Shown: one piece after another, positions 1 to 64,000 of the stretch | How positions within the stretch are numbered: position 1 is the first letter of the stretch | How the letters are laid out: every line of letters starts with the position of its first letter | Assembly: GCA_043804895.1 (NCBI GenBank) | Contig: JAZDIN010000024.1 | Span: forward strand, 1,888-65,887 | DNA: 64,000 nt | DNA from: Candidatus Altiarchaeota archaeon | Lineage (GTDB): Archaea > Altiarchaeota > Altiarchaeia > IMC4 > SCGC-AAA252-I15 | Direction: 5' to 3' | Notes under the pieces: model-generated | What the model was told of the DNA's origin: nothing | Seen by the model: the letters and a program-made list of their open reading frames with translations, nothing else | Databases searched by the model: none | Translations under genes and position numbers: made by a program

Positions 1-3000
1 CCATATGGAGGGTCCTGTGGTGTAGTTAAATGGTGGGCCCATTACTGTGTCTGGCTGCCATACGTATCCTAGTGGGGGGATTGGCTTAGTCAGTCCTGTT
101 ACTGCGTGCGGTTTAGTACCGTATGCGTAGGCTGTCGTTCCTGTGTCGGCTTCGACGTTGAGTATGTTGCCTAGTGAATTGTAGGTGTAGTTCTCCCAGT
201 ATCCACCGTCCTCCTCCGCGGTGAGGAGCCTGTTGAGGCCGTCGTATGTGAAATGTTGGTTGCTTTGTGTTGTCTTGTCGTCTATGTTGAGTACGTTGCC
301 TGCCGGGTCGTACTGGTAGTTGAGGTCCTGTATTCCTGCGGAGGATATCCTGTTCAGCCTGAAGGTTGCGGGGTCGTAGGTGAGTTGCGTCTCCGTCTGG
401 CCCCAGTCTTTGAGTGTTATCTTGTTTAGTGCGTTGTAGTCTATGTTCTCTACCGCGTTGGTTATGCTGTTTACTTCCCCTTGGGTGTTGTAGTTGTACG
501 TTAATGTCGGGAATCCTGGCGTCGTCTCGGTTTTCACCCTGTCTGCCGGGTCGAAAGTCCAGGCTGTCGTCCACACCCTGCTGTCCATGGCCTTTGTCTC
601 GCTCGTTTTCCTGAGCTTCTGGTCGTAGTCGTAGGATGTAGTGCCTAACTGGTCCTGAACCGAACTCAAAGTCCCCTTGATAGCGTCATACTGGTACGTC
701 ACCGTCTGGTCTGGGCTTAGCCTCCTCCTCACCCTGTTCAGCTCATCATACTCGAACGTAATCTGCGTCCCCTTATTGTCAGTCTGCCTCAAGAGGTTCC
801 CAGCCGAATCGTACTCGTACGTCCATACCCCAAGGTCCGGGTCATCCATCCCAATCTTACGGCCTAGGGAGTCGTATGTGAACTTAAACTGGTTGCCGTG
901 GTTGTCCATTATCTCCACAAGGTTGTCCTGCGCGTCGTAGCCGTAGCTTGTGGCATAGACGTCGCCGCCGTTGTACTCCCTCACCTGCGCCACCATCCCG
1001 TACCCGTCCAGCACGTAGTCTTTCCTGTTGCCTTTCTCGTCCCATGCGCTCACAGTCCACCTGTCGAATGCCTGTTTCTTTACTGTGCCATCTGTGTTGG
1101 TGACGTTCGCGACCCTCCCGACTATGTCGTAGCCTATCTTCGTGGACAGCACCGCCTGCGGCGTGCTGTACGCGTCTGTCTTATCCCCCAGGTACGGTAT
1201 CGACTGCTCCCGCACCCCTCCAATATTGTTGTAGTACACGTTCGTGACAATCTGTTTTAGCGGGTCCTCAGCATCCCTCTTAGACTGTACTACTCTGCCT
1301 AATCCGTCGTAGTATTCTAGGAAGTTGAGCGGCGTCGTGTCGGTCTTTTTGATGACTTTCACGCTCTCAGGCGCAGTCCCATCCACCACATACAGGTACT
1401 GCGTCGTAGGCGACGCATCAGAATCGTACGGCCTAATCTCCTTCGTCTTCCTTCCGAGCTGGTCGTATTTGTATGCTGTCACATACCCGTTCGGGTCCGT
1501 GACAGAGAGTATGTTGCCTGTGCCGAAGTCGTATCTCACATTCGTCGTGTGGAGCAGGTGGTTGATGGTCTGCTCAGGATACGTGTACGTAGTGTCTGTG
1601 ATGCCGTACACTTGCCTTGTATTGTGGTTGAGCGGGTCCGTGGCCTTAACCTGGTTCCCGTAGCCGTCGTACTCGAACGTCGATATTGGATTCCCTCCCG
1701 TACTCAGCCAATCCTCCTTCCGAGTCAAGTCGCCTTTCGTCGGCGGACTGCCGTAGCCTTGGCCGTCGTAGCTGAGGAAGGATTCGCTGACCTTCCCGCC
1801 AGTGGCATTGACCAGGTATGCATGCTTGGGCCTGTCAACAATCCAGGAACCAGTATTATAGAGGTACTCACTGTACGCGTACCTCTCATCACCTGAGACT
1901 GAGGTGTCCCCGAGGTAGCTTGTGTTAATGGTGTTCTCGTACTGGTCGTACCCGTATTCGGCTGCGGTGATTCTCGGATTGTCTAGGCCGTCGTGGGTGT
2001 ATTCTTCGGTCCTTGTAAGAAGCGGATTGTATATGCCGTTGACGCTTCCGCCGGATATCGTGTTCTTTGTCTGGGAGTATTTCACGTCAAGCTGGTCTGC
2101 GTCGTACTCCTCGTAGGCCATCCCCTTTCTCGCATCGTCTTGGTGGAACCTGGTTGTCGTCCTCCCCCCGTCGGGCCTTGTCACTACCGCAACGTTGAAT
2201 CCCCTGTATTCCCTGTCCTCGTAGTCGTGCAGTGCGCCCTCATAGTAGTACCCTATTGTGTTGGATGTCTGGTGGGCGCCGCCCATCCTGTTATCCTCTT
2301 TGACAGACTCAACGCACCAGACCGGATAGCTTAACTTGTCCTCCACGGTCTGCATGTTGAATTTCTCAGCAGCCTTGTAGTTGATTGTCGTGTTTCCTCC
2401 GAAGCCGCTTATGACCTCCCTGAGGCTATAGGGGGCCACCCCGTACTTCAGCAGGTCTCTTCTGACGTCGGGTAGGCCGTCGCCGTTTAAGTCTATGACG
2501 TTGCCGCTTAGGCCTATGTCAACGCCCGCCGCGATCCAGCTGTCGTTTTGCACCCACCCTGTCCCGTTGTTGATCCACGTATGGTTTGTGGCTCCCGCGG
2601 CCTGAAGTACGTCGACTAGGCCGTCACTGTTGAGGTCCACGTACCTGCATTTGTCCGCTGCCTTGAAGGTGCACGGGTTCTGCCATTGCGTGGTCTGGCC
2701 GAGCCATACCAGCGAGAGGCCTGTATTCATTATCTTTTCTGTGCCGAGAATGTCATTGTTGCCGTCTCCGTTCAAGTCTATCACGCCCCAGGTCTCGCTG
2801 GTGTCGAAGTTGACTCCCACGTTCGGCGCCCAGCTGTCGTCTCTTGTGAAGTTTTTGCCGGTGTTCATCCAGGCCTGGTGGTCGTCGCCGTTTGTCCTGA
2901 CCACGTCGATTAGGCTGTCGCTGTTGAGGTCGATGAACCTGCACTGGGTGGCTGATGCGAAGTCGCAGACGTTCCCCCACTGTGTGTTCCATACCCATCC

Positions 3001-4683
3001 GCTGCCTGTGTTCAGGTAGGTTCCGGTGAAGCTGTGGATGTCGTCCTTGCCGTCCCCGTTGACGTCCAACAGCCCCCACCCCGTGTCTCCTGTCAGGATC
3101 ACATTGCTTGGGGGGGCCCATCGGTTGTCCTCGGTCCATCCTGCGCCGTTGTTCAGCCAGCTTTTTTTCAGTACGCTGTTCGACTGTATTACATCTGCCA
3201 GTGAGTCTCCGTTTAGGTTGCCGAACCTGCAGCCGTCGGCGTCGCCGAATGCGCATGGCAGCTGGTTGTATCCGCTGTTCCAACCTGGCACTGCGGGGTT
3301 GTATGCGAAGGAGGTCTTGGGCAGGCAGGTTGTGCCGTCCGAACCGCAGACTTCTATGTTTGACAGGAGCGTGATGGTCTTCATGTCATTCTGGGCGTAG
3401 CCGAAGTTCACCTTCCTCACCAGGCTGCCGTCGTATTTCTCAGTCATCTCCTTGAGCCTTTTGCTCATCCGCACCTCGGCTCCGTCTTCGTATGTGAGCC
3501 TGCTGTTGGGGTTGTCCTCCAAGGTGAATTCTATTGCCCTCTTGCGGTCGTTGTTGTACTCGATTTTGCTCAGGTAGGATGTCCCCCTGTCGTCAGCCCC
3601 GGGGTTCTCGGCGTACGTGTAATATACACTGTTCCCGTGCGTGTCCTCGACGTCGTCGAGACTCCAGCGCACAACAAACGGTGTGGTGCCGTTGTTTGGG
3701 ACGTTGTATCTGAAGTGGAAGTCAGCACTGGCGGAGCACGGGGCTGCGCCGCAGTACTCTCCCCCGTACTCCGCGTATGCGCAGACTACCATCTCAACCT
3801 GATTCTGGCTTAACACATGGTAGGTGTGGTCACAACTGTGGGCGTTGCAGTTCGTGTTGTCTATGGAGACGTACACAATCCAGTTTCCGGCTCCGGCGTC
3901 AAACACCTGCTTCTTGCATCCGCCTGACCCGGAACCCCAGTTGACGAAGACATGCTGGTCCGCGGTATATTGTGTCGGCTTTTGAGGTACTCTCCTTGTC
4001 AGTTCGCTGTTTGCGACGTATCCGAACCTGTATTTGACGCCACCTTTGTCCCTCACCAGCCAGTATGTGCCGTTCTCGTTCAACGCCCCGGTCTTCTTTT
4101 CGATGTAAAGGTACGACTCAGGCTGGGTGTGGTATCTTCCGTCGGCGGCAACATGCTTCAGGTCATATCTGGCCCCGTTCAAGTACAGTCCGTACTCGTC
4201 GTCTGCCCCATTGTCCATGGTGCCGTTGACGTCCTTTTCTATGTAGTTGCCTGTGAACCTCCAACCGTTACCAATCCAACTGTTAGCCTGTGCATTCTGG
4301 CTGTTGTATTGGAGAGTCAAGGATGGTGCGAGGCCGTTAGTGCCTGGCATGACAGGTACGTCGTAGGTGTATGTGGCTGCGCCCGTGAACAGACCAGTCT
4401 CATAGTACCCGTCTGCTCTGATTGACGTCTGTGGCTGGATGGCCTGGAATGAAACCGGAGTGTAAGATGGTCCGGCGCCCATCGGCTGACCTCCTCCTTC
4501 TGGTGGTGTTTCGGGTGGCGGCTGTTGGTCGGCCGGGGGTTCTGGGCTGGGAGCTGGCTGCAAATCGTCTCCGCCGCTGTCACCTGCCGGCGGTGTTCCG
4601 CTCGTGTCTTGGCCGTGGACGAGTCCGATGAAGAGAGTTATTATGATTGTTGTTGCGAGGAGTAGTCTGTTTTTGTTTTTCAA
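1..4683 (-). CDS. Giant secreted RHS/YD-repeat protein with an SpvB-like N-terminal region and FG-GAP/VCBS-like repeats (Tc-toxin BC-like polymorphic toxin). The C-terminal tip lies beyond the left window edge.
   Basis: Hand translation of the minus strand (codons at 3k+1..3k+3) is open wherever sampled: near 4683, 3960, 3480, 2700, 1380, 720, 360 and 180. The N-terminus KKLKNKNRLLLATTIIITLFIGLVHG looks like a signal or anchor and is followed by a Pro-rich linker. TGAATYTYDVPVMPGTNGLAPSLTLQYNSQNAQANSWIGNGWRF is an SpvB/TcB-type N-terminal signature. VDLNSDGLVDVL and IDLNGDGLPDV are FG-GAP-like. Many YD repeats follow (YQYDPAGNVLNIDD, FTYDGLNRLL, YYDGLGRVVQSKRD). It is absent from the ORF track because it has no in-window stop. 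No in-frame ATG follows the upstream TAA, so the start is TTG 4683 or GTG 4719. Confidence 0.85.
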   Translation of the reverse strand, partial: MKNKNRLLLATTIIITLFIGLVHGQDTSGTPPAGDSGGDDLQPAPSPEPPADQQPPPETPPEGGGQPMGAGPSYTPVSFQAIQPQTSIRADGYYETGLFTGAATYTYDVPVMPGTNGLAPSLTLQYNSQNAQANSWIGNGWRFTGNYIEKDVNGTMDNGADDEYGLYLNGARYDLKHVAADGRYHTQPESYLYIEKKTGALNENGTYWLVRDKGGVKYRFGYVANSELTRRVPQKPTQYTADQHVFVNWGSGSGGCKKQVFDAGAGNWIVYVSIDNTNCNAHSCDHTYHVLSQNQVEMVVCAYAEYGGEYCGAAPCSASADFHFRYNVPNNGTTPFVVRWSLDDVEDTHGNSVYYTYAENPGADDRGTSYLSKIEYNNDRKRAIEFTLEDNPNSRLTYEDGAEVRMSKRLKEMTEKYDGSLVRKVNFGYAQNDMKTITLLSNIEVCGSDGTTCLPKTSFAYNPAVPGWNSGYNQLPCAFGDADGCRFGNLNGDSLADVIQSNSVLKKSWLNNGAGWTEDNRWAPPSNVILTGDTGWGLLDVNGDGKDDIHSFTGTYLNTGSGWVWNTQWGNVCDFASATQCRFIDLNSDSLIDVVRTNGDDHQAWMNTGKNFTRDDSWAPNVGVNFDTSETWGVIDLNGDGNNDILGTEKIMNTGLSLVWLGQTTQWQNPCTFKAADKCRYVDLNSDGLVDVLQAAGATNHTWINNGTGWVQNDSWIAAGVDIGLSGNVIDLNGDGLPDVRRDLLKYGVAPYSLREVISGFGGNTTINYKAAEKFNMQTVEDKLSYPVWCVESVKEDNRMGGAHQTSNTIGYYYEGALHDYEDREYRGFNVAVVTRPDGGRTTTRFHQDDARKGMAYEEYDADQLDVKYSQTKNTISGGSVNGIYNPLLTRTEEYTHDGLDNPRITAAEYGYDQYENTINTSYLGDTSVSGDERYAYSEYLYNTGSWIVDRPKHAYLVNATGGKVSESFLSYDGQGYGSPPTKGDLTRKEDWLSTGGNPISTFEYDGYGNQVKATDPLNHNTRQVYGITDTTYTYPEQTINHLLHTTNVRYDFGTGNILSVTDPNGYVTAYKYDQLGRKTKEIRPYDSDASPTTQYLYVVDGTAPESVKVIKKTDTTPLNFLEYYDGLGRVVQSKRDAEDPLKQIVTNVYYNNIGGVREQSIPYLGDKTDAYSTPQAVLSTKIGYDIVGRVANVTNTDGTVKKQAFDRWTVSAWDEKGNRKDYVLDGYGMVAQVREYNGGDVYATSYGYDAQDNLVEIMDNHGNQFKFTYDSLGRKIGMDDPDLGVWTYEYDSAGNLLRQTDNKGTQITFEYDELNRVRRRLSPDQTVTYQYDAIKGTLSSVQDQLGTTSYDYDQKLRKTSETKAMDSRVWTTAWTFDPADRVKTETTPGFPTLTYNYNTQGEVNSITNAVENIDYNALNKITLKDWGQTETQLTYDPATFRLNRISSAGIQDLNYQYDPAGNVLNIDDKTTQSNQHFTYDGLNRLLTAEEDGGYWENYTYNSLGNILNVEADTGTTAYAYGTKPHAVTGLTKPIPPLGYVWQPDTVMGPPFNYTTGPSIW

Positions 4684-4907
4684 CTTTTTCTTGCCGCGAT
4701 AACAGTATGCCGTTCCCACCGTTAGTTTTTACGTGTACTGTGGGTTTAAAAAGTATTATATTAAAAGATAGTAATAGTGTTTATACCATCTTTTTGGTTG
4801 AAGAAGGGATTTTAATCAGAGCCGAACTTGACGTTCCGTCTTGTTCCGGCCTTTTCCGGGTTAGGCTCTTATGTTGTTCCATCCTAGTCTGGTGTGAGGT
4901 GAAAGGT

Positions 4908-6062
4908 ATGGATAGGAAGTTAATGTTTGTTTTGGCTGCTGCGCTGCTTGTTGCATCAGCTGTTGCAGCATCAGCGCAGAACGATAGTGTGGGGGATGAC
5001 GTGAAGGCATTCGGCTCTCAGCTGGGAGCTAGGGTGCGTCTTCTCATGCTGGAGGCGAGCATCGAGAGGAACATACTTTGGGGCAGCGAGATAGTCGCGG
5101 CTGTGGAGGACAGGAATTCCAGCGCAGACACTAGCGGCCTGGAGTCCGTTTTAGCTGAGATGCAGGCGTTGAAGGACGAGGTCGCGGCAATAGACCCTGG
5201 GACAGGCGAGGAGGCAGCGCAGGAGTTCGTTGACATAAAAAGCGAAGCCATCGACTTGACTCGCGAATTCAGGGAGGAGGCGAGGGGGATGCTCCCGCCC
5301 AGGGAGTTGAACAGTCTTCGAGTTAAGCTTGGGGCGCTGAAGCACGGGAGAGTGCAGAGTCTGAAGGAGAGCATCAACGAGACGAAGAGGGAATACAACG
5401 GGCAGAATGTTGAGGAGCTGCTGTCATCGCTTGGGCTGAGCAACCCTGACCTGGTTGACGGCGTGAGAAACGGCGACGCGAAAATCGGCGACGTCAGAAA
5501 GTACATAAAGGACGCTGGGGGGAACATGAGCAAAGACGAGCGGAAGGAGGCGTTCCTGAAGCTGAAGGAAGAGACTACCAGCGCGGGTGTGTTCATGAGA
5601 GCCATAGTAGACAAGAACATGTACAAGAGAGTCACAAGACTCCAGGAGAGGATGGAAAAAAGGCTCCGGAAGGCAGGGAACTTGAACGTCAGCGACGCTG
5701 CTTTAGCGAGGATTGAGAAGAGGATAGAGGTTCTCGGCGGCAGGATGGGGAGAGTCCAGAATAAAACTGAGGCGAGGATAGCGAAGATTGGCGCCATCAC
5801 AAGCAAGAGAGTCGAACGAATAGAAGGCATCATAGAACACGAGGAGGATAAAAGCCAGGAGACGGAGGATCGACTCGAGAACAGACTCCAGTCATGGAAC
5901 ATCACAGAGGAAGAGGAGGAGAGGGTAGGAAACCGGCTCGCAAGGATTGAGGAGAAGTCAGAACTTAAGATTGGTAGGTTAGAGGCTAAGAAGGTTGAAG
6001 TCGAAGAGCGGGGGGAGAAGAAGCAGAACCGCCTCAGGGGGAATATGGAGGGTGAAGAATGA
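4908..6062 (+). CDS. Secreted coiled-coil protein rich in E/K/R, function unknown
   Basis: Internal ATG at 4908 is preceded by GGTGAAAGG. The product starts MDRKLMFVLAAALLVASAVAASAQ (signal-peptide-like). The listed TTG start at 4647 adds an implausible Cys-rich extension across the divergent promoter. Long heptad-like charged repeats occupy the C-terminal half. Confidence 0.6.
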   Translation: MDRKLMFVLAAALLVASAVAASAQNDSVGDDVKAFGSQLGARVRLLMLEASIERNILWGSEIVAAVEDRNSSADTSGLESVLAEMQALKDEVAAIDPGTGEEAAQEFVDIKSEAIDLTREFREEARGMLPPRELNSLRVKLGALKHGRVQSLKESINETKREYNGQNVEELLSSLGLSNPDLVDGVRNGDAKIGDVRKYIKDAGGNMSKDERKEAFLKLKEETTSAGVFMRAIVDKNMYKRVTRLQERMEKRLRKAGNLNVSDAALARIEKRIEVLGGRMGRVQNKTEARIAKIGAITSKRVERIEGIIEHEEDKSQETEDRLENRLQSWNITEEEEERVGNRLARIEEKSELKIGRLEAKKVEVEERGEKKQNRLRGNMEGEE

Positions 6063-6259
6063 AAAGGACTGTGTTCTTCATACTGGCCTTGACACTCCTT
6101 GTTGCAGGTTGTGTTGAGGATAGAGGCGGCGTGCAGACGTCAACACAGGAGCCTGCAGTAAGCCAGCCTACGGCTGAACCTGCCGATTACAGCCTCGATG
6201 ACGCGGACGTGCCGTTCATCGAGGAGAATGAGACAGTCGAAATCGGGGAGATGATTTGA
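6059..6259 (+). CDS. Small lipoprotein-like protein with a conserved acidic C-terminal tail (paralog A)
   Basis: ATG overlaps the upstream stop (ATGA). Lipobox-like LLVAGC. The C-terminus AEPADYSLDDADVPFIEENETVEIGEMI is nearly repeated in the ORF ending at 8148. Confidence 0.6.
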   Translation: MKRTVFFILALTLLVAGCVEDRGGVQTSTQEPAVSQPTAEPADYSLDDADVPFIEENETVEIGEMI

Positions 6260-6283
6260 TATACTCCCCCCATTTCTTTTTTT
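6083..6283 (+). repeat. Dispersed repeat copy A (lipoprotein gene body plus oligo-T terminator), partner at 7972..8175
   Basis: By-eye alignment: the last ~87 coding nt differ at about 11 positions and include an identical run gatgacgcggacgtgccgttcatcg. Similarity continues into the ctcc..attt..ttttttt terminator tract. Confidence 0.7.
6273..6283 (+). terminator. Oligo-T archaeal-type terminator after the small lipoprotein gene
   Basis: tttcttttttt lies 14 nt after the stop codon. Confidence 0.45.
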
Positions 6284-6314
6284 AAGCCAAGGATGCCCTG
6301 ATGATAATGCTAAG

Positions 6315-6641
6315 ATGGATTCCGAGAGGTTAAATCAGGCTCAGAAAGGCGACGTACACTATTTTAACAGGTACTTTGATGATGCTGTTAGGGAGTATTC
6401 TACGGGCATTGAATCAAACCCGGACAATGCTGGACTCTACTACCGGAGGGCACTGTCATATGTGCAGTTAAGAGACTACGATAACGCGATAGTTGACTTG
6501 TCGAAGGCTATTGAGATGGGACCCAACTTAAAGGAGTTCTACTACGTGAGGGGGATGCTCTTCGAAGCGAGGAAGGAGTACAGCAAGGCCTTGTGGGACT
6601 ACGAAAAAGTTGCGGAGCTGGTGGGGAATGGCAACAACTGA
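6315..6641 (+). CDS. TPR-repeat protein
   Basis: Two to three TPR-like units (AGLYYRRALSYVQLRDYDNAIVDLSKAIEMGP, EFYYVRGMLFEARKEYSKALWDYEKV). The gene looks visibly more AT-rich than its neighbours. Confidence 0.75.
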   Translation: MDSERLNQAQKGDVHYFNRYFDDAVREYSTGIESNPDNAGLYYRRALSYVQLRDYDNAIVDLSKAIEMGPNLKEFYYVRGMLFEARKEYSKALWDYEKVAELVGNGNN

Positions 6642-7776
6642 CTACCGCGTGTCCCGCGATGAACGTGGCGAAATCAAAATAGAAAAGATTCCGGCCACAG
6701 AGTTGCCCATGATTAAGGATATCGTTATAAGTCCTAACCTGAATGGCCTTAACTTTCAGAAACCAACAAAACAACACCTGAGAAGTCTGGGTCTATCGCT
6801 TGGGGGGGTCGGGGTGAAATATTACACCCAGTCAGTAGACGGGCTTGTGATTGAACTTGTTCCGGAAGAAGCAACAGACCATCTGATTATGGAGCTAAAA
6901 CAGTCAATGAATCCGTTAAGTAGACAGGAGATCCATGTCCTTAGAGATTTAGCGGAGTATTTAGGGGAGTCATATCAAGGCAATCCCGAAGTGAATGCTG
7001 GTTTGAAGTCTGTACTCCATAAAGAAAACTGGACAGATGTGTTAGATGGACTTGCGGACCTTGAAGAGAGACAACCGGGTTCGAGGCAAGTATTGTACAC
7101 TGGGATAGGGGGGTATTTAGCCGATACCAAGCGTCTTGAAAGGAGTGGAATACCCAGCCCGCTTGTAAGGAACTGCCTTGCTAGACTGCAACTGGAAAGT
7201 ATCTTTGACATGATACAGACGCCTCTGGGGGCAGAAGCGCGGGATGATTTGCTTGAGAGGATGAGGGGGAAGGGTTTAAGCCCTTTTAGGGGGAGGCATC
7301 AAGACAGGGTGGAAAGGCTTCCCCCCCTTATGCTGCTAGGGGAAATGTCAGGTAGTGGGACGAGTGATGAAACAAAAGATTTATCCATGATCAGGGAGTT
7401 GATAATGCAGGAATCAGGACAAAGACTATTAACTTATGCACAGGAGTTGAGAGGTATCGTTGACCAACTGGGCCTGACAAGCATCAAACCATCTGACGTT
7501 GTTGAGATATGCGGGGGGAATCCGCTCATGGTACTGTGCTTCCTGGAACACGGGCATCTACTGGACACCCATAGGCTGCTTACTGACGTGCCCAGAGAGT
7601 ATAATCTAGAAAAACACTCCCGCTGGTTTTTGGATAATGTTAGAGTGGACATGCCGGTTTTTGAGCTAGCAGAGTTGTACTCGGATAGTAAGACCCAGCA
7701 AAGGGATTTGGTCAGCCCAGAAGTATCAGTCTCTGTTGAGGGTGGCAAACTCGTTTTCAAGCCGAAGAATGATTGA
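6628..7776 (+). CDS. Hypothetical protein (about 382 aa), no recognisable motif
   Basis: Long ORF. ATG 6628 (MATTDYRV) overlaps the TPR stop by 14 nt. AT-richer composition like the TPR gene. Confidence 0.55.
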   Translation: MATTDYRVSRDERGEIKIEKIPATELPMIKDIVISPNLNGLNFQKPTKQHLRSLGLSLGGVGVKYYTQSVDGLVIELVPEEATDHLIMELKQSMNPLSRQEIHVLRDLAEYLGESYQGNPEVNAGLKSVLHKENWTDVLDGLADLEERQPGSRQVLYTGIGGYLADTKRLERSGIPSPLVRNCLARLQLESIFDMIQTPLGAEARDDLLERMRGKGLSPFRGRHQDRVERLPPLMLLGEMSGSGTSDETKDLSMIRELIMQESGQRLLTYAQELRGIVDQLGLTSIKPSDVVEICGGNPLMVLCFLEHGHLLDTHRLLTDVPREYNLEKHSRWFLDNVRVDMPVFELAELYSDSKTQQRDLVSPEVSVSVEGGKLVFKPKND

Positions 7777-7778
7777 GA

Positions 7779-7990
7779 CTATTTCTGGGCTGGTTCTATG
7801 TGGACTACGACGTCTTTGACTCCGGGTATATTTTTTTCAGTTTTTCCTCTACTTTCTCTCTTAATGTGTGGGCTTCGTCCACGTACATCTGCGAGGGCAC
7901 GAGGAGGTGGAGGTCGATGTAGATTTCGTCCGCGCTCCCCCTGGTTCTTATCATGTGGCAGCCTTTCACGCCTGGCACTGACTCTCCTGA
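7779..7990 (-). pseudogene. Remnant of a cation diffusion facilitator (CDF) transporter: C-terminal cytoplasmic domain only, frameshifted
   Basis: One minus frame reads ESVPGVKGCHMIRTRGSADEIYIDLHLLVPSQMYVDEAHTLREKVEEKLKKIYP and then stops. The canonical CDF ending GVKDVVVHIEPAQK* continues in another frame. The switch coincides with a T7/A7 homopolymer at 7831..7837. No transmembrane part lies upstream (in-frame TGA at 7991..7993). Confidence 0.6.
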
Positions 7991-8148
7991 TCACAGGATG
8001 CGTCGGGTATGGAGGCAGCTCGCAGACAACAACACACGAGAATGCGGTGACTAAGACTTCAGCTGAGCCTGCCGACTACAACCTGGATGACGCGGACGTG
8101 CCGTTCATCGGGGAGAACGAGAGTGTGGAAATCGGGGAGATGATATGA
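7798..8148 (+). CDS. Paralog B of the acidic-tail lipoprotein. Start unresolved; possibly a pseudogene or a chimeric N-terminus.
   Basis: The homologous part starts around 7972 (LALTLLITGC ... AEPADYNLDDADVPFIGENESVEIGEMI). No ATG, GTG or TTG lies in frame near the lipobox. The only start is ATG 7798, which reads antisense through the CDF remnant. Confidence 0.4.
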   Translation: MWTTTSLTPGIFFSVFPLLSLLMCGLRPRTSARARGGGGRCRFRPRSPWFLSCGSLSRLALTLLITGCVGYGGSSQTTTHENAVTKTSAEPADYNLDDADVPFIGENESVEIGEMI

Positions 8149-8175
8149 AAGTATCTCCATTTTTTTCTTTTTTTA
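7972..8175 (+). repeat. Dispersed repeat copy B, partner at 6083..6283
   Basis: See copy A. The gene body and the oligo-T terminator (8161..8175) are both conserved. Confidence 0.7.
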
Positions 8176-8222
8176 TGTTTTAGGAGCGTCTTTTAGGCGT
8201 CGTCTCCAATATTTCTGAGCTT

Positions 8223-10781
8223 ATGGAGGCTTATTCGGACGATAATGTGGTCGGCCTTTCTGACGAGGATGCTGCCGGCAGGCTCAGGAGGTTCGGCTTC
8301 AATGAGATTCCGTCAGCGAAGTCTCGGAGCATCTTTTCCATAGCCTGGGGGGTTGTCAGGGAGCCGATGTTTCTGCTTCTGATTGTGGCTGGCCTGACTT
8401 ACCTAATGCTCGGGGACCATGAGGAGGCTTTGATGCTGTTGTTCTTCGTCTTCATCGTTATTACCATCACGTTGTATCAGGAGAGGAAGACTGAGAGGGC
8501 TTTGGAGGCGCTCAGGGACATGTCCAGTCCGAGGGCGCTTGTTATTCGCGGGGGGAGGCATTTGAGGATTGGGGGGCGGGAGGTAGTGCCTGGTGATGTG
8601 ATCGTCCTTTCTGAGGGCGATCGTGTGCCTGCAGACGCGGTCGTTTTGGTTTCCGGGAACTTGATGGTTGACGAGTCGCTGTTGAGCGGGGAGTCGGTGC
8701 CTGTTAGAAAATCTGCTTCGGAGGGTTCTTTTGGGATTATGCGTCCTGGGGGGGATGACATCCCGTACGTGTATTCAGGCACGCTCGTAGTCCAAGGCCG
8801 TGGCCTGGCCAGGGTTGAGGTGACCGGAGTTGGGACTGAGATGGGGAGGATAGGGAAGTCTTTGGCGTCATTGGAGTCTGAGGACACGCCGTTGCAGGTT
8901 GAGATGGGGGTTTTGGTGAAGCGTTTCGCTGTTGTGGGCTTGTTTTTCTGCGTTCTGGTTGTCCTTTTGTATTGGCTTTTCATCGGGAGCCTTGTGGACG
9001 GCTTCCTGGCCGGTGTAGCGCTTGCGATGGCGACCTTGCCTGAGGAGATTCCTGTAGTGCTTACAATCTTCTTCGCCATTGGCGCCTGGAGGATGTCAAA
9101 GAGGAGGGTGCTGACCCGGCGTCTGCATTCCATTGAGGCGTTGGGTGCTGCGACTGTGTTGTGCGTTGACAAGACTGGCACCATAACGTTGAACAGGATG
9201 TCTGTCACGAGACTGTATGCAGAAGGGGAATTCTGCGACGTTGGAGATGGTATGATGGGTTCAGTGCATGAGAGGTTCCATGAGGCCATAGAGTATGGGG
9301 TGCTAGCTAGCCAGAAGAATCCGTTCGACCCTATGGAGAAGAGTATTCGTGAGTTGGGCGAGCGACTGCTATCCAACACCGAGCATGTCCACGGAAACTG
9401 GGAGCTGGTCCACGAGTACCCGCTTTCAAAGAATCTTCTTTCGCTGTCTAACGTCTGGAAGTCGCCTGACGGGGAGGATTATATCATAGCAGCCAAAGGC
9501 GCGCCGGAAGCCATAGCTGACCTATGCCACATGGACGCGGAAAGACACGAAGAACTTTCCGGGAAAGTCGCGCTGATGGCAGGCGACGGGCTGAGGATGC
9601 TCGGAGTCGCGAAAGCCCATTTCAGGAGGGGTGAGTTGCCTAGGGGTCAGCATGACTTCAACTTCGAGTTAGTGGGGCTCCTAGGGTTCACCGACCCTGT
9701 GAGGGAGGGTATCGCTGAGGATTTGAGGGAATGCTATGGTGCGGGGATACGTGTCGTCATGATAACCGGCGACTATCCTGGCACGGCACAGAACGTCGCA
9801 AGAAAGATTGGATTGGAGCATCCTGACGAGTTCATCACAGGAGCGGAGCTGGAGGCGATGGGCGAATCCGAACTGAGGGAGCGCGTGAAGACAGTGAACG
9901 TTTTCGCGAGGGTCGTGCCTGAGCAGAAGCTGCTTCTCGTGAAAGCGTTGAAAGCCAACGGCGAGGTTGTGGCTATGACCGGTGACGGGGTGAACGACGC
10001 ACCTGCATTGAAGGCCGCTCACATAGGTATTGCCATGGGAGGCAGGGGCACTGACGTGGCAAGGGAGTCCGCGGCATTAGTTATTTTGGATGATGATTTC
10101 TCCTCGATTGTCTCGGCGGTTAGGATGGGGCGCAGGATTTTCGACAACCTGCGGAAAGCACTCGCATACATACTGGCAGTCCACTTGCCGATTATCGGCA
10201 TGTCAATTCTTCCAGTGGCACTCAAGTGGCCGCTTGCCTTGATGCCTGCGCATATCGCCTTCCTGGAGCTTATCATAGACCCTGCGTGTTCGACAATCTT
10301 CGAGGCTGAACCTGAGGAGTCTGATGTTATGAAACGCAAGCCAAGGGAGCTTGGGAAGCCTCTGTTCAGCAGGCGAGACATAGTGTTGAGCCTGGCTCAG
10401 GGCATCATGGTGTTCCTGATTGTCGCTAACGTTTACGGTGTGACGCTGTACTTGAGCGGCTCCCAGGAGAAGTCTAGGGCGCTTGCCTTCACGACGCTTG
10501 TAGTCGGAAACCTGGCGCTCATCCTCACAAACCGCTCATGGTCTAGGAGTGCCCTTGAGACGGTCATCAAGGTACCGAACAAAGCTTTGTCGATTGTGTT
10601 TGTCGGCGCCGTGGTTGTTTTCACACTTGTGATGTATGTGCCGCTTCTTTCTGGGTTGTTCAGGTTCCAGGCACCCCACATACATGACCTTTTGACCGCG
10701 GGGGCGATTGGGTTCGCGAGCATACTGTGGTTTGAAGGATTGAAGTATGTTAACAAGAGGATGCGGGTTCGGTTGTTCTGA
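8223..10781 (+). CDS. P-type cation-transporting ATPase (P2-type, Ca2+-ATPase-like)
   Basis: DKTGTITLN phosphorylation motif, MITGDYPGTA, GDGVNDAPALKAAHIGIAMG, an N-terminal Cation_ATPase_N-like GLSDEDAAGRLRRFGFNEIP, and TM4 LPEEIPVV. Confidence 0.9.
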   Translation: MEAYSDDNVVGLSDEDAAGRLRRFGFNEIPSAKSRSIFSIAWGVVREPMFLLLIVAGLTYLMLGDHEEALMLLFFVFIVITITLYQERKTERALEALRDMSSPRALVIRGGRHLRIGGREVVPGDVIVLSEGDRVPADAVVLVSGNLMVDESLLSGESVPVRKSASEGSFGIMRPGGDDIPYVYSGTLVVQGRGLARVEVTGVGTEMGRIGKSLASLESEDTPLQVEMGVLVKRFAVVGLFFCVLVVLLYWLFIGSLVDGFLAGVALAMATLPEEIPVVLTIFFAIGAWRMSKRRVLTRRLHSIEALGAATVLCVDKTGTITLNRMSVTRLYAEGEFCDVGDGMMGSVHERFHEAIEYGVLASQKNPFDPMEKSIRELGERLLSNTEHVHGNWELVHEYPLSKNLLSLSNVWKSPDGEDYIIAAKGAPEAIADLCHMDAERHEELSGKVALMAGDGLRMLGVAKAHFRRGELPRGQHDFNFELVGLLGFTDPVREGIAEDLRECYGAGIRVVMITGDYPGTAQNVARKIGLEHPDEFITGAELEAMGESELRERVKTVNVFARVVPEQKLLLVKALKANGEVVAMTGDGVNDAPALKAAHIGIAMGGRGTDVARESAALVILDDDFSSIVSAVRMGRRIFDNLRKALAYILAVHLPIIGMSILPVALKWPLALMPAHIAFLELIIDPACSTIFEAEPEESDVMKRKPRELGKPLFSRRDIVLSLAQGIMVFLIVANVYGVTLYLSGSQEKSRALAFTTLVVGNLALILTNRSWSRSALETVIKVPNKALSIVFVGAVVVFTLVMYVPLLSGLFRFQAPHIHDLLTAGAIGFASILWFEGLKYVNKRMRVRLF

Positions 10782-10782
10782 G

Positions 10783-11673
10783 CTATCTCGTAGTTACTTC
10801 GCACCCGTCTTGTGTGACGATGAGGGTGTGCTCGTACTGGGATACCATCCCCTTCCCTTTGTCGTGCAGCGGCGGGTAGGCTCGCAGTATGCCGGCTTGT
10901 GTGAGTTGGCTTAGCATCAGGTGCAGTTTCATCGGACTTATCTTCTTCCCGTACCATCTGGCTGCGAACGGCATACCCTCCCGCTCAGAGAGTGCGTCAA
11001 GTAGCATCCTAGCATCGCGCATCCTAGTCGGCTTCTCTGATATGACGGAGTATATCTCAGCGTTCCTGGATTCTATCACATGCCCTGCACCGTCGGTTGC
11101 GAACGGCTCGAATGCGAGGATCATGTCCTCCTCCAGTGTCCAGTCGTATGGGACTTTGATGTTGGGGACGCTCAATCCAGCGTGGAGGTCGTGCTGTTTT
11201 AGTTCGTGTCCTGTTAGATTCTCTATCGGCTTGTATCCTGCCTTTGAGAGTATCTTCTGTACTGTCTCTCCGATGGCGCTCACTGAGACGCCTGGCTTCA
11301 CCAATTTGATAGCCTCCTGAAGGGCTTTCTCGTTGGCTTCCATCATCTTCCCGTACTTGCCTGTCAAATCCACCGTGACTGCGGTGTCTGCGATGTATCC
11401 GTCGACGTGGACTCCGATGTCCACTTTCACCAGGTCCTTGTCTGTGAAGACTGTGGTGTCACCGTATTTCGGGGTGTAATGGGCTGCTGCGTCGTTAACT
11501 GAGAGGTTCACCGGGAAGGCGAGCCCGGCCCCCAGGTCAGCGACCTTCTTTTCTATCTTCTCTGCGACGTCAAGGTACTTTACGCCGGGTTTGACGAGCC
11601 CGGACCCGAACTTCAGGGTTTCAGACGCTATCTTGCCTGCTTTCCGGTAGGATTCTAGTGGTGCCTTTTCCAT
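10783..11673 (-). CDS. map: Methionine aminopeptidase, type 2 (archaeal)
   Basis: 296 aa with SYRKAGKIASE, NDAAAHYTP and VDIGVHVDGYIADTAVT, which are typical MetAP2 metal-ligand segments. Confidence 0.9.
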   Translation of the reverse strand: MEKAPLESYRKAGKIASETLKFGSGLVKPGVKYLDVAEKIEKKVADLGAGLAFPVNLSVNDAAAHYTPKYGDTTVFTDKDLVKVDIGVHVDGYIADTAVTVDLTGKYGKMMEANEKALQEAIKLVKPGVSVSAIGETVQKILSKAGYKPIENLTGHELKQHDLHAGLSVPNIKVPYDWTLEEDMILAFEPFATDGAGHVIESRNAEIYSVISEKPTRMRDARMLLDALSEREGMPFAARWYGKKISPMKLHLMLSQLTQAGILRAYPPLHDKGKGMVSQYEHTLIVTQDGCEVTTR

Positions 11674-11716
11674 CGTAAGGTAAGTAATAGCAGAGTCCTG
11701 TTAAAAACCATACTTA

Positions 11717-11724
11717 TTTATATA
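11717..11724 (+). promoter_or_regulatory. TATA box candidate for the thermosome gene (divergent region shared with map)
   Basis: TTTATATA lies about 45 nt upstream of ATG 11768. An AAGGTGA ribosome-binding motif is at 11756..11764. Confidence 0.4.
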
Positions 11725-11767
11725 CAGACAAACCTATAGTAGTTTCCAATTTTTGTAAGGTGATAGT

Positions 11768-13402
11768 ATGGTACAAGGACAACAGATATTTATTCTGCCC
11801 GAAGGGGCATTAAGGACGCAAGGAAGAGACGCCCAACGGTCTAACATCGCGGCAGCGAAGGCGATGAGCAACATGGTGAGGAGCACCATGGGGCCGATGG
11901 GGATGGACAAGATGCTGGTCGACGACCTCGGCGACATCGTCATAACCAACGACGGGGCGACGATAGTCAAGGAGATGAACGTCGAACACCCGGCAGCGAA
12001 GATGGTGGTTGAGGTCGCGAAGACCCAGGACGACGAAGTCGGGGACGGGACGACAACCGCAGTGGTGATGACAGGAGAGCTGTTAGCTAACGCCGAGAAG
12101 CTTCTTGACTTAGGCATACACTCAACTATAATCGCACGCGGATACAGGATGGCTGCGGACAAGGCGCAGGAGACTCTCGAACACATTGGGAAGGTCGTGG
12201 CCGCAACCGACAAGGTAACGCTGAAAAAGATTGCGGCAACCGCCATGACAGGAAAGAGCGTCGGCGAGTCAAGAGAATACCTCGCTGATGTAGCAGTCAA
12301 TGCTGTGACCCAAGTCGCTGAACTCATCGAAGGCAAGATGAAGGTCGACCTCGACAACATACAGGTCGAGAAGAAGCAGGGTGGCGCAGTCACAGAGACT
12401 GAACTGATCAGAGGCATAGTCATAGACAAGGAGGCTGTGCACGCCGGTATGCCGAAAAGAGTCGAGAACGCGAAAATCGCATTAGTCGACGGCGCATTCG
12501 AGATAAAGAAGACCGAAACAGACGCTGAGATACAGATAACAGACCCGATGCAACTGCAGTCATTCGTCGAACAGGAGGAAAGAACCCTCAAGACGATGGT
12601 CGACGCAGTAGTCGCAAGCGGAGCAAACGTCCTACTATGCCAGAAGGGCATAGAAGACCTCCCCCAACACTACCTCTCAAAGGCCGGGATACTGGCGGCA
12701 AGGAGGGTGAAGGAGTCTGACATGAAGAAGCTTGCGAAAGCAACGGGGGCGAGGGTAGTCACGAACATCAAGGAACTCAGCAAAGAAGACCTGGGCTACG
12801 CCAAAGTCGTCGAGGAGAAGAAAATCTCAGGAGACGAGATGCTGTTCATCCGCGACTGCAAGAACCCGAAGGCGGTGAGCATACTAGTGCGCGGCGGGAC
12901 CGAGCACGTCGTTGACGAGGCCGAGCGGAGCATACACGACGCGGTCTGCGTCGTAGCAGCATCAGTGGAGTCGGGGAAGTACGTCCCAGGCGGCGGAGCA
13001 ATCGAAGTCGAACTTGCGAAGGAGCTGAGAAGGTATGCTGAAAGCATTGGCGGCCGGGAGCAGCTGGCAGTCAACGCGTTCGCAGACGCCCTGGAGATTA
13101 TCCCAAGGACCCTCGCAGAAAGCGCAGGCATGGACGCAATCGACACCCTAGTGAGCCTGAAGGCGAAGCATGAGAAGAAGGGCGGCCTAGGGTACGGCGT
13201 CAGCGTGCTTGAAGGTAAGATAAACGACATGCTAGTCAAGAACGTCATAGAGCCTGTGAAACTGAAGACTCAGGTCATCAAAAGCGCAAGCGAGACCGCT
13301 GAGATGATTCTCAGGATAGATGACGTGATAGCGTCGAACAAGCCGAAAGGCGGCGGCGGTATGCCACCGGGCATGCCACCAGGCGGCGACTACGGAATGT
13401 AA
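11768..13402 (+). CDS. ths: Thermosome subunit (group II chaperonin)
   Basis: [21 protein letters not shown] and a C-terminal [17 protein letters not shown] tail. Confidence 0.95.
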
Positions 13403-13408
13403 ACTAAA

Positions 13409-13444
13409 GTGGGGGCTGAAAACCCCCACATATTCTCTTTTTCT
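13409..13444 (+). terminator. Hairpin plus T-rich tract after the thermosome gene
   Basis: gtggggg-ctgaaaa-cccccac is followed by tattctctttttct. Confidence 0.5.
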
Positions 13445-13457
13445 GGAAGTCAAACCA

Positions 13458-14678
13458 ATGAAACTTGATTTTTTGCGCGGTTTATTGGGTTGGAGTAACG
13501 AGGTCACGTATGGTGGGCCATATTTGATTGAGTTTCGATTTTTTGGTTCTTCTCAGGATTTCGTTAGGGATTTGTGTCGCCATCTTTCCCATGAATTTGA
13601 AATTCGCCAGAACGCAAGAGGAGGTAGGCCTGCTCACATAACCCTTTATGGCGGTTTTGACACGAAGGATGAGGAGGAGATGATTAATAGATTCATGAGA
13701 GTCTGTAAAAGATGCGACTTGGTTGAGTACACAGTAAGTGGAGTTAGCCATATTGGAGATAAAGTCATCTCCTTGGATGTTTCCCCATCGGATGAATTAA
13801 AGCAATTAAGAGAAGAGTTAGCTAGAGAGCTGAATCCAATATGCTCAGCTCGTCAATGGGATAAACCAGGTGGAGAATTCATCTTCCACACAACCCTTGC
13901 TAACCATATTGAACGAAAAATTGATAAGCTCTGGGAGTACCTTAAAAACCTTAAAACACCAAAAATCAGGGAGTACGTGATACGGATAACATTATTAAAA
14001 AATGGCATGATACTACGTGAATATGACCTTATCCAAAGACGACGCCTAAACAGGAGAGAGGCCCTGAACCAAAGAACATATGCTGAAGACATTAGATTCA
14101 TCAAAGAGTTTAAACAAAATGGTGGGAAGAGGACTAGCCATGTTTTAGGATACGACCCTAAATCAAAAGATAAACTCTACCTAATATCAGACTTGCATTT
14201 AGACCATACAAATATAATCAAGTATTGTAAGAGACCGTTCAAAGATGTAAATGAGATGAATGATACGCTTGTTGAAAATTGGAATAAGACGGTAAAACCC
14301 AACGATAATGTGATATTCCTCGGGGACCTATCGTATGGCCGTGAAAGTAGAGGTGCGGAATATTGGTTGCCCAGGCTTAATGGGAAAATTCGGTTTATTG
14401 AGGGGAACCATGAGGACGTGCATGGAGTTAGTGTAAAGACATACCCACCAGCACATAATGTATTTCTCAGGTATGGAGAACAAGAATTCCTCTTAACACA
14501 CGACCCAGCAATAAAACCACTGGGATGGGAAGGGTGGACGATACATGGGCATAAACACAACAACGATTTGAAGAACTTTCCATTTATCAACAAGGATGAA
14601 AAGACAATTAATGTTAGTGTTGAAACGATTGAGTACAAACCAATTAGTATGAATGTGTTGGTTGATAGACTTGCATGA
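13458..14678 (+). CDS. Fusion protein: N-terminal 2H phosphoesterase (LigT-like) plus C-terminal calcineurin-like metallophosphoesterase
   Basis: Two HxT motifs (AHITLYG and FHTTLANH) lie in the first ~190 aa. They are followed by LISDLHLDH, RPF, FLGDLSYG, IEGNHED, LLTHDP and IHGHKH. The gene is clearly AT-richer than its flanks. Confidence 0.65.
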   Translation: MKLDFLRGLLGWSNEVTYGGPYLIEFRFFGSSQDFVRDLCRHLSHEFEIRQNARGGRPAHITLYGGFDTKDEEEMINRFMRVCKRCDLVEYTVSGVSHIGDKVISLDVSPSDELKQLREELARELNPICSARQWDKPGGEFIFHTTLANHIERKIDKLWEYLKNLKTPKIREYVIRITLLKNGMILREYDLIQRRRLNRREALNQRTYAEDIRFIKEFKQNGGKRTSHVLGYDPKSKDKLYLISDLHLDHTNIIKYCKRPFKDVNEMNDTLVENWNKTVKPNDNVIFLGDLSYGRESRGAEYWLPRLNGKIRFIEGNHEDVHGVSVKTYPPAHNVFLRYGEQEFLLTHDPAIKPLGWEGWTIHGHKHNNDLKNFPFINKDEKTINVSVETIEYKPISMNVLVDRLA

Positions 14679-14729
14679 GAGTTGAAGGGTTTAATCTGTT
14701 ATTATGGCTTGTTTCTCATGGGTTAGGCG

Positions 14730-15146
14730 ATGAGGTATTATGTCGACACTAACGTTTGGCGCGATTTCCTCGAGTCCCGGGAGGATAACCTCAGACCCCT
14801 AGGGGAGTATGCTTTCCAATTCTTAAAGCATGCAATGTTGTCGAAGGAGAGGATACTATACTCTGACTTTGTCGTTGAGGAATTGATGGTAGAACACTCT
14901 GCTAAGGATATTGAGAAGTTATGTTTCGAGCCCATCAAAGATGCTGGTCTCTTGGAGAGGGTTGAGCTAACTCGGATCCAGATTGATGAGGCTGTCAGGA
15001 TTGCTCGACAGCGGAATGTTCCGAGAGGCGATGCACTACATGCAGTGCTAGCTAGGGATAACCAGGCGGTGTGTGTCACAAGAGATAAACACTTCGAATT
15101 GCTCAAGGACATTGTGGAATCCAAGATGCCTGAAGAGCTTATTTGA
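14730..15146 (+). CDS. PIN-domain protein (VapC-like ribonuclease toxin)
   Basis: MRYYVDTNVWRDFL at the N-terminus and DALHAVLARDNQAVCVTRDKHF at the C-terminus fit the PIN acidic-residue pattern. Confidence 0.75.
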   Translation: MRYYVDTNVWRDFLESREDNLRPLGEYAFQFLKHAMLSKERILYSDFVVEELMVEHSAKDIEKLCFEPIKDAGLLERVELTRIQIDEAVRIARQRNVPRGDALHAVLARDNQAVCVTRDKHFELLKDIVESKMPEELI

Positions 15147-15396
15147 ACCTGGAGGCGATTTTCTCGAAGGCCACTTCCCTCGCCGACTCGTATCCTCCAG
15201 CACTCGAATGCTTGATTTTAAGCGCTCCCTTGGACTTTTCAAGCTTAAGTATTGCCTGCTTCAGCCGGTATTCCTCGACCTTGTCCCGCAATGCGTTTCT
15301 TATGAACTCAGTCCTGCTGGAGAAGCCGAAGTCACTTGACAGGCCGTCCATCTGACTCAACAGGCCATCTTCCAACTTCAGTGTAATCATTTTCAT
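15139..15396 (-). CDS. Ribbon-helix-helix (CopG-like) DNA-binding protein
   Basis: ITLKLEDGLLSQMDGLSSDFGFSSRTEFIRNALRDKV fits a beta-strand/helix/helix RHH pattern. It is convergent with the PIN gene and overlaps it by 8 nt. Confidence 0.65.
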   Translation of the reverse strand: MKMITLKLEDGLLSQMDGLSSDFGFSSRTEFIRNALRDKVEEYRLKQAILKLEKSKGALKIKHSSAGGYESAREVAFEKIASRFK

Positions 15397-15397
15397 A

Positions 15398-15436
15398 GTA
15401 TATCTGATAGATATACGCCGGATATACTATATAAAC
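15398..15436 (-). promoter_or_regulatory. Operator-like repeats plus TATA box upstream of the RHH gene
   Basis: Palindrome gtatatc-tgata-gatatac (15398..15416), a third gatatac (15421..15427), and tatataaac (minus-strand GTTTATATA) about 35 nt upstream of the ATG. Confidence 0.4.
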
Positions 15437-15475
15437 ACAGAACACCAACCGAGGTAACTTTCATTCCGGCAATTA

Positions 15476-16354
15476 TCATATGCATGGTATCCACGGGTAT
15501 TTGTCTACGTAGCAGGGGTATGCGTTGTAGCAGTTCGCGAACTTTGATACCGCAAACCAGTAGATGTCGGCGCTGCTGTAGCAGTACGCCCCCTTCAATG
15601 CTGTACCAAGGAGGCATGTGTACCGGAATGGGTTGTACCACCCGTAATTTTTGCAGCTTTTTTCTGAGGGGTGGATTTTATTCACGCATATTTGGTCCAG
15701 TTCTTTGCTGAACTCCTCGTCGCAGGATTCTTTCGCATCCAAGGTCATTGCGCATTGGCTGTAGCATCTGTCGTGGCCGTAGCATGCCGGGTTGAAGTCT
15801 ATGCCTGAACCCGGCGGACCCCGGGGGATTACGGCCATCACCCAGGGGCGGTTTTCCGGGCCGCAGTATTTGCTTTTGTTGACGTAGGTCGGGTAGGGGG
15901 TGATATCCAGTTGTTCTATGTCACGCAGAGTTGTTGTCGTTATCGTAGTCCTTGTGGTGGTCGTGGGTCTGATTGTGGTCGACGTGGACGCTGTTGTGGT
16001 TGTAGTCCTTCGGGTGGTGGTGGTCGTCCTGCGGGTGGTAGTTGTCGTCCGGTGAGTGGTGGTCGTCACCCGTTGGATGATGATTATCCTCCTTAAGGTG
16101 GTGGTCGTCGTCCTCTTTTTGGCGGTCGTCGTAGTGTAGAAACCCACGCAAGGGATCATATTGTCATCCTCGTCAAAGCATGTGTTGTAGCAGCCCCAAG
16201 GCAGCTGGTCTCCAGGGATATGTCTCCCATATTTAGGGCTTATACGCGTGCAATCAGTCGAATCGCCCAAAACAGCCTCTGACTGGGGAGCCAGCAGAAC
16301 AAGGATGAAGGCACAGCACAAGATAAGAGGAAACACATAATTCCAGTGTGCCAC
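15476..16354 (-). CDS. Secreted Cys-rich protein with a Thr/Arg-rich linker and a C-terminal phospholipase-A2-like motif
   Basis: GTG start preceded by AAGGAG. Signal peptide MAHWNYVFPLILCCAFILVLLAPQSEA. Linker of about 70 aa. The C-terminal domain has KYCGPEN ... NPACYGHDRCYSQC, resembling the Ca-loop and CxxHDxCY catalytic motif of secreted PLA2. The CDS is confident; the function is tentative. Confidence 0.45.
   Translation of the reverse strand: MAHWNYVFPLILCCAFILVLLAPQSEAVLGDSTDCTRISPKYGRHIPGDQLPWGCYNTCFDEDDNMIPCVGFYTTTTAKKRTTTTTLRRIIIIQRVTTTTHRTTTTTRRTTTTTRRTTTTTASTSTTIRPTTTTRTTITTTTLRDIEQLDITPYPTYVNKSKYCGPENRPWVMAVIPRGPPGSGIDFNPACYGHDRCYSQCAMTLDAKESCDEEFSKELDQICVNKIHPSEKSCKNYGWYNPFRYTCLLGTALKGAYCYSSADIYWFAVSKFANCYNAYPCYVDKYPWIPCI
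15929..16135 (-). repeat. Imperfect in-frame tandem repeats encoding (T)4-5-R-R units
   Basis: TTTTHRTTTTTRRTTTTTRRTTTTT, with a period of about 21 nt on the coding strand. Confidence 0.7.
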
Positions 16355-16469
16355 ATTACTCCTTTTTATTGCTTATTAAAGAACCTCCCAGTATAGGTAG
16401 ATTACGCTTCTGTGCCCTGTTTCACTTTAAGCCTAGTATCTTAGCGACTTCCTGTTCGCTGTAGAATTT

Positions 16470-16718
16470 TTATTGTTGGTCTTTGTGGTAGATTTCCAGG
16501 AATATTATTTTGTTTTCAGGCTGCAGGTATGCGTATGAGAGGCGGTAGGGTTGGACGTACACTTCCCTTGTGCCTTTCCTGGAGTGTCTCATCGGCTTTC
16601 CGACTTCAGGATTTTCCAGTATCTTCTCAACCTGTTTGACTACCCTCTCCTTGAACGCCTGGTCCTTTATCTTCCCGATTTTCTTCAGGAAGTCGTTCTT
16701 ATAGTCGACGGTCAGCAT
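16470..16718 (-). CDS. RelE/ParE-family toxin
   Basis: 82 aa with GKPMRHSRKGTREVYVQPYRLSYAYLQPENKIIFLEIYHKD. It overlaps the upstream antitoxin gene by 7 nt. Confidence 0.7.
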   Translation of the reverse strand: MLTVDYKNDFLKKIGKIKDQAFKERVVKQVEKILENPEVGKPMRHSRKGTREVYVQPYRLSYAYLQPENKIIFLEIYHKDQQ

Positions 16719-16978
16719 GACCTGAGCTCCCTTAGGAAATCGTCTTTTGACTTGGACTCGAATTTCCCGGAGTCGTATTCAAGCCAGGCTTTCTCGACCT
16801 TTTCGGCGAAGACGAGGTCGTCTTTGATGCCGGAGGCTAAGTCCAGCATGTTCTTGAGGATAATCCGCCCGTCATGTTTTACCATTAGGAACTCGTCACC
16901 GGCGTGGATGCCCTTCCTCAGGCCGCTTGGGATGACAATCTGTCCTTTGGTGCTTACTTTCGCTATCGCATACTCCAT
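16712..16978 (-). CDS. AbrB/SpoVT (MazE-like) antitoxin
   Basis: MEYAIAKVSTKGQIVIPSGLRKGIHAGDEF is a looped-hinge-helix signature. ATG 16978 is preceded by AGGTGA. The listed GTG 16987 is probably over-extended. Confidence 0.7.
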   Translation of the reverse strand: MEYAIAKVSTKGQIVIPSGLRKGIHAGDEFLMVKHDGRIILKNMLDLASGIKDDLVFAEKVEKAWLEYDSGKFESKSKDDFLRELRSC

Positions 16979-17092
16979 GTTATTCACCTATGTAAGTTAT
17001 AGCTTACTTGCGTATAAATACGCGCTTACTCCGCCCCTCACAGGGGTACTACTACCGTTTAATGTACTGTTTTTTAAGGTCGTATCGGCCGG

Positions 17093-19150
17093 ATGTTAAC
17101 CGGGATGGTTGGGTCGTTAGTGTCTCTGGCGTTAGTCTCGCTGATGCTGCCTGGCGGATACAACATAAACCTTGAGGTCTCAAACAGCACGTTCATGAAG
17201 CTCGCCTTGTATGATGACACGGCCGAGGCCTGGAATCAGCGGACTGTGGATGCATTCAACGCCAACAGGACGTACACGGTTGAGAGGGGCACGTGCTCGA
17301 ACACGACTGCGGATAATCCGGCAGAATCCTACGGGGGCCGTATCGGCGGGACAGGGAACCTGAGGTTGGATGGGGTGAATGTATCGTCTGAAATATTCAC
17401 AGACGGTTGTGGGGTAATCTACGCCGCTGAGCCTACATACTATGAAGGTAGCCGGAACCGGACGTGGGTTGAGGAGGGTGTGCTGTCCCTCTACGTAGGC
17501 CAAGGCTGCACCAGCCGGGAAGTCAACGGCACATGGGACAATCTCGAGATGGGAGTGCCCGGGACTGGGAGGCATAAGGAATATCTCCTGCCGGTGGTGG
17601 AGGAGACTGTAGTGCTGGCCGACGGAGGAGTCTGCTATAATGAGACGGTGGTGCACGGTTCCGGAGGATTTCCAGAATCGGTCGATACAGTGAAGGTCAT
17701 TCAGGTCAACTGCTCAGTCAACGGCTCGGACACTATCATCAGACTCGAACACACCTGCCGCGGATACGTCCTATTGGACAGCGCATACCTTGTAATGGGT
17801 TGGGTGAAGCGGTGCGACAGAGAGAGGTATATGAAGAACTGTCTTGAGGGTTGCAGCGCAGCGAACGCGGCAGGCTCCAAAAGCACTGGAGGGGGAGGCG
17901 GCACTGGAGGCTCATGCGACGGGGGATGCTGCAGGTCAGTGTGCACAAACCAGGCGAACCACAAGTGCAGGGAGGATGAGAGCGAGAATGCCGTGTGCCC
18001 TGATGTGCCGTCCGGGCAATACGGCAGCCCATATGATGGTTCGAGCGAGTACTTCATCGGTAAGCCTGGGGACAGTCACCCTGACCCCTGCTACTGCCAC
18101 CACCTTTTGGATGCTTCCAACATTTGCATGAACAACCGCGTCAGCCTCGCAGCATCCCAGGGTTACGAGTGCACTGATGTGAGGGAGTACACGATTGAGA
18201 TTAAGCCGAGGCTCACATGCAACGGGAGCTACTTTAAGTCAGGAGATTTTGGCCAAGGTTACCTTAGCCTAGAAGTCGAGCCTGACGTTGCGACAGCCTT
18301 CATCGTCGGCGACATACCCTACCGTTTCCAGACGTTCGCACCAAGGCACATACTCTATGGGACTGTTGAGGCTGTAAAATATTACAGTCTCGCAGACGGA
18401 GACTACAGGATTAACGAGTCGCATGAGGACAGCGGCTACTTCGACTTCGCATACTATGAGACAGTAGAGAACAAGTATCCTCCGAGGGTTGGAGAAGGGA
18501 TAGTATTGGATGAGGTCTCAGGAGGAAACGGGAGTTACAGGACGGGGTTCGCAGTCTCCGATGCTGGGAGAATAGGGAACCTGACTCTGACTGTGCTTAC
18601 GGTCGGGGACAGGATAGGTGGGGGGAGGGAATGCGACTTCGGGAACCCGTGCCCTGAGGGGATCTTCTGCATGGACGGAAGATGCCTTAACTTGGGTGAA
18701 GTAGAAAACCAGACTGTGAGATTCAGCGAATGCCTCACAGAGGCTAAGCAGGTGAACATCACGTTGAGTGTTCCTGATATTGTCGGCGAACGCTCGAGTG
18801 CGACTGCACTTGTGACGTTGAGTGCTGGTGGGCCGCTACCGGGCCGGACTGTGTCGTTCGGCTGCTGGGGCTGGCGGCAGAATGCGACGACCGATGGTGG
18901 CGGCAGAGCGTCTTTCACGTTCACTAGTGGGGTCGGCGCCAGCCTTTGCACCGCATCATATGGTGGGGATTATCAGTACAGTCCGGCGACGGCGGAAAAA
19001 TGGGTTCACACCGCCGCAAGAGGACCGGACTTTCGCATCTGGCTGATGTTCATTGCGCTCCTCCTTGTTATCGCCATCATATTCACTGCAGCATCGGGAG
19101 GGCGCACAATCTACGACGTGTATGAGACGCTGCGGGGGTTCATGAGATGA
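17093..19150 (+). CDS. Large Cys-rich, sequon-rich surface protein with a C-terminal membrane anchor
   Basis: N-terminal hydrophobic segment, at least a dozen N-x-S/T sequons by eye, a Gly/Cys cluster GGGGGTGGSCDGGCC, and a C-terminal TM IWLMFIALLLVIAIIFTAA. Confidence 0.6.
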   Translation: MLTGMVGSLVSLALVSLMLPGGYNINLEVSNSTFMKLALYDDTAEAWNQRTVDAFNANRTYTVERGTCSNTTADNPAESYGGRIGGTGNLRLDGVNVSSEIFTDGCGVIYAAEPTYYEGSRNRTWVEEGVLSLYVGQGCTSREVNGTWDNLEMGVPGTGRHKEYLLPVVEETVVLADGGVCYNETVVHGSGGFPESVDTVKVIQVNCSVNGSDTIIRLEHTCRGYVLLDSAYLVMGWVKRCDRERYMKNCLEGCSAANAAGSKSTGGGGGTGGSCDGGCCRSVCTNQANHKCREDESENAVCPDVPSGQYGSPYDGSSEYFIGKPGDSHPDPCYCHHLLDASNICMNNRVSLAASQGYECTDVREYTIEIKPRLTCNGSYFKSGDFGQGYLSLEVEPDVATAFIVGDIPYRFQTFAPRHILYGTVEAVKYYSLADGDYRINESHEDSGYFDFAYYETVENKYPPRVGEGIVLDEVSGGNGSYRTGFAVSDAGRIGNLTLTVLTVGDRIGGGRECDFGNPCPEGIFCMDGRCLNLGEVENQTVRFSECLTEAKQVNITLSVPDIVGERSSATALVTLSAGGPLPGRTVSFGCWGWRQNATTDGGGRASFTFTSGVGASLCTASYGGDYQYSPATAEKWVHTAARGPDFRIWLMFIALLLVIAIIFTAASGGRTIYDVYETLRGFMR

Positions 19151-20742
19151 TGAGGAAGATTTCGGTTATCCTGCTTTTGGCTTCGCCTGCTTCGGCCATC
19201 GGGGAGAACATGTTCCAGGGGGTCTACGATTTCATGACTAGCCTCATAACACTCAACCTCAAGGACACCCTGAGGATGATCGCTCAGAACATGGCGGCGA
19301 AGCCTGACCTTGCGAAATGGCCTATCATGTCCGGCATGCACGACAGCTTCACATGGCTTTCAGGTTTCTTCATGCTTGCGATGACGTTCCATGGGGTCAA
19401 GTACATTATGTCGGCTGACAGCCCCGGGGGGAGGGCGAACTCTAAGGCTGCGGTCGAGAAGCTGATTGTTGGGATGGTTATCGTCTCCTTCAACGGGCTC
19501 ATATTCAGTTTAGGCCTTGACTTCTCCTCAGCGTTGACCGACGCCTTCGTGGGCGGCGTGAACGCTAACGAGAACGCGCTAGCGAAGGTAGTGATGTTGA
19601 GCACGATATCACTGGCGTGCATCATCACGCCAGTCGGCTTATTGGCCGCGCTCCTCCTGCTGTTCATGTTCCTCGCCAGGTACCTCATCCTGATACTGCT
19701 TTGGGCGTTCTTCCCGCTGATTTTCGCCTTCTATTTCAGCCAGCTGGGCTTCCTGGCGAGGATTGGGGCGAGGGGCGTGAACCTGTTCATATCAGCGATA
19801 CTCGCTGGGCCTGTGATGGGTTTCATTTTCAAGGTAAGCTATGAGCTCCTCTTGGCTGCGGCTGAGGGGGTAACGTCGGGGCAGCAGCTCGCGGTCAACG
19901 GGTTCGAACCGTTCGTAGCCCTATTCGCAGCCCTTGCAGGATTCCTCCTTGCAGGATTCAGTCCGCTCGTAACGCTCGGGCTCGTGGATAGGATGGGGGC
20001 GATTGCTCAGGTCGCAGGCACTGTGCTTGGGGCGGCAGGCGGTGGGGCATTGGGTGCTGCAGTAGGGGGAGCGGCAGGGAAAGTGGTCACATCAGCCTCA
20101 GGGGAAGCCAAAGACGCTGCAGGGGATGTCGTAGGGCAGGGGGTCGGAGGGAACATGAAAGGGGATATATTGGACGCTGGTAAGGCTGCTGAAGACGGTT
20201 TGAAGAGGAGCGCTGTGAAGGTCGCGGCAACGCAGGACTACGACGCTAGCACGACAGAGGGTAAGCTGAAGTTTATGAAGGCCGTGCTACAGGAGTATGA
20301 TTGGCTGAATGAGGAGGGGGTGATAAGAGAGGACAACAGGAGTAGGATTAACGTCGGAGACGGAGGGAAGTACATCGCCAAAGGCACGAACCTCCTCAGC
20401 GGCCACTTCGAGTATGAGGTCCCCCATGGGCGTGGATTCGGCGACAGCCTGAGCAGGGAGGCAGCTGAAAAGCAGGGCCTGATTTCTGATGGGAAGATTC
20501 TGATGAAAAACGCGGTCCGAGGAAGCTACGGCGGGTACACCGTAACGGTGAACGACGGGGGCAGCAACCTTTATAATGTCGCAGTCCAGGGGGAGGAGAA
20601 GACGACGGTGATGACTGTGGAGAAAACCGTAGGACTTGGCAGTGGAGAGGAGGTGATACGGAGGATAATAGAAGAATCGCAGGAGAATGATGAAACGCCG
20701 GATAAGGTACTCAGCAGGATAAGGTATAGGGGTAGAGATTAG
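19147..20742 (+). CDS. Polytopic membrane protein, VirB6/TrbL-like architecture (tentative)
   Basis: Start overlaps the upstream stop (ATGA). Signal-like N-terminus, at least six hydrophobic spans, a Gly/Ala tract GAAGGGALGAAVGGAAG, and a hydrophilic C-terminal domain of about 180 aa. The call rests on architecture only. Confidence 0.35.
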   Translation: MMRKISVILLLASPASAIGENMFQGVYDFMTSLITLNLKDTLRMIAQNMAAKPDLAKWPIMSGMHDSFTWLSGFFMLAMTFHGVKYIMSADSPGGRANSKAAVEKLIVGMVIVSFNGLIFSLGLDFSSALTDAFVGGVNANENALAKVVMLSTISLACIITPVGLLAALLLLFMFLARYLILILLWAFFPLIFAFYFSQLGFLARIGARGVNLFISAILAGPVMGFIFKVSYELLLAAAEGVTSGQQLAVNGFEPFVALFAALAGFLLAGFSPLVTLGLVDRMGAIAQVAGTVLGAAGGGALGAAVGGAAGKVVTSASGEAKDAAGDVVGQGVGGNMKGDILDAGKAAEDGLKRSAVKVAATQDYDASTTEGKLKFMKAVLQEYDWLNEEGVIREDNRSRINVGDGGKYIAKGTNLLSGHFEYEVPHGRGFGDSLSREAAEKQGLISDGKILMKNAVRGSYGGYTVTVNDGGSNLYNVAVQGEEKTTVMTVEKTVGLGSGEEVIRRIIEESQENDETPDKVLSRIRYRGRD

Positions 20743-20754
20743 CTGTGGGAGGAT

Positions 20755-21264
20755 TCATCTGCCTCCGCGTTTCTTCATCTGTATCCCGAGGTCCAGAAGC
20801 TGCTTCTGGTAGTTTGAGACTATCATCTTGAAGCTCTTCTCCTCAAGTTCGCCGGCGTAGTAGCGCTCCTCTGCCTTCCTTATGAGCTCCTGGGTTTTCT
20901 TCCTCTGGGCCTCCAGCTCGTCCAAGCGCGGCTCCTGTTTAGGGGGAGTCTTCTCCTCGTCCTCCCTTTTTTGGATAACATTCTCCCTCTCCTTAAGCTC
21001 CTTCACCCGCTCAGCCTTAAGCCTCGCTTCACGTTCCCCCAGTTCCTTCTCGGTGCGGGCGAGCCTCTGCGGCTCGGATTCCTGTCTGGGGGGAGGCTTA
21101 GCAACTTCCACCTCATTCTTTTCCTGCGGCTCCGTTATCGGCTCCTCAGCCAAGACCTCCTCAGCCGCCCTTTTTTTGAGTATTTCCCTTATTATCAGGG
21201 CTACTAGGGCGGCTATTGCCAATAGTCCGGCAACGATTAGGGCATCCAATACGCTGTCATCCAT
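20755..21264 (-). CDS. Membrane-anchored coiled-coil protein
   Basis: ATG 21264 (MDDSVLDALIVAGLLAIAALVALII) followed by E/K/R/P-rich coiled coil. The listed GTG 21273 adds 3 aa. Confidence 0.55.
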   Translation of the reverse strand: MDDSVLDALIVAGLLAIAALVALIIREILKKRAAEEVLAEEPITEPQEKNEVEVAKPPPRQESEPQRLARTEKELGEREARLKAERVKELKERENVIQKREDEEKTPPKQEPRLDELEAQRKKTQELIRKAEERYYAGELEEKSFKMIVSNYQKQLLDLGIQMKKRGGR

Positions 21265-21366
21265 TACAAACACGCGAAGGTCTCCTGCCTCACGTTTGCA
21301 CCTCTTGTGTTTGTTTTGCTTGTCTGCATTTTGAGCGTGTCACAGCGGAGGCTTTGCCTCCGGTGT
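21264..21366 (-). repeat. Shared upstream leader module, copy A (partner at 29285..29392)
   Basis: Read on the minus strand: ACAC, a 6-bp hairpin, GCTCAAAATGC, AAGCAAAA, GAGGT, then CGCGTRTTTGTA-ATG. The same order and spacing occur in copy B. Confidence 0.6.
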
Positions 21367-21494
21367 GTGTCCGAGACATCAGTCTCGGCCACATTGTGAG
21401 TAATACCGCACCCAGGGTGCGGTATTTGATATTGTTTTCCCTTGGACTCAGGGCATATATCATTTATATCCAGTATAATATATGTTACCTGAAA

Positions 21495-23063
21495 ATGCGG
21501 CCTTATTTTGCTGTTTGGGTGGTTTTGCTGCTTGCAGGTTATGCTATAGCAGAGGACTCATGCAAAGTCGAGGTGTTGGATGATGCTAAGGGGATGCACG
21601 CCGTCGTAGAAGCCTGCGACAACATAGGAACATACTCGCTTGGGGGCCTTTACGACGGGCAGTGGACTAAGCTGACTTTCCAGTACCCTGAGCCGTGGGC
21701 TGGTACGTTCACGACGTTCGACATAGACGGCGAATATTTTTGCACCTCGAAGGACGGCAGAAACTGCACCATCATGGACGGGTATGTTTCTGAGAAGCCT
21801 AAGGCTGACGGGGCCGAAGTTGCTACCTCTTGGAATCTCCCGAGGGTCAGCGTAACGCAATCACTAAACATCATAGAAAACAGGACATTGATAAGATACT
21901 CAGTCCACAACACCGACGCGGAAAGCCATAAGGTCGGCATACGCCTCCACTTGGACACGATGTTGGGCGTGAACGATGGGGCGCCGATTTACGTGCCAGG
22001 CGACGGGCTGAAGACTGAGGAGGTTGAGTACAGCGGAGCCGGGCTCAACTTCGGCTACTGGAAGGTGTATAACACCCCTGACAACCCGACCATCGTCGCC
22101 ACCGGGACGATAGATCCGAACGATGGGATGACGTATCCTACGAGGGTCGTCGTGGCAGACTGGAAGAGGAGCAAGGACACTGCATGGGATTACAATGTTG
22201 AAGGTAGGCCCATCACCGGGGACAGCGCAGTCATACTGTACTTCGACCTCGGCGTCATCGACGCCGGTGGTGAGGCGGCTTTCGAGACAGGCATCGGGAG
22301 CGATGCTCCTGTGTTGAGTGAGGAGCAGGGCACCCTGGGTTTGACCGAGATTGTGCTTAGCAACATATCCGGGGTATATTGCCCTGGGGATGACGTAACA
22401 TTAAAGGTTGATGTGCTTAGCGCTGGAGTGCCAAGGAGTGGCTCAGTAGCCTTGAACGTCGAGAAGGACGGGAAGGTCTACTACAGCAATACCCAGAACG
22501 CAGCCCTGCCCAAGGACACGATAGTCAGCCTAGTGTACAATTGGAAAATCCAAGACGACAAGGAGGGAGGCTACACCGTGAAGGCATGGTTGTACAACGA
22601 CACTGGAGTTGTCGACTATAAGGAGAAACCAAACGCCGTCATTGTGAGTGAGACGCAGTGCGTGAACCGAGTGCTGGAAGTGGGCGGAGGGATAGTGGGG
22701 GGTTTCCTGTTCATAGCAGTCATCGTCTCGATAGGCCTTGCCATGGCCGCCGGATTCTACCTGTGGTTCAACCGAGGCAGCGTCGAGTTCACGAAATACG
22801 TTGACGGCGAATACGTCAAAGTCACAGTCCTCAACAACACTCAGAAGACGATACACGATATCGTCATAGAGGATACAATACCACCGGAAGTTGAGCTGAA
22901 GGTGCGGACGTTGAACGTCATCAGAAGACAGAACATGCTGGAATGGAGCATTGGTAAGTTGAGGCCGAAGGAGAGCGCGACCCTCGACTATTACGTTAAG
23001 GGAGGCCGTGCTGTGAGCAGCTCTTCAGTCAGGTGGGATAGGGGGGGCAAGAGCCTGGCATGA
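21495..23063 (+). CDS. Secreted or membrane protein with a DUF11-like conserved-repeat domain after the C-terminal TM
   Basis: ATG 21495 (MRPYFAVWVVLLLAGYAIA). TM segment GGFLFIAVIVSIGLAMAAGFYLWF. The tail VTVLNNTQKTIHDIVIEDTIPPEV ... LEWSIGKLRPKESATLDYYV matches the DUF11-type pattern. The listed start 21216 is over-extended. Confidence 0.55.
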   Translation: MRPYFAVWVVLLLAGYAIAEDSCKVEVLDDAKGMHAVVEACDNIGTYSLGGLYDGQWTKLTFQYPEPWAGTFTTFDIDGEYFCTSKDGRNCTIMDGYVSEKPKADGAEVATSWNLPRVSVTQSLNIIENRTLIRYSVHNTDAESHKVGIRLHLDTMLGVNDGAPIYVPGDGLKTEEVEYSGAGLNFGYWKVYNTPDNPTIVATGTIDPNDGMTYPTRVVVADWKRSKDTAWDYNVEGRPITGDSAVILYFDLGVIDAGGEAAFETGIGSDAPVLSEEQGTLGLTEIVLSNISGVYCPGDDVTLKVDVLSAGVPRSGSVALNVEKDGKVYYSNTQNAALPKDTIVSLVYNWKIQDDKEGGYTVKAWLYNDTGVVDYKEKPNAVIVSETQCVNRVLEVGGGIVGGFLFIAVIVSIGLAMAAGFYLWFNRGSVEFTKYVDGEYVKVTVLNNTQKTIHDIVIEDTIPPEVELKVRTLNVIRRQNMLEWSIGKLRPKESATLDYYVKGGRAVSSSSVRWDRGGKSLA

Positions 23064-24679
23064 CAGACGTTGAGGAGCTTGTCGAGAGGGTGGTGAAGGA
23101 AAGCGGGAGAAGCAAAGGGGAGATTAAGGCTAAGATGCATGAGCGGAAGGAGAAGACCCACGGCCTCCTCTCAGACTATGGGGCCATATACGCTGTCGCG
23201 AAGGAGTGCGGGATAGACTTGAGCGAATCCGAGACTGTTGTCATACCATTGTCGAAGGTGAAGCCATCAAATTCGGTGAACATCATAGGCAGGGTTAAGA
23301 CCGTCTACTCTGAGAGGGAGTTCGCCAGGAAGGACGGCAGCAGGGGGAAGTTTGCTTCTATCGTGGTCGCAGACGCAACCGGCGAGACGAGGATAGTTCT
23401 CTGGGACAATAACACGGCAATAGTCGGCAAACTGAGAGTCGGAGACGTGGTGAGCGTAAGGAACGGGTACGCCAAAGACAACAGAGGACAGCTTGAGGTG
23501 CACGCCGGCCCGCTGACGAACATCACAATCAACCCTACAAACGTGAAAGTCGCCCTGCCGGAAGTCGAGGAGAGGATAGACAGTATCAAAGGGCTTGAAG
23601 CATGCCAGCCGTCTGTGAACATCGTATGCAGGGTCACAAACTACTACCCCAAGGCTGAATTCAACCGCCCAGACGGGACTAAAGGCTCGAGGGCCTCCTT
23701 TGTTGGCGAGGATGAGAGCGGCTCAGTGAGGGTCGTCTTGTGGAATCCGCTTTCTGAGTTGGAGCTTTTAGAAGGGGATATAGTCAAGTTGGAGAACGCC
23801 TACACAAGGGAGGGTTTGAACGGCGAGGTGGAGTTGCACGCTGGGGGTAGAAGCAGGATTGTTAAAACTGACGCTAAACTTAAGCTGAAGCCGCTTGCTA
23901 AGAGGGTTGACACAGTCAAGGTGAAGGAGATCAAGCCTGACATGAGTGGATTCAACCTTGAATGTAGGGTATTGAGAGTCTATGAGCCTCGTGAATACTC
24001 CAAGGGTGTGATGGCGTCCATCATAGTCGGCGACGCAACAGGCACCATAAGGGCTGTGCTCTGGAACGAGAGGTCTGACGCCGCAAAAAAGCTTAAGGAA
24101 GGCGACCCTGTGAGGATAAGAAACGCCTACAGCAAAGCCAACATGAACGGCGAAGTGGAGGCGCACCTCGGAAAGTACTCAGACGTTGTGGTCGACGCTA
24201 AGATAAAGGTCCCGACACAGGCGGAGATAAACGAGACGCTCGCTAAAGAGAAGAGGATAGTGGACCTCGACGTCAGCGACAGTTTCGTGAGAATCAAAGG
24301 TAAGATAATGGGTATAGAGGACAGGCAGCTCGTATACATGACCTGTCCGGAATGCAACAAGAAAGTCCAAAGCCTTGGGGGGGAATGGATGTGCGACTCG
24401 TGTGGAGTCATAGAGGGTACGCCGAACATGATGGTCTCGGTTGTCGTGGAAGACGACACCGGCAACATCAGGGCAATCGCATTCAAGGACAAGGCCGAGA
24501 GGATACTTGGCATGGACCTTGAGGAGGCGATGAACATCATAGGAGAAACCCAGGACGAGAAGGCTCCGATAGCACAGGCCCGGGAGCGGATAACAGGTAA
24601 CATGATAACCCTCCTCGGGAAAGCCAACTACAACGAATACAGCGACCAGCTGGAGTTCATGGTGAACGAGATAGTGTGA
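23060..24679 (+). CDS. rpa: Replication protein A (single-stranded DNA-binding protein, four OB folds plus zinc ribbon)
   Basis: Three tandem OB repeats (RIVLWDN, RVVLWNP, RAVLWNE contexts) and a fourth OB fold carrying CPECNKKV ... CDSCG. ATG overlaps the upstream stop (ATGA). Confidence 0.85.
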   Translation: MTDVEELVERVVKESGRSKGEIKAKMHERKEKTHGLLSDYGAIYAVAKECGIDLSESETVVIPLSKVKPSNSVNIIGRVKTVYSEREFARKDGSRGKFASIVVADATGETRIVLWDNNTAIVGKLRVGDVVSVRNGYAKDNRGQLEVHAGPLTNITINPTNVKVALPEVEERIDSIKGLEACQPSVNIVCRVTNYYPKAEFNRPDGTKGSRASFVGEDESGSVRVVLWNPLSELELLEGDIVKLENAYTREGLNGEVELHAGGRSRIVKTDAKLKLKPLAKRVDTVKVKEIKPDMSGFNLECRVLRVYEPREYSKGVMASIIVGDATGTIRAVLWNERSDAAKKLKEGDPVRIRNAYSKANMNGEVEAHLGKYSDVVVDAKIKVPTQAEINETLAKEKRIVDLDVSDSFVRIKGKIMGIEDRQLVYMTCPECNKKVQSLGGEWMCDSCGVIEGTPNMMVSVVVEDDTGNIRAIAFKDKAERILGMDLEEAMNIIGETQDEKAPIAQARERITGNMITLLGKANYNEYSDQLEFMVNEIV

Positions 24680-25293
24680 ACGTGGATTACCCTGCCCTCC
24701 TTTTGGCTGCCATAACGCTCCTTGCGACAAGATACGTATACCTGGACCACGTCAGCTACGCCATCCTATGCCTGAGCCTGATGGTCGCCCTACCGTTAGC
24801 ATACATCAGATGGCGTAAACGCGCCCCAGGCGCCTACCTGATACAAGCCGGGATGTGGAGGAATGGGCTCATAATCTCAGCTGCCATGATTCTCGCTGCT
24901 TTGCCGATAATGCACTACGGCTCAACGCTCCAGCAATTCCAGAAGTACTACCCAACCTGGGGGCCGGCGTCCGAGAACCTGCATAACTTCATAATGTTCG
25001 AGCTTTACGTCCTAGCCATAATGGTGTCGACTGAGGTCTTCTACAGGGGATTCCTCATGAACGTCCTCAGGGAGCACACAAGGCACGGCAACGCAATACA
25101 CGCAATCATTTACATGCTGGCTCACATAGGAAAGCCGCCGCTTGAAGTCGCCTACTCGCTCCCTGTCGGATGGATCTTCGGAGAAGTCGACATCAAATGC
25201 AAGAGCATACTCCCCAGCCTGACGATGCACTACATATCAAGCGTGATATTCGACATGATGATACTATACCAGTTGGGGGTGAGAGTCGTCTGA
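24676..25293 (+). CDS. CPBP-family intramembrane protease (CAAX/Abi-like)
   Basis: Polytopic protein with TEVFYRGFLMN, HAIIYMLAH and MHYISSVIFD, which are CPBP-like motifs 1 to 3. GTG start overlaps the RPA stop. Confidence 0.55.
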   Translation: MNVDYPALLLAAITLLATRYVYLDHVSYAILCLSLMVALPLAYIRWRKRAPGAYLIQAGMWRNGLIISAAMILAALPIMHYGSTLQQFQKYYPTWGPASENLHNFIMFELYVLAIMVSTEVFYRGFLMNVLREHTRHGNAIHAIIYMLAHIGKPPLEVAYSLPVGWIFGEVDIKCKSILPSLTMHYISSVIFDMMILYQLGVRVV

Positions 25294-25326
25294 AAGCATA
25301 TAACCACCACCAGGTAATTGTTTAAC

Positions 25327-26019
25327 ATGAGGCTTGCCGCGTCAGTCATACTCCTAGTGCTACTCTCAGGCTGCACGATGCTCCCATGCAATCCACCTAT
25401 GAAACGCATCGGAGGCGAATGCTGCCTAGACGGAGACAACAACCAGGTGTGCGACAAAAACGAGGCTGGAAACGAAGCAGACAAAGAATGCGAGCCACCC
25501 TACATCCTAAGCAGTGGGGAATGCTGCCTTGACACCAACGGAAACGGGGCCTGCGACACGGAAGAGACGACGGAGAACCGCCCCCAAGCAGCGGCCCAAG
25601 TCATTAATCCGACCACCACAACGCAACAGCCGACCACAACGACACAAAATACGAACCCGACCACAACATCCACGGCGACCACTAGCACGGTGAGAGTATA
25701 CCAGACGCCCACAACACTACCCGTCTGCTTCGACACAGACGGGGGAGAATCACCCAACCTCGCCGGAGTCACAAGCGGATTATACAGAGCCCCACCCCAC
25801 GGCCTGACAAGCTCGGCAGACTACTGCCTTAATAACGTCAGCGTTAGGGAATACCGCTGCGAAGGCGACCTAGTATACGGCAGGGACATACTGTGCAAAA
25901 GCCAGGAGACGTGCGTAAAAGGCAGATGCTGCCTCCCATCAGGAGTGAAATGCAGCTCCAGCACAGAATGTTGCAACAAAGAATGCATAAAAAAACAATA
26001 CATAGGATTGTGCTATTGA
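25327..26019 (+). CDS. Cys-rich lipoprotein with a Thr-rich linker and a knottin-like C-terminal cysteine framework
   Basis: MRLAASVILLVLLSGC lipobox. Duplicated GECCLD..N..CD units. Linker PTTTTQQPTTTTQNTNPTTTSTATTST. C-terminus CLPSGVKCSSSTECCNKECIKKQYIGLCY. Confidence 0.6.
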   Translation: MRLAASVILLVLLSGCTMLPCNPPMKRIGGECCLDGDNNQVCDKNEAGNEADKECEPPYILSSGECCLDTNGNGACDTEETTENRPQAAAQVINPTTTTQQPTTTTQNTNPTTTSTATTSTVRVYQTPTTLPVCFDTDGGESPNLAGVTSGLYRAPPHGLTSSADYCLNNVSVREYRCEGDLVYGRDILCKSQETCVKGRCCLPSGVKCSSSTECCNKECIKKQYIGLCY

Positions 26020-26049
26020 CTTTTTAGGCGAGACTCTCTTAAATTAACA

Positions 26050-26391
26050 GTGAAACTCCATCTCATACTACTCCTTGCGCTTGCGGCCGTGATTATCCCA
26101 GGATGCGTCACCACCAGCACACCAGAGGTGAGGTGTGAAGCGCTCACGACAGTGAACGAAATGAACCTGTGCATGTACAACAGGAGCGTGAAAAGACTCG
26201 ACTACGCATCATGCGCGGACATACTGAACGAGACGATAAAAGCGAATTGCATAAACGACATCGCGGTTTCGGTGAGGAACAGCTACCCGTGCAAGGAACA
26301 CAACAGGATGATAAACAGGGACAAATGCGAGAGACTTGTAAGTGCAGCCAAACGCGCTGACAAGGAAATGCAAAAGACTGCGAGCACATAG
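26050..26391 (+). CDS. Small Cys-containing lipoprotein
   Basis: GTG start and a LALAAVIIPGC lipobox. Confidence 0.5.
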   Translation: MKLHLILLLALAAVIIPGCVTTSTPEVRCEALTTVNEMNLCMYNRSVKRLDYASCADILNETIKANCINDIAVSVRNSYPCKEHNRMINRDKCERLVSAAKRADKEMQKTAST

Positions 26392-26410
26392 ACAATCTAA
26401 CGTAACCTAC

Positions 26411-26743
26411 TCATACGCCACCTGACTTCCCCTTCAACTCCTCAAACTCCTTCGTGAGCCTCCTATTCTCCTGCCTCAACTCCTCAACCCTGGAGAGAAG
26501 CCCCTCACCCACGGCCGCCCTATCCTCAACAAGCTTCTCCATCAGAATCTTACGGTCTCTGATGACAGTCTCCATGATGTGCCTGTTGTAGGCCTCTAGC
26601 ATGTGCTCCTCCCTCACGGCAAGGTACTCTCTGGTCACGAAGCCTAAGCGGAACAGTACCTTCTCAAACCAGGACTTAGGCTCAGCAACCGGCAGCTTAA
26701 CCCAGAACAGGAACTTCCCGTCTATCTTCTCTGCTTCAGCCAT
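26411..26743 (-). CDS. Hypothetical coiled-coil protein
   Basis: ORF with ATG 26743 (MAEAEKIDGKF). No recognisable motif. Confidence 0.45.
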   Translation of the reverse strand: MAEAEKIDGKFLFWVKLPVAEPKSWFEKVLFRLGFVTREYLAVREEHMLEAYNRHIMETVIRDRKILMEKLVEDRAAVGEGLLSRVEELRQENRRLTKEFEELKGKSGGV

Positions 26744-26880
26744 CCCAATCCCAAGAGCTGACACGTCAGCTCACACCGAAACGAATTATGCCTCCAGCAG
26801 AAGGCACGAATGCATCTCACGTTCAGTGCTATCGAGCCTATGGCGAAGATAGCACCTTCGCGAGCCTTAATAAGGCTCTT

Positions 26881-26955
26881 TGGGCCTGCGGCGATTTGAA
26901 CGCCGGACCACTCGATTATGAGTCGAGCGCTCTAACCGAACTGAGCTACAGGCCC
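26881..26955 (-). tRNA. tRNA with CAU anticodon (elongator Met, or Ile2 if C34 is modified)
   Basis: GGGCCTG-TA-GCTC-AGTTCGGTT-AGAGC-G-CTCGA-CTCATAA-TCGAG-TGGTC-CGGCG-TTCAAAT-CGCCG-CAGGCCC-A folds as a cloverleaf by hand. Confidence 0.9.
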
Positions 26956-26977
26956 GTTTCTTCTGTCTTGTTTAAGG

Positions 26978-26989
26978 GTTTTATTATAG
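26978..26989 (-). promoter_or_regulatory. TATA box candidate for tRNA(CAU)
   Basis: Minus-strand CTATAATAAAAC lies 23 to 34 nt upstream of the tRNA 5' end. The divergent + strand box TTTAAAAA (26999..27006) lies 23 to 30 nt before ATG 27029. Confidence 0.4.
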
Positions 26990-27028
26990 GGTGGGACATT
27001 TAAAAATGGGCCTACACTATAGGATAGT

Positions 27029-27856
27029 ATGTTCGAGTTTGTCTGGGATTTTGTGTCCAAGTACTTTCTGACTGAGGGTTATAACATCGTCAACACTGTC
27101 ACTTACGGCCTGGTTTTGGGTTTCATCGTCTTCAAATTCCTGATTCCCTGGCTTAAGGGGTTACTCGGGGGGGTGGATTCTAAGCTGGTTCTGATGCTTC
27201 TGCCGTTCATATTCTACGGCGCGACGCTGCGGGAGCTGGTTGACCAGGGCGTGGGCCTTTACGCAGGGCACACTCAGTACCCTGGCAACTACATGCTCGT
27301 GTCCCCTGGAATCTACTTCACCATGTTCTTCGTCACGCTCTTTTGCATACTCGCTGGGAAGGTTGTGGAGAGGATTAGGAAGGTCGACTATAGGGTGGTT
27401 GCAAGCGGGTTCGGGATTGTGCTTTCAGCCTACAACCTCATCCTCATACTGCAGAACATGAAGTATCCCTGGAATCTTGTGAACGTCGGAGTATTCTTCG
27501 CAATCTCAGCCGTGCTCCTCTACGCCCTGAAATCCCTTTTCAGACTCGAATACCTAGATTTCGAATCAAATGGTATAATCGTTCTAGCGCACCTCTTCGA
27601 CGCTAGCACGACGTTCGTCGGCGTCGACCTACTGGGACACATCGAAAAGCATGTGGTGCCTACCTTTTTCATAAACGTCTTCAACACCGCGGCGGTGATG
27701 TACCCTCTCAAGCTGCTTGTGCTCCTGCCGGCGCTGCATATCATAGACAAGGACCTGAAGGACGACGAGTTCAGCAGGCGGTTCATAAAATTCGTGATAG
27801 TCGTCCTTGGAGCCGGGCCTGCAATAAGGAACATGACACTCCTTCTGATGGGGTAG
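27029..27856 (+). CDS. Archaeal polytopic membrane protein (DUF63-like)
   Basis: Seven to eight hydrophobic spans and an N-terminal YNIVNTVTYGL motif that I recall from DUF63. Confidence 0.45.
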   Translation: MFEFVWDFVSKYFLTEGYNIVNTVTYGLVLGFIVFKFLIPWLKGLLGGVDSKLVLMLLPFIFYGATLRELVDQGVGLYAGHTQYPGNYMLVSPGIYFTMFFVTLFCILAGKVVERIRKVDYRVVASGFGIVLSAYNLILILQNMKYPWNLVNVGVFFAISAVLLYALKSLFRLEYLDFESNGIIVLAHLFDASTTFVGVDLLGHIEKHVVPTFFINVFNTAAVMYPLKLLVLLPALHIIDKDLKDDEFSRRFIKFVIVVLGAGPAIRNMTLLLMG

Positions 27857-27952
27857 AACGCCCCCTAGGGCCATTTATATACTTAGAGAGGATAATGGAT
27901 ATCAACTATTGAGCAGAGTTTATATTGTTCTATAGTTGCTCGCAGCTTATGG

Positions 27953-28315
27953 ATGCGTGCCATTCCAAGCCTTATATTTGTTAGGCGGTGTAGTGTATTG
28001 ATGAGTGAATTTAGGAGCAATAACGTTTTCAACAAGAGGTCATGGCTTGGGAGGACTGCGAACAACAGTAGGAGGCAGATGCTTGACATGCGGCGCCAGA
28101 AGTACTTTCGCTTCGACTTGGACGACATGCTCGTCGAGTTCGAGGTCGGAGACAACAAGAACACAATATCCGCCACATTGCTCAACAAGATGACTTCACA
28201 CTCCATGGACGATGCCTTCGGCTACGTCGACCGCCTCGCTGGCGCAGGAACGCTGAGCGAGGATAAGGTCAGCAGGCTGAAGGCTCTCTTACAGAGATAC
28301 TCCAAATGGAGGTAA
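27953..28315 (+). CDS. Hypothetical protein (start uncertain; alternative ATG near 28002)
   Basis: ORF only, with no recognisable motif. Confidence 0.4.
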   Translation: MRAIPSLIFVRRCSVLMSEFRSNNVFNKRSWLGRTANNSRRQMLDMRRQKYFRFDLDDMLVEFEVGDNKNTISATLLNKMTSHSMDDAFGYVDRLAGAGTLSEDKVSRLKALLQRYSKWR

Positions 28316-28336
28316 AAAAGAAGGAGGTGAGATAGT

Positions 28337-28501
28337 ATGGCAAAAGATTTTGGGAAGGGATTCGACAGAGGCCCAAGGGAAATGCACGATGCAGTCTGCA
28401 GCGAATGCGGCGTATCATGCCAGGTCCCGTTCAAGCCGACAGAAGGAAAACCGGTCTACTGCAGAGAATGCTACAGCAAGAAAAGGCCAAAGCGCTTCTA
28501 A
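28337..28501 (+). CDS. Small zinc-ribbon protein (CxxC ... CxxC, zf-trcl-like), 54 aa
   Basis: Not in the ORF track because it is under 60 aa. ATG is preceded by AAGGAGGTGA. Product: MAKDFGKGFDRGPREMHDAVCSECGVSCQVPFKPTEGKPVYCRECYSKKRPKRF. Confidence 0.6.
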   Translation: MAKDFGKGFDRGPREMHDAVCSECGVSCQVPFKPTEGKPVYCRECYSKKRPKRF

Positions 28502-28540
28502 GAGTCAAGTAGACGGCCATACTATCTTTTTCTAGTTTTT

Positions 28541-29287
28541 TTATTCCCCCAGCCTGAACGCTCTAGTTCCAATAATAGCTGCCACTACTGCCGCCGCGGC
28601 CATTACTGCTATGTCAACTCCCAGCTGATGGTATCCAACCCCTATTAGGACTGTGCGTAGGGCGTCTACGCCGTATGTGAGCGGGTCGATTGCAGTAAGC
28701 GGAGCCATCCACTTCGGGATTTTATCAATCGGGAATATAGCACCGCTTAGGAAGAACATCGGCATGATGAAGAAGGTCATTATGACCTGAAACCCCTCGA
28801 AACTCTTCATGACGGAGGCTATGATGAGGCCGATGCCGACAAGGCTGAGCGAAGAGAGGAACATCAAGGCAACGCACAGAAGAAACTTCGCTACCGTGAG
28901 TTTCACGCCGATGAAAGGCCCCATGAGGAGCACTATGGCCCCTTCCATGACAGCTATGGTGGCGCCTCCAATGAGTTTGCCTGCCATTATCGAGAACCTT
29001 GAGGCAGGTGAGACGAGTATCTCCTTCAGGAACCCGAACTCCTTGTCCCATATGACGGAGATTCCAGACTGCATTGAGGTGAATAGTAGGGACATCGCCA
29101 CGACGCCGGGGAATAGGAATTCCTGGTAGTTTACCTCAAGGCCGGTGAACCTGGCTGCGCCGAATCCAGCACCAAAGACCACCATCCAAAGGATGGAACG
29201 AGCTATGCCGCTTATGACCCGCGCCCGGTCCCTGATGTGGACCTTCAGTTCGCGAAGCCAGATTACCTTAACAGCCCTTAGATTCAT
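28541..29287 (-). CDS. ABC-2 type transporter permease
   Basis: 248 aa with six hydrophobic spans, located downstream of the ABC ATPase gene. Confidence 0.8.
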   Translation of the reverse strand: MNLRAVKVIWLRELKVHIRDRARVISGIARSILWMVVFGAGFGAARFTGLEVNYQEFLFPGVVAMSLLFTSMQSGISVIWDKEFGFLKEILVSPASRFSIMAGKLIGGATIAVMEGAIVLLMGPFIGVKLTVAKFLLCVALMFLSSLSLVGIGLIIASVMKSFEGFQVIMTFFIMPMFFLSGAIFPIDKIPKWMAPLTAIDPLTYGVDALRTVLIGVGYHQLGVDIAVMAAAAVVAAIIGTRAFRLGE

Positions 29288-29392
29288 TACAAATACGCGA
29301 GTATTCTTACTCGCTTCTACCTCCTATCTGTTTTTTGCTTTTTGGCATTTTGAGCATATTTGGAATAGACCGCAGCCAGGCTGCGGGTGTTA
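29285..29392 (-). repeat. Shared upstream leader module, copy B (partner at 21264..21366)
   Basis: It occupies the entire gap between the ABC ATPase stop and the permease ATG. The hairpin ccgcagc-cag-gctgcgg begins 2 nt after the stop. Confidence 0.6.
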
Positions 29393-30373
29393 TCTTCCCC
29401 TCTTTTTCATGAACTCCTTGATAGACTCCTTCCCGTCAGCATGTTCGCTTCGAAGATCTCTGCCGACGTAATGGAGGAACACGTCGTTCAGGGTTGGCGT
29501 GCGTATCTCAAGCGAGAGAATCTTGATTCCATTCTCTGCCGCGAATTCGAATATCTTCGGGACTGAACTCGCACCATCATTCAACACCAGCTGAACCTTC
29601 TCACCCACCCGAATAGTCTTCACGAAATCAAGACCCTCAAACGATGACGCCTTAGACTTGTCATCCAACACCAGCGAAGCCACATCCTCCCCTATCTCAC
29701 GTATAAGCTCCTTCGGACTGTCCAAAGCCACAACACGGCCAGAATCTATGATGCCGACCCTGTCGCATAAAAGTTCGGCCTCGTCCATGTAATGGGTGGT
29801 CAACACTATCGTGATATCCTCATCAACCGACAGCCTCTTGATGTAATCCCATACCTTCGCCCTAGTCTGCGGGTCAAGGCCTATCGTAGGCTCATCAAGG
29901 AACAACACCTTAGGGTGGTGTATCAGGCCTCGCGCAATCTCCAGCCGCCTCCTCATCCCGCCGGAGTAGTTCTTCACAGGCTCATCGGCTCGGCTGTCGA
30001 GTTCGACCAGCCTAAGAAGCTCCGCAATCCTCTCTCGCTGCAGCTGAGGCTCCACCTCATAGAGTTCAGCATGCATCTCCAGGTTCTCGCGGCCTGTGAG
30101 CCTGTTGTCGATGCTCGGATCCTGGAACACGATACCTATCGACTTCCTCACCTCATGCGGGTCCTCTACCACGTCAAACCCGTTAACAGACGCAGAACCG
30201 GACGTCGGCCTCAGGATTGTACAGAGCATGTTCAAGGTAGTGGACTTCCCAGCACCATTCGGCCCCAGAAGGCCGAAAACCTCCCCAGACTCGACTTGGA
30301 CGTTAAGCCTGTCAACGGCCGTGACGTCGCCGAACCTCCGAGTCAAATCATGAGTTTCAATCGAGTACACCAA
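29390..30373 (-). CDS. ABC transporter ATP-binding protein (DrrA-like exporter ATPase)
   Basis: GLLGPNGAGKSTT (Walker A), YSGGMRRRLEIA (signature) and VLFLDEPT (Walker B). Confidence 0.9.
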   Translation of the reverse strand: MVYSIETHDLTRRFGDVTAVDRLNVQVESGEVFGLLGPNGAGKSTTLNMLCTILRPTSGSASVNGFDVVEDPHEVRKSIGIVFQDPSIDNRLTGRENLEMHAELYEVEPQLQRERIAELLRLVELDSRADEPVKNYSGGMRRRLEIARGLIHHPKVLFLDEPTIGLDPQTRAKVWDYIKRLSVDEDITIVLTTHYMDEAELLCDRVGIIDSGRVVALDSPKELIREIGEDVASLVLDDKSKASSFEGLDFVKTIRVGEKVQLVLNDGASSVPKIFEFAAENGIKILSLEIRTPTLNDVFLHYVGRDLRSEHADGKESIKEFMKKRGR

Positions 30374-30540
30374 GACACCTCAAAAATACTTCAACAATAT
30401 AGGAACAGGAGGATTAATTAGCAATCAAAAAAGGCTCATGGAATGCCCCTATGAGGTGCATTGCGAAAATTTTGATTGCATTAACTATCCTTGAGGGAGA
30501 CGTTTTCGGGGGCCTATAGGCTCCGCCAGCAAGTCAGAGG

Positions 30541-31032
30541 TTAGGGGCGTTTAATGTTCTCAGAGATGATTGCAGCGGCGAGTCTCGCATCATCGTCTGC
30601 CAGAAACACTTTTTTTGCTTCAGTCAACATCAAGTTTATGGCACCGTTCTCGTTCAGCAGGTTAAGCTTGAGGCACGTCTCGAAATGGCTTTCATCCGGG
30701 GTCAATCGACAAGCAAGTTTTTTCACTACTATCCTCATCTCGTCACTTAGGTTAGTCTTATCGGCTGTGAGATTGAGCAGCTCAGACAGCCTTTGTAATC
30801 CATCCAACTTTGTATTCTGGTCTGCTACAGCAAGGAAAAGCAGGCATGATGCGGCAGCGTTGGCTACGACGGGCGTAGAATCCGGATGTTTTTGGTCAGG
30901 TTCTCCTACTATGCGACCTAGAGCACTACGCACGATATTAACCATGTCACCAGCCCTTTCCGACACGCCAAGAGGAAGTTCTGGCTGTCTGCTTACCCGC
31001 CCAGATTGCGATTCTTCTCTATTCATATCCAC
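30541..31032 (-). CDS. Hypothetical protein (163 aa), third gene of the HD-domain operon
   Basis: ORF only. An 8-nt gap separates it from the upstream gene. Confidence 0.5.
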   Translation of the reverse strand: MDMNREESQSGRVSRQPELPLGVSERAGDMVNIVRSALGRIVGEPDQKHPDSTPVVANAAASCLLFLAVADQNTKLDGLQRLSELLNLTADKTNLSDEMRIVVKKLACRLTPDESHFETCLKLNLLNENGAINLMLTEAKKVFLADDDARLAAAIISENIKRP

Positions 31033-31040
31033 ACCTCCCT

Positions 31041-33071
31041 TTAAGACTGACCAAGACGTCGAATCTCCTCATCCAACAGCCTCTTCCGTTGTTCATTGAT
31101 TCCCCGTTTCCTTGCGGAGATTATTTCCTCGGGGGTCTTTCCCGATTCGCTGATAATCGTCTGGTAGTCCCGTTCATCCAAGTCCCTGCGAATCAAACTT
31201 GCGGCAGTCTCGAGCCGTTGCGCATCGCCTTCAGGGCCGAGATTCGCCTCACACGCCGCAAGATCGTTGTCCAGAAATACATAATTCTGGAACTGGCTGT
31301 CGCCTATTAAAGCCGTGATTCGCTGCTGGTAGTCGGTCTCCGGAGACTGCGCCCTCCTATCGCCGGTGGAAGGCTGTATCCTGACCGCGTCGCTGTCTAT
31401 TGCCCCGCCAGCGTTCATACTAGCCGAAACAGACTCCTTATCCTTCCCTGTTACGTCGGAGCAGAACTTCACAAGCTGTTCATACGACTTCATGCCAAAT
31501 AACTTAATGACCTCCTGATGAATCGCCGACTCCTGCACGTCAATCACCAGTTTGCCTGTCGAATCAACCGTCATTGAAGGCTGGTTTCCGCAAATCCTGC
31601 CCACGGTGAACTTATAAGCTTCCGGCCCAATGCTCTCCGCCGCTTTAGCAAGGCCCTCTTTCTCATCTTCAGAGAGGTCGTCCCTAGCCTTGATTCTCTT
31701 TACCAGAATCCCCTTCAGTGCGTCTATAACCCCGTCCCGCTCCTTTGCCCTTGGGCTGGTCTTGTCCTTGGAGTCGACGTCAGCGTATATCTCGCCAGCA
31801 GTCTTCAAAAGCCTCATGACTCTCAGGGAGTCTTCGACCGTATAGAGCACTTCTGGGAGTTTGTCCTCGAACGCGTGGGTGTTGTCAGCGTTCCTGACTG
31901 CAGCCAGGATGTTCCGTTCCCTGACGCGATGCTTATCCTCATCGGAGAGGCCTGCCCACTCGGCCTCAGGTTTGACGGTAAGCTTGCCTTCAGAGTAATC
32001 ATGCGTTAGGACTGTCTTATGTATGACACCAATCTGCCCTGCAGAAAAAACCTTCGTTAGTGGGTCGCCCTCGCTCATCCCACGTTCTCGGACGTACCGC
32101 GCACCATGGATGTTATGTCCGTTGTCTATCCCAAACTCACCCTTTCCTATACCTTCCCGGACATCCTGGTTGGCGTAGCCTATGTCGTGTATCTGGATGG
32201 CGATATGACCTATCAGTCGGTCAACAGCACTGAACTCCTGGCCTGCGTTCTTCAGACCTTCAAACTGCTGGTCAAACATCGCGAGGTCGTAGCCGATGTG
32301 CCGCATACCATGGTCTCCGAGGGTATTCCTGTGCGCTTCGCGGTCCTGGAAGGCCATGGCGGTAAGCTGTCTTTCCATCAACGCAAGGACGTCTTTGGCT
32401 AGGATATCCGCAGGTATGCCCCCCTGCTGCCGAGCCTCCACTAGGAGTTTCATGCAGGCTCTCATCTCCGTCTTGGCAAGTCCCCGGCTTATTTCACTGG
32501 AGATTAGGCAGTCAGCTTCGGAATCCAGTATGCCGCCGATTGTACTCAAAGCCTGTTCATCAAATGTTCTGTCACCCAAACCCCGGAGGGCATGTTCCCT
32601 CTTATCCATAGGGGGCCCGACCATCTTGGTTTCGAAAAATTCCTGCATCTCCCTGTAGACGTATGAGGCTGAAGCTGGTTCGCCGTTATATATCCCCCCG
32701 AGCGCGGCGGCTTTTTCCGTGGCTTTTTGTCGGGCTTTTTCCGGGCCTAATTTTTTCTCAAGGTCCTTGAAAATTTTTTCCTCAAAATGCGGGAAGAAGT
32801 CCTGCTCGTCCTTCAGCATATCCGCGACCTGGTATCGATTTAAGGTGCCGCCGTACATACCCGCCTGGGCTAATAAGGCTTGATTCACCACCACCCCCAC
32901 TGTAGCGTCAACGGGGGCCCCTACGGCTATCGTCTGCCTGCCGGCGAGTTTCCTTGCGTCGTATGCTGATGTCACACCCTCCCTAAGCTGGCTAATCTCA
33001 CCTGCTAATTGTTCCTTAAGTTGTTCCGGGCTAAGAATCTGATTGGGTGCGACGGTAACTTCACGTGGCAT
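31041..33071 (-). CDS. Large HD-domain protein (676 aa)
   Basis: GDHGMRHIGY ... HIAIQIHDIGYANQD ... GHNIHGARY ... VLTHDYS fits an H...HD...D metal-dependent phosphohydrolase pattern. The rest is unrecognisable. Confidence 0.55.
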   Translation of the reverse strand: MPREVTVAPNQILSPEQLKEQLAGEISQLREGVTSAYDARKLAGRQTIAVGAPVDATVGVVVNQALLAQAGMYGGTLNRYQVADMLKDEQDFFPHFEEKIFKDLEKKLGPEKARQKATEKAAALGGIYNGEPASASYVYREMQEFFETKMVGPPMDKREHALRGLGDRTFDEQALSTIGGILDSEADCLISSEISRGLAKTEMRACMKLLVEARQQGGIPADILAKDVLALMERQLTAMAFQDREAHRNTLGDHGMRHIGYDLAMFDQQFEGLKNAGQEFSAVDRLIGHIAIQIHDIGYANQDVREGIGKGEFGIDNGHNIHGARYVRERGMSEGDPLTKVFSAGQIGVIHKTVLTHDYSEGKLTVKPEAEWAGLSDEDKHRVRERNILAAVRNADNTHAFEDKLPEVLYTVEDSLRVMRLLKTAGEIYADVDSKDKTSPRAKERDGVIDALKGILVKRIKARDDLSEDEKEGLAKAAESIGPEAYKFTVGRICGNQPSMTVDSTGKLVIDVQESAIHQEVIKLFGMKSYEQLVKFCSDVTGKDKESVSASMNAGGAIDSDAVRIQPSTGDRRAQSPETDYQQRITALIGDSQFQNYVFLDNDLAACEANLGPEGDAQRLETAASLIRRDLDERDYQTIISESGKTPEEIISARKRGINEQRKRLLDEEIRRLGQS

Positions 33072-33075
33072 GGCA

Positions 33076-33378
33076 TTACCTCAAATCCTTCTCAACTACA
33101 TCATGCAAAGCCTTCAGGAACCTTAATTCGCTGGCACTTGAAACCTCCCCCACGTTAGCGTCCGCGACAAGGACTTCGTTGTTGGCTTTGTCCCAGATAA
33201 GCGAGAGATGCCTTGAAACAGGATTCCCAAACAACCCCCGAAGCTCCTCGTTAGAGTTGAAATCCCTGATGAGTTTTTCCAAGACGTCAAGGCGGACGGC
33301 GACAAGAGGCGTTGCCTTCATCTGGTTCATCCGCTCCTCAAGGTGTTTCCTACGCTCCTCGATAGACGACATATCCAT
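33076..33378 (-). CDS. Hypothetical protein (100 aa), first gene of the HD-domain operon
   Basis: ORF only. A 4-nt gap separates it from the next gene. Confidence 0.5.
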   Translation of the reverse strand: MDMSSIEERRKHLEERMNQMKATPLVAVRLDVLEKLIRDFNSNEELRGLFGNPVSRHLSLIWDKANNEVLVADANVGEVSSASELRFLKALHDVVEKDLR

Positions 33379-33526
33379 CCACTAAGAGATTGGGAAAGGT
33401 TAGTATAAAAGACGGGCGCACAGAGCACCTTTGGTGCGGCTTTAGCTAGGATTGGACTTGAAGACTCGTTTCATCAGTCCCTAAAAATCGCCGAACAATT
33501 CTTGATAAGAAAGAAGAAAGGTGCTG

Positions 33527-33687
33527 CGCCTCCGCAAGGACTTGAACCTTGGACCACTCGATATCAGCAACCTGCCTGATTCCATCCTTTTTGAGCTTTA
33601 TTTTCTTTTGGGGATGAAACCCTTTTCTTTTTTTAAAAGAAAAGGGGTTCTAACAGTCGAGCGCTCTACCAGCTGAGCTACAGAGGC
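33527..33687 (-). tRNA. tRNA-Asn (GUU) interrupted by an intron of about 88 nt after position 37
   Basis: Exons fold as GCCTCTG-TA-GCTC-AGCTGGTA-GAGC-G-CTCGA-CTGTTA[intron]A-TCGAG-TGGTC-CAAGG-TTCAAGT-CCTTG-CGGAGGC-G, giving a 73-nt mature tRNA. The intron contains a perfect 12-bp hairpin cccttttctttt-aaa-aaaagaaaaggg. Confidence 0.8.
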
Positions 33688-33760
33688 TTTGTGTGTTTGT
33701 TATTGTGTGGGTTTGAATAAAAAAGTTTGTTGGGCTGGTGTTTAACCAGCCCATTGTAAC

Positions 33761-34345
33761 TTATTTGCCTTTTCTTCCTTGGGCTCGTAGGCTTGGCCGT
33801 ATTTTTTCAGCGCCTTTGCCGCGGTTTCTTAGGCCTCTGCCTTTTTTGCCTGCTGGTGTTAGTCCTTGGAATACGCGACCTTTGTGTGCTCTTGCCAGCC
33901 AGCCGATTGTGGGGTCGTTTATGATGGCTGGGTGGTGTGGGTCTACCATGATGACCTCGTACCATTTGTTGCGGCCGTCGTCGAGGACCCAGTATGATGC
34001 GAGTGTTTGCATGTTGGTGTAGTGTTGTTGGGCTCTCTCTTCCGCCATCCTTTGGGTGCTTTTGGCTGCGGTTATCTTGCTGACTCCCATTCCGGCTGGT
34101 TTTCTGCCGCGGCTTGGCCTGGCTTTTCTGAGGCCGCCTCTTCTGACTTTCACCCTGGTGATTAGGAATCCTTGTTTGGCGCGGTAGCCGTATTGTCTTG
34201 CCTTGTCAGGTCTTGTGGGGTGTTCTACCCGCACGATGGGCGGCTCCCTCCGCCATCTCATCTTCCGTTCGGAGAGCACGTCTCCGAGCTGCTTCATCGA
34301 TTCCTTGTTCTTGTACAACGCCTTCACGTATTTTTGGTATCCCAT
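33761..34345 (-). CDS. rpl15e: 50S ribosomal protein L15e
   Basis: MGYQKYVKALYK ... GYRAKQGFLITRVKVRRGG ... YWVLDDGRNKWYEVIMVDPHHP. Confidence 0.9.
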   Translation of the reverse strand: MGYQKYVKALYKNKESMKQLGDVLSERKMRWRREPPIVRVEHPTRPDKARQYGYRAKQGFLITRVKVRRGGLRKARPSRGRKPAGMGVSKITAAKSTQRMAEERAQQHYTNMQTLASYWVLDDGRNKWYEVIMVDPHHPAIINDPTIGWLARAHKGRVFQGLTPAGKKGRGLRNRGKGAEKIRPSLRAQGRKGK

Positions 34346-34551
34346 TAGAATCCCTTTTTCCCGCTCGGATTCGCGACCTCATGATGGCCGATGGCCAACA
34401 TGCGCCGATATTCGCCGCCTTTTGGGAATCACGAATATCGCGCGTCTGTGTCGTACATTTCCGCCTGCCTTTTGGCAGGATTGGGTGGAGGATATATACT
34501 GTAGGTGAGTTTATAAGCCGATATTTAAGTCGCTTGGTGTAAGTATATTGT

Positions 34552-35175
34552 ATGCCGTGGCGGAGGTTCATAAGGTGGTTTAAGGGCATATTCGGCAAGC
34601 GTAAGGTGATTCGCCTCGGTTTGTATGGGCCTCCGAATTCTGGGAAGACGACGCTTGCTAACAAGATTTCTGTTGATTGGACTGGTGAGCCTGTGGGGTC
34701 GGTGTCTGAGGTGCCGCATGAGACGCGTGAGGTGCAGAAGAAGGAGCATGTGACTGTGGAGTGCGATGGCAGGAAGATTGAGATGAACCTCTTGGACATG
34801 CCTGGGATTGCGACGAAGATAGATTTTGAGGAGTTCATCAAGTTCGGGTTGAGCAGGAGCGAGGCGCAGAAGAGGGCGAAGGAGGCGACGAAGGGCGTGA
34901 TTGAGGCTATCAAGTGGCTTGAGAACGTCGACACTGCGTTGGTTGTGATGGACAGCAGCGAGGACCCTTACACGCAGGTTAACATCACTATAATCGGGAA
35001 TCTTGAGGCTAGGAACATCCCGGTCATCATTGTGGCGAACAAGATTGATTTGAAGAACGCGAAGCCTGAGAACATCAGGGAGGCGTTCCCGCAGCATCCT
35101 GTAGTTGGGGTGTCCGGGCTCAGGGGCGACCACATTGACGAGTTGTACAGGGCTATCGCGACGCATTCAAGGTAA
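34552..35175 (+). CDS. Small GTP-binding protein (archaeal GTPase of the GTPase/DUF2073/Zn-ribbon trio)
   Basis: GPPNSGKTT (G1), LLDMPG (G3) and ANKIDL (G4). Confidence 0.8.
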   Translation: MPWRRFIRWFKGIFGKRKVIRLGLYGPPNSGKTTLANKISVDWTGEPVGSVSEVPHETREVQKKEHVTVECDGRKIEMNLLDMPGIATKIDFEEFIKFGLSRSEAQKRAKEATKGVIEAIKWLENVDTALVVMDSSEDPYTQVNITIIGNLEARNIPVIIVANKIDLKNAKPENIREAFPQHPVVGVSGLRGDHIDELYRAIATHSR

Positions 35176-35177
35176 AG

Positions 35178-35561
35178 ATGGAGATTCAGATCGAATTCAT
35201 CGGAGGGGATGTGTTGTCTGAGATGAGCACTGACGAGAAGATGAGCTACATCCTAGAACATGTGAAAGATGATAAAATCCTGGTCATCGAGGAGGGTATG
35301 TCGCCGCTTGAGGAAAGCGCTCTCATAGAGGCTACGATGGCAAAGGTCACTAAGAAGTTCCCTGGCATTGAGGTGTCGACCCTGAGGGAGAAGACTGAGG
35401 AGGGCATCAGGGAGAAGCTCATCAGGATGCTTGGGGGCAGGACAGGCGGGCTGACTGTCATCGGGCCGTCGAAGATTATCAGACAGATTAAGAAGGACCC
35501 GAGGAGGATTACGATGCTCGCAGGCGACGAGGTTGTTGAGGAGAAGAAGAGGAAACAGTAA
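35178..35561 (+). CDS. Conserved archaeal protein (DUF2073-like)
   Basis: Sits between the GTPase and the Zn-ribbon gene, as in the conserved archaeal trio I recall. No catalytic motif. Confidence 0.45.
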   Translation: MEIQIEFIGGDVLSEMSTDEKMSYILEHVKDDKILVIEEGMSPLEESALIEATMAKVTKKFPGIEVSTLREKTEEGIREKLIRMLGGRTGGLTVIGPSKIIRQIKKDPRRITMLAGDEVVEEKKRKQ

Positions 35562-35612
35562 CCGCGGGGATACCTTCTGACTTTTTAGCCGCTGTTTTCA
35601 ATTAATGTCTGT

Positions 35613-35993
35613 ATGCCACACAAGTGCGCCCGGTGTTCTGCAATCTACGACGAGAAGGCTAAGGAGCTTATCGTCGGGTGCGGGTGCGGCAGTAAGGTGT
35701 TCCTTTACCTGAGGGCTGACTATGCTGGTTCGAAGGAGGATACTGTGAGGGTTCTGGAGGATAGGAGAGTAGATGAGAGGGACCTCAAGTGGCTTGACGA
35801 CGAGTTCAAGGACACGCTCAGGGGGGAAGGTAAGACTGTGAGCTTGGACATCGAAAACGTACTCAGGATTGACGAAGGCAAGTACGAGCTGGACTTGAAG
35901 AGGCTGATGAGCGGAGAGCCCGTAGTCATAAAGGCTTCCGAAGGCGTCTATTACATTGACATAAAGTACGGTATGAAGCCTAAGAGGAAATAG
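35613..35993 (+). CDS. Zn-ribbon-containing protein (DUF2072-like)
   Basis: MPHKCARCSAIYDEKAKELIVGCGCGSKVFLY contains four Cys ligands. Confidence 0.55.
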   Translation: MPHKCARCSAIYDEKAKELIVGCGCGSKVFLYLRADYAGSKEDTVRVLEDRRVDERDLKWLDDEFKDTLRGEGKTVSLDIENVLRIDEGKYELDLKRLMSGEPVVIKASEGVYYIDIKYGMKPKRK

Positions 35994-36109
35994 AGCGAAT
36001 GACATGGGTTGTTGAACCTTGGCTTGTTGGAAATCAGCCAAATTTCTATGTCATTCGCTATATTCGATAGCAAATGTACATTGTCAAAAGTTCAAATACA
36101 TTTGCTATC
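35994..36109. other. Two consecutive perfect long inverted repeats in the gap upstream of purB
   Basis: agcgaatgacat (35994..36005) pairs with atgtcattcgct (36048..36059). gatagcaaatgta (36066..36078) pairs with tacatttgctatc (36097..36109). Confidence 0.6.
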
Positions 36110-36151
36110 GTCTATAGGTTCTTTTAATGCGAAAAATAATAACATACTGCC

Positions 36152-37483
36152 ATGATACACCCAATCGAAGGCAGGTACGGCCGCAAGGAGGTTAAGGCCA
36201 TCTTCGAGGAGGAGAACAAGCTCCAGAGGATGCTGGATGTTGAGGCTGCCCTCGCGAGGGCTCATGCTAGGGTAGGGGACATCCCGAAGAAGGACGGTAA
36301 CGTCATAACGCTGAAGGCGAACGTCAAGCATGTGAAGTTGGAGGCTGTTAAGGAGATTGAGGCTGAGATAAATCATGACGTCATGGCTGTTGTTAAGGCG
36401 TTGAGTAAAGAGTGCGGGTATTCAGGCAAGTACGTTCATCTTGGGGCGACAAGCAACGACATCACGGACACTGCGTTGGCTTTGCAGCTTAAGGATTACA
36501 TCAAGTATCTTGGAGAGGGTTTGGCTGAGTTGAGGGATGAGCTTGCCAGGAAGGCGAGGGAGCACATCAAGACCGTCTGCATCGGCAGGACCCACGCCCA
36601 ACATGCTGTCCCGACCACGTACGGACTCAAGTTCGCGATATACGCCATGGAGGTGGACAGGCACATCCAGAGGCTGGATGAGGTGAAGGGGAGGATTCTC
36701 GTTGGGAAGATGAGCGGAGCTGTTGGGACGCAGGCTGCGCTTGGTAGGAATGCTATCGCGATACAGGAGCATGTGATGGAGCAGTTGGGTCTCGGGTGCG
36801 TTGAGGTCTCAAATCAGGTGGTGCAGCGTGACAGGCACGCTGAGTTCATGATGCTATTAGCCCTCATAGCCGAGACCTTGAACAAGTTAGCGACTGAGGT
36901 GAGGAACCTCCAGAGGACTGAGATAGACGAGGTCAGGGAGGGGTTCGGTAAGAAGCAGGTCGGCTCCTCGACGATGCCGCATAAGATGAATCCGATACAC
37001 GCTGAGAGGATTTGTGGGGTGTCTAGGGTCATCAAGGCGGATGCTATGGCGTCGCTGGAGAACATCGCACTATGGCATGAGAGGGACCTCACGAACTCAA
37101 GCTGCGAGCGCATTATAATACCCGAATCATGCATACTCACAGATTACATTCTGCGTTTGAGCATCGACCTTGTCAGGAATCTTGTCTTCAACATGGAGAA
37201 CATCAGAAGGAACCTTGACATGACCCAGGGGAGAATCATGGCAGAGTCTGTGATGATGAGGATGGTTGGGAAGGGTTACGGCAGGCAGGAGGCCCATGAG
37301 GTCGTGAGGGAGTGCGCTCTCGAAAGCTACAGAAAGGGGAGGCCGTTGAAGGACATGCTGATGGGCAACGCTACTGTGAGGAAGCATCTGAGTGAGGCTG
37401 AGATTGACGATGCACTCAACCCCGGGAAGTACATAGGTACTGCGGAGGAGCAGGTCAGAGCAGCCCTCAAAAAGTTTTCCTGA
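36152..37483 (+). CDS. purB: Adenylosuccinate lyase
   Basis: MIHPIEGRYG at the start and the fumarate-lyase signature GSSTMPHKMNP. Confidence 0.9.
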   Translation: MIHPIEGRYGRKEVKAIFEEENKLQRMLDVEAALARAHARVGDIPKKDGNVITLKANVKHVKLEAVKEIEAEINHDVMAVVKALSKECGYSGKYVHLGATSNDITDTALALQLKDYIKYLGEGLAELRDELARKAREHIKTVCIGRTHAQHAVPTTYGLKFAIYAMEVDRHIQRLDEVKGRILVGKMSGAVGTQAALGRNAIAIQEHVMEQLGLGCVEVSNQVVQRDRHAEFMMLLALIAETLNKLATEVRNLQRTEIDEVREGFGKKQVGSSTMPHKMNPIHAERICGVSRVIKADAMASLENIALWHERDLTNSSCERIIIPESCILTDYILRLSIDLVRNLVFNMENIRRNLDMTQGRIMAESVMMRMVGKGYGRQEAHEVVRECALESYRKGRPLKDMLMGNATVRKHLSEAEIDDALNPGKYIGTAEEQVRAALKKFS

Positions 37484-38384
37484 TTAGGTCGTCTATCAGG
37501 TGGTCTGCGCTGAATCCGAAGTTCTTGCTGTCCTGGTTCATCACAAGCCTGTGCCTGAGTATCGGGTGGGCTAGTTCGACAACGTCTTGTGTGGTTGCCT
37601 GCCGCCCCCCCATGAGGAATGCCCTGGTTTTCACAGCCTTTGTGTAAAGTACTGTCGCCCTCGTGCTAGCCCCTGCCACGACCTCTTTCCTAGCCCTTGA
37701 CGCTGCTGCTAATGCGATTATGGAGTCTATGACCCCGTCGGGAACGTCGATTTCGGACTTTATGCGCTCCTGTATGGCGAGCACTTCAGCTGGTGTAAAT
37801 AGTTTGCTCACCTTAACTGAGCTGACGCTCGACTTTATCGCCTCCCTCTCATCGTCAGGGGTGAGGTAGGTCATGTGCGATTTCAGTAGGAACCGGTCCT
37901 GCTGCGCTTCGGGCAGTGGGTAGGTGCCCTCACACTCTATCGGGTTCTGGGTCGCGATGACGAAGAAGGGCTCTGGGAGGATGTGAGTCTGCCCGGCAAC
38001 TGTCACGCTCCTTTCTGACATCGCCTCAAGGAACGCTGACTGCGTCTTAGGTTGGGCGCGGTTTATCTCATCGACGAGTAGCACGTTGGTGAACAGCGGA
38101 CCAGCCCCGAAGAACCTGCCTCCCAACTCCTCGTCAGAGTACATGTCGCCTATGATGTCACGGGGAGCTAGGTCTGGGGTGCATTGTATCCGCTTGAATG
38201 CCATATCCATTATCTCAGCTATCGTCCTTGCCATCAGGGTCTTCCCGAGGCCTGGGGGGCTTTCGATGAGTATGTGCCCTGATGAGAGGATGCATATGAG
38301 TATGTCTTCTATGACGTCTTTGTTTCCGATTACCCTCCTTCCTATCTCCCTGCGCATGAGGTCTATCCTCTCGTGTTCCTTCAT
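37467..38384 (-). CDS. MoxR-family AAA+ ATPase
   Basis: ATG 38384 (MKEHERIDLMRREI) shares ATGA with the upstream stop. ESPPGLGKT, LLVDEINRAQPKTQSAFLEAM. The listed start 38582 is over-extended. Confidence 0.85.
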   Translation of the reverse strand: MKEHERIDLMRREIGRRVIGNKDVIEDILICILSSGHILIESPPGLGKTLMARTIAEIMDMAFKRIQCTPDLAPRDIIGDMYSDEELGGRFFGAGPLFTNVLLVDEINRAQPKTQSAFLEAMSERSVTVAGQTHILPEPFFVIATQNPIECEGTYPLPEAQQDRFLLKSHMTYLTPDDEREAIKSSVSSVKVSKLFTPAEVLAIQERIKSEIDVPDGVIDSIIALAAASRARKEVVAGASTRATVLYTKAVKTRAFLMGGRQATTQDVVELAHPILRHRLVMNQDSKNFGFSADHLIDDLIRKTF

Positions 38385-39091
38385 AGTATCACCTTCCTTG
38401 CCGTGACCCTCCATTCTGCGGAGTTCATGCAGGGTATCCCGTATTGTTTGCACGTGCGGCGTATGTTCTCCGAGTCGGAGAGGACTACGCTTGGAGTCTC
38501 CCTTGCGATTGCCACGCTCGCGTAGGGTGTGTCGTCGTTGTTGGCTTCCGCTTTGACGAACACCTGCGTCTTTGCGCCGCACACCTCCACCTCGCCCAAT
38601 CCCTTCAAATCCAACGCTGAGCGAGCCTCAGGCCATATCTCACGAGGGACGCACACGAAACCGAACACCGTATGTAGCGCCTTAACGTCCTCGCAGGTCA
38701 CGGCCTCGATGAAGTCCATCTCAGCTACCGCACTGCACGCTCCGAGCGCGATGCTATCATACTCCACATTCTTAGGTTCGGCCTTCCATTCCACTCTACA
38801 CACTGAAGATGCACGGCTCCCAGGATTTTTTGGTGCTGTCCTCCTTTGATCGTTTCCTGTCGATTTTGATTTTTCGACCAACTGGTTTTTGATTGCCTGA
38901 GTCTCGTCGAGGTCGTTTGGTTGGTCGGCAGGCTGGCTTAGCACGAGCTGGGATATTTTAAAGCGGCAGGTTAGGTTCAGGCTGAGGGAGGCAACCGCCA
39001 ATATGGCGAAGGATAGGATGAGTGTCCTCTCATCATGTCCGAGCATTCCCAAGTATCCTGCGAACTTCCCTACTAAGTCAGTCATCCCCAA
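38381..39091 (-). CDS. Membrane-anchored protein with a possible PIN-like C-terminal domain
   Basis: TM segment LILSFAILAVASLSLNL. The C-terminal domain has VEYDSIALG near its start and VVLSDSENIRRTCKQYGIPC near its end, which is a weak PIN-like pattern. Confidence 0.35.
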   Translation of the reverse strand: MGMTDLVGKFAGYLGMLGHDERTLILSFAILAVASLSLNLTCRFKISQLVLSQPADQPNDLDETQAIKNQLVEKSKSTGNDQRRTAPKNPGSRASSVCRVEWKAEPKNVEYDSIALGACSAVAEMDFIEAVTCEDVKALHTVFGFVCVPREIWPEARSALDLKGLGEVEVCGAKTQVFVKAEANNDDTPYASVAIARETPSVVLSDSENIRRTCKQYGIPCMNSAEWRVTARKVIL

Positions 39092-42000
39092 CCCTTGCCG
39101 GAAAAAGACTCCTCAGCGCGGACTTGACTTCATAAGCCATGATGACGTTGCCGTATCCGCCTGCAACGAGAGCATCCCTTACGCCCTCAGTCAAGGCGAT
39201 GAGTATGAGCGAGGTGTTCCCAATGGCAGCTTCGATTTTCCTTTGTAGCCCGTCCAATTCCTTCATCGTCAGGACCTCCACAGCTATCATCCTCCCGTTT
39301 GGTAGCTTTGCTGTGACGTCAGGCATCACCCGCTCATGCATCCTGACTGTCATCTCATCGTCAGTTAGGCCGAGCCTGAATCTCACGCTCTCAAGGTACT
39401 TGAATATGAGGAACTTGCGCAGGAAGTGGATGGTATCCTCTGAGTCTGGCTTTTTGACGTAGTATACTTTCCTGTCATCCCGGCTTAATCCGATGTCCGC
39501 AACCTCCACGTACCCCTCACTCTTAAGCCTTTTCAGGTCCGCCTCCTTCAGGACTTCTCGCGGGAGGACCGGATCTCTGCTGGCGTCGAACATTAGGTTC
39601 GTTGTGGTCTGCGGTCGCGTCATCTCAAAAGTAATCCTCTCTTCCGGGCTGGTGGAGAGCATCCGCTTCTCGTACTCGCTTGCTAGGACGAATAGGGGAA
39701 TCTTCACTGACGGCGTGAGCATGAGGACGTCGCCTGTGCCGGCGTTCTGGAGGAACATCCTCTGGTTCTCGGTCAAGGCGAAGCTATCGGCTATCATCCT
39801 CAACCCAACAGCCTCCTGCCTGAGGAGGAATTTCGTAGATGTGTTGTTCAGTATCACATGGCCGCGCGGCATCCCTGTTGCGTCCTTTGACAGTAGGTCT
39901 TCGACGTTCTGGTCTATTATGACGACGCTCAGGTTCTCTTTCCTGCCGGTCCGGACTATGGGCCCGAGGTAGTCCTGGTTGTTCTCGAACACGCTCCATG
40001 CCTCGTCCACGAGTATCATCTTCCGCTTCTCCCTCCTGTGTTTGGCTACCCATGAGCGGATGTAGTCGAAGACGATGAAGAGGGCCATGGACCGCTCCAA
40101 TGGCTTGAAGGCTGTGGTTGAGGATATGTCGAAGCAGACTATGTTCTTGCCCTTAAGGTCCACCGTGGTCTCTTGGTTGAGGTATCTGAGGTCGCCTGAG
40201 ACGAGGGGGGTGATGTAGCTTAGGAGGGCTTCAGCTGTGACCTTCTTCCATGACTCAGCCCTGGAATTCGAATCTGAGGCGAACTGGTTGAGAGCCTCAT
40301 AAACGCTTGTGAATGTCGGTGGCGTTTTACCCCAGGTGCTATCATCGTCCGGATATATCCCCGCCTTCCTGTATGCGTTGTCTATCATCCTGTCCACTAT
40401 GCCTGATGCTGCACCTGACAGCCGCTCGTCCATGTTCCCCCTGAGTATGTTGAAGAACGCCTTAACGCTACCCTTGCGGCCATCGTAGGTGTCGTTGCCG
40501 AGGTCGAATATGTTGATTGTCGACTTTGAGTCGTGACTGAGCCGTATCACCTGTCCGCCCATCTTCTCAACCAGCTTCCCGTATTCCCCCTGGGGGTCTA
40601 TGACGAACATGTCGACGTCGTGCATGGCTTCGGAGAGGAAGAGCTTTTTCACGAGGAAGGACTTCCCGGAGCCTGAGCTTCCGAGCACCAGTATGTGGGG
40701 GTTAGGTTGCGTGAACACATCCAGTAGCACCGGTATGCCGTTGAGCTGGTTGTATCCTACGACGACTGCTCCGTCGCCTGCGTCCGCCAGGCAGCTGAGT
40801 ATGAACGGGTAGGAGTCCCTGACCGCGCTTGAGGGGAATAGCCTGTCGCGGCGCTCCCCCAGCTTGTCCTCAGCCAGCGGGTAGCAGCTTTTCAATGCGT
40901 CCTCCATCTCCCAGTTAGCGACCCTCACCTGCGCGTTCATCCCCTCCAACACGTCCTTGATTCGCATCACAGCCAAGTCGAGTTCCTTCTGCCCGTAGGC
41001 TTTGACGTTAACGTACAGCGCGACGTCGAAGCACTTCTCCTCGTCCCTTGATACACGGTTCAGAAGTTCCTTCACCTTCTGGAGGTTCACCCTGTCCTTC
41101 TCGGAGACTAGGAGGCATTCACGCTCCCTTGTCGTCACGTCAGTCTCGAGCTTCGTAATCTCATGCTGGAGGTAGTCGACGCTTGTCTTCTGGCTCAGGG
41201 GATGCATGTGGAAGACTATGTCAAAGTCTATGGGCTGCCTTATCAGCTTCGTCAGCCAACCGGGGTGGACGACAGCCGGGAACCGGACCGTGAACAGCAC
41301 CCTGTGGAGTTTCTCCACCTCAGCATGGCTCTTGTGGAAGTCGAGTGAGGGGGGCATAAGCTGCTCAACAACGAATGATTTGCGGTCTGATGTGTTGCGG
41401 ACGTAGTCAAGGCCGGCCTGCTCGAATCTCGCCTGCAGGCGCTCATCGTACATGGGGGCGAACGGATCCAATGAGTTTCCGAATCTCTTGAGCATCTCTT
41501 TCGCCTCTGACATCGCCTCCATGCCGTTGTGGAAGGTTAGTGGGCTGAACGCGCCTGAAGTGAGTTTGAACCTCGGGTTGTAGAAGTTGGCGTAGAACCT
41601 TATCAGGTCTTCTGTCTTAAGCCTCTCGCAGTCTATGCCTGAGTCCCTTAGGCTTGCCATCAGGTTTCTCGTCTTAGCATCAAGGTCCACCATCGCCTTC
41701 TTCAGCTGCCCACCCATGGGCTGGGTGATGATGATGTAGTAGTCGCGGTCAGTCACAGTCTTTGAGGTGACGACGCCGCGCAGGAAATCTGCGAAGTGTT
41801 CGAAGTAGCTCATGCGCTCGGTTTTTCCGCCAAGAAGCACCTTCTCCTTCAGCCTCTGCAGGTAGCCTTCGACGTCTATCTCCGTCGATGACATGATTAT
41901 CTGGATGTTGGTGCTGAGCTCATGGAGGAAGGTTCCGTATCCTGCAAGCACCTTCTCTATGTCAGATTCGCTGAGGCTTGCCAAGTCCTTCGGCATCACC

Positions 42001-42344
42001 TTCACAGCTGACAGGAGTCGGTGGTCGGAGGTGAACACGGTGTCGCAGTCGATGTCATCGACGCCGATGAATTCCCGCATCTTCTTCGTGTTCCACAGGA
42101 GGCGTTTCCTGCCGCTTGCGAACCGAAGCCACAGGTATGTTTTTTCGTCGATTCCGAAGAATGCTATGCCGGCGTAGGCGAATATGTACAGTAGGCCATA
42201 TGAGAGGACGATTATGGGCTGGTAGCCCCGGAATGCTAGTATGATGCCTGGCACTGCTAGTGCGAGCATTATGGCGCTTTGTGTGAACGTGAGGTTGCCT
42301 AGGAATTTCTCCTTGTATTGTGAGGTAGCAAATGTCTCGACCAT
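39078..42344 (-). CDS. VirB4/TrbE/TraC-like conjugation-type ATPase with an N-terminal double-TM (VirB3-like) prefix and an extra C-terminal nuclease-like tail
   Basis: VLGSSGSGKSFLVKKL (Walker A, about 40660..40690), KMILVDEAW (Walker B, about 39996..40020), GRKENLSVVIIDQNVEDL and NNTSTKFLLRQ. N-terminal helices AIMLALAVPGIILAF and IIVLSYGLLYIFAYAGIAFFGI. The C-terminal ~200 aa contain MPDVTAKLPNGRMIAVEV. Confidence 0.65.
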   Translation of the reverse strand: MVETFATSQYKEKFLGNLTFTQSAIMLALAVPGIILAFRGYQPIIVLSYGLLYIFAYAGIAFFGIDEKTYLWLRFASGRKRLLWNTKKMREFIGVDDIDCDTVFTSDHRLLSAVKVMPKDLASLSESDIEKVLAGYGTFLHELSTNIQIIMSSTEIDVEGYLQRLKEKVLLGGKTERMSYFEHFADFLRGVVTSKTVTDRDYYIIITQPMGGQLKKAMVDLDAKTRNLMASLRDSGIDCERLKTEDLIRFYANFYNPRFKLTSGAFSPLTFHNGMEAMSEAKEMLKRFGNSLDPFAPMYDERLQARFEQAGLDYVRNTSDRKSFVVEQLMPPSLDFHKSHAEVEKLHRVLFTVRFPAVVHPGWLTKLIRQPIDFDIVFHMHPLSQKTSVDYLQHEITKLETDVTTRERECLLVSEKDRVNLQKVKELLNRVSRDEEKCFDVALYVNVKAYGQKELDLAVMRIKDVLEGMNAQVRVANWEMEDALKSCYPLAEDKLGERRDRLFPSSAVRDSYPFILSCLADAGDGAVVVGYNQLNGIPVLLDVFTQPNPHILVLGSSGSGKSFLVKKLFLSEAMHDVDMFVIDPQGEYGKLVEKMGGQVIRLSHDSKSTINIFDLGNDTYDGRKGSVKAFFNILRGNMDERLSGAASGIVDRMIDNAYRKAGIYPDDDSTWGKTPPTFTSVYEALNQFASDSNSRAESWKKVTAEALLSYITPLVSGDLRYLNQETTVDLKGKNIVCFDISSTTAFKPLERSMALFIVFDYIRSWVAKHRREKRKMILVDEAWSVFENNQDYLGPIVRTGRKENLSVVIIDQNVEDLLSKDATGMPRGHVILNNTSTKFLLRQEAVGLRMIADSFALTENQRMFLQNAGTGDVLMLTPSVKIPLFVLASEYEKRMLSTSPEERITFEMTRPQTTTNLMFDASRDPVLPREVLKEADLKRLKSEGYVEVADIGLSRDDRKVYYVKKPDSEDTIHFLRKFLIFKYLESVRFRLGLTDDEMTVRMHERVMPDVTAKLPNGRMIAVEVLTMKELDGLQRKIEAAIGNTSLILIALTEGVRDALVAGGYGNVIMAYEVKSALRSLFPARVGDD

Positions 42345-42413
42345 CCAACCACCAGAGTATTCTGGTTGGTATCGGGTTAAAAGACAGTATATTAAAGGGT
42401 AGTAATACGGCAG

Positions 42414-42875
42414 TCACTTGGGTCTTTCGAGCTCTATCCCATGCTTCTCCTTCACGACGTTCAAAACCACCATCGTATACGTCCTCTCAACGTTCTCCAT
42501 CGCGTTGAGCTTCTTAACCAGCACGTTGAGGGCGTCACGGTCCTTGAACTTAGCGACCACAATGGCATCATACTCTCCTGTAACGTCATATACAGCAGTG
42601 ACATTCTCCTCTTTGGATATCTTCTCCTCGATGTCAGGCAGACGGCCACCGGACGCTATAACCCCTATGACTGCAGTCAGGTCGTAGCCGAGCTTGCTGT
42701 AGTCTATGTCTGTGATGAAATTCTTTATGACTCCAAGCTCCCTGAGCTTGCTCACCCTGTTGTACACGGTCCCCTCCGCGACCTTCAGCTTCTCAGCTAT
42801 CTCACGGAAGCTCCGCCTCCCATCGTACTGAAGCTCCTTCACAAGCAGCATATCCAGCTCGTCTATCTTAGCCAT
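42414..42875 (-). CDS. lrp: Lrp/AsnC-family transcriptional regulator
   Basis: DMLLVKELQYDGRRSFREIAEKLKVAEGTVYNRVSKL helix-turn-helix plus a C-terminal RAM/ASNC domain. Confidence 0.9.
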   Translation of the reverse strand: MAKIDELDMLLVKELQYDGRRSFREIAEKLKVAEGTVYNRVSKLRELGVIKNFITDIDYSKLGYDLTAVIGVIASGGRLPDIEEKISKEENVTAVYDVTGEYDAIVVAKFKDRDALNVLVKKLNAMENVERTYTMVVLNVVKEKHGIELERPK

Positions 42876-42908
42876 CCAGATAATCCATCCCCTTCCAGGT
42901 AAAAAAGC

Positions 42909-43679
42909 TCATGCAACCTGGCTGACAATCAAGAGCAAACCCACAAACCAGCAGTAGTAGGCGAAAACGTGGAACCTCCCCTCAAGTATCGTCTTCCAAA
43001 TGAGCTTCAGGGAGAAGTAGCCGACGATGGCTGAGACTGCGAAACCAACGAATGCAATCGTGGGATTCAACCCGGACGCCATAAAATCCCCAGCATCCAA
43101 AGCCACCGCCCCGAATATGACAGGTATGGACATCAGGAAGGAGAATCTCGCGGCAGCCTCCCTCTTCACCCCCAACATCAGCCCACAACTTATGGTTGAG
43201 CCGCTCCTTGAGACGCCAGGAACGATTGAAACCGCCTGCATCAGGCCTATCATGAACGCCTTAACCCCCCCTATCCTGTTTGACCCCTCACGCCCCTTGC
43301 TTACGAAAAGTAGAAGCCCAGTAAACAGCAAGCCGCCTGCAACGACATGGAGGCTGCTAAACAGCGATTCTAGGAAGTCCTTGTAGAGGAAACCGACAAG
43401 CCCTGCTGGGACGGTAGCCAAAACCACGTAAAGTGCAAGCTTGCCATCGTCTGACCTGAAGCCGCCACTCAGTATGGAGCTGGCAATCCTGGACAGGTCA
43501 GACCTGAGGAAAAACACAACGGATAGGAGAGTCCCGAAATGGAGCAATACGTCAAATGATACGGGGACTGTAACGCCCAGAACCTTCTGGAATATTACCA
43601 GATGGCCTGAGCTTGAGATTGGAAGCCACTCGGTGACACCCTGAACAAAAGCCAATATGACAGCCTGAACGTAGTCCAC
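42909..43679 (-). CDS. uppP: Undecaprenyl-diphosphatase (BacA/UppP)
   Basis: GVTEWLPISSSGHLVI and PGVSRSGSTI motifs. Confidence 0.85.
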   Translation of the reverse strand: MDYVQAVILAFVQGVTEWLPISSSGHLVIFQKVLGVTVPVSFDVLLHFGTLLSVVFFLRSDLSRIASSILSGGFRSDDGKLALYVVLATVPAGLVGFLYKDFLESLFSSLHVVAGGLLFTGLLLFVSKGREGSNRIGGVKAFMIGLMQAVSIVPGVSRSGSTISCGLMLGVKREAAARFSFLMSIPVIFGAVALDAGDFMASGLNPTIAFVGFAVSAIVGYFSLKLIWKTILEGRFHVFAYYCWFVGLLLIVSQVA

Positions 43680-43731
43680 CTTAGATAATCACTATAATTC
43701 TTTTTAAACGCCCCGACCATAACTTACTCAC

Positions 43732-45021
43732 ATGAGGATATCGGTAGTTGGCTCAGGATACGTCGGACTGATAACCGCTGCAGGCTTCGCAGAGAAGGCA
43801 CACAACGTCCTATGCGTCGACATTGACGAGAGGAAAGTCGACATGATAAACTCCAAAAAGCCCCCAATATACGAGAAGGGCTTGGCGGAGATACTGGAGC
43901 ACGTCGTCCCAGGAAAGCTGAAGGCCACCCTCGACCTTGAAGGAAGTGTACTCGCCTCCGAGGTCACGTTTATCTGCGTCGGAACCCCATCAGACGACGA
44001 CGGCAGCATCAACCTAGAGTATGTGAGGGAAGTGAGCAAGGAGATAGGCCGCATACTCGGGAGGAAGAGGGGATACCACGTTGTCGTCGTCAAAAGCACC
44101 ATCATACCAGGCTCCACAGAGAAGCACGTTATACCTGCCCTGGAGAGGGAGTCAGGCAAAAAGGCAGGGAAGGATTTCGGGGTGGTGATGAATCCCGAGT
44201 TCCTGCGCGAGGGGGTCGCGGTCGAGGACTTCATGAACCCTGACAGGATAGTGATAGGAAGCATCGACCAGAAGGGAGGGGACATCATAGAGAGCATATA
44301 CTATGAGTTCAAAAGCCCGGTGCTGCGGGTGAACCTGAAGACTGCGGAGATGATAAAATACACATCGAATGCGCTATTGGCTACTAAGATAAGTTTCATA
44401 AACGAGGTCGGCAACGTCTGCAAGAAACTGGAAGTAGACGTGTATGACGTTGCGAAAGGCGTCGGACTAGACCACCGCGCCGGACCCCACTTCCTCAACG
44501 CAGGCCCCGGCTTCGGAGGCAGCTGCTTCCCGAAGGACGTGAAGGCTCTTGTACACAAGGCAATGGAATTGGGAGTCAAACCACGGCTTCTGGAAAGCGT
44601 CCTTGAAGTGAACGAACAACAACCTAAGACAATGCTGAAGCTTCTGAAAACAAAATACAAGCTTAAGGGTATGAAGGTGACAGTACTCGGCCTCGCCTTC
44701 AAGGCTGGGACTGACGATGTCAGGGAGAGCCCTGCACTGCCCATAGTAAGGGGGCTTCTGAAGGAAGGCGCCACCGTCACAGCCTATGACCCGCAGGCGA
44801 TGGAAAACTGCGCTCAGGTGCTGAAAGGCAAAATAAGGTACGCCCCAACGCTGAAGGAAGCCCTAGAAACAAGCGAACTGGCAATCATACTAACTGAGTG
44901 GGATGAGTTCAAAACCCTTGACTTCTCAGGCATGAAAAAGAAGCGCGTCTTCGACTCAAGGCACATACTCAAGAGGGACCTGGCGCCAGCCGACATCGAG
45001 TATGAGGGACTCTGCTGGTGA
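43732..45021 (+). CDS. ugd: UDP-glucose 6-dehydrogenase
   Basis: MRISVVGSGYVGL Rossmann start and catalytic GFGGSCFPKD. Confidence 0.9.
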   Translation: MRISVVGSGYVGLITAAGFAEKAHNVLCVDIDERKVDMINSKKPPIYEKGLAEILEHVVPGKLKATLDLEGSVLASEVTFICVGTPSDDDGSINLEYVREVSKEIGRILGRKRGYHVVVVKSTIIPGSTEKHVIPALERESGKKAGKDFGVVMNPEFLREGVAVEDFMNPDRIVIGSIDQKGGDIIESIYYEFKSPVLRVNLKTAEMIKYTSNALLATKISFINEVGNVCKKLEVDVYDVAKGVGLDHRAGPHFLNAGPGFGGSCFPKDVKALVHKAMELGVKPRLLESVLEVNEQQPKTMLKLLKTKYKLKGMKVTVLGLAFKAGTDDVRESPALPIVRGLLKEGATVTAYDPQAMENCAQVLKGKIRYAPTLKEALETSELAIILTEWDEFKTLDFSGMKKKRVFDSRHILKRDLAPADIEYEGLCW

Positions 45022-45186
45022 GACAACCGACCTTTTTTATTACCAGTCTAATATTATAGCTGAGGGCATAACTCTTTAGACTTCGTAGGGGGTATATTAG
45101 ACTTTGTGCCCTCAGATATATTCGAGAGCATAGAATCCAAGTCAAGAAGGTTATGCTCTCGACTATAATCCTAACAGGTGGTTAAG

Positions 45187-46065
45187 ATGAAGGCTGTTAT
45201 TCCGGCTGCGGGGTTAGGGACTAGGTTCCTTCCCGCCACAAAGAGCCAACCGAAGGAGATGCTACCCCTCGTAGACAAACCAAGCATACAGTTCGTCGTG
45301 GAGGAGTGCGTCGCCTCAGGAATAGACGACATACTCATCATAACAGGCCGCGGGAAACGCGCAATCGAAGACCACTTCGACAGGAGCGTCGAACTGGAAG
45401 AGGTTCTAGACCACAGCGGCAAAAACGATCTGAAGAGGATGGTAGAGTGCATCGCCGACATGGTTGACATACACTACATCCGCCAGAAGGAGGCGCTCGG
45501 ACTCGGCCATGCTATTCTAAGGGCAAAAAAGCACGTCGGGGACGAGCCTTTCGCTGTCTTACTTGGCGACGACATCGTGTTCTCGAAGAAGCCTTGCACT
45601 AGGCAGCTGATAGACTTGTACGGGAAATACAAGGCGTCGATAATCGCTGTGGAGAAGGTGCCTAAGGAGAGGATATCAAGCTATGGTGTGATAGGTGGCA
45701 CAGAGACTGAAAGATGCCTTTGCAGGATAACCGACCTTGTGGAGAAACCAAAGCCGCAGGATGCGCCGTCCAACCTCGGGATAATAGGCCGTTACATGCT
45801 AACGCCCGCGATATTCGACCATCTGAAGAGGACGAAGAAGGGCGCCGGAGGGGAGATACAGTTGACCGACGGACTGAAAAGCCTCAACAGGAGGGAGGCG
45901 ATGTACGGGTGGCAGTTTGAGGGGGTCAGATACGACCTAGGGAACAAGTTCGAGTACATGAAGGCTTCCATAGAGTACGGCACGATACACCCGGAAGTGG
46001 GACCGAAACTGAAGCACTACCTTGCGAACGTGAACCTGAAGGAGATTGAGGAGAAGTTCAAATGA
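45187..46065 (+). CDS. galU: UTP-glucose-1-phosphate uridylyltransferase
   Basis: [27 protein letters not shown]. The listed GTG 45178 is probably 3 codons too early. Confidence 0.9.
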
Positions 46066-47000
46066 AGAAGGCCTTGGTGACGGGCGGCGCAGGGTTCATA
46101 GGCTCGCACCTTTGCGACAGGCTCCTTAAGGGGGGATACCATGTCACCTGCATGGACAACCTCATAACAGGGAACATGCGAAACATCGCCCACCTTAAGG
46201 GCGAGGATAATTTCAGGTTCATAAAACATGACGTCAGCCAGCACATAGGCTTCGAAGGCGAGTTGGATTACATACTGCACTTCGCATGCCCTGCAAGTCC
46301 CATAGATTATCAGAATTTTCCTATACAGACGTTGAAGGTAGATTCCATAGGGACCCTCAACACACTAGGCCTTGCGAAGGCTAAGGGCGCGAAGTACATG
46401 CAAGCCTCCACCTCGGAAGTGTACGGCGACCCGACAGTGCACCCGCAGCCTGAAAGCTACTGGGGCAACGTGAACCCAACAGGCCCGAGGAGCATGTACG
46501 ACGAGGCTAAAAGGTTCAGCGAAGCGCTTGTGATGGCGTACCATCGGACGCATAAGATGGACACTAGGCTGGTGAGGATATTCAACACATACGGCCCTAG
46601 GATGAGGCGAAACGATGGTAGGGTGGTGCCGGCGTTCATCTCCCAGGCCCTGGCAGGGAAGGAGCTGACGGTGTTCGGGGACGGCACCCAGACGAGGAGC
46701 TTCTGCTTCATCGACGACGAGGTTGAGGGAATCTGGCGCCTAATGAACGTTGACTACCATGAGCCTGTTAACATCGGGAACCCCGGGGAGTTCAACATGC
46801 TCGAGCTCGCGGATATAATTCTCAAACTGACAGGGTCTAAGTCGAAGATGACTTACAGGCCGCTGCCGAAGGACGACCCGAAGCAACGGTGTCCTGACAT
46901 CACGCTCGCGAAGAAGCTGCTCAACTGGGAGCCGAATGTGAAACTGAAGGAGGGCTTAATGAAGACTATAGAGTATTTCAGAGAGGTGCTGAGTGAGTAA
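46062..47000 (+). CDS. uxs: UDP-glucuronate decarboxylase (UXS-type SDR)
   Basis: [24 protein letters not shown] and [11 protein letters not shown]. Start overlaps the galU stop (ATGA). Confidence 0.8.
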
Positions 47001-47916
47001 GGTTCTCGTCACAGGCGGGGCTGGTTTCATAGGCTCTAACACAACAGACCTCCTAGTCGAAAAAGGCTATGATGTGGTGGTCGTCGACAACCTCACCACA
47101 GGCAGGAAGAGGAACGTAAACCCGAAAGCTAAATTCTACAAGACGGACATAACGTCAAAGAAGCTTGACCAAGTCTTCAGGAAGGAGAAGCCGGACTATG
47201 TGATGCACCTGGCAGCGCAGATAGACGTGAGAAAAAGCGTTGCAGACCCGGCCTACGACGCAAGTGTTAACCTCCTTGGCACGATAAACCTCCTGGAGTC
47301 GTGCAGGAGGAACAAAATCAAGAGGATAGTCTACTCATCATCTGGCGGAGCCGTGTACGGTGAGCCACAGTACAATCCAGTGGATGAGAAACACCCCATC
47401 AAGCCGCTTTGCCCATACGGCGCATCAAAGTACGCAGCAGAGAAGTACGTGGAACTTTACAACAAGAACTTCAGCATAGACTACAACATACTCCGCTACG
47501 GGAACGTCTACGGCCCGCGGCAGGACCCGCTCGGGGAGGCTGGGGTGGTGGCGATATTCACAGGACTCCTCAACAAAGGGATGCAGCCGACGATATTCGG
47601 TGACGGGAAGCAGACGAGGGACTTCTGCTTCGTCGGCGACGTTGCAGTCGCGAACCTGACTGCGCTTGAGAGGAGTGGCAAGTCTATGGTTTATAACATC
47701 GGCTCTGGAGTCGAAACCTCTGTGAATGAAATCACTGAAAAGCTGATTGAGGCTACCGGCGCTAAGGTCAGGCCTAAATACGGTGACCCAATCCTCGGAG
47801 AGGTGCGCAACATATTCCTCAACGTGAGCCTGGTTGAGAGGGAACTCGGTTGGAAAGCCGAAACAGAGCTTAAAAATGGGATCTACAAGACTGTGGAGTG
47901 GGTGAAGAATGAGTAA
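46993..47916 (+). CDS. NAD-dependent epimerase (UDP-glucose 4-epimerase-like)
   Basis: [11 protein letters not shown] and [14 protein letters not shown] start overlaps the uxs end. Confidence 0.75.
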
Positions 47917-48565
47917 GCTCATATCGGCGTCGATACTCTCAGCCGATTTCTCAAGACTAGGGCAGGAGATAAGGAGTGTGCAGGAGGCAGGAGTGGACTG
48001 GATTCACCTGGACGTCATGGACGGCTGCTTCGCACCGAACCTCAGCCTAGGGTTACCAGTGATACATTCGATAAGGTCAGTGACAAAGCTGACGTTCGAC
48101 ACGCACCTCATGATACTGGACCCGCCGCGGTACATACTCCAGTTCAGAAAAGCCGGCGCTGACATAATCACAGTCCACGCCGAAGCGTGCACTCACATGA
48201 ACAAATGCATAGAGTTGATAGTCTCATGCGGCGCCAAAGTCGGAATATCACTGAACCCCCAAACCCCACTCGAAAAAGTGGCTGACATACTTCCACAATT
48301 GGACTTACTGCTCATAATGGGTGTTGAACCAGGCTTCGGAGGACAGAACTTCGACCCCAACGTAGTCCCGAAAATCAGGGAGGCGAGGAGGATGATAGAT
48401 GAGAGGGGGCTGAAGGCTCTCATCGAAGTCGACGGCGGAATAAACGGCAGGACCGCGAAGGAAGTGTCAGAGGCCGGGGCTGACGTGTTCGTCGCAGGTT
48501 CATACATCTTCAACCACCCGAAAGGAGTGAAGGCAGCTGTTTCAGAACTCAGGAAACGTATTTAA
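47909..48565 (+). CDS. rpe: Ribulose-phosphate 3-epimerase
   Basis: ASILSADFSRLGQE, HLDVMDGCFAPN and VDGGIN. Confidence 0.9.
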   Translation: MSKLISASILSADFSRLGQEIRSVQEAGVDWIHLDVMDGCFAPNLSLGLPVIHSIRSVTKLTFDTHLMILDPPRYILQFRKAGADIITVHAEACTHMNKCIELIVSCGAKVGISLNPQTPLEKVADILPQLDLLLIMGVEPGFGGQNFDPNVVPKIREARRMIDERGLKALIEVDGGINGRTAKEVSEAGADVFVAGSYIFNHPKGVKAAVSELRKRI

Positions 48566-48589
48566 CCGGATACACTATAATTCTCACAC

Positions 48590-49414
48590 GTGGTTGGCAT
48601 GGATGAGACCGTAGAGTTGTTGAAGTCTAAATCAAAGGCAGTCAGGAAACACGTCCTTGAGATGACCACCAAAGCGTGCTCCGGACACCCAGGCGGCTCG
48701 CTATCAGCCCTTGACGTGATAGTAACACTGTACTTCTACAAGATGCGACACCGCTCCAGTGAACCCGACTGGCCTGAACGGGACAGGTTCATCCTCTCCA
48801 AAGGCCATGCGTCACCAGCCCTCTACAGCGTCCTTGCAGAGGCAGGATACTTCCCAAAGGAGGAGCTCGACAAGTTCAGGAACATAGACAGCTTCCTTGA
48901 GGGACACCCATCCCACAAGAGCATCCCAGGAGTCGACGTATCAACAGGCTCCCTAGGGCAGGGATTGAGCATCGCATGCGGCATCGCATTAGCAGGGAAG
49001 ATGGATAAAAAGGAATACAGGGTATACGCGGTCCTTGGGGACGGCGAATGCCAGGAAGGCCAGATCTGGGAGGCTGCGATGGCTGCCGCACACTACGGCC
49101 TCGACAACCTGTGCGCAATCGTTGACAGAAACAGCCTCCAGATTGACGGAAGCACAGAGGAGGTGATGGCTGTGGAGCCGATAGCTGACAAGTGGGCGAG
49201 CTTCGGATGGAACGTGCTTGTGATAAACGGCCACAACCATTCTGAGATAATGAAGGCGTTAGACGATGCCGAAGCGCTTAAAGGGGCGCCGACGGTGGTA
49301 ATAGCCCACACCACAAAGGGGAAGGGTATCTCATTCATGGAGAACGTCTGCGAATACCATGGGAAACCATTGAATAAGGACCAGCTGTGTGACGCGCTGA
49401 AGGAGCTGACATGA
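48590..49414 (+). CDS. Transketolase, N-terminal subunit
   Basis: SGHPGGSLSALDV and GDGECQEGQIWEA (thiamine-diphosphate binding). The start may instead be ATG 48599. Confidence 0.9.
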   Translation: MVGMDETVELLKSKSKAVRKHVLEMTTKACSGHPGGSLSALDVIVTLYFYKMRHRSSEPDWPERDRFILSKGHASPALYSVLAEAGYFPKEELDKFRNIDSFLEGHPSHKSIPGVDVSTGSLGQGLSIACGIALAGKMDKKEYRVYAVLGDGECQEGQIWEAAMAAAHYGLDNLCAIVDRNSLQIDGSTEEVMAVEPIADKWASFGWNVLVINGHNHSEIMKALDDAEALKGAPTVVIAHTTKGKGISFMENVCEYHGKPLNKDQLCDALKELT

Positions 49415-50355
49415 GATACGACATCAAAGAGCATACAAGGGAAGCGTATGGAAGGACGCTTGTAGAGCTTGGCAGGGAGAACCCTGACATCGTAGTCGTT
49501 GACGCTGACCTAAGCACCTCAACGAACACGCACATGTTCGCCAAGGAATTCCCTGACAGGTTCTTCAACGTAGGATGCGCTGAACAGAACCTGATGGGCG
49601 TATCAGCAGGCCTGGCCATCGCAGGGAAGACCGTGTTCACGAGCGCCTTCGCTATGTTCGGTGCAGGACGCGGGTGGGAGCAGATTAGGAACACGATAGC
49701 ACACGACAGCCTCGAAGTCAAACTTGTCCTAACCCACGCAGGCATAACGGTAGGGAAAGACGGAAGCTCCCATCAGGCGATAGAGGATATCGCCCTCATG
49801 CGGGTCATACCTGGGATGAGAGTAGAGGTGCCCTCAGACGCAGCTGAAACAAGTGCGCTAGTCAGGGCGGCTGTAAAACACAAAGGCCCAGTCTACATGA
49901 GGCTCACAAGGGAAAAGAGCCCAGTCATATTCCAGGAATACGATTTTGACACTGAAAAGCCAGTGCAATTATCAGACGGAGATGAAGCCACCATAATCGC
50001 CTGCGGATACATGGTTGCAGAGGCGATGAAAGCTGTCGAAGACCTTAAGGAGGAGGGAATGGACGTCCGCCTCATAGACATGCACACTATAAAGCCTATA
50101 CATACGCAGACCATCCTGAAGGCAGCCAAGGACACTGGAGCTGTTGTGACTGTCGAGGAGCACAGCATATTAGGAGGCCTTGGAAGTGCCGTGGCGGAGG
50201 TATTGTGTGAGGGTTATCCGACTCCCATGAGGAGGGTGGGTGTGAGGGACAGGTTCGGCAAATCAGGAGACTCAAAGGACCTGATGGTAAGATACAACCT
50301 CACGCCAAACGACATAACCAGGGCGGTGAAGGAAGCAATCAAAGCGAAGAAATAG
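49411..50355 (+). CDS. Transketolase, C-terminal subunit
   Basis: FPDRFFNVGCAEQNLMGVSAGLA, with ATGA overlap to the N-terminal subunit gene. Confidence 0.9.
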   Translation: MRYDIKEHTREAYGRTLVELGRENPDIVVVDADLSTSTNTHMFAKEFPDRFFNVGCAEQNLMGVSAGLAIAGKTVFTSAFAMFGAGRGWEQIRNTIAHDSLEVKLVLTHAGITVGKDGSSHQAIEDIALMRVIPGMRVEVPSDAAETSALVRAAVKHKGPVYMRLTREKSPVIFQEYDFDTEKPVQLSDGDEATIIACGYMVAEAMKAVEDLKEEGMDVRLIDMHTIKPIHTQTILKAAKDTGAVVTVEEHSILGGLGSAVAEVLCEGYPTPMRRVGVRDRFGKSGDSKDLMVRYNLTPNDITRAVKEAIKAKK

Positions 50356-51373
50356 CCTTAACGAACTCCTTATTCTCCTCTACAGTCCCGGCGCTGACCC
50401 TAATGTACTCCCCTTTGAATCCTTTCAGTTTCCCGAACTCCCTGACTATTATTTTCCGTTCAACCATCCTGTCGAAGAACTCCTGGGAAGTCATGGGCGT
50501 GACGTCGGCGAATATGAAGTTGCTGTCAGATGGGTAAGGCTTGAACTTTGAGGACAGAGCCTTGTAGATGGACTCCCTGCCAGCCACAATCTTATTCACG
50601 CACCATCTCATGTAACCGAGGTCATCCAACGCAGCTACAGATGCAGCTTCAGCGAGGCTCGATAGGTTGAACGGAAGCTTCACCTTCAACATGGCCCGTA
50701 CCACAATAGGGTCTGCGACCGCATAGCCTACCCTCAGACCAGCTAGTGCGAACGCCTTGCTCAAAGTCCGAAGTACGATGAGGTTAGGGTAATCCCTGAC
50801 CCAGCCGACCCGGCTCTTGCCTGAGAACTCATAGTATGCCTCATCCAACACAACAACCTTCCCATCGTCAAGAACGGCCTTGACATCGCTGTCCGGGATG
50901 CTCAGCCCCGTCGGATTGTTCGGGCTGCAAAGGAATGCGAGCCTGCAATCGCCCGCCTCCTTTAGGAATCTCCTAGCATCGAAGGTGAAGTCGCCCCCGA
51001 GCTTTACTGGAACGTATTTTTCCCCCATCGCGCCCGCTGCTATCGGGTATTCCGCAAAGGACGGGTAACTGCCTGCGACCGGTCCTTCGAAGACTTTCAC
51101 CAGCATGTCCATAAGCTCATCTGAGCCGTTCCCGAGTGCGATGTTCTCCTTCCCTACGCCCGCGTATTCCGCTACCTTCCCCCTGACTTCGTCGCTCCTG
51201 TAGGGGTAAAGCTGGGTTCGCCCGCTCCACTCCCGCAGGACCTCCACGACCTTCGGGCTTGGGCCAAAGTTGTTCTCATTGCTTGCAAGCTTGATGAATC
51301 CTTCCCTGAACTCGCCTGGAACATAGTCTGGAAGGGATAGTACATTCGGCCTGATACAGTCCTTGACGTCCAT
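50339..51373 (-). CDS. hisC: Histidinol-phosphate aminotransferase
   Basis: LASNENNFGPSP and the pyridoxal-phosphate lysine context LRTLSKAFALAGLRVGY. Confidence 0.85.
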   Translation of the reverse strand: MDVKDCIRPNVLSLPDYVPGEFREGFIKLASNENNFGPSPKVVEVLREWSGRTQLYPYRSDEVRGKVAEYAGVGKENIALGNGSDELMDMLVKVFEGPVAGSYPSFAEYPIAAGAMGEKYVPVKLGGDFTFDARRFLKEAGDCRLAFLCSPNNPTGLSIPDSDVKAVLDDGKVVVLDEAYYEFSGKSRVGWVRDYPNLIVLRTLSKAFALAGLRVGYAVADPIVVRAMLKVKLPFNLSSLAEAASVAALDDLGYMRWCVNKIVAGRESIYKALSSKFKPYPSDSNFIFADVTPMTSQEFFDRMVERKIIVREFGKLKGFKGEYIRVSAGTVEENKEFVKAISSL

Positions 51374-51441
51374 CCTTAATCTTATGGAGGATTTATATTA
51401 AACATCATATAATGTACCACGCTGTATGAGTTTGTGTCAAA

Positions 51442-52287
51442 ATGGCTGCTGAAGCGAACAGGGAACGTCTGACGATAACGCTGAGGAACGACCTCTTGAG
51501 GGAACTTGACGACATGGTTGACGGCATAAAGGTGAGAAACCGCTCACACGCCATAGAAGTCCTCATATCACGCGTCCTAGAGTCGAAGAAGGTCAAACGG
51601 GCGTTCATACTCGCAGGCGGGAAGGGAACGAGGATGCGACCGTTCACATACGAGATGCCTAAGCCGATGATACCCATAAAGGGGAGGCCTCTGATACAGC
51701 ACATAATAGAGCTCTGCCGGAAGTACGAGATACGGGACATAATACTCTCCACAGGATACCTCGGAGGGAAGATACGCGAACACTTCGGCGACGGCTCACA
51801 CCTCGGCGTTGACATAAAATACGTCGAAGAGAAGGAGGAGCTCGGAACCGCAGGACCCCTGAACCTTGCAAAAAACCTGTTGAAGTGCCCGTTCCTCATG
51901 TTCAACGGAGACGTCCTGAGCGACATAGACTTGGCTGACCTCATAAGATTCCACGGCGAACAGAACGCCCTAGCGACTATAGCGCTCACACAGGTCGAAG
52001 ACACGTCAGCCTTCGGGGTGGCAAGGCTTAAAGGAGATAGGATAGTCGGATTCGTGGAGAAGCCTAAAAGCAGCGAAGACAGCAGGCTCATAAATGCAGG
52101 AGTGTACGTTCTCGAACCTGAGGTCCTGAAATACGTCAAGCCAGGAAAATCGATGATAGAACGAGACGTCTTCCCGAAGCTCTCGGCAGAAGGCAAACTC
52201 TACGGATACCTTTTCGACGGACAGTGGTTCGACACCGGAACTCCGGAAGCGTACGAGAAGGCTATCAAAAACTGGAGGGGCATCTGA
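51442..52287 (+). CDS. Sugar-phosphate nucleotidyltransferase with an N-terminal ribbon-helix-helix extension
   Basis: Residues 8 to 45, RLTITLRNDLLRELDDMVDGIKVRNRSHAIEVLISRVL, fit an RHH pattern. ILAGGKGTRMRPFTYEMPKPMIP is the NTP-transferase G-loop. Confidence 0.75.
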   Translation: MAAEANRERLTITLRNDLLRELDDMVDGIKVRNRSHAIEVLISRVLESKKVKRAFILAGGKGTRMRPFTYEMPKPMIPIKGRPLIQHIIELCRKYEIRDIILSTGYLGGKIREHFGDGSHLGVDIKYVEEKEELGTAGPLNLAKNLLKCPFLMFNGDVLSDIDLADLIRFHGEQNALATIALTQVEDTSAFGVARLKGDRIVGFVEKPKSSEDSRLINAGVYVLEPEVLKYVKPGKSMIERDVFPKLSAEGKLYGYLFDGQWFDTGTPEAYEKAIKNWRGI

Positions 52288-52288
52288 G

Positions 52289-53632
52289 GTGAGCATCTTC
52301 AGGGCCTATGACATAAGAGGAGTGTACGGAGTAGACCTGACAGACGAGATAGCAAAGAACGTTGGTAAGGCATTCGGCTCCACACTTAAAGGCACGATAG
52401 CCGTAGCCCGCGACGTGAGAGTCAGCTCCCCGCCGCTCGCTAACGCTCTAATAAAAGGACTGAAATCGACTGGACTGAGAATAATCGACGTAGGAGTGGC
52501 CCCGACGCCGGTGCTTTATTTCACGATACACCACCTGAGACTGGACGGCGGAGTAATGGTAACCGGAAGCCACAACCCGCCACAATACAACGGATTCAAA
52601 CTTTGCAGAGGAACGATGACGCTCTATGGCCCAGAGATACAGGCCATAGGGGACGCGATAAATGCTGGTGAATTCAGGACAGGCAACGGGACAGTCGAGA
52701 GTAGGGAGATAGTACACGAATACATCAAGTTCGTGAAAGAGCGAATCAAACTGAAGAGGAAGCTGAAAGTCGTAGTCGACTGCGCCAATGGGACGGCAGG
52801 GGCTGTGGCGCCGAAACTCTTGCAGCAGTTGGGATGCGAGGTGATAGAACTCTACTCAGAACCGGACGGAATGTTCCCGAACCACCCAGCCGACCCGACA
52901 GTAGACGAAAACCTAAAAGAGCTGATAAGGAAGGTGGAGGAGACGAAAGCCGACGCAGGACTAGCATACGATGGAGACGCTGACAGGGCTGGGTTCGTCG
53001 ACGAGGAAGGGGGGATAATAAGGGGCGACCAGGCATTGGCGCTCTTTTCAAGGGAGATCCTTGCGAAACACCCTGGCGCGCCAGTGATATTCGAGGTGAA
53101 ATGCAGCCAGGCGCTGACAGAGGACATCCTGTCGCACGGCGGAAAGCCGATAATGTACAGGACCGGGCACAGCTTCATCAAAAAGAAGATAAAGGAGGAG
53201 CACGCCCTAATCGCAGGGGAGATGAGCGGCCACTTCTTCTTCGCAGACGACTACCCAGGATACGATGACGGGATATACGCCTCCTGCAGGATGGCACAAC
53301 TCCTCTCAAACGCTGGCGGAAAATTGAGCGAGGAAGTGGCGACAATACCAAAATACTATTCGACGCCGGAGATACGCTTAGACGTCCCAGAGGAGATAAA
53401 GTTCAAGCTAGTAGACGAAGTCCGAAAGGAATTCGAAGGCAAATACGACGTCATAACAGTCGACGGAGTCAGAGTACAGACACCCGACGGCTGGGGCCTG
53501 ATGAGGGCGTCAAACACCCAACCTGCCGTGATACTCAGGTTCGAAGGCAAGACTGAAAAGAAGCTTGAGGGTATGAAAGCCATGTTCCGGAAGGTCCTGG
53601 ACAAACACCCTCAGTTGAGGGGTAAGATTTAA
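52289..53632 (+). CDS. Phosphomannomutase/phosphoglucomutase family protein
   Basis: Active-site TGSHNPPQYNGFK, metal loop DGDADR, GTG start. Confidence 0.85.
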   Translation: MSIFRAYDIRGVYGVDLTDEIAKNVGKAFGSTLKGTIAVARDVRVSSPPLANALIKGLKSTGLRIIDVGVAPTPVLYFTIHHLRLDGGVMVTGSHNPPQYNGFKLCRGTMTLYGPEIQAIGDAINAGEFRTGNGTVESREIVHEYIKFVKERIKLKRKLKVVVDCANGTAGAVAPKLLQQLGCEVIELYSEPDGMFPNHPADPTVDENLKELIRKVEETKADAGLAYDGDADRAGFVDEEGGIIRGDQALALFSREILAKHPGAPVIFEVKCSQALTEDILSHGGKPIMYRTGHSFIKKKIKEEHALIAGEMSGHFFFADDYPGYDDGIYASCRMAQLLSNAGGKLSEEVATIPKYYSTPEIRLDVPEEIKFKLVDEVRKEFEGKYDVITVDGVRVQTPDGWGLMRASNTQPAVILRFEGKTEKKLEGMKAMFRKVLDKHPQLRGKI

Positions 53633-53654
53633 CCCCTGGCTACCATTCCATATA

Positions 53655-53714
53655 CCTGTGATGACTCAAGCCGGCTGAGCCAGTATGCTGTGATGAGGCT
53701 TATGAGTGCTGAGG
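53655..53714 (+). ncRNA. C/D box sRNA candidate (C, D', C' and D boxes all present)
   Basis: cc-tGTGATGA (53658..53664), 10-nt guide, CTGA (53675..53678), 10 nt, tGTGATGA (53690..53696), 12-nt guide GGCTTATGAGTG, CTGA (53709..53712), then gg. Terminal CC/GG can pair. It lies in the gap between the PMM/PGM stop and the real start (53805) of the next gene. Confidence 0.55.
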
Positions 53715-53804
53715 AACATATGCAAGCCTTTTCTTTTAATATACCGTATATTAACTATGGTTTCTCCTCAGGCATGCGGGGAAAAGCAGACCCGACTTGC
53801 CTTG

Positions 53805-54746
53805 ATGAAGGATGAGAAACTTCTCATGGAGATTAAACCACACTACCTCGCATTCTACGACATGTACCTCATCTGGGCGTGGATTATAATACTCAGCCTC
53901 GTGTTCATCACATTCGGCGAGGAACTGAGCCAGTTCCTAGGCAACCCGATGCTGTTCGTGACAGAACAATTCGAATCCAGGACATCAGTAAGCGACGGTA
54001 ATCTGCTGAAGAACATACCCCTATTCTCAAACACCATGGGGTGGACGAACGAGTTCATAGTCCCAATCAACGACTTCATGCGCTCATACACCCCGGTAGG
54101 CCTTTGGATTAGCGTGATATTCGCGAGCGCTATGGCGATCTCGGTGTTGAAGATAGAGTGGAAATGGATCGGCCTGATGGTCGGAGTCGGCGTTGTGAGC
54201 ATGCTCCTTGCATTGTACCTTGAGTTTCCTGCTGAAGCCTCATACTACTTTGGGATAGCGTTCTCCATCCTCGGGATATCTGGAGTCCAGATGTACAGGG
54301 ACTGCCACAGGTTCTATATAACAGACAGGAGAATCGTGACTGAGGTGCGCTTCACAGCCTACAAACGCAACGAACTGAGCTACGACAAGATAAACAACCT
54401 CATCCTCGAACAGGGGATACTAGGCCGCATGTTCGACTTCGGGACGATAATACCAGTCACAGCCTCAGGCCTTGGGATGGGAAGCGACTTCTCAGCAGTC
54501 ACCCTCGGTGCCGCAGGCCAAGTACAAGGCGGCCCCACAGTCGGCGTCGGAGTCACCGGCGGCAGGACCGTGCAAACCCCCAGGGTGAGGAGCATGTACG
54601 GATTATACGGAGTGCAAGAGCCTGAAAAAGTCCAGCGGCTCCTCTCAGAGCACATGCACGCGTATGTGGAGGCACCCTACCTTAGGAAGATGACTGAGCA
54701 GTTGGACGAACTTAAGGACAACATGAAAAGAAGTGATTCGGAATGA
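53805..54746 (+). CDS. Membrane protein with a bacterial-PH (bPH_2/YdbT-like) domain
   Basis: ATG 53805 (MKDEKLLMEIKPHY). FYITDRRIVTEVRFTAYKRNELSYDKINNLILEQGILGRMFDFGTI. The listed start 53706 would run over the sRNA candidate. Confidence 0.5.
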   Translation: MKDEKLLMEIKPHYLAFYDMYLIWAWIIILSLVFITFGEELSQFLGNPMLFVTEQFESRTSVSDGNLLKNIPLFSNTMGWTNEFIVPINDFMRSYTPVGLWISVIFASAMAISVLKIEWKWIGLMVGVGVVSMLLALYLEFPAEASYYFGIAFSILGISGVQMYRDCHRFYITDRRIVTEVRFTAYKRNELSYDKINNLILEQGILGRMFDFGTIIPVTASGLGMGSDFSAVTLGAAGQVQGGPTVGVGVTGGRTVQTPRVRSMYGLYGVQEPEKVQRLLSEHMHAYVEAPYLRKMTEQLDELKDNMKRSDSE

Positions 54747-54973
54747 AGGACTGGGGTGGTATACCCTATGGGGGTAGATTCAAGCTCGGGATACTCGGAG
54801 TATTTGTGTCGCTTTTCCTGATGGTCGTCGGAATCATCCCACCGTTCAACAGGATGCTAGTGCGTTTCCCGCTCGCATGGGTCTTGGCGTTCTTCATCCT
54901 AGTGCCCTCCCTCACAGTCTACTACGACGTGAAGGAAAAATTCTGGGCTGAAGTAGCGAAGAGGGCTAAATAA
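54743..54973 (+). CDS. Small two-TM membrane protein
   Basis: ATGA overlap with the upstream gene and two hydrophobic spans. Confidence 0.4.
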   Translation: MKDWGGIPYGGRFKLGILGVFVSLFLMVVGIIPPFNRMLVRFPLAWVLAFFILVPSLTVYYDVKEKFWAEVAKRAK

Positions 54974-56195
54974 TGTCTTTTGGCATCTTCTGTCTGATGT
55001 AGAGTTCGTGGATGCTCTGGCGTTCCCGTATGAGGTCAGCCCTCCCTTTGCGAACCAAAACCTCCGCTGGTAGTGGTTGGCTGTTGTAGTTTGAGGCCAT
55101 GCTGAAACCGTATGCTCCGGCGTTCTCTATTACCACGGTGTCATCCACCCTTACTTCCGGAAGATTCCTGTCCTTGCCAAGTACGTCCCCTGATTCGCAC
55201 AGGTGCCCTGCAACATCGTACGAGAACCCGCCGCCAGCCTTGCCGGCAACCCTGATGTTATGGTATGCGTCATACATCGCAGGCCTGATGAGGTCGTTGA
55301 ATCCTGCATCGACGTTTATGAACCTCTTCTGAGGGGTCTCCTTTAGGCTGTTCACTTTCGCAAGGAGGATGCCTGCTTCGCCGACTATGAAACGGCCTGG
55401 CTCAAACCAGACGTCGGGCTTGTAACCGAGCCTGCCAACGCCGTCAGCTACTATGTTCCCGTAAGCCTTCGCGAACTCGGGTAGGGTTATCACAGCCTCG
55501 TCCTTGTACCTTATTCCCAACCCTCCGCCGAAGTCTATGAACTCGAGCTGTATACCCAACTCACTTTTCAGCCTCACAGCGAAGTCTACCATCTTATGGG
55601 CGACCTCCGAAAAGGCGCTCGCATCCTTTATGTTGCTCCCTATATGACAGTGAATTCCTGAAACTTTCAAGCTAAGTTCAACAGCTTTCTTTACTGCCTT
55701 GAATGCTATATCCCCTTCGAAGTGCATGCCGAACTTGCTGCCCCTCAACGCTGTTGAAATCTTTTGGTGAGTGCTGGCGTTAACGTCCGGGTTCACTCGA
55801 AATGCTATCCTTGAGCCGCCCATCTTCTTGACCAACTCGACCTCGGATATGTTGTCTGCAGTGAGGTTAACCCCTGCTGCAAGAGTGGCTCTTACATCAG
55901 CCTCGCTCTTGCTGTTGCTGGTGTAGATGATGTCCTGCGGCTTGAACCCAGACTTCAATGCCGCGTCAAGCTCCCCAACTGAAACGACATCGGCTCCGTA
56001 TCCTTCTCCCTGTATTAGCTTCAACAAGGCAAGGTTCGTGTTAGCCTTAACTGCGTAACAGCACTTCACCCGGACAGGGAAACCTTCAAAGGCCTTCATA
56101 AACTGGCGGCACCTCTCCTGGATTAAATCGCCGTCGTAGACGTAAAGGGGGGTGCCGTATTTCCCAGCCAACTTGACCAGTATACTGTCATCCAT
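54966..56195 (-). CDS. lysA: Diaminopimelate decarboxylase
   Basis: MDDSILVKLAGKYGTPLYVYDG, CYAVKAN (pyridoxal-phosphate lysine), GGGLGIRY and CESGD. The listed GTG 56234 is probably over-extended. Confidence 0.9.
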   Translation of the reverse strand: MDDSILVKLAGKYGTPLYVYDGDLIQERCRQFMKAFEGFPVRVKCCYAVKANTNLALLKLIQGEGYGADVVSVGELDAALKSGFKPQDIIYTSNSKSEADVRATLAAGVNLTADNISEVELVKKMGGSRIAFRVNPDVNASTHQKISTALRGSKFGMHFEGDIAFKAVKKAVELSLKVSGIHCHIGSNIKDASAFSEVAHKMVDFAVRLKSELGIQLEFIDFGGGLGIRYKDEAVITLPEFAKAYGNIVADGVGRLGYKPDVWFEPGRFIVGEAGILLAKVNSLKETPQKRFINVDAGFNDLIRPAMYDAYHNIRVAGKAGGGFSYDVAGHLCESGDVLGKDRNLPEVRVDDTVVIENAGAYGFSMASNYNSQPLPAEVLVRKGRADLIRERQSIHELYIRQKMPKDII

Positions 56196-56230
56196 TGTGG
56201 AAAAATATGCTATTCGCATGTATAAAAACA

Positions 56231-56938
56231 TCACTTGTTGATCTTCTTCCTGGCGTGCCTGAATACGCCCATGAGGGTCTTAGCCTCCCTCCCGGAGATG
56301 AATGACCTGCCGACTATGTGTCGGAAGGTCCTTTTGGCAAGGTCCCTCTCGAAGAGGTGATCCTGAACTTCATCAACCAGTTCGTCGTAGAATTTTAGCA
56401 TGTAATCCTTCTCCACCTTGCTGAGGGAGCGGAATTTCTTACCGCCTGTCTTCTTCTTGTTAGACTCCCGACTCAACTCATATAGTATTATGCACGCAGA
56501 CTGGGCGAGGTTCAACGTCGGATACTCGTGGTGCGCTGGTATAGTCACAAGCATGTCGCAGCGTTCCAGCTCCTCGTTCAGGAGGCCGTAGTCTTCGCGG
56601 CCGAATACGATGCCTACCTTGCCTTTCGCGTCTAACGCCTTTGCGAGCTCTTCTGGGAACACTGGAGTCCTTAGGGTGTTCGCGTCTCCGCCGACTTTCG
56701 CTGTAGTTCCGACGAGGACGTCGAATTCTTCCACAACCTTTTCGAATGAGTCCACAATCCTCGCCTTCTCCATTATGTCGCGGGCGTGCATGCTGTTCTT
56801 ACGAGCCTCTGGCCCCATCTTCGGCGGGTTCACGAGGACGAGCTTCCTGAACCCGAAGTTCTTCATCACCCTGGCGACGCTGCCGATGTTGCCGTCGTAG
56901 CGGGGCTCCACCAGGATGACGTGGAATATGTCCTGCAT
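56231..56938 (-). CDS. SpoU/TrmJ-family RNA 2'-O-methyltransferase
   Basis: VILVEPRYDGNIGSVARVMKNFG plus C-terminal trefoil-knot-region motifs. Confidence 0.8.
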   Translation of the reverse strand: MQDIFHVILVEPRYDGNIGSVARVMKNFGFRKLVLVNPPKMGPEARKNSMHARDIMEKARIVDSFEKVVEEFDVLVGTTAKVGGDANTLRTPVFPEELAKALDAKGKVGIVFGREDYGLLNEELERCDMLVTIPAHHEYPTLNLAQSACIILYELSRESNKKKTGGKKFRSLSKVEKDYMLKFYDELVDEVQDHLFERDLAKRTFRHIVGRSFISGREAKTLMGVFRHARKKINK

Positions 56939-56971
56939 TGCCTTAATTATGGTTGAACCAATAATTAACCG

Positions 56972-58591
56972 ATGGCAGGCGAGGAGATAGGCGCACTCAC
57001 CGGGAGCGTGAAGCCTTCAGAGTTCGACCTGAAGCTCACTGACCGTAAGGTCGGGAAGGGCGCGTTCATAAAGGTCAAACACCCAGTGAATGGGTGGGTG
57101 CTGGCTAGGATAGACTCGATGAAGACGTACTTGGACGACTTCGACCAGGATGAAACCCAAGCGCACGCCCACGTCCTCGGATACTTCGAAGGCGGGCAGG
57201 TGCTGTATCCGAAGACTCCCCTGAATCCTTCAGAGAAGGTGCTTCCAGCAGACCGGAAGCTCATCAGCGACGTCCTAAGCCTGGGGCAGAAGAGGGAGGA
57301 CAGCATATACCTCGGATTCCTTGAAGCCAATGACCTGCCAGTGTACCTTGACATCAAAAAGACAATAGGCAAACACATGAGCGTCCTGGCAAAGACTGGG
57401 GCGGGTAAAAGCTACGCCGTCGCCGTGATACTAGAGGAGCTTTTGAAGAACAACATACCCATAGTCATCATAGACCCGCACAGCGAATACAGCAGCCTCT
57501 GCGTAGAAAACGACGACTACGACAACATGATAAAATACGAGGTCCAGGCGAGAAGCTACGCGGACCAGGTCATCGAATACAGCACAGACGCCACAGTGAA
57601 CCCGAACTCTAAGAGGTTCTTCCTGAGGGCCGGCTTCTCCATGGAGGAGCTCTTGGATCTTATGCCAATCACGCTCACAGAGAAGGAGAAGAGCATCCTG
57701 TACACGAAACTGCAGGAGACCATACACGACTTCAGCGAAGACTACACCCTCGCAGACCTGATGGAGAAGATTGAGGAGGAGTCGACGAAATACAAGTGGA
57801 AGGTCCTGGACGGCCTCTCAGAGCTTAAAAAAGCAGGGGTGTTCGATGGCCAGCCGACCCCCTACAGTGAGCTTGTGGCAGATGCGAGGTGCAGCATCAT
57901 CAACTTGAAGGGAACTGACCCGAGGATATCGCAGCTTGTGGTGGCAAGGCTCACGAAGGAACTCTTCCACTTGAGGACTGTCGGCAAGATACCGGAACTA
58001 TTCTACCTAGTGGAGGAGTCCCACAACTTCTGTCCTGAACGCGGATTCGGGGATGTGATGAGCTCCACAATAATTCGAACGGTCGCTACCGAAGGCCGCA
58101 AATTCGGCTTCCACCTGTGCGTCGTAAGCCAAAGGCCTGCGAGGATTGACAAGAACGTCCTTTCCCAGTGTACGACGCAGATAATACTGAAGGTCACCAA
58201 CCCCAACGACCTCAAAGCCATACGGCAGAGCATCGAAGGCTTCACAGCCGGGATGGAGGAGGAGATACAGCAGCTGAACGTCGGTCACGCGCTCATCGTC
58301 AGCGAAGCCCTGAAGCAGCCAATCACAGTCGACATCAGGACGAGGGAGACGAAACACGGCGCGAAACCGAAATACGACGAAACAGGCAGGGTGAAGCAGC
58401 CTCCGAAGCCGCCTCAACAGCAGGAGAGGAAACCGAAGAAGAAGCAACACAAATCAGCGGAGAAGGGCCGCAGCCTCTGGCAGGGGATAATCGGCCTCTT
58501 CATCGAACCAGAAGAGAAAGAAACAACTAAAGAAAAAAAGATGAAAGAGAAAATCCAAGGCCTATTCATACAACCGAAGGAAGAGGAGTGA
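56972..58591 (+). CDS. HerA-like (DUF87) P-loop ATPase with a Lys-rich repetitive C-terminal tail
   Basis: HAS-barrel-like N-terminus, VLAKTGAGKSYAV (Walker A), FYLVEESHNF (Walker B) and VVSQRP. The tail carries GLFIEPEEKE and GLFIQPKEEE. Confidence 0.7.
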   Translation: MAGEEIGALTGSVKPSEFDLKLTDRKVGKGAFIKVKHPVNGWVLARIDSMKTYLDDFDQDETQAHAHVLGYFEGGQVLYPKTPLNPSEKVLPADRKLISDVLSLGQKREDSIYLGFLEANDLPVYLDIKKTIGKHMSVLAKTGAGKSYAVAVILEELLKNNIPIVIIDPHSEYSSLCVENDDYDNMIKYEVQARSYADQVIEYSTDATVNPNSKRFFLRAGFSMEELLDLMPITLTEKEKSILYTKLQETIHDFSEDYTLADLMEKIEEESTKYKWKVLDGLSELKKAGVFDGQPTPYSELVADARCSIINLKGTDPRISQLVVARLTKELFHLRTVGKIPELFYLVEESHNFCPERGFGDVMSSTIIRTVATEGRKFGFHLCVVSQRPARIDKNVLSQCTTQIILKVTNPNDLKAIRQSIEGFTAGMEEEIQQLNVGHALIVSEALKQPITVDIRTRETKHGAKPKYDETGRVKQPPKPPQQQERKPKKKQHKSAEKGRSLWQGIIGLFIEPEEKETTKEKKMKEKIQGLFIQPKEEE

Positions 58592-58982
58592 ATCCTCCGT
58601 ACCTGCATCTTGTTATTCTCCCTTCCCGGAGCAGGTAATACACGGTCTTGAAGAGCATGTAGGTGGTGAAAAACAGGTGTATACTTATCCTCTCCGCTGG
58701 GTTAACAAGCCCATCAGATGACGTAACGAGTTTGTCATCCTCACGTCCATCATCAACGAACTTTACTACCCCAGCCTGTTTGACTTCGACTGAGGCGCCC
58801 TGTCTGAGCCGCGACCCTAACACTATCGAGTCCCTGGGCATTCCGTCCGCTCCTTCCGTGCCTTCCACAAAGCCGTAGTTGAAGAACGTGGGGAGAGGTG
58901 ATGTGAACTCCTTCACGAACCCGCCCTCCACTCTCCTGTATTTGACGAGACTCCACCTGGGCGTCTCCACCACAACCCTCAT
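58566..58982 (-). CDS. Short, divergent inorganic-pyrophosphatase-like protein (138 aa)
   Basis: MRVVVETPRWSLVKY, NYGFVEGTEGADGMPRDSIVLG and VKFVDDGREDDKLV resemble family I pyrophosphatase blocks. Only the distal 138 codons of the listed 339-aa ORF are plausible. Confidence 0.5.
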   Translation of the reverse strand: MRVVVETPRWSLVKYRRVEGGFVKEFTSPLPTFFNYGFVEGTEGADGMPRDSIVLGSRLRQGASVEVKQAGVVKFVDDGREDDKLVTSSDGLVNPAERISIHLFFTTYMLFKTVYYLLREGRITRCRYGGFTPLPSVV

Positions 58983-59124
58983 AAGCGATGAAACCGCCCT
59001 CCTCTGGGGGGGGCGGTAAATGTATGTATCTACTATTGCGGTTTCAAGCTTATCAAACCGGCGACTTTTGTCGCCGGTTACTGATAGATTGGATATTAAC
59101 CAGAGCAGCAAATTAATTGACGCC

Positions 59125-60786
59125 ATGGAATTCCAGAGGCTTGCGAGCGTCCTAACACGGTTGGAGGCCACCTCAGGCCGCCTGGAGATGACGGATATAG
59201 TGGCTGATTTTCTGAAGGAAGCGCCGGACAGTTCACTCTCCAACGTGCTACTCTTCCTTCGGGGCACGCCTTTCCCACCATGGAGCAACCTCGAACTCGG
59301 CATAGCAGACAAACTGATGGCCAAGACCCTCTCATCAGTGTCAGGTCTAACTGAGGAGAAAATCAACGACATGGTGAGGGAGAGGGGGGATATTGGTTTG
59401 GTGGCTGAGGTTATACTCGTCAAGAAGCAGCAGACAACACTTTTCTCCTCAAGGCTGACGGTGGAGAAGGTCGCGGAAAACCTCGGCAGGATGGTCTCGC
59501 TCACAGGAAAAGGCTCGCAGGAGCGGAAGTTCGCATACCTGAGCGAGTTAATGTCGAACGCCTCAGCAGAGGAGTCCAAGTACATAGTCCGCCTCGTACT
59601 CGGCCAGCTTCGGGTCGGAGTCGGCGATGGAGTAATACGGGATGCGATAGCGAAGGCATACGGCGTGGAGCCTGCTGCAGTTGAGAACGCCTACAACATG
59701 AGGCCTGACTGGGGGGAGGTGGCTTCGGAAGCTAAGAACAATGGCGACATAGGCTTGGCTGGGTACGGGATAGTCGTCGGCAGCCCTGTGAAGGTGATGC
59801 TCGCCCAGAAGGCCGCGGACTTGAAGGATGCTCTCTCTGAGGGTGAGATGCAGCTTGAGGTGAAGTACGACGGCGCCAGGGTGCAGATACACAAGAACGC
59901 CGATAAAGTAGAGCTTTACACCCGCAGACTAGAGAACGTCACCAAACAGTTCCCGGAAGTCGTGGAAGAGTCATTGAAGAACATCAACGCAGAGTCAGCT
60001 GTCGTGGAAGGGGAGATTGTCGCGATAAACCCGACAGATAGGAGGCCTCTGCCGTTCCAGAACCTGAGTAGGAGGATTAAGAGGAAATACGACATCGGGG
60101 AGGTGCTGGAGAAGATTCCTGTTGAGGTGAACCTATTCGATGTGATTTACCTAAATGGGAAGAGCAAGCTCAGTGAGAAATTCATAGAGAGGAGGAGAAT
60201 ACTCTCTGAGATTATCACTCCCTCAGAGCGTTTCCGCCTTGCCGAGAATCTGGTGACATCAAACCTTAAGGAGGCTGAGAAGTTCTACAAGAAGGCACTA
60301 TTGGCAGGTCATGAGGGTGTGATGGTGAAAAACCTTGAAGCGCCTTACCAGCCGGGAAGCAGGGTCGGGTACATGTACAAGGTGAAACCAGTCATGGAGT
60401 CGCTCGACCTTGTGGTCACAGGAGCAACGTGGGGTGAGGGTAGGAGAGCGAGTTGGCTTGGCAGCTACCTTCTGTCAGTGTACGACCCGGAGCGGGGGGA
60501 GTTCCTGGAGATTGGGAGGATGGCCACAGGCCTCACAGACGAGCAGTTGAACGAACTAACCGAACTCTTCAAACCTCTTATCGTCTCGCAAGATGGCCGT
60601 GAAGTCCAGATTAAACCCCAGTATGTGTTTGAGGTAGCCTACGAGGAGGTGCAGAAGAGCCCCACCTACGGTTCAGGCTACGCCTTGAGGTTTCCGCGCC
60701 TTGTGAGGGTGAGAGAAGATAAGGGAATAGAAGAAGCTGACACGATAGAGAGAGTGGAAGCGCTGAGTAGACATGGGAGAGGGTAG
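59125..60786 (+). CDS. lig: ATP-dependent DNA ligase
   Basis: MEFQRLASVLTRLEATSGRLEM start, adenylation motif EVKYDGARVQIH, and EGVMVK. Confidence 0.9.
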   Translation: MEFQRLASVLTRLEATSGRLEMTDIVADFLKEAPDSSLSNVLLFLRGTPFPPWSNLELGIADKLMAKTLSSVSGLTEEKINDMVRERGDIGLVAEVILVKKQQTTLFSSRLTVEKVAENLGRMVSLTGKGSQERKFAYLSELMSNASAEESKYIVRLVLGQLRVGVGDGVIRDAIAKAYGVEPAAVENAYNMRPDWGEVASEAKNNGDIGLAGYGIVVGSPVKVMLAQKAADLKDALSEGEMQLEVKYDGARVQIHKNADKVELYTRRLENVTKQFPEVVEESLKNINAESAVVEGEIVAINPTDRRPLPFQNLSRRIKRKYDIGEVLEKIPVEVNLFDVIYLNGKSKLSEKFIERRRILSEIITPSERFRLAENLVTSNLKEAEKFYKKALLAGHEGVMVKNLEAPYQPGSRVGYMYKVKPVMESLDLVVTGATWGEGRRASWLGSYLLSVYDPERGEFLEIGRMATGLTDEQLNELTELFKPLIVSQDGREVQIKPQYVFEVAYEEVQKSPTYGSGYALRFPRLVRVREDKGIEEADTIERVEALSRHGRG

Positions 60787-60834
60787 TTAACATTTGCTAT
60801 CAGGTATGGTGCTAGAATGAAGCAAAATCATGCC

Positions 60835-61758
60835 CTATATGTGGGAATTCAGAGCATATTCGACTAATGCTCCCCTGATCCCCCTCTTTTCCTTGGCGTT
60901 TCCTACAAGCGGATAGTGGCTGACCAACTTTTCAAAGAACTCCCTTTTGGCTAGGTCGTCATTAACCCTAAAACCATTGAGAAATTTGGAATTCAGATAG
61001 CTGTAATCTATAGAAAATGCAGAGAGTATCGAATTGGCGTTACCCCAGTCTGGACGCTCTACATAAGACTCAGTGAAGTCTATTAAGCCCACAGTATTGT
61101 TAGGGAATACTGTGATATTCCCCCCGTGGGGGTGTCCATGCTGTATGTGGCATCCGTTGAAGTCTAGAGAATGCATCCTGCCAATCATGTCAGCGACGTT
61201 CTTCAAAACTTTTTTGACGTCCAACTTCGTGAGTTCAGATGGACTTAGAGTGGAGATAGACGGCGCTTCTCTTTCGATTAGGTATAGGCTCGACATCCAC
61301 TTGTTGCGCAGGATTTCAGGGCACCCAGGGTACCGTCCTTTTTTGACTGCCTTGATAATGTCCTTAATGGTATCCTTCTGGCCCCTCAGGGACTCATCAC
61401 CCATGAACTCCCTCAACAAACCGTCGGCTACTGCCTTCTCTCCTAGGCGGTTCTTGTAGTTCACCACCTCGTTAATCACACCCCTCCATTTATCGTCATC
61501 AAGTCGCATCAATATCTTTTCTGCTCTAATCCCATTTTCATTGAGGAATTTGATTATCTCAACCTCCATATCTGACCTAGAGACTATGAAGTGTGAAGAA
61601 TTGCATCGAGTGGACAGTATGAGCTTGTGCCTTTCGGTATTTTCAACTGAGGATATTCCAGCGAATCCTAAAGTCTTAGGAAAGCCATCATTAACCAGAA
61701 CTGGCACAACTATCTCCGAATCGTTTTCTTTGCTTTTCTGTCGGTTCACGTTAAACAC
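60835..61758 (-). CDS. Protein-kinase/APH-fold-like protein with a degenerate catalytic loop
   Basis: HIQHGHPHGGNITVF ... VGLIDFTES resembles the HGDxHxxNI ... IDF Brenner/DFG region, but with His in place of the catalytic Asp. The gene is AT-rich. Confidence 0.35.
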   Translation of the reverse strand: MFNVNRQKSKENDSEIVVPVLVNDGFPKTLGFAGISSVENTERHKLILSTRCNSSHFIVSRSDMEVEIIKFLNENGIRAEKILMRLDDDKWRGVINEVVNYKNRLGEKAVADGLLREFMGDESLRGQKDTIKDIIKAVKKGRYPGCPEILRNKWMSSLYLIEREAPSISTLSPSELTKLDVKKVLKNVADMIGRMHSLDFNGCHIQHGHPHGGNITVFPNNTVGLIDFTESYVERPDWGNANSILSAFSIDYSYLNSKFLNGFRVNDDLAKREFFEKLVSHYPLVGNAKEKRGIRGALVEYALNSHI

Positions 61759-61789
61759 CGGGACTCTTAAGTTAAAATACGGTACTGTT

Positions 61790-62188
61790 TCAGCTTTTCC
61801 TTTGCATTCTCCTGTCTATCTCCTGTGCGATTTCCTCCATGTCTTCGAAGATGCGGTCCATGTCCCTTCTCATCTCAGCCATTGTGTTGTGTAGGTTCTC
61901 CTCCCTCAGCTCGTACCTTGTGCCGTGCCTGACTACAAGGCCTGATGAGATGAGTTTGTTTAGGTGGTTTACTACTGCGCCGCGGGATTTTCCTACTCGT
62001 TCTGAGATGTCGTCGCTTCTCATGCCTTCGCCGTTGTAGGTGCTTTCCAGGAGGCTTTTGAATATTGCTTGTGCGGTCCTGTCTTTGTCGATTTGTTCAC
62101 AGAGGCCTAGTGAGGAGCAGAACCATTCGAGGTCGTTTTCTAGGGTTTTTTCCTGTGATTTTTTCTTTTTGATTATGCGGATTCTCAT
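61790..62188 (-). CDS. Winged-helix (ArsR/Phr-like) transcriptional regulator
   Basis: DISERVGKSRGAVVNHLNKLISSGLVVRHGTRYEL. Divergent from the Hsp20 gene. Confidence 0.6.
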   Translation of the reverse strand: MRIRIIKKKKSQEKTLENDLEWFCSSLGLCEQIDKDRTAQAIFKSLLESTYNGEGMRSDDISERVGKSRGAVVNHLNKLISSGLVVRHGTRYELREENLHNTMAEMRRDMDRIFEDMEEIAQEIDRRMQRKS

Positions 62189-62217
62189 TTTGTGGTATAC
62201 TATTGGTTACTTGTCTA

Positions 62218-62280
62218 TTTTTATATAGATGTGTATTATAATATATCAACAAAATCAGTATAGTTTAAACAAAAGGAGGT
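62218..62280 (+). promoter_or_regulatory. TATA box and Shine-Dalgarno motif upstream of hsp20
   Basis: TTTTTATATA (62218..62227) and AAGGAGGT (62273..62280) precede ATG 62286. Confidence 0.4.
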
Positions 62281-62285
62281 AGGGT

Positions 62286-62792
62286 ATGTTCCCATTTGAC
62301 AAGAAAAAGAGACCATCGCTATTCGGCGACTTCGACTCATTCTTTGCCGAATTCGAGGACCAGGAAGGAGAGATGATGAATCATGCGCATGAGAACATGG
62401 TATTCTACGGCTACAGCTCATACACCGGCCCGGACGGTAAGACGACGGTGAGAGAGTACAGCAACATCCCAGGATTCAAAGGGATGCCAGCAGCACAGGA
62501 GGAGCAGAAATTGCTTGAAGGCTCATCCTGCGGGAGTGGGGGGATGGAGGTTGCGGAGCCATATTATGAGGTGGCGGAAGAGAAGGACCAGGTGAAGGTC
62601 GTTGCAGACATGCCAGGCGTTGATGAGAAGGAGATAAAGTTGAATCTGAAAGGCAGCTTGCTCACCATCAAAGCAGGAAACGAACACAGAAACTACAAAG
62701 CAGAGATTACACTGCCGGTAGAAGTGCGAAAGAAAGCTGAGAAGACCCTGTACAAGAACGGAGTCCTAGAGGCAGTCTACAGGAAAGCTTAG
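62286..62792 (+). CDS. hsp20: Small heat-shock protein (Hsp20/alpha-crystallin family)
   Basis: VKVVADMPGVDEKEIKLNLKGSLLTIKA ... AEITLPVEV ... YKNGVLEAV. Confidence 0.85.
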   Translation: MFPFDKKKRPSLFGDFDSFFAEFEDQEGEMMNHAHENMVFYGYSSYTGPDGKTTVREYSNIPGFKGMPAAQEEQKLLEGSSCGSGGMEVAEPYYEVAEEKDQVKVVADMPGVDEKEIKLNLKGSLLTIKAGNEHRNYKAEITLPVEVRKKAEKTLYKNGVLEAVYRKA

Positions 62793-63697
62793 TGGTGAGG
62801 GTGATGCCTCTTCAGCCTGTGCTCGACATCCTTGTGGGACATAAGATGAAGTTCTATGACGATGAGCCCGAGGAATATCAGCAACCCGCCTGAGATATGA
62901 TACGACGACAGACGCTCCCCTAAAAGCGTCGTCGAATACAAGACCCCGAATAGGGGTATGCTCAGGGATGCTAATCCCACGTTCGCTGCGCTCGTGTGCT
63001 CGAACGCATAATACCAGAGGTACCGGCCTATAAGGTAGACCAAAACAACCAACCCAGTCATGTAGAGGAAGACCTTCGGCTCGAAAATGAGTGGGATCCT
63101 ATCAGCCGACACCGCAGTCAATATGAGGCCTGAGAAGCCGTAGTAGCCTATAACTATAACCTCCGGAGGGATGCGGCTTAGATACTTTTTCACCAGGATG
63201 TTGGCTGAAGCCCAGAAGAAAGCGGCAAGGAGTAGGAGGCCGTCGCCGTGGGTTGGTTTCACGTCGACTGTGAAGTTCCTGGTTGCGATTAAGAGTATGC
63301 CGCTGACCATCAGGATGGCGCCGATGACATGGTTGATGCTAAGCTTCTCCCGTAGCATGACGACGCCCATCAGAGCTATCAAGAGCGAATTCAACCTGGT
63401 GAGGAGGACCGCATTCGTGGCTGTGGACTCCCTCAGGCCTGTGACGTAGAAAAGCTGCGCAAGAAGCCCGCTTATGATGCCGACCGCTAGGAGGACTATG
63501 AATTGTCTCCTGCTCATCGCATTTATCTCCCGCATCTTGTGCTCAGCTTCCAGCACGAGGAAGAGTATGAGAGCAGCGAAGACCGATGAAACGGCTGCGA
63601 GCACTATAGGGGGCATGTAGGAGAGAAGAACCTTGCCGAATGTCGGCTCAAGGGCCAGGAACATGCAGCTGATGAGAGCTATCGTGGTCCCCTTCAT
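62789..63697 (-). CDS. EamA/DMT-family transporter
   Basis: About ten hydrophobic spans in two homologous halves. Confidence 0.8.
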
Positions 63698-63732
63698 TGG
63701 TTCTATTTATTGTCCACATCAATATATACTCT

Positions 63733-64000
63733 GTGAAGGAAATCTTCCCGAAAGTTTATATCGTGGATGGGAAACTGGCGACCGCGAACTCCACCCCAAA
63801 GTACAGGGTCTACAACGAGAAGACAATCTACAAGGGAGGCGTCGAATATAGGATTTGGGACCCGTACCGCAGCAAAGTGGCTGCCGCCCTAGCGAAGGGC
63901 ATGAAAACATTCCCTGTGAAACCAGGCTCATTCGTACTCTACCTTGGCGCATCTTCAGGTACGACGGCAAGCCACATAGCAGACATAGCAGACACCGTGT
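63733..64000 (+). CDS. flpA: Fibrillarin (rRNA/tRNA 2'-O-methyltransferase), 5' part; continues beyond the right edge
   Basis: GTG start. [57 protein letters not shown] ... [18 protein letters not shown]. Not in the ORF track because it has no in-window stop. Confidence 0.9.

Follow-up and report, generated by a model that had tools for sequence, protein, structure and literature searches.

An Exported SpvB-Propeller-RHS Shell Protein of the Tc Toxin BC Type at a Contig End of an Altiarchaeota Genome

The left end of the window (the whole 64-kb stretch of DNA analyzed here) carries on its minus strand a gene, native to this Altiarchaeota genome, for a giant protein. Once exported, this protein probably serves as the carrier, or "cocoon," in an RHS/YD polymorphic-toxin system that belongs to the TcdB/TcaC (Tc-toxin BC) type. 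The gene is confirmed as real and intact at this end of the window, and its product adds one already-annotated member to the Sec-exported SpvB-propeller-RHS polymorphic toxins. More useful, in our judgement, is the wider picture: Members are plentiful among Altiarchaeota, DPANN archaea, and bacteria of the Candidate Phyla Radiation (CPR), have no TcA in the loci checked, and often come as two proteins, a complete shell and a short core-plus-toxin cassette that bears a signal peptide.

The Gene and Its Start Codon

When fully translated, minus-strand frame 1 reads through 1576 codons from window position 4728 to 1 without a stop, as against 89 and 49 stops in the other two minus-strand frames of 1-4728; the nearest upstream in-frame stop is TAA at 4731-4729. 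An earlier note on this DNA had described here a continuous frame of more than 1560 codons, absent from the ORF track and with a non-ATG start, and the full translation bears out the frame, which contains neither stop nor frameshift. The same holds for the start. The in-frame candidates are GTG 4719, TTG 4683, and TTG 4563, and the earliest ATG, at 4482 (codon 83), lies past the signal peptide and the Pro-rich linker, so that the signal peptide is retained only if translation begins at a non-ATG codon, namely GTG 4719 or TTG 4683. GTG 4719 is also the start adopted by NCBI, GenBank entry MFH1055157.1 beginning with MGTAYCY; this protein (P0001 in our numbering, from a Candidatus Altiarchaeota MAG and at least 2202 aa long) is 100% identical to the window ORF over 100% of the query. 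As for its absence from the ORF track, this is true of the list but amounts to a listing artefact, because ORFs running off the edge of the sequence go unlisted, and the gene had already been annotated in GenBank under that accession. The coding sequence crosses the left edge of the window and is still open at the end of the contig, approximately 1887 nt further on.

GTG 4719 and TTG 4683 are both candidate starts, and neither has a Shine-Dalgarno motif. Two putative TATA-box-like elements lie upstream, the proximal one about 27 nt from GTG 4719, a spacing that would fit a leaderless mRNA. The features of the gene, all on the minus strand, are the following.

1..4719, minus strand: shell coding sequence, N-terminal 1573 of at least 2202 codons (open frame and identity with MFH1055157.1)
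4743..4766, minus strand: two A/T-rich, putative TATA-box-like elements, ttttaatataat and actttttaaacc, upstream of the start (read from the sequence)
4681..4683, minus strand: alternative TTG start, which would yield a canonical signal peptide M-KNKNR-LLLATTIIITLFIGLV-HG
4612..4719, minus strand: Sec-type signal peptide or N-terminal anchor, residues 1-36 (hydrophobic stretch read from the sequence)
4435..4611, minus strand: Pro/Gly/Asp-rich linker, residues 37-95 (translation)
3280..4422, minus strand: SpvB-like N-terminal shell strip, residues ~100-480 (Pfam SpvB match and family columns)
3676..3999, minus strand: Cys-rich insert of ~108 aa inside the SpvB-like region, residues ~241-348 (sequences of relatives against invariant columns)
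2425..3282, minus strand: six-bladed FG-GAP (integrin-like) beta-propeller, residues ~480-765 (motifs, Pfam, and profile alignment)
2125..2496, minus strand: TcdB_toxin_midN domain, residues 742-865 (Pfam PF12256, 30.4 bits, cut-off 24.8)
85..2124, minus strand: YD/RHS-repeat shell wall of ~680 aa, residues 866-1545 (repeat profiles and AF2 model)
1..84, minus strand: first ~28-30 residues of a non-RHS, sequon-rich C-terminal extension (P0001 sequence)

Domain Architecture

The signal or anchor and the Pro-rich linker with which the earlier note had the protein begin are evident in the translation (residues 1-36 and 37-95). Cleavage of the signal peptide is predicted between VHG and QD, and the proteins of the relatives whose sequences were compared likewise begin with hydrophobic signal peptides. 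In the strip that follows, the Pfam SpvB model (PF03534) matches residues 112-167 with 27.0 bits (cut-off 22), over model positions 4-57 of 287 only; outside this match the strip is divergent and contains the ~108-aa insert, while columns invariant in the family alignment span it from Y117 to Y473. The Cys-rich insert itself, flanked by the invariant columns E239 and W352, is common only to the closest relatives, P0002 and P0003, among the sequences compared. The propeller displays six D/N-x-N-x-D-G/S-x-x-D motifs, at residues 501, 552, 597, 648, 695, and 743, and is matched by Pfam FG-GAP_3 (PF13517) with 27.3 bits (cut-off 26.9), whereas the shell wall is recognized by Pfam RHS_repeat (PF05593) with 90.4 bits (cut-off 22) and by NCBIfam YD_repeat_2x (TIGR01643) with 76 bits. 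All the profiles by which the earlier note proposed to check the architecture, namely SpvB, FG-GAP, TcdB_toxin_midN, and RHS_repeat, thus score above their cut-offs, and residues invariant in the family are distributed along the whole shell protein. The conserved YD shell stops within the window at PHAVT (residues 1537-1541, nt ~100-111), exactly where relatives attach the RHS-associated core. Hence it is not the RHS repeats that run off the window, as had been supposed, but a lectin/Ig-like extension.

Structural Relationship with the Tc Toxin Cocoon

A profile of 31 family sequences finds TcdB2-TccC3 (E 7e-63), TcdB1 (1e-40), and YenB (4e-38), its positions 275-761 aligning to TcdB2 residues 320-790; weaker profile matches in the propeller region are to integrin alpha and to fungal lectin propellers. 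The AF2 model of residues 401-1573 (pLDDT 85.4, pTM 0.76) is confident to residue 1545 and disordered beyond, and with this model as the query Foldseek returns TcdB2-TccC3 as the best match (TMq 0.80, E 2.8e-53, rmsd 5.6 Å), against a TMq of only 0.57 and 0.55 for TcB alone. The structural equivalent of the single chain is TcB together with a portion of the TcC shell. These profile and fold matches together uphold the Tc BC-like SpvB/FG-GAP/RHS architecture that had been proposed from the letters of the sequence.

The C-Terminal Extension and the End of the Contig

P0001 supplies 629 residues beyond the window (1.9 kb), at which point the contig ends with the ORF still open. The extension, at least 660 aa in total, has a pair of lectin-like regions rich in beta structure and, in tandem, three or more Ig-like repeats of 98 aa (294 nt), which are 68-71% identical to one another; its density of NxS/T sequons is 50-86 per 1000 aa, compared with 7.8 in the shell. 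Pfam finds nothing in residues 1574-2202 of P0001, phmmer of the extension against the PDB returns no match at E up to 10, and the single-sequence AF2 model of the extension (pLDDT 36) is unusable, conveying only an all-beta secondary-structure character. The truncation of the gene is most simply an assembly break within these repeats. A protein search for the continuation with the terminal repeats retrieved two short JGI proteins only, neither continuing the gene; a scan of GTDB genomes with the 98-aa repeats gave no match, exact-protein look-up of P0001 and of the neighboring gene (4908-6059) yielded no further record, and no close copy was found in another assembly, the next-best protein match being 49-53% identical.

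The toxin tip and immunity gene that the earlier note placed just left of the window do not lie there, since the next 629 residues contain no RHS core and the contig then ends. A profile search including TIGR03696 detected neither RHS core nor toxin in all 2202 known residues, and no RHS core, toxin, immunity gene, or TcC partner is present within the 64-kb window. Because of this, the toxin function of the Altiarchaeota locus is extrapolated from relatives, and toxin and immunity protein are proposed for it by analogy, the 3' end of the gene lying beyond the contig end. Two homologies hint at what that end may hold. In relative L001, the core protein encoded downstream of shell P0003 is L001_d746 (746 aa, L001 15477-17717), and its N-terminal portion ahead of the core is a homologue of the extension (E 3e-10 and 7e-9), which suggests a fusion of shell and partner. 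The 98-aa unit is found again in P0122, a small protein in which a Thr-rich stalk, a C-terminal TM helix, and KKKK come after it, so that the missing C-terminus could be an anchor and not a core. Adhesin-like C-terminal domains (CARDB, TSP3, PKD) follow PHAxT in many relatives, and P0002 has a long Thr/Pro stalk at its C-terminal end.

RHS Cores, Variable Tails, and TcA in Relatives

For both closest relatives (49-53% identity), the gene directly after the shell encodes the Rhs_assc_core domain, a DPxG autoproteolytic plug (TIGR03696, 68.6-72.5 bits, cut-off 32.5), with a variable tail after the core and then small TM proteins; the shells of these relatives have stalk-like or short C-termini. 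More widely, an RHS core with a hypervariable tail is fused or adjacent in 53 of the 62 loci that have a near-complete shell ORF, the core being fused in 21, downstream-adjacent in 13, and upstream-adjacent in 19, and most of the nine loci without a core stop at a contig end. Post-core tails (n = 72) measure 83-290 aa and fall into 54 sequence clusters, and short core ORFs (<700 aa) start with a signal peptide of their own in 28 of 39 cases. TcC proteins, which consist of an RHS half-shell, a core, and a hypervariable region (HVR), are 850-1050 aa long, and 99.8% of their HVRs are below 40 kDa (PMC7861908); the partner genes of the relatives, with a signal peptide, a core of ~200 aa, and a tail of 83-290 aa, are shorter. 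As to TcA, no ORF of its size occurs in the 64-kb window, where no other ORF exceeds 1088 aa, and no VRP1/TcA Pfam family is on record among the neighbors of L001 and L002, the loci of the two closest relatives.

Archaeal Host and Phylogenetic Distribution

The archaeal host assumed from the beginning is sustained by the genes for thermosome (805 bits), replication factor A, and an ATP-dependent ligase of archaeal type, as well as by an intron-containing tRNA, on the same contig. By its codon usage the shell gene is native to this Altiarchaeota genome: Its GC3 is 0.72, its RSCU correlates with that of the other window genes at r = 0.92, and its GC content matches that of its neighbors, in clear contrast to gene 13458-14678 of the same window, which is truly atypical in composition. 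The shell family is common in DPANN and Altiarchaeota and abundant also in CPR bacteria. A profile scan of GTDB species genomes, queried with 10 closer sequences, assigned 58 of the 79 best loci to archaea; several labels of "uncultured Methanosarcinales" and a few bacterial ones look like imprecise MAG taxonomy, and taxon counts are therefore approximate. A rough NJ tree, drawn without support values, places the Altiarchaeota clade as sister to a delta-proteobacterial/Nitrospirae/CPR clade and groups the archaeal homologues in large, deep clades. One "Ignavibacteria" protein in the tree is separated from a "Methanosarcinales" locus by next to no distance.

Polymorphic toxins of archaea were reportedly treated by Makarova et al. 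in 2019 (mBio), which constitutes prior art; none of the papers available to our literature search combines "DPANN" with "RHS repeat." Moreover, Euryarchaeota figure under TcdB/TcaC-type polymorphic toxins in the phyletic table of 2012 (PMC3482391), and a BC-toxin-like domain was reported in 2019 for the DPANN protein SPEARE (PMC6642349). With these earlier archaeal reports, the native codon usage, and the archaeal majority among the best loci, the archaeal copy, which the earlier note had taken to suggest interdomain transfer, is not exceptional.

Proposed Function and Alternatives

In functional terms, the reading that we favor, that of an exported cocoon, would run as follows. After Sec export, the shell would fold beyond the cytoplasmic membrane, and the RHS core, an aspartyl-protease plug, would close it, cleaving off and trapping a hypervariable toxin tail of ~200 aa. 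To judge from relatives, the coding sequences for the core, the toxin, and a small membrane immunity protein would follow downstream, past the left end of the contig, with core and toxin either fused after the repeats or located in a separate gene that comes next, which is how the two closest relatives have it. The extension presumably lies outside the shell, because it is too large to be cargo; together with the propeller, its glycosylated lectin/Ig modules may bind the neighboring cell, delivery then occurring without a TcA injector. Canonical TcB and TcC fold jointly in the cytoplasm, and we know of no experimental precedent for the extracellular assembly of shell and core.

A toxin-less surface protein, in which YD shell and propeller would stand on a glycosylated stalk with a C-terminal membrane anchor and mediate teneurin-like adhesion without any cargo, would account for the lack of core and toxin in the 2202 residues and the window. 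It would be equally in keeping with the stalk, TM helix, and KKKK that the 98-aa repeat precedes in P0122, with the Thr/Pro stalk of P0002, with the adhesin-type C-termini of many relatives, and with the significance of teneurins and the teneurin-like protein in profile and structure searches. We nevertheless consider it unlikely, since the 53 loci with core and variable tail include those of the two closest relatives, whose shells themselves end in stalk-like or short C-termini, since the extension has its homologue in the segment preceding the core of L001_d746, and since the TMq for teneurins is at most 0.35 against 0.80 for TcB-TcC. Far less probable is a canonical B subunit of Tc (ABC) toxins like those of Photorhabdus and Yersinia, which dock on a pentameric TcA and receive a full-length TcC. 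Its top profile and fold matches would be the ones we obtained (TcdB2-TccC3, TcdB1, YenB), and SpvB and TcdB_midN are indeed present, but the partner genes of relatives are short, the archaeal chain already spans part of the TcC shell, and it bears a Sec signal peptide, which canonical TcB is not known to have. Membership in the canonical ABC toxins was rejected because neither the window nor either of the two closest loci contains a TcA.

Very improbable, too, is a recent import from bacteria or a bacterial contig mis-binned as archaeal, even if the sister clade in the rough NJ tree is delta-proteobacterial/Nitrospirae/CPR and the solved and characterized members of the group are all bacterial or eukaryotic. 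Against it stand the archaeal clades, large and deep, the predominance of archaea among the best loci, and above all the native codon usage and the archaeal marker genes of the contig, on which recent transfer and mis-binning were rejected; gene 13458-14678 illustrates what an atypical neighbor looks like. As for a pseudogene or an assembly chimera, the contig breaks off within the tandem 98-aa repeats and truncates the gene, and a break in the assembly of such repeats is the simplest account of this; the uninterrupted 1576 codons, the family-conserved residues along the full length, and the model of residues 401-1573, confident to 1545, led us to reject the pseudogene, and we regard the chance of either as negligible.

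To return to the exported cocoon, a further-reaching version of it may be advanced tentatively: The family of Altiarchaeota, DPANN, and CPR might form a distinct, TcA-independent system of encapsulated toxins, in which a shell with its own signal peptide and an exchangeable "plug + toxin" cassette assemble outside the cell, with glycosylated lectin/Ig modules for aiming at neighboring or host cells. We deem this possible but doubtful. Shell and cassette each having their own Sec signal peptide, the cocoon would, on such a reading, be assembled outside the cytoplasm, and the protein of the window would unite in one chain, as a natural fusion, the shell and that part of its partner which does the targeting. 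If shell and cassette do assemble outside the cell, this would represent a new mode of loading RHS cocoons and would suggest how organisms with poorly understood cell-cell interactions may antagonize others or manipulate hosts; a TcA-independent system, if true, could serve ultra-small episymbionts as a major weapon on contact or as a major means of interacting with hosts.

Comparison with Known Systems

The closest match in profile and fold is the Tc BC cocoon, as known from TcdB2-TccC3 of Photorhabdus luminescens (4O9X, 6H6E) and YenB-YenC2 of Yersinia entomophaga (4IGL). The archaeal protein shares with it the SpvB-like strip, the six-bladed FG-GAP propeller, the TcdB-midN domain, and the YD-repeat shell, and its relatives have an RHS core with a hypervariable tail small enough for the cocoon (83-290 aa). 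It differs in its Sec signal peptide, Pro-rich linker, and Cys-rich SpvB insert, in the single chain that spans TcB and part of the TcC shell, in the continuation of the shell into a sequon-rich lectin/Ig extension of at least 660 aa, and in that no TcA partner was found in the 64-kb window or among the neighbors of L001 and L002; in relatives, moreover, the partner is shrunk to signal peptide, core, and tail, and may be upstream, downstream, or fused.

With the Rhs effectors of type VI secretion systems (T6SS; RhsA 7Q97, Tse5 8CP6, RhsP 8H8A, Tre23 7PQ5), the protein has the YD-repeat cocoon in common, phmmer matching residues 1195-1521 with E down to 1.7e-20 and Foldseek giving E ~1e-32. These effectors, however, are without SpvB strip or propeller, their N-termini are of the PAAR or VgrG-binding kind, and it is the T6SS that fires them; superposed as a whole, they fit poorly (TMq 0.33-0.47, rmsd 13-20 Å by Foldseek). 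Teneurins and the bacterial teneurin-like protein (6FB3, 9IFO) likewise combine a YD shell with a beta-propeller in an extracellular adhesion protein, and in teneurins the chain exits the shell into external domains; yet the similarity is far weaker (profile E 5e-15 or weaker), the teneurin propeller is of another type, NHL, and teneurins have no SpvB strip.

Among archaea, SPEARE of the DPANN archaeon Ca. Nanohaloarchaeum antarcticus is a giant extracytoplasmic protein with adhesion domains, seen by proteomics; for one of its regions, similarity to the BC subunit of ABC toxins was predicted (Hamm et al. 2019, PMC6642349). By that description it may be likened to the Altiarchaeota protein, but with 5998 aa it also includes protease and restriction-enzyme domains. 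Finally, the TcdB/TcaC-type toxins were defined by Zhang, Aravind and co-workers (2012, PMC3482391) as having a signal peptide, SpvB with an integrin-like beta-propeller, and RHS repeats, a definition that the archaeal protein matches exactly, its signal peptide being read from sequence. What sets this copy apart within the type is that it belongs to Altiarchaeota, that its available sequence is without the C-terminal toxin, and that extracellular modules follow the end of its shell.

Reading Frame, Start, and Database Record

Window 1-4728, translated from its reverse complement, is a single open run of 1576 codons (the remaining two frames have 89 and 49 stops), which bears out the continuous minus-strand frame that the earlier note had read at the left end of the window:

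1-4719 (-), cocoon gene, running off the left end of the window

The upstream in-frame stop is a TAA at 4731-4729, and GTG 4719 and TTG 4683 are the sole in-frame starts ahead of the hydrophobic N-terminus. The earliest ATG is codon 83 (4482), past both the signal peptide and the Pro-rich linker; therefore, a non-ATG start at one of these two codons, as had been proposed, is needed if the protein is exported, and its relatives all appear to be exported. Over its whole length, the translated ORF is 100% identical to the NCBI protein MFH1055157.1 (2202 aa; contig of 75,827 bp), which begins MGTAYCY, so that the NCBI start is GTG 4719. The gene is therefore already annotated, in a manner consistent with the domain calls made earlier; what is true of its being "missing" is that it is absent from the ORF listing, because the latter omits ORFs running off the source. 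MFH1055157.1 reaches 629 residues past the window, and the contig stops ~1887 nt leftward with the frame still unterminated.

Domain Anatomy and Predicted Fold

The assignment of SpvB, FG-GAP, TcdB-midN, and RHS domains stands on matches to Pfam and NCBIfam profiles, the latter including YD_repeat_2x at 76 bits.

Pfam matches of the cocoon protein
SpvB, residues 112-167, 27.0 bits
FG-GAP_3, residues 695-752, 27.3 bits
TcdB_toxin_midN, residues 742-865, 30.4 bits
RHS_repeat, several positions, 90.4 bits

Six D/N-x-N-x-D-G/S-x-x-D motifs lie within residues 501-743, at a spacing of 45-51 residues that fits a six-bladed propeller. A family profile built from 31 members has its best matches in solved Tc cocoons (TcdB2-TccC3, E 7e-63; TcdB1, 1e-40; YenB, 4e-38), with T6SS Rhs effectors, TcC, teneurins, lectin propellers, and integrins at lower rank. 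The AlphaFold2 model of residues 401-1573, computed with a 39-sequence alignment (mean pLDDT 85.4, pTM 0.76), is confident to residue ~1545 and disordered beyond. In Foldseek it matches TcdB2-TccC3 with E 2.8e-53, a query-normalised TM of 0.80 and rmsd of 5.6 A, versus TM values of 0.57 (TcdB1) and 0.55 (YenB) for TcB alone; this one chain therefore covers TcB together with some of the cocoon half that TcC provides. The SpvB strip holds a ~108-residue insert with eight cysteines that, among the sequences read, is common only to the two closest relatives; this insert and the C-terminal extension are features particular to the protein's clade.

Core, Putative Toxin Tails, and Proposed Export in the Relatives

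The two closest relatives, 49-53% identical to the cocoon protein, come from one Altiarchaeota MAG and one unlabelled metagenome contig. In both, the gene immediately after the shell carries the RHS-associated core (TIGR03696, 68.6-72.5 bits, cut-off 32.5), to which a variable tail is attached; small membrane proteins, candidate immunity factors, come next. One of the two loci also has a second, orphan core-plus-tail cassette. The tails of the two core proteins of locus L001 contain hydrophobic stretches.

An HMM of the ~200-residue core was searched against all fetched loci, and the position of the core was scored in the 62 loci with a near-complete shell ORF.

Position of the core relative to the shell (62 loci)
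Fused to shell, 21
In gene directly downstream, 13
In gene directly upstream, 19
Not seen, 9, most of which stop at the contig end

Among the short core ORFs (<700 aa; 39 in all), 28 have a classical signal peptide at the N-terminus with the core immediately behind it. Since these short core-plus-toxin proteins bear a Sec-type signal of their own (for example in split loci L010, L012, L014-L017, L021, L023, L025, L030, L033, and L037), their sequences imply separate export of shell and plug. The 72 post-core tails, of 83-290 residues, fall into 54 sequence clusters, a diversity that reads as the signature of polymorphic toxins.

No TcA is present in the 64-kb window, where the largest other ORFs encode a VirB4-like ATPase (1088 aa) and a P-type ATPase (852 aa), and none is on record for the neighbours of the two closest relatives. 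From the Sec signals on both shell and partner we infer that the two would be exported and fold outside the membrane; the propeller and the glycosylated lectin/Ig modules would contact the target.

Two further features of these loci deserve mention. A [WY]YLGG motif is shared at the extreme C-terminus of otherwise different tails, in the closest relatives (L001 15477-17717 and 18947-20341; L002 12594-14132) and in the family protein P0018; these tails have no Pfam match, and the motif could be a conserved toxin or sorting element. Moreover, a conserved secreted protein of ~430-490 aa, which may be a third component, adjoins the shell gene in ten archaeal loci, mostly directly upstream (L014, L022, L024, L027, L033, L037, L043, L049, L060, L074); neither the Altiarchaeota loci nor the 64-kb window has it.

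The C-Terminal Extension

Across the family the conserved module stops at a PHA(V/L)T motif, found in the cocoon protein at residue 1537 (nt ~111). The RHS repeats therefore stay inside the window, instead of running off it as had been thought. The extension that follows comprises the last 28 residues in the window and 629 residues beyond, has no Pfam, NCBIfam, or PDB match, and contains 50-86 N-x-S/T sequons per 1000 residues versus 7.8 in the shell. The known sequence of MFH1055157.1 terminates in three tandem 98-residue repeats with a mutual identity of 68-71%, which are the likely reason for the assembly break. The core HMM finds no core anywhere in the 64-kb window, and the 629 residues known beyond it are also without one by NCBIfam match; hence the toxin does not lie just left of the window, and the core of this locus, if any, is downstream past the contig end.

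How does this protein end? Natural Tc cargo is almost always <40 kDa (PMC7861908), so that an extension of at least 660 residues could not, by analogy, be cargo and must sit outside the cocoon. It is homologous (E 3e-10, 7e-9) to the N-terminal, pre-core part of the Altiarchaeota relative's downstream protein, which consists of a discoidin-like region and an Ig-like module. The simplest reading of these sequences is that the cocoon gene is a shell fused with its partner, in which case core and toxin would come after the repeats. There is, however, a precedent for another ending: a 205-aa protein in which a signal peptide leads into a single copy of the 98-residue module, and a Thr-rich stalk then runs to a membrane anchor at the C-terminus.

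Host Genome and Neighbouring Genes

The window is archaeal. It encodes a thermosome subunit (805 bits, above cut-off; TIGR02339, thermosome_arch, 762 bits, above cut-off), replication factor A, an ATP-dependent DNA ligase, and an intron-containing tRNA, typical of archaea, of 161 nt overall (54 bits with Rfam; missed by ARAGORN). The cocoon gene is typical of the window in GC (0.552), GC3 (0.718), and relative codon usage (r = 0.92 vs the other window genes pooled). Neither composition, codon usage, nor the marker genes of the window give any sign of its recent import or mis-binning, and the interdomain transfer suggested earlier finds no sign of a recent event here.

Other features of the window
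4908-6062 (+), 384-aa secreted, Glu/Arg/Lys-rich protein
13458-14678 (+), 406-aa protein
15476-16354 (-), 17093-19150 (+), 25318-26019 (+), secreted Cys-rich proteins with Thr-run linkers
33527-33687 (-), intron-containing tRNA
39081-42344 (-), 1088-aa VirB4/TraC/CedB-like ATPase with N-terminal membrane helices

The 406-aa gene, clearly foreign in its composition, is probably a recent acquisition (GC 0.40, GC3 0.39, codon-usage r = -0.17 vs 0.71-0.92 for 15 other window genes); its N-terminal half weakly matches RNA 2',3'-cyclic phosphodiesterase (27.5 bits, under cut-off) and its C-terminal half is metallophosphatase-like in appearance. The 1088-aa ATPase has its best matches in conjugal-transfer ATPase models (~245 bits, under their cut-offs) and may be part of a conjugation-like or DNA-import apparatus in this Altiarchaeota genome. 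The region is rich in unusual surface proteins: the Cys-rich ones, with for example TTTTTRRTTTTT repeats, have no family match. The divergently transcribed 384-aa neighbour, coiled-coil-like by eye and lacking a Pfam match, has a strong ribosome-binding site, GGTGAGGTGA, and a 188-bp A/T-rich promoter region in common with the cocoon gene.

Distribution and Comparison with Known Systems

A pattern scan that covered each GTDB species by one genome returned 282 relatives, and the labels of the best 79 loci are 58 archaeal and 21 bacterial, proportions which do not constitute an unbiased census, for the ranking is tilted towards sequences related to the Altiarchaeota query.

Taxon labels of the best 79 loci
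Woesearchaeota, 18
'Methanosarcinales' (doubtful label), 15
Pacearchaeota, 6
Nanoarchaeota, 6
Unclassified archaea, 5
Altiarchaeota, 4
Micrarchaeota, 4
Bacteria, largely Candidate Phyla Radiation (CPR) lineages, with delta-proteobacteria and Nitrospirae, 21

In a rough NJ tree without support values, the Altiarchaeota clade adjoins a delta-proteobacterial/Nitrospirae clade, with a large DPANN clade and a CPR outgroup besides. The taxonomy assigned to some MAGs looks doubtful: an 'Ignavibacteria' protein lies at about zero tree distance from an 'uncultured Methanosarcinales' locus (L022 versus P0028), and 'Methanosarcinales' loci (L012, L021) are intermixed with DPANN clades.

The most interesting by-product of this analysis is a family-level pattern, mostly outside the window, in which TcA is missing and a full shell goes with a short core-plus-toxin cassette that has its own signal peptide; we found no description of this pattern in the literature searched. 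The cocoon protein itself belongs to an already known class of toxin-cocoon proteins. The TcdB/TcaC type, with signal peptide, SpvB, integrin-like propeller, and RHS, was defined with Euryarchaeota among its hosts (Zhang et al. 2012, PMC3482391), and a BC-toxin-like region was reported in the SPEARE surface protein of a DPANN archaeon (Hamm et al. 2019, PMC6642349). BC-like cocoons were thus already known from archaea, and the novelty once attached to this copy gives way to these reports and to the archaeal majority among the best 79 loci.

What the first reader, a model, noticed from the sequence alone, without database searches (positions are those of the whole stretch)
15476..16354. Secreted phospholipase-A2-like effector in an organism that presumably has ether-lipid membranes
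The protein has a signal peptide, a Cys-rich N-domain and a Thr/Arg linker of about 70 aa that is likely O-glycosylated or extended. Its Cys-rich C-terminal domain contains KYCGPEN and, about 30 residues later, NPACYGHDRCYSQC (catalytic codons around 15770..15775). Secreted PLA2s are defined by a YCG Ca2+ loop and a CCxxHDxCY-type His-Asp dyad in a disulfide-rich fold. Group III and prokaryotic PLA2s have looser spacing. If this is a PLA2, its sn-2 ester substrates would be bacterial or eukaryotic lipids rather than archaeal ether lipids. That points to an interdomain attack or symbiosis factor. It sits in the same accessory neighbourhood as the RHS toxin, toxin-antitoxin modules and other secreted Cys-rich proteins.
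Basis: inference. Interest (0 to 1): 0.6.

Follow-up and report, generated by a model that had tools for sequence, protein, structure and literature searches.

The report
Secreted phospholipase A2-like protein, Altiarchaeota
An uncultured archaeon with ether-lipid membranes encodes an exported protein whose end domain is a clear but very divergent relative of venom-type phospholipase A2, an enzyme that can only cut the ester lipids of bacteria or eukaryotes, so it is a testable candidate for an archaeal weapon or feeding tool against neighbouring cells.

Summary
ORF 15476..16354 (-) encodes 292 aa: one N-terminal hydrophobic segment, a 46-aa 4-Cys module, a 69-aa linker with 41 Thr and 11 Arg, and a 150-aa 12-Cys domain carrying YCGPEN and CYGHDRCY, with the His-Asp codons at 15770..15775 as stated.

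The PLA2 reading is supported by sequence. Single-sequence hits fall below the curated cut-offs (PF09056 23.1 vs 29.4 bits). However, 87 relatives were found, and 9 of the 44 scanned pass curated PLA2 cut-offs. A profile of the close clade aligns to those nine with 99.7% probability (E 2.6e-26). Every PDB hit of the family profiles is a microbial PLA2. His, the adjacent Asp, the dyad Asp and Cys-Gly of the loop are invariant in 33 of 33 sequences.

The AlphaFold model (pLDDT 86.9) ranks PLA2 structures first, but not significantly (Z 7.9, Foldseek E 0.6).

The host is an Altiarchaeota archaeon that has GGGP synthase next to a G1P-dehydrogenase-like gene. The family occurs in 10 of 61 genomes of the phylum, with variable N-terminal modules.

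The attack, scavenging or symbiosis role is inference. The claimed RHS neighbour was not found. The scan had not noted this family before.

Verdict: a new variant of a known kind, of moderate interest.

The parts
15476..16354 (-). Whole gene, 292 codons plus TGA stop; GTG start
   Evidence: The public gene call (P0002, 264 aa) starts at Leu29 and omits the hydrophobic N-terminus.
16359..16362 (-). GGAG, 4 nt upstream of the GTG start (possible ribosome-binding site)
   Evidence: Read directly; its function is inferred.
16274..16354 (-). Residues 1-27: putative Sec signal peptide (hydrophobic core 7-21, then PQSEA)
   Evidence: only strongly hydrophobic 15-mer, KD 3.15. Homologues start with classical signal peptides or lipobox-like SGC. 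No dedicated predictor was run.
16136..16273 (-). Residues 28-73: small acidic 4-Cys module of unknown fold, replaced by unrelated modules in homologues
   Evidence: A scan of residues 1-63, which cover most of this module, found no Pfam family at E <= 10. N-terminal parts of homologues are not alignable.
15929..16135 (-). Residues 74-142: Thr/Arg-rich linker (41 T, 11 R, 2 K of 69); part of it is a 21-nt tandem repeat at 15996..16067
   Evidence: Thr-rich linkers also precede the PLA2 domain in P0003-P0005 and in several Altiarchaeota homologues. O-glycosylation is inferred.
15479..15928 (-). Residues 143-292: 12-Cys PLA2-superfamily domain; predicted three long helices (C-domain residues 47-63, 67-94, 101-134)
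15860..15868 (-). Tyr163-Cys164-Gly165 of the YCGPEN loop (candidate Ca2+ loop)
   Evidence: Cys and Gly are invariant in 33 of 33, Tyr in at least 90%. The loop aligns to the CGP loop of Pfam-validated PLA2 proteins.
15770..15775 (-). His194-Asp195 (catalytic His and adjacent Asp) within C-Y-G-H-D-R-C-Y
   Evidence: Invariant in 33 of 33. Aligned to His64-Asp65 of 1faz.
15719..15721 (-). Asp212 (second member of the His/Asp dyad), in C-D-E-E-F on the next helix
   Evidence: Invariant in 33 of 33. Aligned to Asp85 of 1faz. The dyad role comes from passages of PMC11525133.

Best explanation
The gene encodes an exported, modular protein of an Altiarchaeota archaeon. A Sec-type signal peptide is followed by a small 4-Cys module, a long Thr/Arg-rich and probably glycosylated stalk, and a C-terminal disulfide-rich catalytic domain of the His/Asp secreted phospholipase A2 superfamily. 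The proposed mechanism is as follows. His194, oriented by Asp212, activates a water molecule. Asp195 and the disulfide-tethered Tyr-Cys-Gly-Pro-Glu loop hold Ca2+ and the phosphate/sn-2 carbonyl. The sn-2 acyl ester of a diacyl-glycerophospholipid is then cut to a lysophospholipid plus a fatty acid. The producer's own membrane is built on ether-linked isoprenoid lipids and offers no such ester. The substrate is therefore foreign: membranes or lipid debris of bacteria, or possibly eukaryotes. No immunity protein is needed. The variable N-terminal modules across the family probably set where the enzyme is held or what it binds. Shown here: homology, conservation of the catalytic residues, modular architecture, archaeal host, and patchy multi-copy distribution. 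Inferred: secretion, glycosylation, Ca2+ dependence, activity, and the choice between killing and scavenging.
For: Homology. The only Pfam families at E <= 10 are PF09056 (E 1.2e-4) and PF06951 (E 1.8e-3). The three closest homologues independently hit PLA2 families. 87 relatives were found at E <= 1e-3 in 1.8 billion representatives. Of the 44 scanned, 27 hit a PLA2 family at E <= 0.01 and 9 pass a curated cut-off (5 PF09056, 4 PF06951). Of 33 aligned members, 14 hit PF06951 and 13 hit PF09056. hhalign of the 18-sequence close clade against those 9 validated proteins gives 99.7%, E 2.6e-26, 107 columns from the CGP loop to the last helix. Family profiles hit only PLA2 chains in the PDB: 4 of 4 at E <= 1 (best 2e-4) and 3 of 3 at E <= 10.

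Catalytic residues. C23, G24, F46, C50, H53, D54, C56, C70, D71 and C82 (C-domain numbering) are invariant in 33 of 33. H53/D54/D71 align to H64/D65/D85 of 1faz. The roles of the dyad and of the adjacent Asp come from passages of PMC11525133.

Fold. The model has pLDDT 86.9 and pTM 0.80 with three long helices. PLA2 structures rank 1-3 in Foldseek and rank 1 of 48,161 chains in VIA-align (4aup_B Z 7.9, rmsd 5.2, 95 aligned, 23% identity). 1faz gives Z 6.8 and 8k1w Z 6.1, both at 24% identity, against 4-8% for the other helical rows.

Host. Thermosome, RPA, DNA ligase and other archaeal genes lie on the same contig. GGGP synthase (182 bits) sits beside a G1PDH-like Fe-ADH_2 gene. PlsY was not found. 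Kin are labelled Altiarchaeota/Altiarchaeales. Archaeol lipids of Altiarchaeota are described in passages of PMC7242380.

Conflict-like pattern. The family is in 10 of 61 genomes of the phylum, in up to 3 copies. Genus-mates are only 29-39% identical, and N-terminal modules are swapped. A related domain ends an RHS protein (P0042).

Precedent. A secreted archaeal phospholipase of another fold kills bacteria, and its authors make the ether-lipid self-immunity argument (abstract and discussion of bioRxiv 10.64898/2026.06.10.730825).
Against: No single-sequence score reaches a curated Pfam cut-off (23.1 vs 29.4 bits; 18.7 vs 34). The fold matches are not significant on their own: 0 of 234 Foldseek matches reach E <= 0.001, no VIA-align Z reaches 8, and generic helical bundles follow at Z 7.0. 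The calcium loop is YCGPE rather than the canonical Y/W-C-G-x-G. Under the 1faz alignment the Ca ligands Asp43/Leu44 face Ala/Val. The geometry could not be measured. The 9 'validated' proteins used were recruited by similarity to the query, so that test is not fully independent, although their Pfam scores are. The genome has a weak PlsC-like acyltransferase match (26.4 bits, cut-off 23; none of the 4 archaeal controls has one), so some ester lipid in the producer is not excluded. The genome is 88.7% complete. No activity, expression or secretion data exist. Twelve extracellular cysteines in an anaerobe raise the question of how the disulfides form.
Confidence: 0.6

Rival explanations
1. Same enzyme, but purely nutritional. 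It digests free or dead-cell bacterial phospholipids in the biofilm or sediment so that the archaeon can take up fatty acids or lysolipids. It does not kill living neighbours.
For: The genome has one acyl-CoA dehydrogenase (117 bits) and a weak 3-hydroxyacyl-CoA dehydrogenase-type match, so some fatty-acid use is conceivable. The authors of the cinquedea preprint list scavenging as an equally open role for their archaeal phospholipase (discussion). Lysolipids and lipid redistribution are reported in an Altiarchaeota-rich aquifer community (passages of PMC7242380).
Against: Patchy presence, several divergent paralogues per genome and swapped N-terminal modules are more typical of conflict genes than of a core nutritional enzyme. 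The 3HCDH_N family matches all 14 control genomes and is not specific. A complete beta-oxidation pathway was not shown.
Confidence: 0.25
2. A PLA2-fold domain that no longer acts as a phospholipase. It would be a disulfide-rich binding or adhesion head on a glycosylated stalk, like catalytically dead PLA2-like proteins, or an esterase for a non-lipid substrate.
For: The calcium loop is non-canonical (YCGPE). The clade has a ~21-residue insert (WYNPFRY-C) between helices 2 and 3 that validated PLA2s lack. All curated cut-offs are missed. The stalk-plus-head architecture resembles surface adhesins.
Against: His, the adjacent Asp and the dyad Asp are invariant in 33 of 33 sequences, down to 27% identity. 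The C-x-x-H-D-x-C-Y ... C-D motif pair is present in 97 of 105 sequences examined. Dead PLA2-like proteins typically lose these residues (recalled, e.g. Lys49 myotoxins).
Confidence: 0.1
3. It acts on the producer's own envelope, for example by remodelling ester-bearing lipids or lipid anchors made by the PlsC-like acyltransferase, or by helping membrane or vesicle dynamics.
For: A weak PlsC-like acyltransferase match in the genome (26.4 bits). Some members are small lipobox-like proteins (SGC after the signal peptide; L012, L011) that would stay at the cell surface.
Against: The archaeal ether-lipid genes are present and PlsY was not found. Only 10 of 61 genomes of the phylum have the family, and 0 of 22 in the largest family searched, which does not fit a housekeeping envelope role. 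Altiarchaeota lipids described so far are archaeol-based (passages of PMC7242380).
Confidence: 0.04
4. Binning or assembly artefact: the gene belongs to a bacterium or eukaryote, not to the archaeon.
For: Distant relatives are bacterial and animal (Smithellaceae and Thermoanaerobaculia loci; a Lottia gigantea protein).
Against: The gene lies inside a 64-kb stretch with thermosome, RPA, OapB, DNA ligase and HerA. All 4 other genomes of the genus, and 8 of 20 others of the family, carry the domain. The labelled Altiarchaeota sequences fall in one part of the tree.
Confidence: 0.01

Closest known systems
Group XIV secreted PLA2 of actinomycetes and fungi (Streptomyces violaceoruber 1faz/1lwb, Tuber borchii TbSP1 4aup, 8k1w, 7ygk; Pfam PF09056)
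   Same: These are the nearest solved structures by sequence profile (E 2e-4 to 0.065) and by fold rank. They share the His-Asp pair, the later dyad Asp, the three-helix core and a Cys three residues before the His. They are secreted microbial enzymes.
   Different: The protein scores below the PF09056 cut-off (23.1 vs 29.4 bits). It has 12 cysteines in the domain, whereas group XIV enzymes have few (two disulfides, recalled). It has a YCGPE loop where 1faz has its Asp43-Leu44 calcium ligands. It has a clade-specific ~21-residue insert. It carries a Thr-rich stalk and variable N-terminal modules, and its host is an archaeon.
Group XII secreted PLA2 (Pfam PF06951) and mollusc/cone-snail PLA2s (conodipine-type)
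   Same: PF06951 is the family hit by most members (14 of 33). The C-x-x-H-D-x-C-Y helix and the C-D motif follow the animal sPLA2 pattern. A conodipine cluster is among the nearest language-model neighbours (score 0.83, lead only). A Lottia PLA2-domain protein is a direct phmmer hit (E 3.2e-6).
   Different: Only the His-Asp helix region aligns (profile positions 101-132 of 184), and the score of 18.7 is below the cut-off of 34. In the tree the PF06951-passing proteins lie on the other side of a 98% branch.
Cinquedea, the secreted bactericidal phospholipase of Haloferax larsenii (bioRxiv 10.64898/2026.06.10.730825; abstract and discussion read)
   Same: The proposed logic is the same: an archaeon exports a phospholipase A that can cut bacterial ester lipids while its own ether lipids are immune. 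The distribution is patchy in both cases.
   Different: Cinquedea is an alpha/beta hydrolase resembling a PLA1 (serine-hydrolase fold), not a His/Asp Ca2+-type PLA2. It comes from a different phylum (Halobacteria). Its activity was shown experimentally, whereas nothing has been tested here.
Parvovirus VP1u-type PLA2 (Pfam PF08398)
   Same: Weak hits in 4 of 33 members cover both the YxGP loop and the HD helix. The Y-x-G-P start of the loop resembles the viral motif (recalled).
   Different: E-values are only 0.05-0.1. The viral domains have no cysteines at these positions (recalled), and the context is unrelated.
C-terminal phospholipase toxin domains of bacterial polymorphic toxins (RHS-type)
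   Same: A related PLA2-like domain ends an RHS-repeat protein (P0042: RHS and RHS_repeat hits plus PF06951 at E 4.5e-7). The architecture is modular, with a conserved catalytic end.
   Different: The window protein has no RHS, no recognised trafficking domain and no adjacent immunity-gene candidate. No RHS family was found in the window.

Membership tests
His/Asp secreted PLA2 superfamily | Catalytic His followed by Asp on a helix (C-C-x-x-H-D-x-C-Y type motif) | tested here: met
   C-Y-G-H-D-R-C-Y at residues 191-198. C50, H53, D54 and C56 are invariant in 33 of 33, and Y57 in at least 90%.
His/Asp secreted PLA2 superfamily | Second Asp on the following helix that forms the dyad with His | tested here: met
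   Asp212 (C-D-E-E-F) is invariant in 33 of 33 and aligned to Asp85 of 1faz. The model puts H53 in helix 47-63 and D71 in helix 67-94. The His-Asp distance was not measurable.
His/Asp secreted PLA2 superfamily | Ca2+-binding loop (Y/W-C-G-x-G) tethered by a disulfide to the catalytic helix | tested here: inconclusive
   Y-C-G-P-E-N is present, with Cys and Gly invariant, and it aligns to the CGP loop of validated members. However, the second Gly is Glu. The loop geometry and the disulfide partner could not be checked because no coordinates are available.
His/Asp secreted PLA2 superfamily | Statistically supported homology to recognised members | tested here: met
   Direct phmmer hits at E 1e-8 to 1e-5 (library of 1.8 billion) to proteins that pass curated PF09056 or PF06951 cut-offs. 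hhalign gives 99.7%, E 2.6e-26. The PDB profile hits are all PLA2.
His/Asp secreted PLA2 superfamily | PLA2 helical core fold | tested here: inconclusive
   PLA2 chains rank first (4aup_B Z 7.9, rmsd 5.2, 95 aligned; 1faz Z 6.8; Foldseek E 0.64-0.71). No match is significant, and generic helical bundles score Z 7.0.
His/Asp secreted PLA2 superfamily | Hydrolysis of the sn-2 acyl ester, Ca2+-dependent | not testable with these tools
   Requires an enzyme assay.
His/Asp secreted PLA2 superfamily | Export (signal peptide) | tested here: met
   A single N-terminal hydrophobic core at residues 7-21 followed by PQSEA. Homologues have classical signal peptides or lipobox-like starts. No dedicated predictor was run, and the public gene call omits this part.
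Group XIV PLA2 (PF09056) | Score over Pfam's curated cut-off (29.4 bits) | tested here: not met
   23.1 bits for the domain and 20.3 for the whole protein.
Group XIV PLA2 (PF09056) | Asp-Leu calcium ligands before the loop Cys (Asp43, Leu44 of 1faz; roles recalled) | tested here: not met
   In the phmmer alignment these positions face Ala and Val. The family uses a YCGPE loop instead.
Group XII PLA2 (PF06951) | Score over Pfam's curated cut-off (34 bits) and a full-length match | tested here: not met
   18.7 bits, with only profile positions 101-132 of 184 matched.
Polymorphic (RHS-type) toxin system | RHS or other trafficking region upstream of the toxin domain, with an adjacent immunity gene | tested here: not met
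   No RHS family in 62 ORFs at E <= 1e-3, nor in 11 ORFs at E <= 1. The neighbours are toxin-antitoxin genes of cytoplasmic type.

The most novel reading that the evidence does not exclude
One branch of Altiarchaeota has taken a venom-type (His/Asp, Ca2+) phospholipase A2 warhead and diversified it into a family of exported, stalked, probably glycosylated proteins with interchangeable N-terminal targeting modules. These are used to lyse or harvest bacterial neighbours. Self-protection comes for free from the archaeal ether-lipid membrane, so no immunity gene is needed. After cinquedea, this would be a second archaeal anti-bacterial phospholipase system, unrelated in fold, and the first in an uncultured subsurface lineage.
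Probability: 0.3. Interest if true: 0.75.

Novelty: new variant of a known kind. Interest (0 to 1): 0.55.

Why it matters
How archaea fight or feed on bacteria is barely known. The first secreted archaeal phospholipase shown to kill bacteria was posted only in 2026, and it has a different fold. This gene gives a second, mechanistically distinct and easily assayable candidate. It comes from an uncultured phylum that lives in dense mixed biofilms and aquifers, where lysolipids and lipid hand-over between cells have been reported. It also extends the His/Asp PLA2 superfamily with a 12-cysteine clade that all curated Pfam models miss and that public records label 'hypothetical protein'. Finally, it offers a natural test of the idea that the lipid divide itself serves as an immunity mechanism.

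Tried and rejected
- searches used coordinates one base off frame. They were corrected.
- **Locus search:** The search for related loci with the 33-sequence alignment had no stretch conserved enough. It was repeated with the 4-sequence alignment.
- **Other libraries:** NCBIfam gave nothing relevant for the protein or its 3 closest homologues.
- **Foldseek against the PDB:** 0 of 234 matches reached E <= 0.001, so structure alone does not prove the fold.
- **N-terminal module:** no Pfam family at E <= 10. It was not folded separately. The Atlas's own whole-protein model is poor (pTM 0.43).
- **Promoter, terminator and composition scans** around the gene showed nothing beyond chance.
- **Expression:** no sequencing run was listed for the gene, so nothing can be said on expression and read laying was not used.
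- **RHS neighbour:** searched for and not found.
- **Literature:** six searches found no paper describing a His/Asp-type secreted PLA2 of archaea. One paper (PMC11811501, passage) says, citing Nevalainen et al. 2012, that PLA2s occur in archaea. That source is not held, so priority cannot be judged. Thermostable 'PLA2' activities of Pyrococcus and Aeropyrum are mentioned in PMC4613230 (passage); from recall, these are esterase-type enzymes, not this fold.
- **Earlier scan notes:** none on this family.
- **Spurious hits:** P0019 and P0032 are repeat or Ig proteins with many weak stretches. They were treated as spurious and left out of the alignments and the tree.
- **Rows dropped from the tree:** P0001/P0002 (the query itself), P0009 (fragment), P0019, P0032, P0091-93, 6 duplicates, and rows covering fewer than 55 query residues.
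Full report
**1. What is in the sequence**

The minus-strand ORF 15476..16354 is real. It has 292 codons and a GTG start, with GGAG 4 nt upstream (16359..16362, read).

The protein falls into four parts:
- Residues 1-27 contain the only strongly hydrophobic stretch (VFPLILCCAFILVLL, mean Kyte-Doolittle 3.15) and end in PQSEA.
- Residues 28-73 are an acidic module with 4 Cys.
- Residues 74-142 are 41 Thr, 11 Arg and 2 Lys of 69. Part of this is encoded by a 21-nt tandem repeat at 15996..16067.
- Residues 143-292 have 12 Cys and carry KYCGPEN (162-168) and NPACYGHDRCYSQC (188-201).

The public gene call for this protein (P0002, 264 aa) starts at Leu29 and so loses the hydrophobic N-terminus. The three closest homologues and most Altiarchaeota homologues begin with classical signal peptides or lipobox-like sequences, which favours the longer GTG start.

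**2. Is the C-terminal domain a PLA2?**

Single-sequence evidence is consistent but below threshold. The only Pfam families at E <= 10 are PF09056 (prokaryotic PLA2; E 1.2e-4; 23.1 bits against a cut-off of 29.4) and PF06951 (group XII PLA2; E 1.8e-3; 18.7 against 34). Against PDB sequences the best hit is the Streptomyces violaceoruber PLA2, 1faz (E 0.016). That alignment places His-Asp on His64-Asp65 and the later Asp on Asp85.

Relatives settle the homology:
- A word-indexed search found three homologues at 54-56% identity.
- An exhaustive phmmer search of 1.8 billion representatives found 87 at E <= 1e-3, 21 at E <= 1e-10 and 5 at E <= 1e-30. Two of these (P0019, P0032) are repeat proteins that I treat as spurious.
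- Of the first 44 scanned with Pfam, 27 hit a PLA2 family at E <= 0.01, 17 did not, and 9 pass a curated cut-off. The five passing PF09056 are P0029, P0038, P0039, P0041 and P0050. The four passing PF06951 are P0037, P0043, P0044 and P0048.
- In a 33-sequence alignment, C23, G24, F46, C50, H53, D54, C56, C70, D71 and C82 (domain numbering; add 141 for the full protein) are invariant. Y22, P36, Y57, C60, F74, C117, V128 and C140 are at least 90% conserved.
- Of the 33 members, 14 hit PF06951, 13 hit PF09056, 4 hit PF08398 and 1 hits PF05826 at E <= 0.1.
- The profile of this alignment finds exactly four PDB sequences at E <= 1, all microbial PLA2s: 1faz 2e-4, 8k1w 2.9e-4, 7ygk 4.7e-4 and 4aup 0.065. 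The tighter 18-sequence profile finds three at E <= 10, again all PLA2.
- hhalign of the 18-sequence clade against the nine Pfam-validated proteins gives 99.7% probability, E 2.6e-26, over 107 columns. The alignment runs from the CGP loop through the HD helix and the CD helix to the final C..A..Y..AV helix. It reveals a clade-specific insert of about 21 residues (WYNPFRY-C).

The caveat is that those nine proteins were recruited through the query, although their Pfam scores are independent of it. Passages of PMC11525133 confirm three points for group XIV enzymes: a catalytic His/Asp dyad, an important Asp next to the His, and a three-helix catalytic core.

**3. Structure**

AlphaFold2 with the 33-sequence alignment gives pLDDT 86.9 and pTM 0.80, with three long helices at domain residues 47-63, 67-94 and 101-134. 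His53/Asp54 lie on the first of these helices and Asp71 on the second.

- Foldseek ranks 1faz, 4aup_B and 4aup_A first, but at E 0.64-0.71. None of the 234 matches reaches E <= 0.001.
- VIA-align over 48,161 chains ranks 4aup_B first (Z 7.9, rmsd 5.2, 95 aligned, 23% identity). Unrelated helical proteins follow at Z 7.0, and no Z reaches 8.
- In the second look, 1faz has Z 6.8 (rmsd 4.6, 90 aligned, 24% identity) and 8k1w Z 6.1 (24% identity). The other helical rows show 4-8% identity.

The fold evidence therefore agrees with the sequence evidence but would not stand alone. I could not measure the His-Asp distance, the loop geometry or the disulfide pairing, because model coordinates are not exposed to the script box. 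The language-model Atlas also lists PLA2 clusters, including a conodipine cluster, as nearest neighbours at 0.83-0.84, which is a lead only.

**4. Where it departs from known groups**

It fails the curated cut-offs of both PF09056 and PF06951. Its calcium loop is Y-C-G-P-E-(N/G) rather than Y/W-C-G-x-G. It also lacks the Asp-Leu ligands of 1faz under the alignment.

The motif C-x-x-H-D-x-C-Y followed by C-D is closer to animal secreted PLA2s than to group XIV, which lacks the second Cys (pattern recalled). From recalled numbering of pancreatic PLA2, the invariant Cys pairs would correspond to the core disulfides 29-45 (loop to helix) and 51-98 (helix to helix). This is an inference, not a test.

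In a quick maximum-likelihood tree of 85 domain sequences, a 98% branch separates two halves. One half holds the PF06951-passing proteins and two PF09056-passing proteins. The other half holds the window protein. All 10 sequences labelled Altiarchaeota fall in one 31-row set with weak support (SH-aLRT 81). The window protein sits in a 6-row subclade at 98% (the dropped rows are listed under Tried and rejected).

**5. The organism and its lipids**

The contig carries a thermosome, RPA, OapB, HerA, ATP-dependent DNA ligase and other archaeal genes. The genome (1.58 Mb, 71 contigs, 88.7% complete) has a single copy of the domain.

Named relatives of the protein are 'hypothetical protein' entries of Candidatus Altiarchaeota/Altiarchaeales archaea. 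A genome of the same family corresponds to a record with that title.

The genome encodes GGGP synthase (PcrB, 182 bits) about 0.6 kb downstream of a G1P-dehydrogenase-like Fe-ADH_2 gene. PlsY was not found. Against a strict 'no esters' premise, there is one weak PlsC-type acyltransferase match (26.4 bits; cut-off 23), which none of the four archaeal control genomes shows. Passages of PMC7242380 describe archaeol-based lipids as the lipids of Altiarchaeota.

**6. Distribution and architecture**

In the 61 genomes held for the phylum, 10 including this one have the domain. These are all 4 other species of the genus, 8 of 20 other genomes of the family, 1 of 2 in a second family, 0 of 22 in the largest family and 0 of 12 at class level. 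Many of these genomes are incomplete. Some genomes have 2-3 matches, and one has two tandem genes.

Genus-mates are only 29-39% identical to the window domain. The best genome match is 45%, in another genus, and unassigned metagenome proteins reach 49-57%.

The N-terminal parts are unrelated between members. They include Cys-rich modules, beta-rich modules, or nothing but a lipobox-like signal. The Thr-rich linker recurs. In one genus-mate a different paralogue sits next to the same RHH and PIN genes (L010).

More distant relatives combine the domain with RHS repeats (P0042), BACON (P0038), beta/gamma-crystallin (P0046), VWA (P0049) or CarboxypepD_reg/PEGA domains (P0011, P0030). Bacterial relatives include a Smithellaceae and a Thermoanaerobaculia genome.

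**7. Neighbourhood**

The gene lies between two type II toxin-antitoxin pairs. ParE (16470..16718) and AbrB/MazE-type (16712..16987) lie upstream on the same strand. An RHH protein (15139..15396) lies downstream, and a convergent PIN gene is at 14730..15146. Further on is a 685-aa Cys-rich protein with an Ig-like domain (17093..19150). Core genes surround this small accessory patch. No RHS family was found anywhere in the window, and no candidate immunity gene is evident.

**8. Most likely mechanism**

The protein is exported through Sec and stays tethered or diffuses on a glycosylated Thr-rich stalk. Its C-terminal domain hydrolyses the sn-2 ester of diacyl phospholipids by the His/Asp/Ca2+ mechanism.

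Homology and residue conservation are shown here. Secretion, glycosylation, Ca2+ use and activity are inferred. Because the producer's lipids are ether-linked, the substrates should be foreign.

The choice between killing and scavenging is open. The patchy, multi-copy, module-swapping pattern leans towards conflict. The presence of an acyl-CoA dehydrogenase keeps scavenging plausible. The 2026 preprint on cinquedea shows experimentally that a secreted archaeal phospholipase of another fold kills bacteria, and it spells out the ether-lipid self-immunity argument. The concept is therefore known and the fold is new for it.

**9. Novelty and score**

Six literature searches found no description of a His/Asp-type secreted PLA2 in archaea. 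One paper cites Nevalainen et al. 2012 for PLA2s 'in archaea', and that source could not be read. Supplements were not consulted.

I rate this a new variant of a known kind: a 12-Cys, YCGPE-loop clade of the PLA2 superfamily on modular exported proteins of Altiarchaeota. Interest is 0.55. It is clear-cut and directly testable, but it extends a known enzyme family and a recently published concept rather than founding a new one.

Noticed in passing
window 16270..16354: The public gene call for this protein (P0002, 264 aa) starts at Leu29 (TTG) and drops the hydrophobic N-terminus. The GTG at 16354, with GGAG 4 nt upstream, restores a signal-peptide-like start like that of the homologues.
   Followed up: partly
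window 14730..15396 and 16470..16987: Two type II toxin-antitoxin pairs flank the gene. A PIN gene (+) is convergent with an RHH gene (-), and a ParE toxin gene overlaps an AbrB/MazE-type antitoxin gene (both -). A genus-mate (L010) keeps the RHH and PIN genes next to a different PLA2 paralogue, in another order.
   Followed up: partly
window 13458..14678: A 406-aa fusion of a 2'-5' RNA ligase-superfamily domain (E 2.1e-18) with a weak calcineurin-like phosphoesterase domain, directly after the thermosome gene.
   Followed up: no
window 17093..23063: A run of large exported proteins. A 685-aa Cys-rich protein has a Big_3_5 Ig-like domain and a hydrophobic C-terminus. A 531-aa ORF overlaps it by 4 nt and has a weak T4SS_pilin hit (E 0.0027). 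A 615-aa protein has a DUF11 domain. Most of their length has no family.
   Followed up: no
G000:C47:11982-12413: A PlsC-type acyltransferase match (PF01553, 26.4 bits, just over the cut-off) in an archaeal genome. None of the four archaeal control genomes matches this family.
   Followed up: no
L001 299..2664 (= L007): Two PLA2-domain genes in tandem, overlapping by about 100 nt in different frames, in a same-family Altiarchaeales genome. Each has a different large Cys-rich N-terminal region, and one has a Thr-rich linker.
   Followed up: no
P0042, P0038, P0046, P0049, P0011, P0030: Distant relatives of the domain are fused to RHS repeats, BACON, beta/gamma-crystallin, VWA, or CarboxypepD_reg/PEGA domains. 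The PLA2 unit is thus a widely reused module of exported proteins in metagenomes.
   Followed up: no
window 37467..42344: A MoxR-type AAA ATPase gene and a 1088-aa TraG/VirB4-like P-loop protein.
   Followed up: no
window 25318..26016: A 233-aa ORF with a weak mucin-like (Thr/Ser-rich) hit. Thr-rich stretches may be a general feature of exported proteins in this genome.
   Followed up: no

Follow-up and report, generated by a model that had tools for sequence, protein, structure and literature searches.

Ced of the Sulfolobales and Ted of the Thermoproteales are DNA-exchange systems, and Ted loci are often associated with the DNA-processing enzymes Rad50 and HerA (PMC9905601, PMC11868833). In nanohaloarchaea, giant adhesin-like SPEARE proteins contain a VirB4-type ATPase domain, and effector secretion has been proposed (PMC10266531). 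A MoxR/GvpN ATPase is part of a putative archaeal secretion system associated with arCOG01314 (Makarova et al. 2015, PMC5898192). The defining components of that system are a DUF4350/GldG-like protein, which has a signal peptide and a TM segment at its C terminus, and vWA proteins (PMC5898192). Here we analyzed a 64,000-nt stretch of DNA (the window) from Candidatus Altiarchaeota archaeon (GCA_043804895.1, contig JAZDIN010000024.1, positions 1,888-65,887). Three adjacent genes of this window had been predicted to combine a VirB4 ATPase bearing a nuclease-like tail, a PIN-like protein and a MoxR ATPase in a system not described before, and our literature searches indeed found no description of the trio, nor of tailed DPANN VirB4 clusters. 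In related tiny archaea, integrase-bearing elements carry a DNA-transfer machine, and the trio seems to be a tamed relative of it that has not been described before.

Organization of the operon

The trio and the block preceding it comprise the following features:
42375..42410, minus strand: promoter-like block upstream of gene 1 (alignment of upstream regions; putative promoter)
39078..42344, minus strand: gene 1, VirB3(PrgI)-VirB4 fusion ATPase with a C-terminal tail, 1088 aa (profile, PDB and family matches)
38381..39091, minus strand: gene 2, predicted membrane-tethered PIN-like protein (AF2, Foldseek, hydropathy)
37467..38384, minus strand: gene 3, MoxR-class AAA+ ATPase, 305 aa (Pfam AAA_3 2.7e-56, AAA_lid_2 7.6e-12)

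An ORF check returned the three minus-strand ORFs with the boundaries and the close coupling of the original prediction. Genes 1 and 2 overlap by the predicted 14 nt, a value that is valid for the TTG start of gene 2, or by 8 nt if gene 2 starts at ATG (ATGACTGA), and genes 2 and 3 share an ATGA with GGTGAT just before it. The three genes are translationally coupled. Gene 2 encodes 236 aa from the TTG and 234 aa from the ATG at 39085; the latter, from which the NCBI protein (P0012) is read, is the probable start. A TATA-like TTTAATATA is located at 42388-42396, 52 nt 5' of the gene 1 ATG. By alignment of upstream regions, the block GTATTACTACC..TTTAATATAC..CTTTTAACC is common to the window and four other loci (L001, L006, L009 and L012), in all of which it is kept regardless of the gene lying 5', and it may function as a promoter.

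As predicted for the surroundings of the trio, no integrase, relaxase or VirD4 coupling protein was encoded among the scanned ORFs of the window. Neither hallmarks of mobile elements in the window nor a stand-alone pilin gene were found, the genes adjoining the trio include no candidates for a stand-alone pilin or an effector, and viral contigs gave no relatives. The Lrp/AsnC label of the flanking gene is backed by Pfam matches recorded for syntenic contigs. Elsewhere, the window contains toxin-antitoxin genes, and a genuine HerA (DUF87, 2.7e-34), distinct from gene 1, lies at 56972-58591.

Gene 1 is a VirB4-family ATPase with a nuclease-fold tail

Four segments can be distinguished in gene 1:
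42075..42344, minus strand: VirB3/PrgI-like N-terminal segment, aa 1-90 (Pfam PrgI E=4.5e-3 at aa 8-69; hydropathy)
40785..42062, minus strand: VirB4 N-terminal domain, aa ~95-520 (NCBIfam Mbov_0397 alignment at aa 68-896; weak Pfam TraC_F_IV match)
39654..40775, minus strand: VirB4 C-terminal P-loop ATPase domain, aa 524-897 (Pfam P-loop_TraG 1.6e-24; PDB 4ag5 6e-19)
39081..39575, minus strand: tail, aa 924-1088, ~165 aa (AF2, Foldseek and residue conservation)

The protein opens with a conserved cytoplasmic peptide, KEKFLGNLTFTQS, followed by the two hydrophobic helices that had been foreseen, which hydropathy resolves as a two-TM hairpin (aa 20-38 and 44-62). Gene 1 is membrane-anchored via this hairpin, and its ATPase is cytoplasmic. 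The N-terminal segment holds residues invariant in our alignment of homologues (A1), and a Diapherotrites protein with PrgI and a TraC-like N-terminal domain (L017) is similar to gene 1 over the N-terminal part of its ORF (6e-22); the TraC-like domain PF26593 is on record for gene 1 homologues. The region from aa 524 to 897 is matched by the solved VirB4 C-terminal domain 4ag5. All the motifs quoted in the original prediction were located where expected: Walker A GSSGSGKS (aa 555-562), Walker B ILVDEAW (777-783), RKENLSVVIIDQN (801-813) and NNTSTKFLLRQ (833-843) in the ATPase, and HFLRKFLIFKYLES (973-986) and MPDVTAKLPNGRMIAVEV (1007-1024) in the tail. The ATPase motifs are invariant or nearly so in alignment A1.

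The proposed VirB3/VirB4 identity held in profile searches, where the NCBIfam VirB4 models CD1110 (8e-73) and Mbov_0397 (2.8e-72, profile positions 76-893 of 894) scored best, all equivalog matches lying below their curated cutoffs (246 vs 325; 244 vs 590), and where the VirB3 part is represented by the weak PrgI match. TraC (7.5e-32), VirB4_CagE (3.5e-30) and CedB (3.9e-19) ranked lower. HerA and FtsK, the other identities considered, were rejected because their models score 14 bits or less. By its sequence, gene 1 is thus a member of the VirB4 family and not of HerA/FtsK, its placement within VirB4 being one by profile scores and not by phylogeny.

The tail consists of a small beta-alpha-beta-beta module (924-968), possibly winged-helix-like, and a domain with a PD-(D/E)xK fold (971-1078), in keeping with the nuclease-like core that had been suspected. 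Its AF2 model (pLDDT 89, pTM 0.86) found NucS/EndoMS as the best Foldseek match (6e-4, prob 0.97-0.98), followed by XisH, VRR-NUC, EcoRV, LmuA and Hjc. The residues E969, H973, D1009, E1023 and K1036 are conserved. The canonical lysine of (D/E)xK is missing: L1025 occupies its position in the window, and Leu, Phe, Ala or Val stands there in all Altiarchaeota copies examined. In addition, of the EVETG motif seen in the wider family, the tail has lost the second Glu and the TG. Because of the missing lysine and the eroded EVETG, the tail may not cleave anything.

Gene 2 has a predicted PIN fold and gene 3 is a MoxR ATPase

Gene 2 had been described as a TM-anchored protein whose soluble domain is weakly PIN-like at its ends. 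It is a single-pass protein in which a linker of low complexity joins the TM helix (aa 24-42, nt 38969-39022) to a modelled PIN-fold domain (aa ~118-236, nt 38384-38740), which topology prediction places in the cytoplasm. No Pfam, NCBIfam or PADLOC domain matched the protein, and no PIN sequence profile did; the fold is suggested by its AF2 model (pLDDT 80), for which the best Foldseek match was the PIN protein AF0591 (1.6e-3, prob 1.00, TM 0.51/0.57), with SSO1118, Utp24, Nob1, HARP and VapC next. Conserved residues are E124 (E/D), D206, N209 and C214; of the acidic residues of PIN domains, no more than two are kept strictly. For gene 3, the AAA_3 match agrees with its earlier assignment to MoxR, and the protein carries Walker A PPGLGKT (aa 43-49) and Walker B LLVDEINR (102-109).

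The trio is conserved in Altiarchaeota

Had the three genes been neighbors in this genome only, the idea of a module would have failed. We found the trio at no fewer than eight Altiarchaeota loci, with the same order in L001, L002, L006, L008, L009 and L010 and in partial form in L003 and L005, an adjacency far beyond chance. The gene 3 homologue comes after the PIN gene in the former six and after a truncated middle ORF in L005, where the VirB4 is devoid of the tail; this suggests that the tail may be dispensable. The trio usually adjoins the same Lrp/UDP-glucose dehydrogenase genes, as seen at seven loci by tblastn comparison and at L020. Identity between loci is 51-70% for VirB4 and 24-41% for gene 2. 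With dN/dS values of 0.17, 0.37 (gene 2) and 0.23, at dS 0.40-0.67, all three genes are under purifying selection. In L006 a 5' fragment of the VirB4 gene is duplicated, and both L002 and L006 have genes for archaeal type IV pili in the vicinity of the trio.

Tailed VirB4 proteins of other DPANN archaea point to partners at a second locus

A wide-family search gave 9621 HMMER matches, and the tail is present in ~35 of the 150 best representatives, which stand for distant clusters. Tailed VirB4 proteins are encoded, for example, in Ca. Burarchaeum australiense (VVC03592.1) and Diapherotrites (MFH1224191.1). Judging from these sequences, the tail marks out a far larger clade of DPANN VirB4 proteins and is not peculiar to the Altiarchaeota operon. 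The E, H, D, E and K residues of the wide family are all retained in the window, and the tails encoded in T4SS clusters of other DPANN archaea keep the full EVETG motif. In L016 (Burarchaeum), L017 (Diapherotrites, where VirB4 is divided into two genes), L019 and L021, the tailed VirB4 is encoded in T4SS clusters with membrane proteins and stand-alone TrbC/T4SS_pilin genes (Pfam). An integrase is near three of these four clusters, and restriction-modification genes are present in two. No MoxR, VirD4 or relaxase was seen in the DPANN tailed-VirB4 T4SS clusters; VirD4 and NlpC/P60 are present at a bacterial outgroup locus (L015).

In other DPANN clusters, the tailed VirB4 is accompanied by a polytopic membrane protein and by a large protein of the cell surface, and homologues of both are encoded in the window, ~17 kb from the trio:
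17093..19150, plus strand: 685-aa surface protein, probable partner (homologue of L018_660)
19147..20742, plus strand: 531-aa polytopic membrane protein, probable partner (homology to upstream genes of L018 and L016)

In L018, the genes labelled 660 and 813, the VirB4 with tail and the PIN-like gene 468 are contiguous, and matches to the window were obtained with 17093-19150 (7e-48), 19147-20742 (8e-26) and gene 2 (5e-6). The 685-aa protein has a Cys-rich ectodomain that includes an Ig-like domain (weak Pfam Big_3_5 match), between a signal/TM segment at the N terminus and a TM anchor at the C terminus; it probably partners the trio, as suggested by the gene order of L018, where its full-length homologue lies two genes upstream of the tailed VirB4. 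The 531-aa protein combines a signal peptide and a VirB2/pilin-like hairpin (aa ~44-119) with ~5 TM helices, a stretch rich in Gly and a soluble domain at the C terminus. It is homologous to, and shares invariant motifs with, the proteins encoded directly upstream of the tailed VirB4 in L018 and in Burarchaeum L016 (7e-8), and it was the sole match of a DPANN pilin HMM among 2766 ORFs (4.8e-5; Pfam T4SS_pilin 2.7e-3). This gene had been suggested to be VirB6/TrbL-like. The link to T4SS clusters stands, by homology and by its correspondence to the gene in the 'VirB6 slot' of relatives, but no VirB6/TrbL profile matched the protein, nor did its sequence match a solved structure. Both genes are absent from the ~8-10 kb flanks available at the other Altiarchaeota loci.

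A domesticated T4SS derivative is the best explanation

The best explanation, to which we give about an even chance, is that the trio is a chromosomally fixed ('domesticated'), relaxase-less and MPF-FATA-like T4SS derivative, restricted to one clade of Altiarchaeota and held at a chromosomal site, which probably handles DNA; the domain folds, and these only, suggest DNA as the substrate. The 531-aa protein would form a channel under which the VirB4 oligomer docks, and the 685-aa protein would be exposed at the cell surface. VirB4 would then drive nucleic acid, in all likelihood DNA, through the membrane, in parallel to Ced and Ted. The fused tail would bind or process DNA at the cytoplasmic face and stand in for the absent relaxase and coupling protein, the tethered PIN-like domain could be an accessory nucleic-acid-handling or docking subunit, and MoxR may act as an assembly or remodelling chaperone.

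The same proteins could instead form an apparatus derived from a T4SS for protein secretion, a surface structure or cell-cell contact, which we consider unlikely. The Ig-like 685-aa and pilin-like 531-aa proteins would then be external, VirB4 would drive the assembly of a pilus or adhesive, MoxR would be an assembly chaperone and the nuclease and PIN folds would be non-catalytic docking modules. VirB4 powers pilus biogenesis in characterised T4SSs, which fits this possibility, as do the surface and membrane nature of the candidate partners, the incomplete catalytic motifs of both nuclease-like folds and the type IV pilus genes near two of the loci. Precedents are the MoxR ATPases tied to predicted archaeal surface or secretion complexes (PMC5898192) and SPEARE (PMC10266531). 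However, the E/H/D/E/K residues of the tail are kept across a very wide family, which speaks for the retention of an active site or ligand-binding site of the kind found in nucleic-acid enzymes, the mobile relatives lie beside integrases and restriction-modification genes, as DNA-transfer elements would, and the trio lacks adjoining stand-alone pilin or effector candidates.

Pairings of an ATPase with a nuclease are typical of defence systems, and a membrane-bound motor of the FtsK/HerA superfamily could sense or capture phage or plasmid DNA that the tail and the PIN domain would destroy under regulation by MoxR. The partial PADLOC match of the P-loop domain to mad8 (1e-25; HerA and DndH models weak), the toxin-antitoxin genes of the window and the fast evolution of gene 2, in its identity relative to VirB4 and its dN/dS, are compatible with such a role. 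We nevertheless regard it as improbable because the trio has a fixed chromosomal position with conserved housekeeping neighbors in many diverged genomes and is not a patchy variable island, because none of the defence models covers the trio as a whole and PADLOC gave no match for gene 2, and because the ATPase is a full-length VirB4 with a VirB3 prefix whose nearest relatives are in pilin-bearing T4SS clusters. It is highly improbable that the three genes are what is left of an integrated conjugative element, decaying and without function, beside an unrelated MoxR gene by chance. In favor of this reading, the neighborhood lacks most of the canonical T4SS parts, the tail motif is more eroded than in the mobile relatives, L005 is truncated and L006 has the duplicated fragment. 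Against it, the ORFs are intact, the Walker motifs are invariant across loci at 51-70% identity, gene order, start/stop overlaps and the upstream block are conserved, and selection is purifying on all three genes.

Comparison with known systems

The trio shares with HerA-NurA and other FtsK/HerA-superfamily pairs the DNA-motor-plus-nuclease architecture of a hexameric pumping ATPase with nuclease-fold partners, but its ATPase is a membrane-anchored VirB4 that scores 14 bits or less against HerA models. In both the trio and the arCOG01314 system, a MoxR-class ATPase is encoded next to a protein that crosses the membrane once and has an alpha/beta domain, with Ig-like surface proteins involved in either case; however, profile scans of the window did not find the DUF4350/GldG-like and vWA proteins, and the arCOG01314 system has no VirB4. 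Ced and Ted are likewise chromosomal, relaxase-less archaeal T4SS derivatives built on a VirB4-like ATPase, with a polytopic membrane protein and a VirB2-like element as partners. They belong to lineages other than Altiarchaeota/DPANN and have no fused nuclease-fold tail, PIN-like protein or MoxR, and the trio resembles CedB and CedD only remotely (68.7 and 49.2 bits vs cutoffs of 700 and 600). In the window, the candidate channel gene, a putative VirB6, is ~17 kb from the trio, and DNA import would be conjectural.

The MPF-FATA conjugative T4SS of monoderm bacteria and archaea (PrgI/PrgJ of pCF10, CD1110 and Mbov_0397 VirB4) provides the best profiles of gene 1 over both the N-terminal and the ATPase domains and has a VirB3/PrgI-like two-TM segment ahead of VirB4; immediately upstream of VirB4, distant relatives retain VirB2-like pilins together with a polytopic membrane protein. 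The trio differs from this T4SS in that the window yielded no VirD4, relaxase, VirB8-like protein, cell-wall hydrolase or integrase, VirB3 is fused to a VirB4 with an extra C-terminal tail, and the fusion occupies a fixed chromosomal site, coupled to PIN-like and MoxR genes. The tailed DPANN VirB4 clusters differ by their stand-alone pilins, mostly an integrase, a full EVETG and no MoxR, but they share with the trio the same VirB4 clade, a tail with the conserved E, H, D, E and K, and a homologous upstream membrane protein.

Operon structure and upstream region

The genes of the trio lie one after the other on the minus strand, as the original prediction had described, and every motif that it quoted was recovered at its position:

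39078..42344, minus strand: gene 1, 1088 aa, predicted VirB3(PrgI)-VirB4 fusion
38381..39091, minus strand: gene 2, 236 aa from a TTG start (an ATG lies two codons further in, at 39085), predicted PIN-like protein
37467..38384, minus strand: gene 3, 305 aa, predicted MoxR ATPase

Genes 1 and 2 overlap by 14 nt when gene 2 is read from the TTG and by 8 nt (ATGACTGA) when it is read from the ATG at 39085, which is the start in the NCBI protein P0012 (identical to gene 2 and annotated 'Candidatus Altiarchaeota archaeon'). Genes 2 and 3 have the sequence ATGA in common, preceded by a GGTGAT Shine-Dalgarno sequence, and the end of gene 3 is convergent with the next gene. By hydropathy analysis, gene 1 has two N-terminal TM helices (aa 20-38 and 44-62) and gene 2 has one. 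At five loci, a TATA-like sequence (TTTAATATA) is found within a conserved block approximately 50-60 nt 5' of the gene 1 ATG. Because this block is kept irrespective of the gene lying upstream, its conservation argues for a dedicated promoter.

Two further features were observed in this region:

42345-42372, minus strand: imperfect inverted repeat (CCAACCAG..CTGGTGGTTGG) directly 5' of the gene 1 ATG, overlapping the likely ribosome-binding region
42414-42875, minus strand: Lrp/AsnC-family regulator, directly upstream of gene 1 and in the same direction

The regulator is also found upstream in seven related loci compared by tblastn (L001, L003, L005, L006, L009, L012, and L013), and likewise upstream of the ATPase gene in locus L020 and in the contig encoding the protein match P0003, with a spacer to the ATPase gene that ranges from approximately 70 nt to 3.5 kb across loci. 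It may control the operon or may simply reflect a syntenic arrangement.

Gene 1 encodes a VirB4 ATPase with a putative VirB3-like segment

The prediction that gene 1 encodes a VirB4-like ATPase was borne out by profile searches. VirB4-family models matched nearly the full length of the protein, covering both its N-terminal and its P-loop domains, with CD1110 at 8e-73 and Mbov_0397 at 2.8e-72 (NCBIfam); in the latter alignment, gene 1 residues 68-896 correspond to profile positions 76-893 of 894. Further matches were obtained with TraC (7.5e-32), VirB4_CagE (3.5e-30), and CedB (3.9e-19). The scores against all VirB4 equivalog models fall under the curated cutoffs, and gene 1 is therefore a divergent member of the VirB4 family, its placement within which was made by comparing profile bit scores. 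The only sequence relative in the PDB is the VirB4 C-terminal domain 4ag5 (6e-19, aa 524-897). The Walker A (GSSGSGKS, 555-562) and Walker B (ILVDEAW, 777-783, of the DEAW type) motifs are both intact, and they are invariant or nearly so in our alignment A1. Residues 8-69 gave a weak match to the VirB3 analogue PrgI (E=4.5e-3, 17.9 bits versus a cutoff of 27, Pfam), and the gene 1 ORF is matched at 6e-22 by a Diapherotrites protein (locus L017) annotated with PrgI and a TraC-like N-terminal domain. Models of HerA and FtsK reached at most 14 bits (FtsK, 10.5 bits). From the strong VirB4 and weak HerA/FtsK matches, the 4ag5 relationship, the PrgI segment, and the Diapherotrites protein, we conclude that gene 1 is not a plain HerA/FtsK ATPase and assign it, by sequence similarity, to the VirB4/TraC/TrbE ATPases of T4SSs.

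A bona fide HerA-type ATPase (DUF87, 2.7e-34) is encoded elsewhere in the window, at 56972-58591 on the plus strand, where it adjoins an ATP-dependent DNA ligase (59020-60786). The HerA of this genome is thus distinct from the VirB4-like protein.

The tail of gene 1 has a predicted PD-(D/E)xK core fold

The C-terminal tail of gene 1 (aa 924-1088) was not matched by any sequence profile, and a word-index homology search with the tail profile A2 likewise gave no matches. Comparison of the tail profile with PDB sequences returned polyubiquitin repeats only, a summed match that was discarded as spurious. AlphaFold2 produced a tail model with a pLDDT of 89 and a pTM of 0.86 from an alignment of 7 sequences, in which a small beta-alpha-beta-beta module precedes an alpha-beta-beta-beta-alpha-beta core. 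When this model was compared with the PDB by Foldseek, EndoMS/NucS was the best match (6e-4, probability 0.97-0.98), followed by AF2093, XisH, VRR-NUC, EcoO109I, EcoRV, LmuA, and Hjc, which means that the matches are essentially all PD-(D/E)xK proteins. The TM-scores are low (approximately 0.33) because a two-domain query was compared with two-domain targets. The nuclease-like character first proposed for the tail is thus supported by the model, in which it adopts a PD-(D/E)xK core fold.

The catalytic D...(D/E)xK signature is absent from the tail: D1009 and E1023 are present, and the position of the Lys is occupied by L1025. Every Altiarchaeota copy examined has Leu, Phe, Ala, or Val at this position; in the wider family of tailed VirB4 proteins, by which we mean VirB4 proteins carrying a homologous domain, it is Glu. 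The motif of this wider family reads PD(I/V)...(A/V)(I/V)E(V/I)ETG, and the helix after it contains an invariant Lys. Altogether, the wider family has an invariant or near-invariant set of E, H, D, E, and K residues that correspond to E969, H973, D1009, E1023, and K1036 of the window protein, which keeps all five and has lost the second Glu and the 'TG' of the motif. K1036 in the following helix could, together with E969 and H973, complete a variant site. The tail might cleave, nick, or only bind nucleic acid. Gene 1 is predicted to be a membrane-anchored VirB3-VirB4 motor with a conserved nuclease-fold tail.

Gene 2 has a predicted PIN fold and gene 3 is a MoxR ATPase

Gene 2 has no PIN profile match in Pfam or NCBIfam, a very weak PIN_5 match being found with its homologue in the related locus L018, and searches against PDB sequences gave nothing useful. 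The C-terminal domain was modelled with AlphaFold2 from a shallow alignment of only 3 sequences (pLDDT 80, pTM 0.76). Foldseek ranked AF0591 first for this model (probability 1.00, TM 0.51/0.57, rmsd 3.6 A), ahead of SSO1118, Utp24, Nob1, HARP RNase P, and VapC. The best matches being PIN domains, as had been anticipated from the ends of the soluble domain, the model assigns to gene 2 a PIN alpha/beta/alpha fold. A VirB8-like (NTF2-fold) bitopic protein was considered and rejected on the alpha/beta/alpha architecture of the model and its PIN matches. All 8 sequences have an acidic residue after strand 1 (E124, replaced by Asp in two homologues) and D206, which lies in an (S/T)D(S/A)xN motif; the second acidic PIN position is variable, and the third is mostly Ser, with Ala in two copies. 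The positive flank C-terminal to the TM helix, and the order of signal peptide, large ectodomain, TM helix, and PIN-like domain in the L018 homologue, both place this domain in the cytoplasm. Gene 2 is accordingly modelled as a cytoplasmic, membrane-tethered PIN-fold protein.

Gene 3, which had been called a canonical MoxR protein, has the profile matches of a standard MoxR AAA+ ATPase, with the AAA_3 (2.7e-56) and AAA_lid_2 (7.6e-12) domains of Pfam and the Walker motifs located. The usual neighbouring partner of MoxR is a vWA or DUF58 protein; neither was matched in the scanned proteins of the window and related loci or in the recorded Pfam matches of neighbours.

The trio is conserved in Altiarchaeota

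A word-index search with gene 1 returned only nine close homologues. The five GTDB loci comprise three MAGs labelled Altiarchaeota and two contigs of one 'uncultured archaeon' MAG, which thus holds two paralogous copies; one metagenome scan added a few further loci. The order VirB4, PIN-like protein, MoxR, whose conservation in related genomes had been left for testing, is kept in six loci (L001, L002, L006, L008, L009, and L010), and the contig of L003 stops just after the middle gene, before any MoxR position. Amino-acid identity to the window proteins is 51-70% for VirB4, 49-69% for MoxR, and 24-41% for the middle protein. The dN/dS values between the closely related loci L001 and L009 are 0.17 (VirB4), 0.37 (middle protein), and 0.23 (MoxR), with dS in the range 0.40-0.67. 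All three genes are under purifying selection, and they form one conserved operon.

In the seven tblastn loci and in L020, the upstream order is UDP-glucose dehydrogenase, Lrp/AsnC regulator, a variable insert of 0-3.5 kb, and VirB4, and these loci have further housekeeping synteny in common. This shared arrangement indicates that the module is inherited vertically at a fixed chromosomal site. The paralogous copy L002 has a different genomic context.

Several variant loci were observed. The MAG CAYXON (GCA_964467145.1; L003 and L002/L007) carries two paralogous VirB4/PIN-like loci with 60% and 51% identity to the window. In L002 the trio is complete, its middle protein has 441 aa with an insertion of approximately 60 aa in the PIN-like domain, and the trio adjoins KaiC-like and T2SSF genes (archaeal type IV pilus or archaellum). 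Two small ORFs upstream of the L002 VirB4 gene were considered as pilins and rejected, as they encode acidic soluble peptides. In locus L005 (1317-4306), the VirB4 has no tail (879 aa, P0008), the middle ORF after it is truncated to 117 aa, and the MoxR gene that comes next is intact. Either the tail and the PIN domain were lost naturally, or this is an artefact of assembly or of a frameshift. In L006, a duplicated VirB4 N-terminus fragment (6985-7206; aa 1-72, 54% identity) lies directly after the Lrp gene, and a CBS-PAS histidine kinase gene (7746-9698, minus strand) separates it from the full-length VirB4 gene; the arrangement resembles a scar left by an insertion here.

Tailed VirB4 proteins are found in many DPANN lineages

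As the word-index search with the tail had given nothing, the spread of this domain became visible only by exhaustive HMMER search with the full-length profile, which retrieved 9621 proteins at E <= 1e-3. In many distant representatives the alignment extends right through the tail, and a tail-only HMM detected the domain in approximately 35 of the best 150 representatives. Carriers include Ca. Burarchaeum australiense (Micrarchaeota) and one Diapherotrites MAG. The gene orders around four tailed VirB4 genes are as follows:

L016: integrase, methyltransferase, TrbC, T4SS_pilin, 545 aa, 317 aa, tailed VirB4; then Orc/Cdc6-like and restriction-modification genes
L017: pilin, 490 aa, 315 aa (weak TrbL_3 match on record), PrgI + VirB4 N-terminal domain, ATPase + tail; then type I restriction-modification
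L019: pilin, 711 aa, histone-fold protein, 335 aa, tailed VirB4, ParA/VirC1-like protein, integrase
L021: integrase, pilin, 580 aa, 305 aa, tailed VirB4

By their predicted gene content these neighbourhoods are recognisable T4SS clusters, and the pilins of L016 and L017 were confirmed with Pfam. MoxR, VirD4, and relaxase were not among the recorded Pfam matches of the four loci. The closest tail-less match (P0010) belongs to a bacterial conjugative element of the classical kind, which also encodes VirD4 and NlpC/P60. We read the trio as a probable descendant of a pilin-bearing DPANN T4SS.

In four proteins of 1161-1426 aa (P0021, P0107, P0115, and P0148), only the C-terminal 350-500 residues match the profile, and P0021 is also tailed. 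A possible interpretation is fusion of giant surface proteins to VirB4, as in the nanohaloarchaeal SPEARE proteins, in connection with which VirB4-like ATPases in DPANN have been discussed (PMC10266531).

A second locus in the window encodes a putative T4SS partner

A pair of plus-strand genes lies approximately 17 kb from the trio, which has no adjacent T4SS partner:

17093-19150, plus strand: 685-aa surface protein
19147-20742, plus strand: 531-aa polytopic protein

In L018, four contiguous genes encode proteins of 660 aa and 813 aa, a tailed VirB4, and a protein of 468 aa. The first matches the 685-aa protein over its full length (7e-48), the second matches the polytopic core of the 531-aa protein (8e-26, aa 42-280), and the last matches the PIN-like domain of gene 2 (5e-6). 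The Burarchaeum gene directly upstream of VirB4 also matches the 531-aa protein (7e-8), and the four proteins in this 'VirB6 slot' have a common signal peptide and invariant ARY and FP...YF motifs. With a pilin HMM built from five DPANN VirB2-like pilins, the 531-aa protein was the single match (4.8e-5, mainly aa ~44-119) among 2766 ORFs of the window, the Altiarchaeota loci, and L018, in agreement with weak T4SS_pilin (Pfam) and Mbov_0395 pilin-like (NCBIfam) matches in its family. The original prediction of a possible VirB6/TrbL-like gene here thus holds in part: the L018 and Burarchaeum homology and the pilin-HMM match support a T4SS-linked partner, but the 531-aa protein has no VirB6/TrbL profile match in Pfam or NCBIfam. 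PDB sequence searches with this protein and with the VirB6-slot profile gave no useful match. Judging by these similarities, the 531-aa protein probably combines a pilin-like hairpin and a polytopic channel domain in one chain. The link between the trio and the pair is drawn from gene order in one contig (L018) and the weaker Burarchaeum match, and the pair was not seen in the approximately 8-10 kb flanks of the other Altiarchaeota loci.

The following ORFs were noted around the pair, the toxin and antitoxin assignments being made by eye:

14730-15146, plus strand: classical VapC-type PIN toxin (MRYYVDTNV...VTRDKHF), upstream of the pair
15476-16354, minus strand: secreted 292-aa protein with long Thr-rich repeats and a Cys-rich C-terminal domain containing CYGHDRCY; weak prokaryotic phospholipase A2 match (Pfam 9e-4, below cutoff)
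16470-16718 and 16712-16987, both minus strand: RelE/ParE-like and AbrB/SpoVT-like antitoxin ORF pair, upstream of the pair
21216-23063, plus strand: 615-aa DUF11 surface protein just downstream of the pair, with a 4-nt overlap with the RPA gene
24676-25293, plus strand: Rce1-like CAAX protease, after RPA

The window is otherwise ordinary chromosome, with genes for thermosome, P-type ATPase, RPA, DNA ligase, the separate HerA, and sugar-nucleotide metabolism. Of the hallmarks of an integrative conjugative element, no integrase, relaxase, or VirD4 was found in the scanned window ORFs, and the housekeeping flanks are syntenic across genomes. Viral origin was dropped, as a scan of viral contigs returned no relative.

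Possible function of the module

The scheme that we favour, in which our confidence is about evenly balanced when its parts are taken together, is one of DNA movement. The 531-aa protein would build a channel and the 685-aa protein would lie on the surface; from beneath this channel the motor would move DNA across the membrane as in Ced/Ted; the tail would stand in for the relaxase and coupling-protein functions, the PIN-like domain would be an accessory nucleic-acid or docking subunit, and MoxR would act as an assembly chaperone. It is rather unlikely, in our estimate, that the locus serves instead a surface structure or secretion with its nuclease folds inert; were the folds inert, the locus would still show T4SS motors rebuilt from existing modules. 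A defence system is less probable again, since the trio has a fixed position, is inherited vertically, and is of T4SS ancestry; PADLOC gave a partial P-loop match of gene 1 to mad8 (1e-25) and weak HerA and DndH matches, with no system-level match and none for gene 2. That the trio is a decaying remnant is highly improbable given the selection and conservation data.

The DNA-movement scheme can be extended to a broader reading, which we put forward tentatively and regard as possible rather than probable. A broad DPANN T4SS clade would do without relaxase and coupling protein because DNA recognition and processing would reside in the VirB4 motor itself, in the unit formed by the small module and the PD-(D/E)xK-fold domain with its conserved E/H/D/E/K site. 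An Altiarchaeota clade would have taken this machine into the chromosome, in a third, independent domestication alongside Ced and Ted, and would have added the membrane-tethered PIN-like subunit and MoxR as a chaperone, for chromosomal DNA exchange or uptake.

For the standing question of how DNA is recognised and processed in archaeal conjugation-like systems without a relaxase or a VirD4 coupling protein, a nuclease-fold domain fused to VirB4 and conserved in many DPANN lineages is a concrete, testable candidate. The Altiarchaeota operon would be another case, besides Ced/Ted, of a mobile-element machine fixed in a host chromosome, and could offer these uncultured, poorly known DPANN archaea a route of DNA exchange or cell-cell interaction.

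Comparison with known systems

Ced and Ted are defined by VirB4, VirB6, and VirB2 homologues and by demonstrated DNA import (PMC9905601, PMC11868833). Gene 1 is only remotely related to Ced, with 68.7 bits against the CedB model (cutoff 700) and 49.2 bits against CedD (cutoff 600), and was on these scores rejected as a CedB orthologue. The partners of the trio also differ from those of Ced/Ted. The candidate here for a VirB6-like and VirB2-like partner is the 531-aa protein, with a predicted pilin-like hairpin and polytopic core, VirB4-adjacent homologues, and no VirB6/TrbL profile match. The arCOG01314 MoxR-associated putative secretion system includes vWA proteins, lacks VirB4, and uses another anchor protein (PMC5898192). 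Its anchor is DUF4350/GldG-like, with a signal peptide and a C-terminal TM helix, whereas gene 2 has an N-terminal TM helix and no Pfam match; genes 2 and 3 were not assigned to this system, given the other anchor protein and topology and its need for vWA proteins. A survey of Patescibacteria covers relaxase-less T4SSs that derive from MPF-FATA (PMC12102498). Full-text literature searches retrieved no paper on both Altiarchaeota and VirB4, and where VirB4 and MoxR were named together, this was incidental; a tethered PIN-like protein and a MoxR ATPase are unreported as accessory subunits of a T4SS in the literature searched. On the remote similarity to Ced, the differences from the other systems, and these searches, we rate the trio as a T4SS derivative whose domain fusion and accessory genes are undescribed; the main new finding is the wider family of tailed VirB4 proteins.
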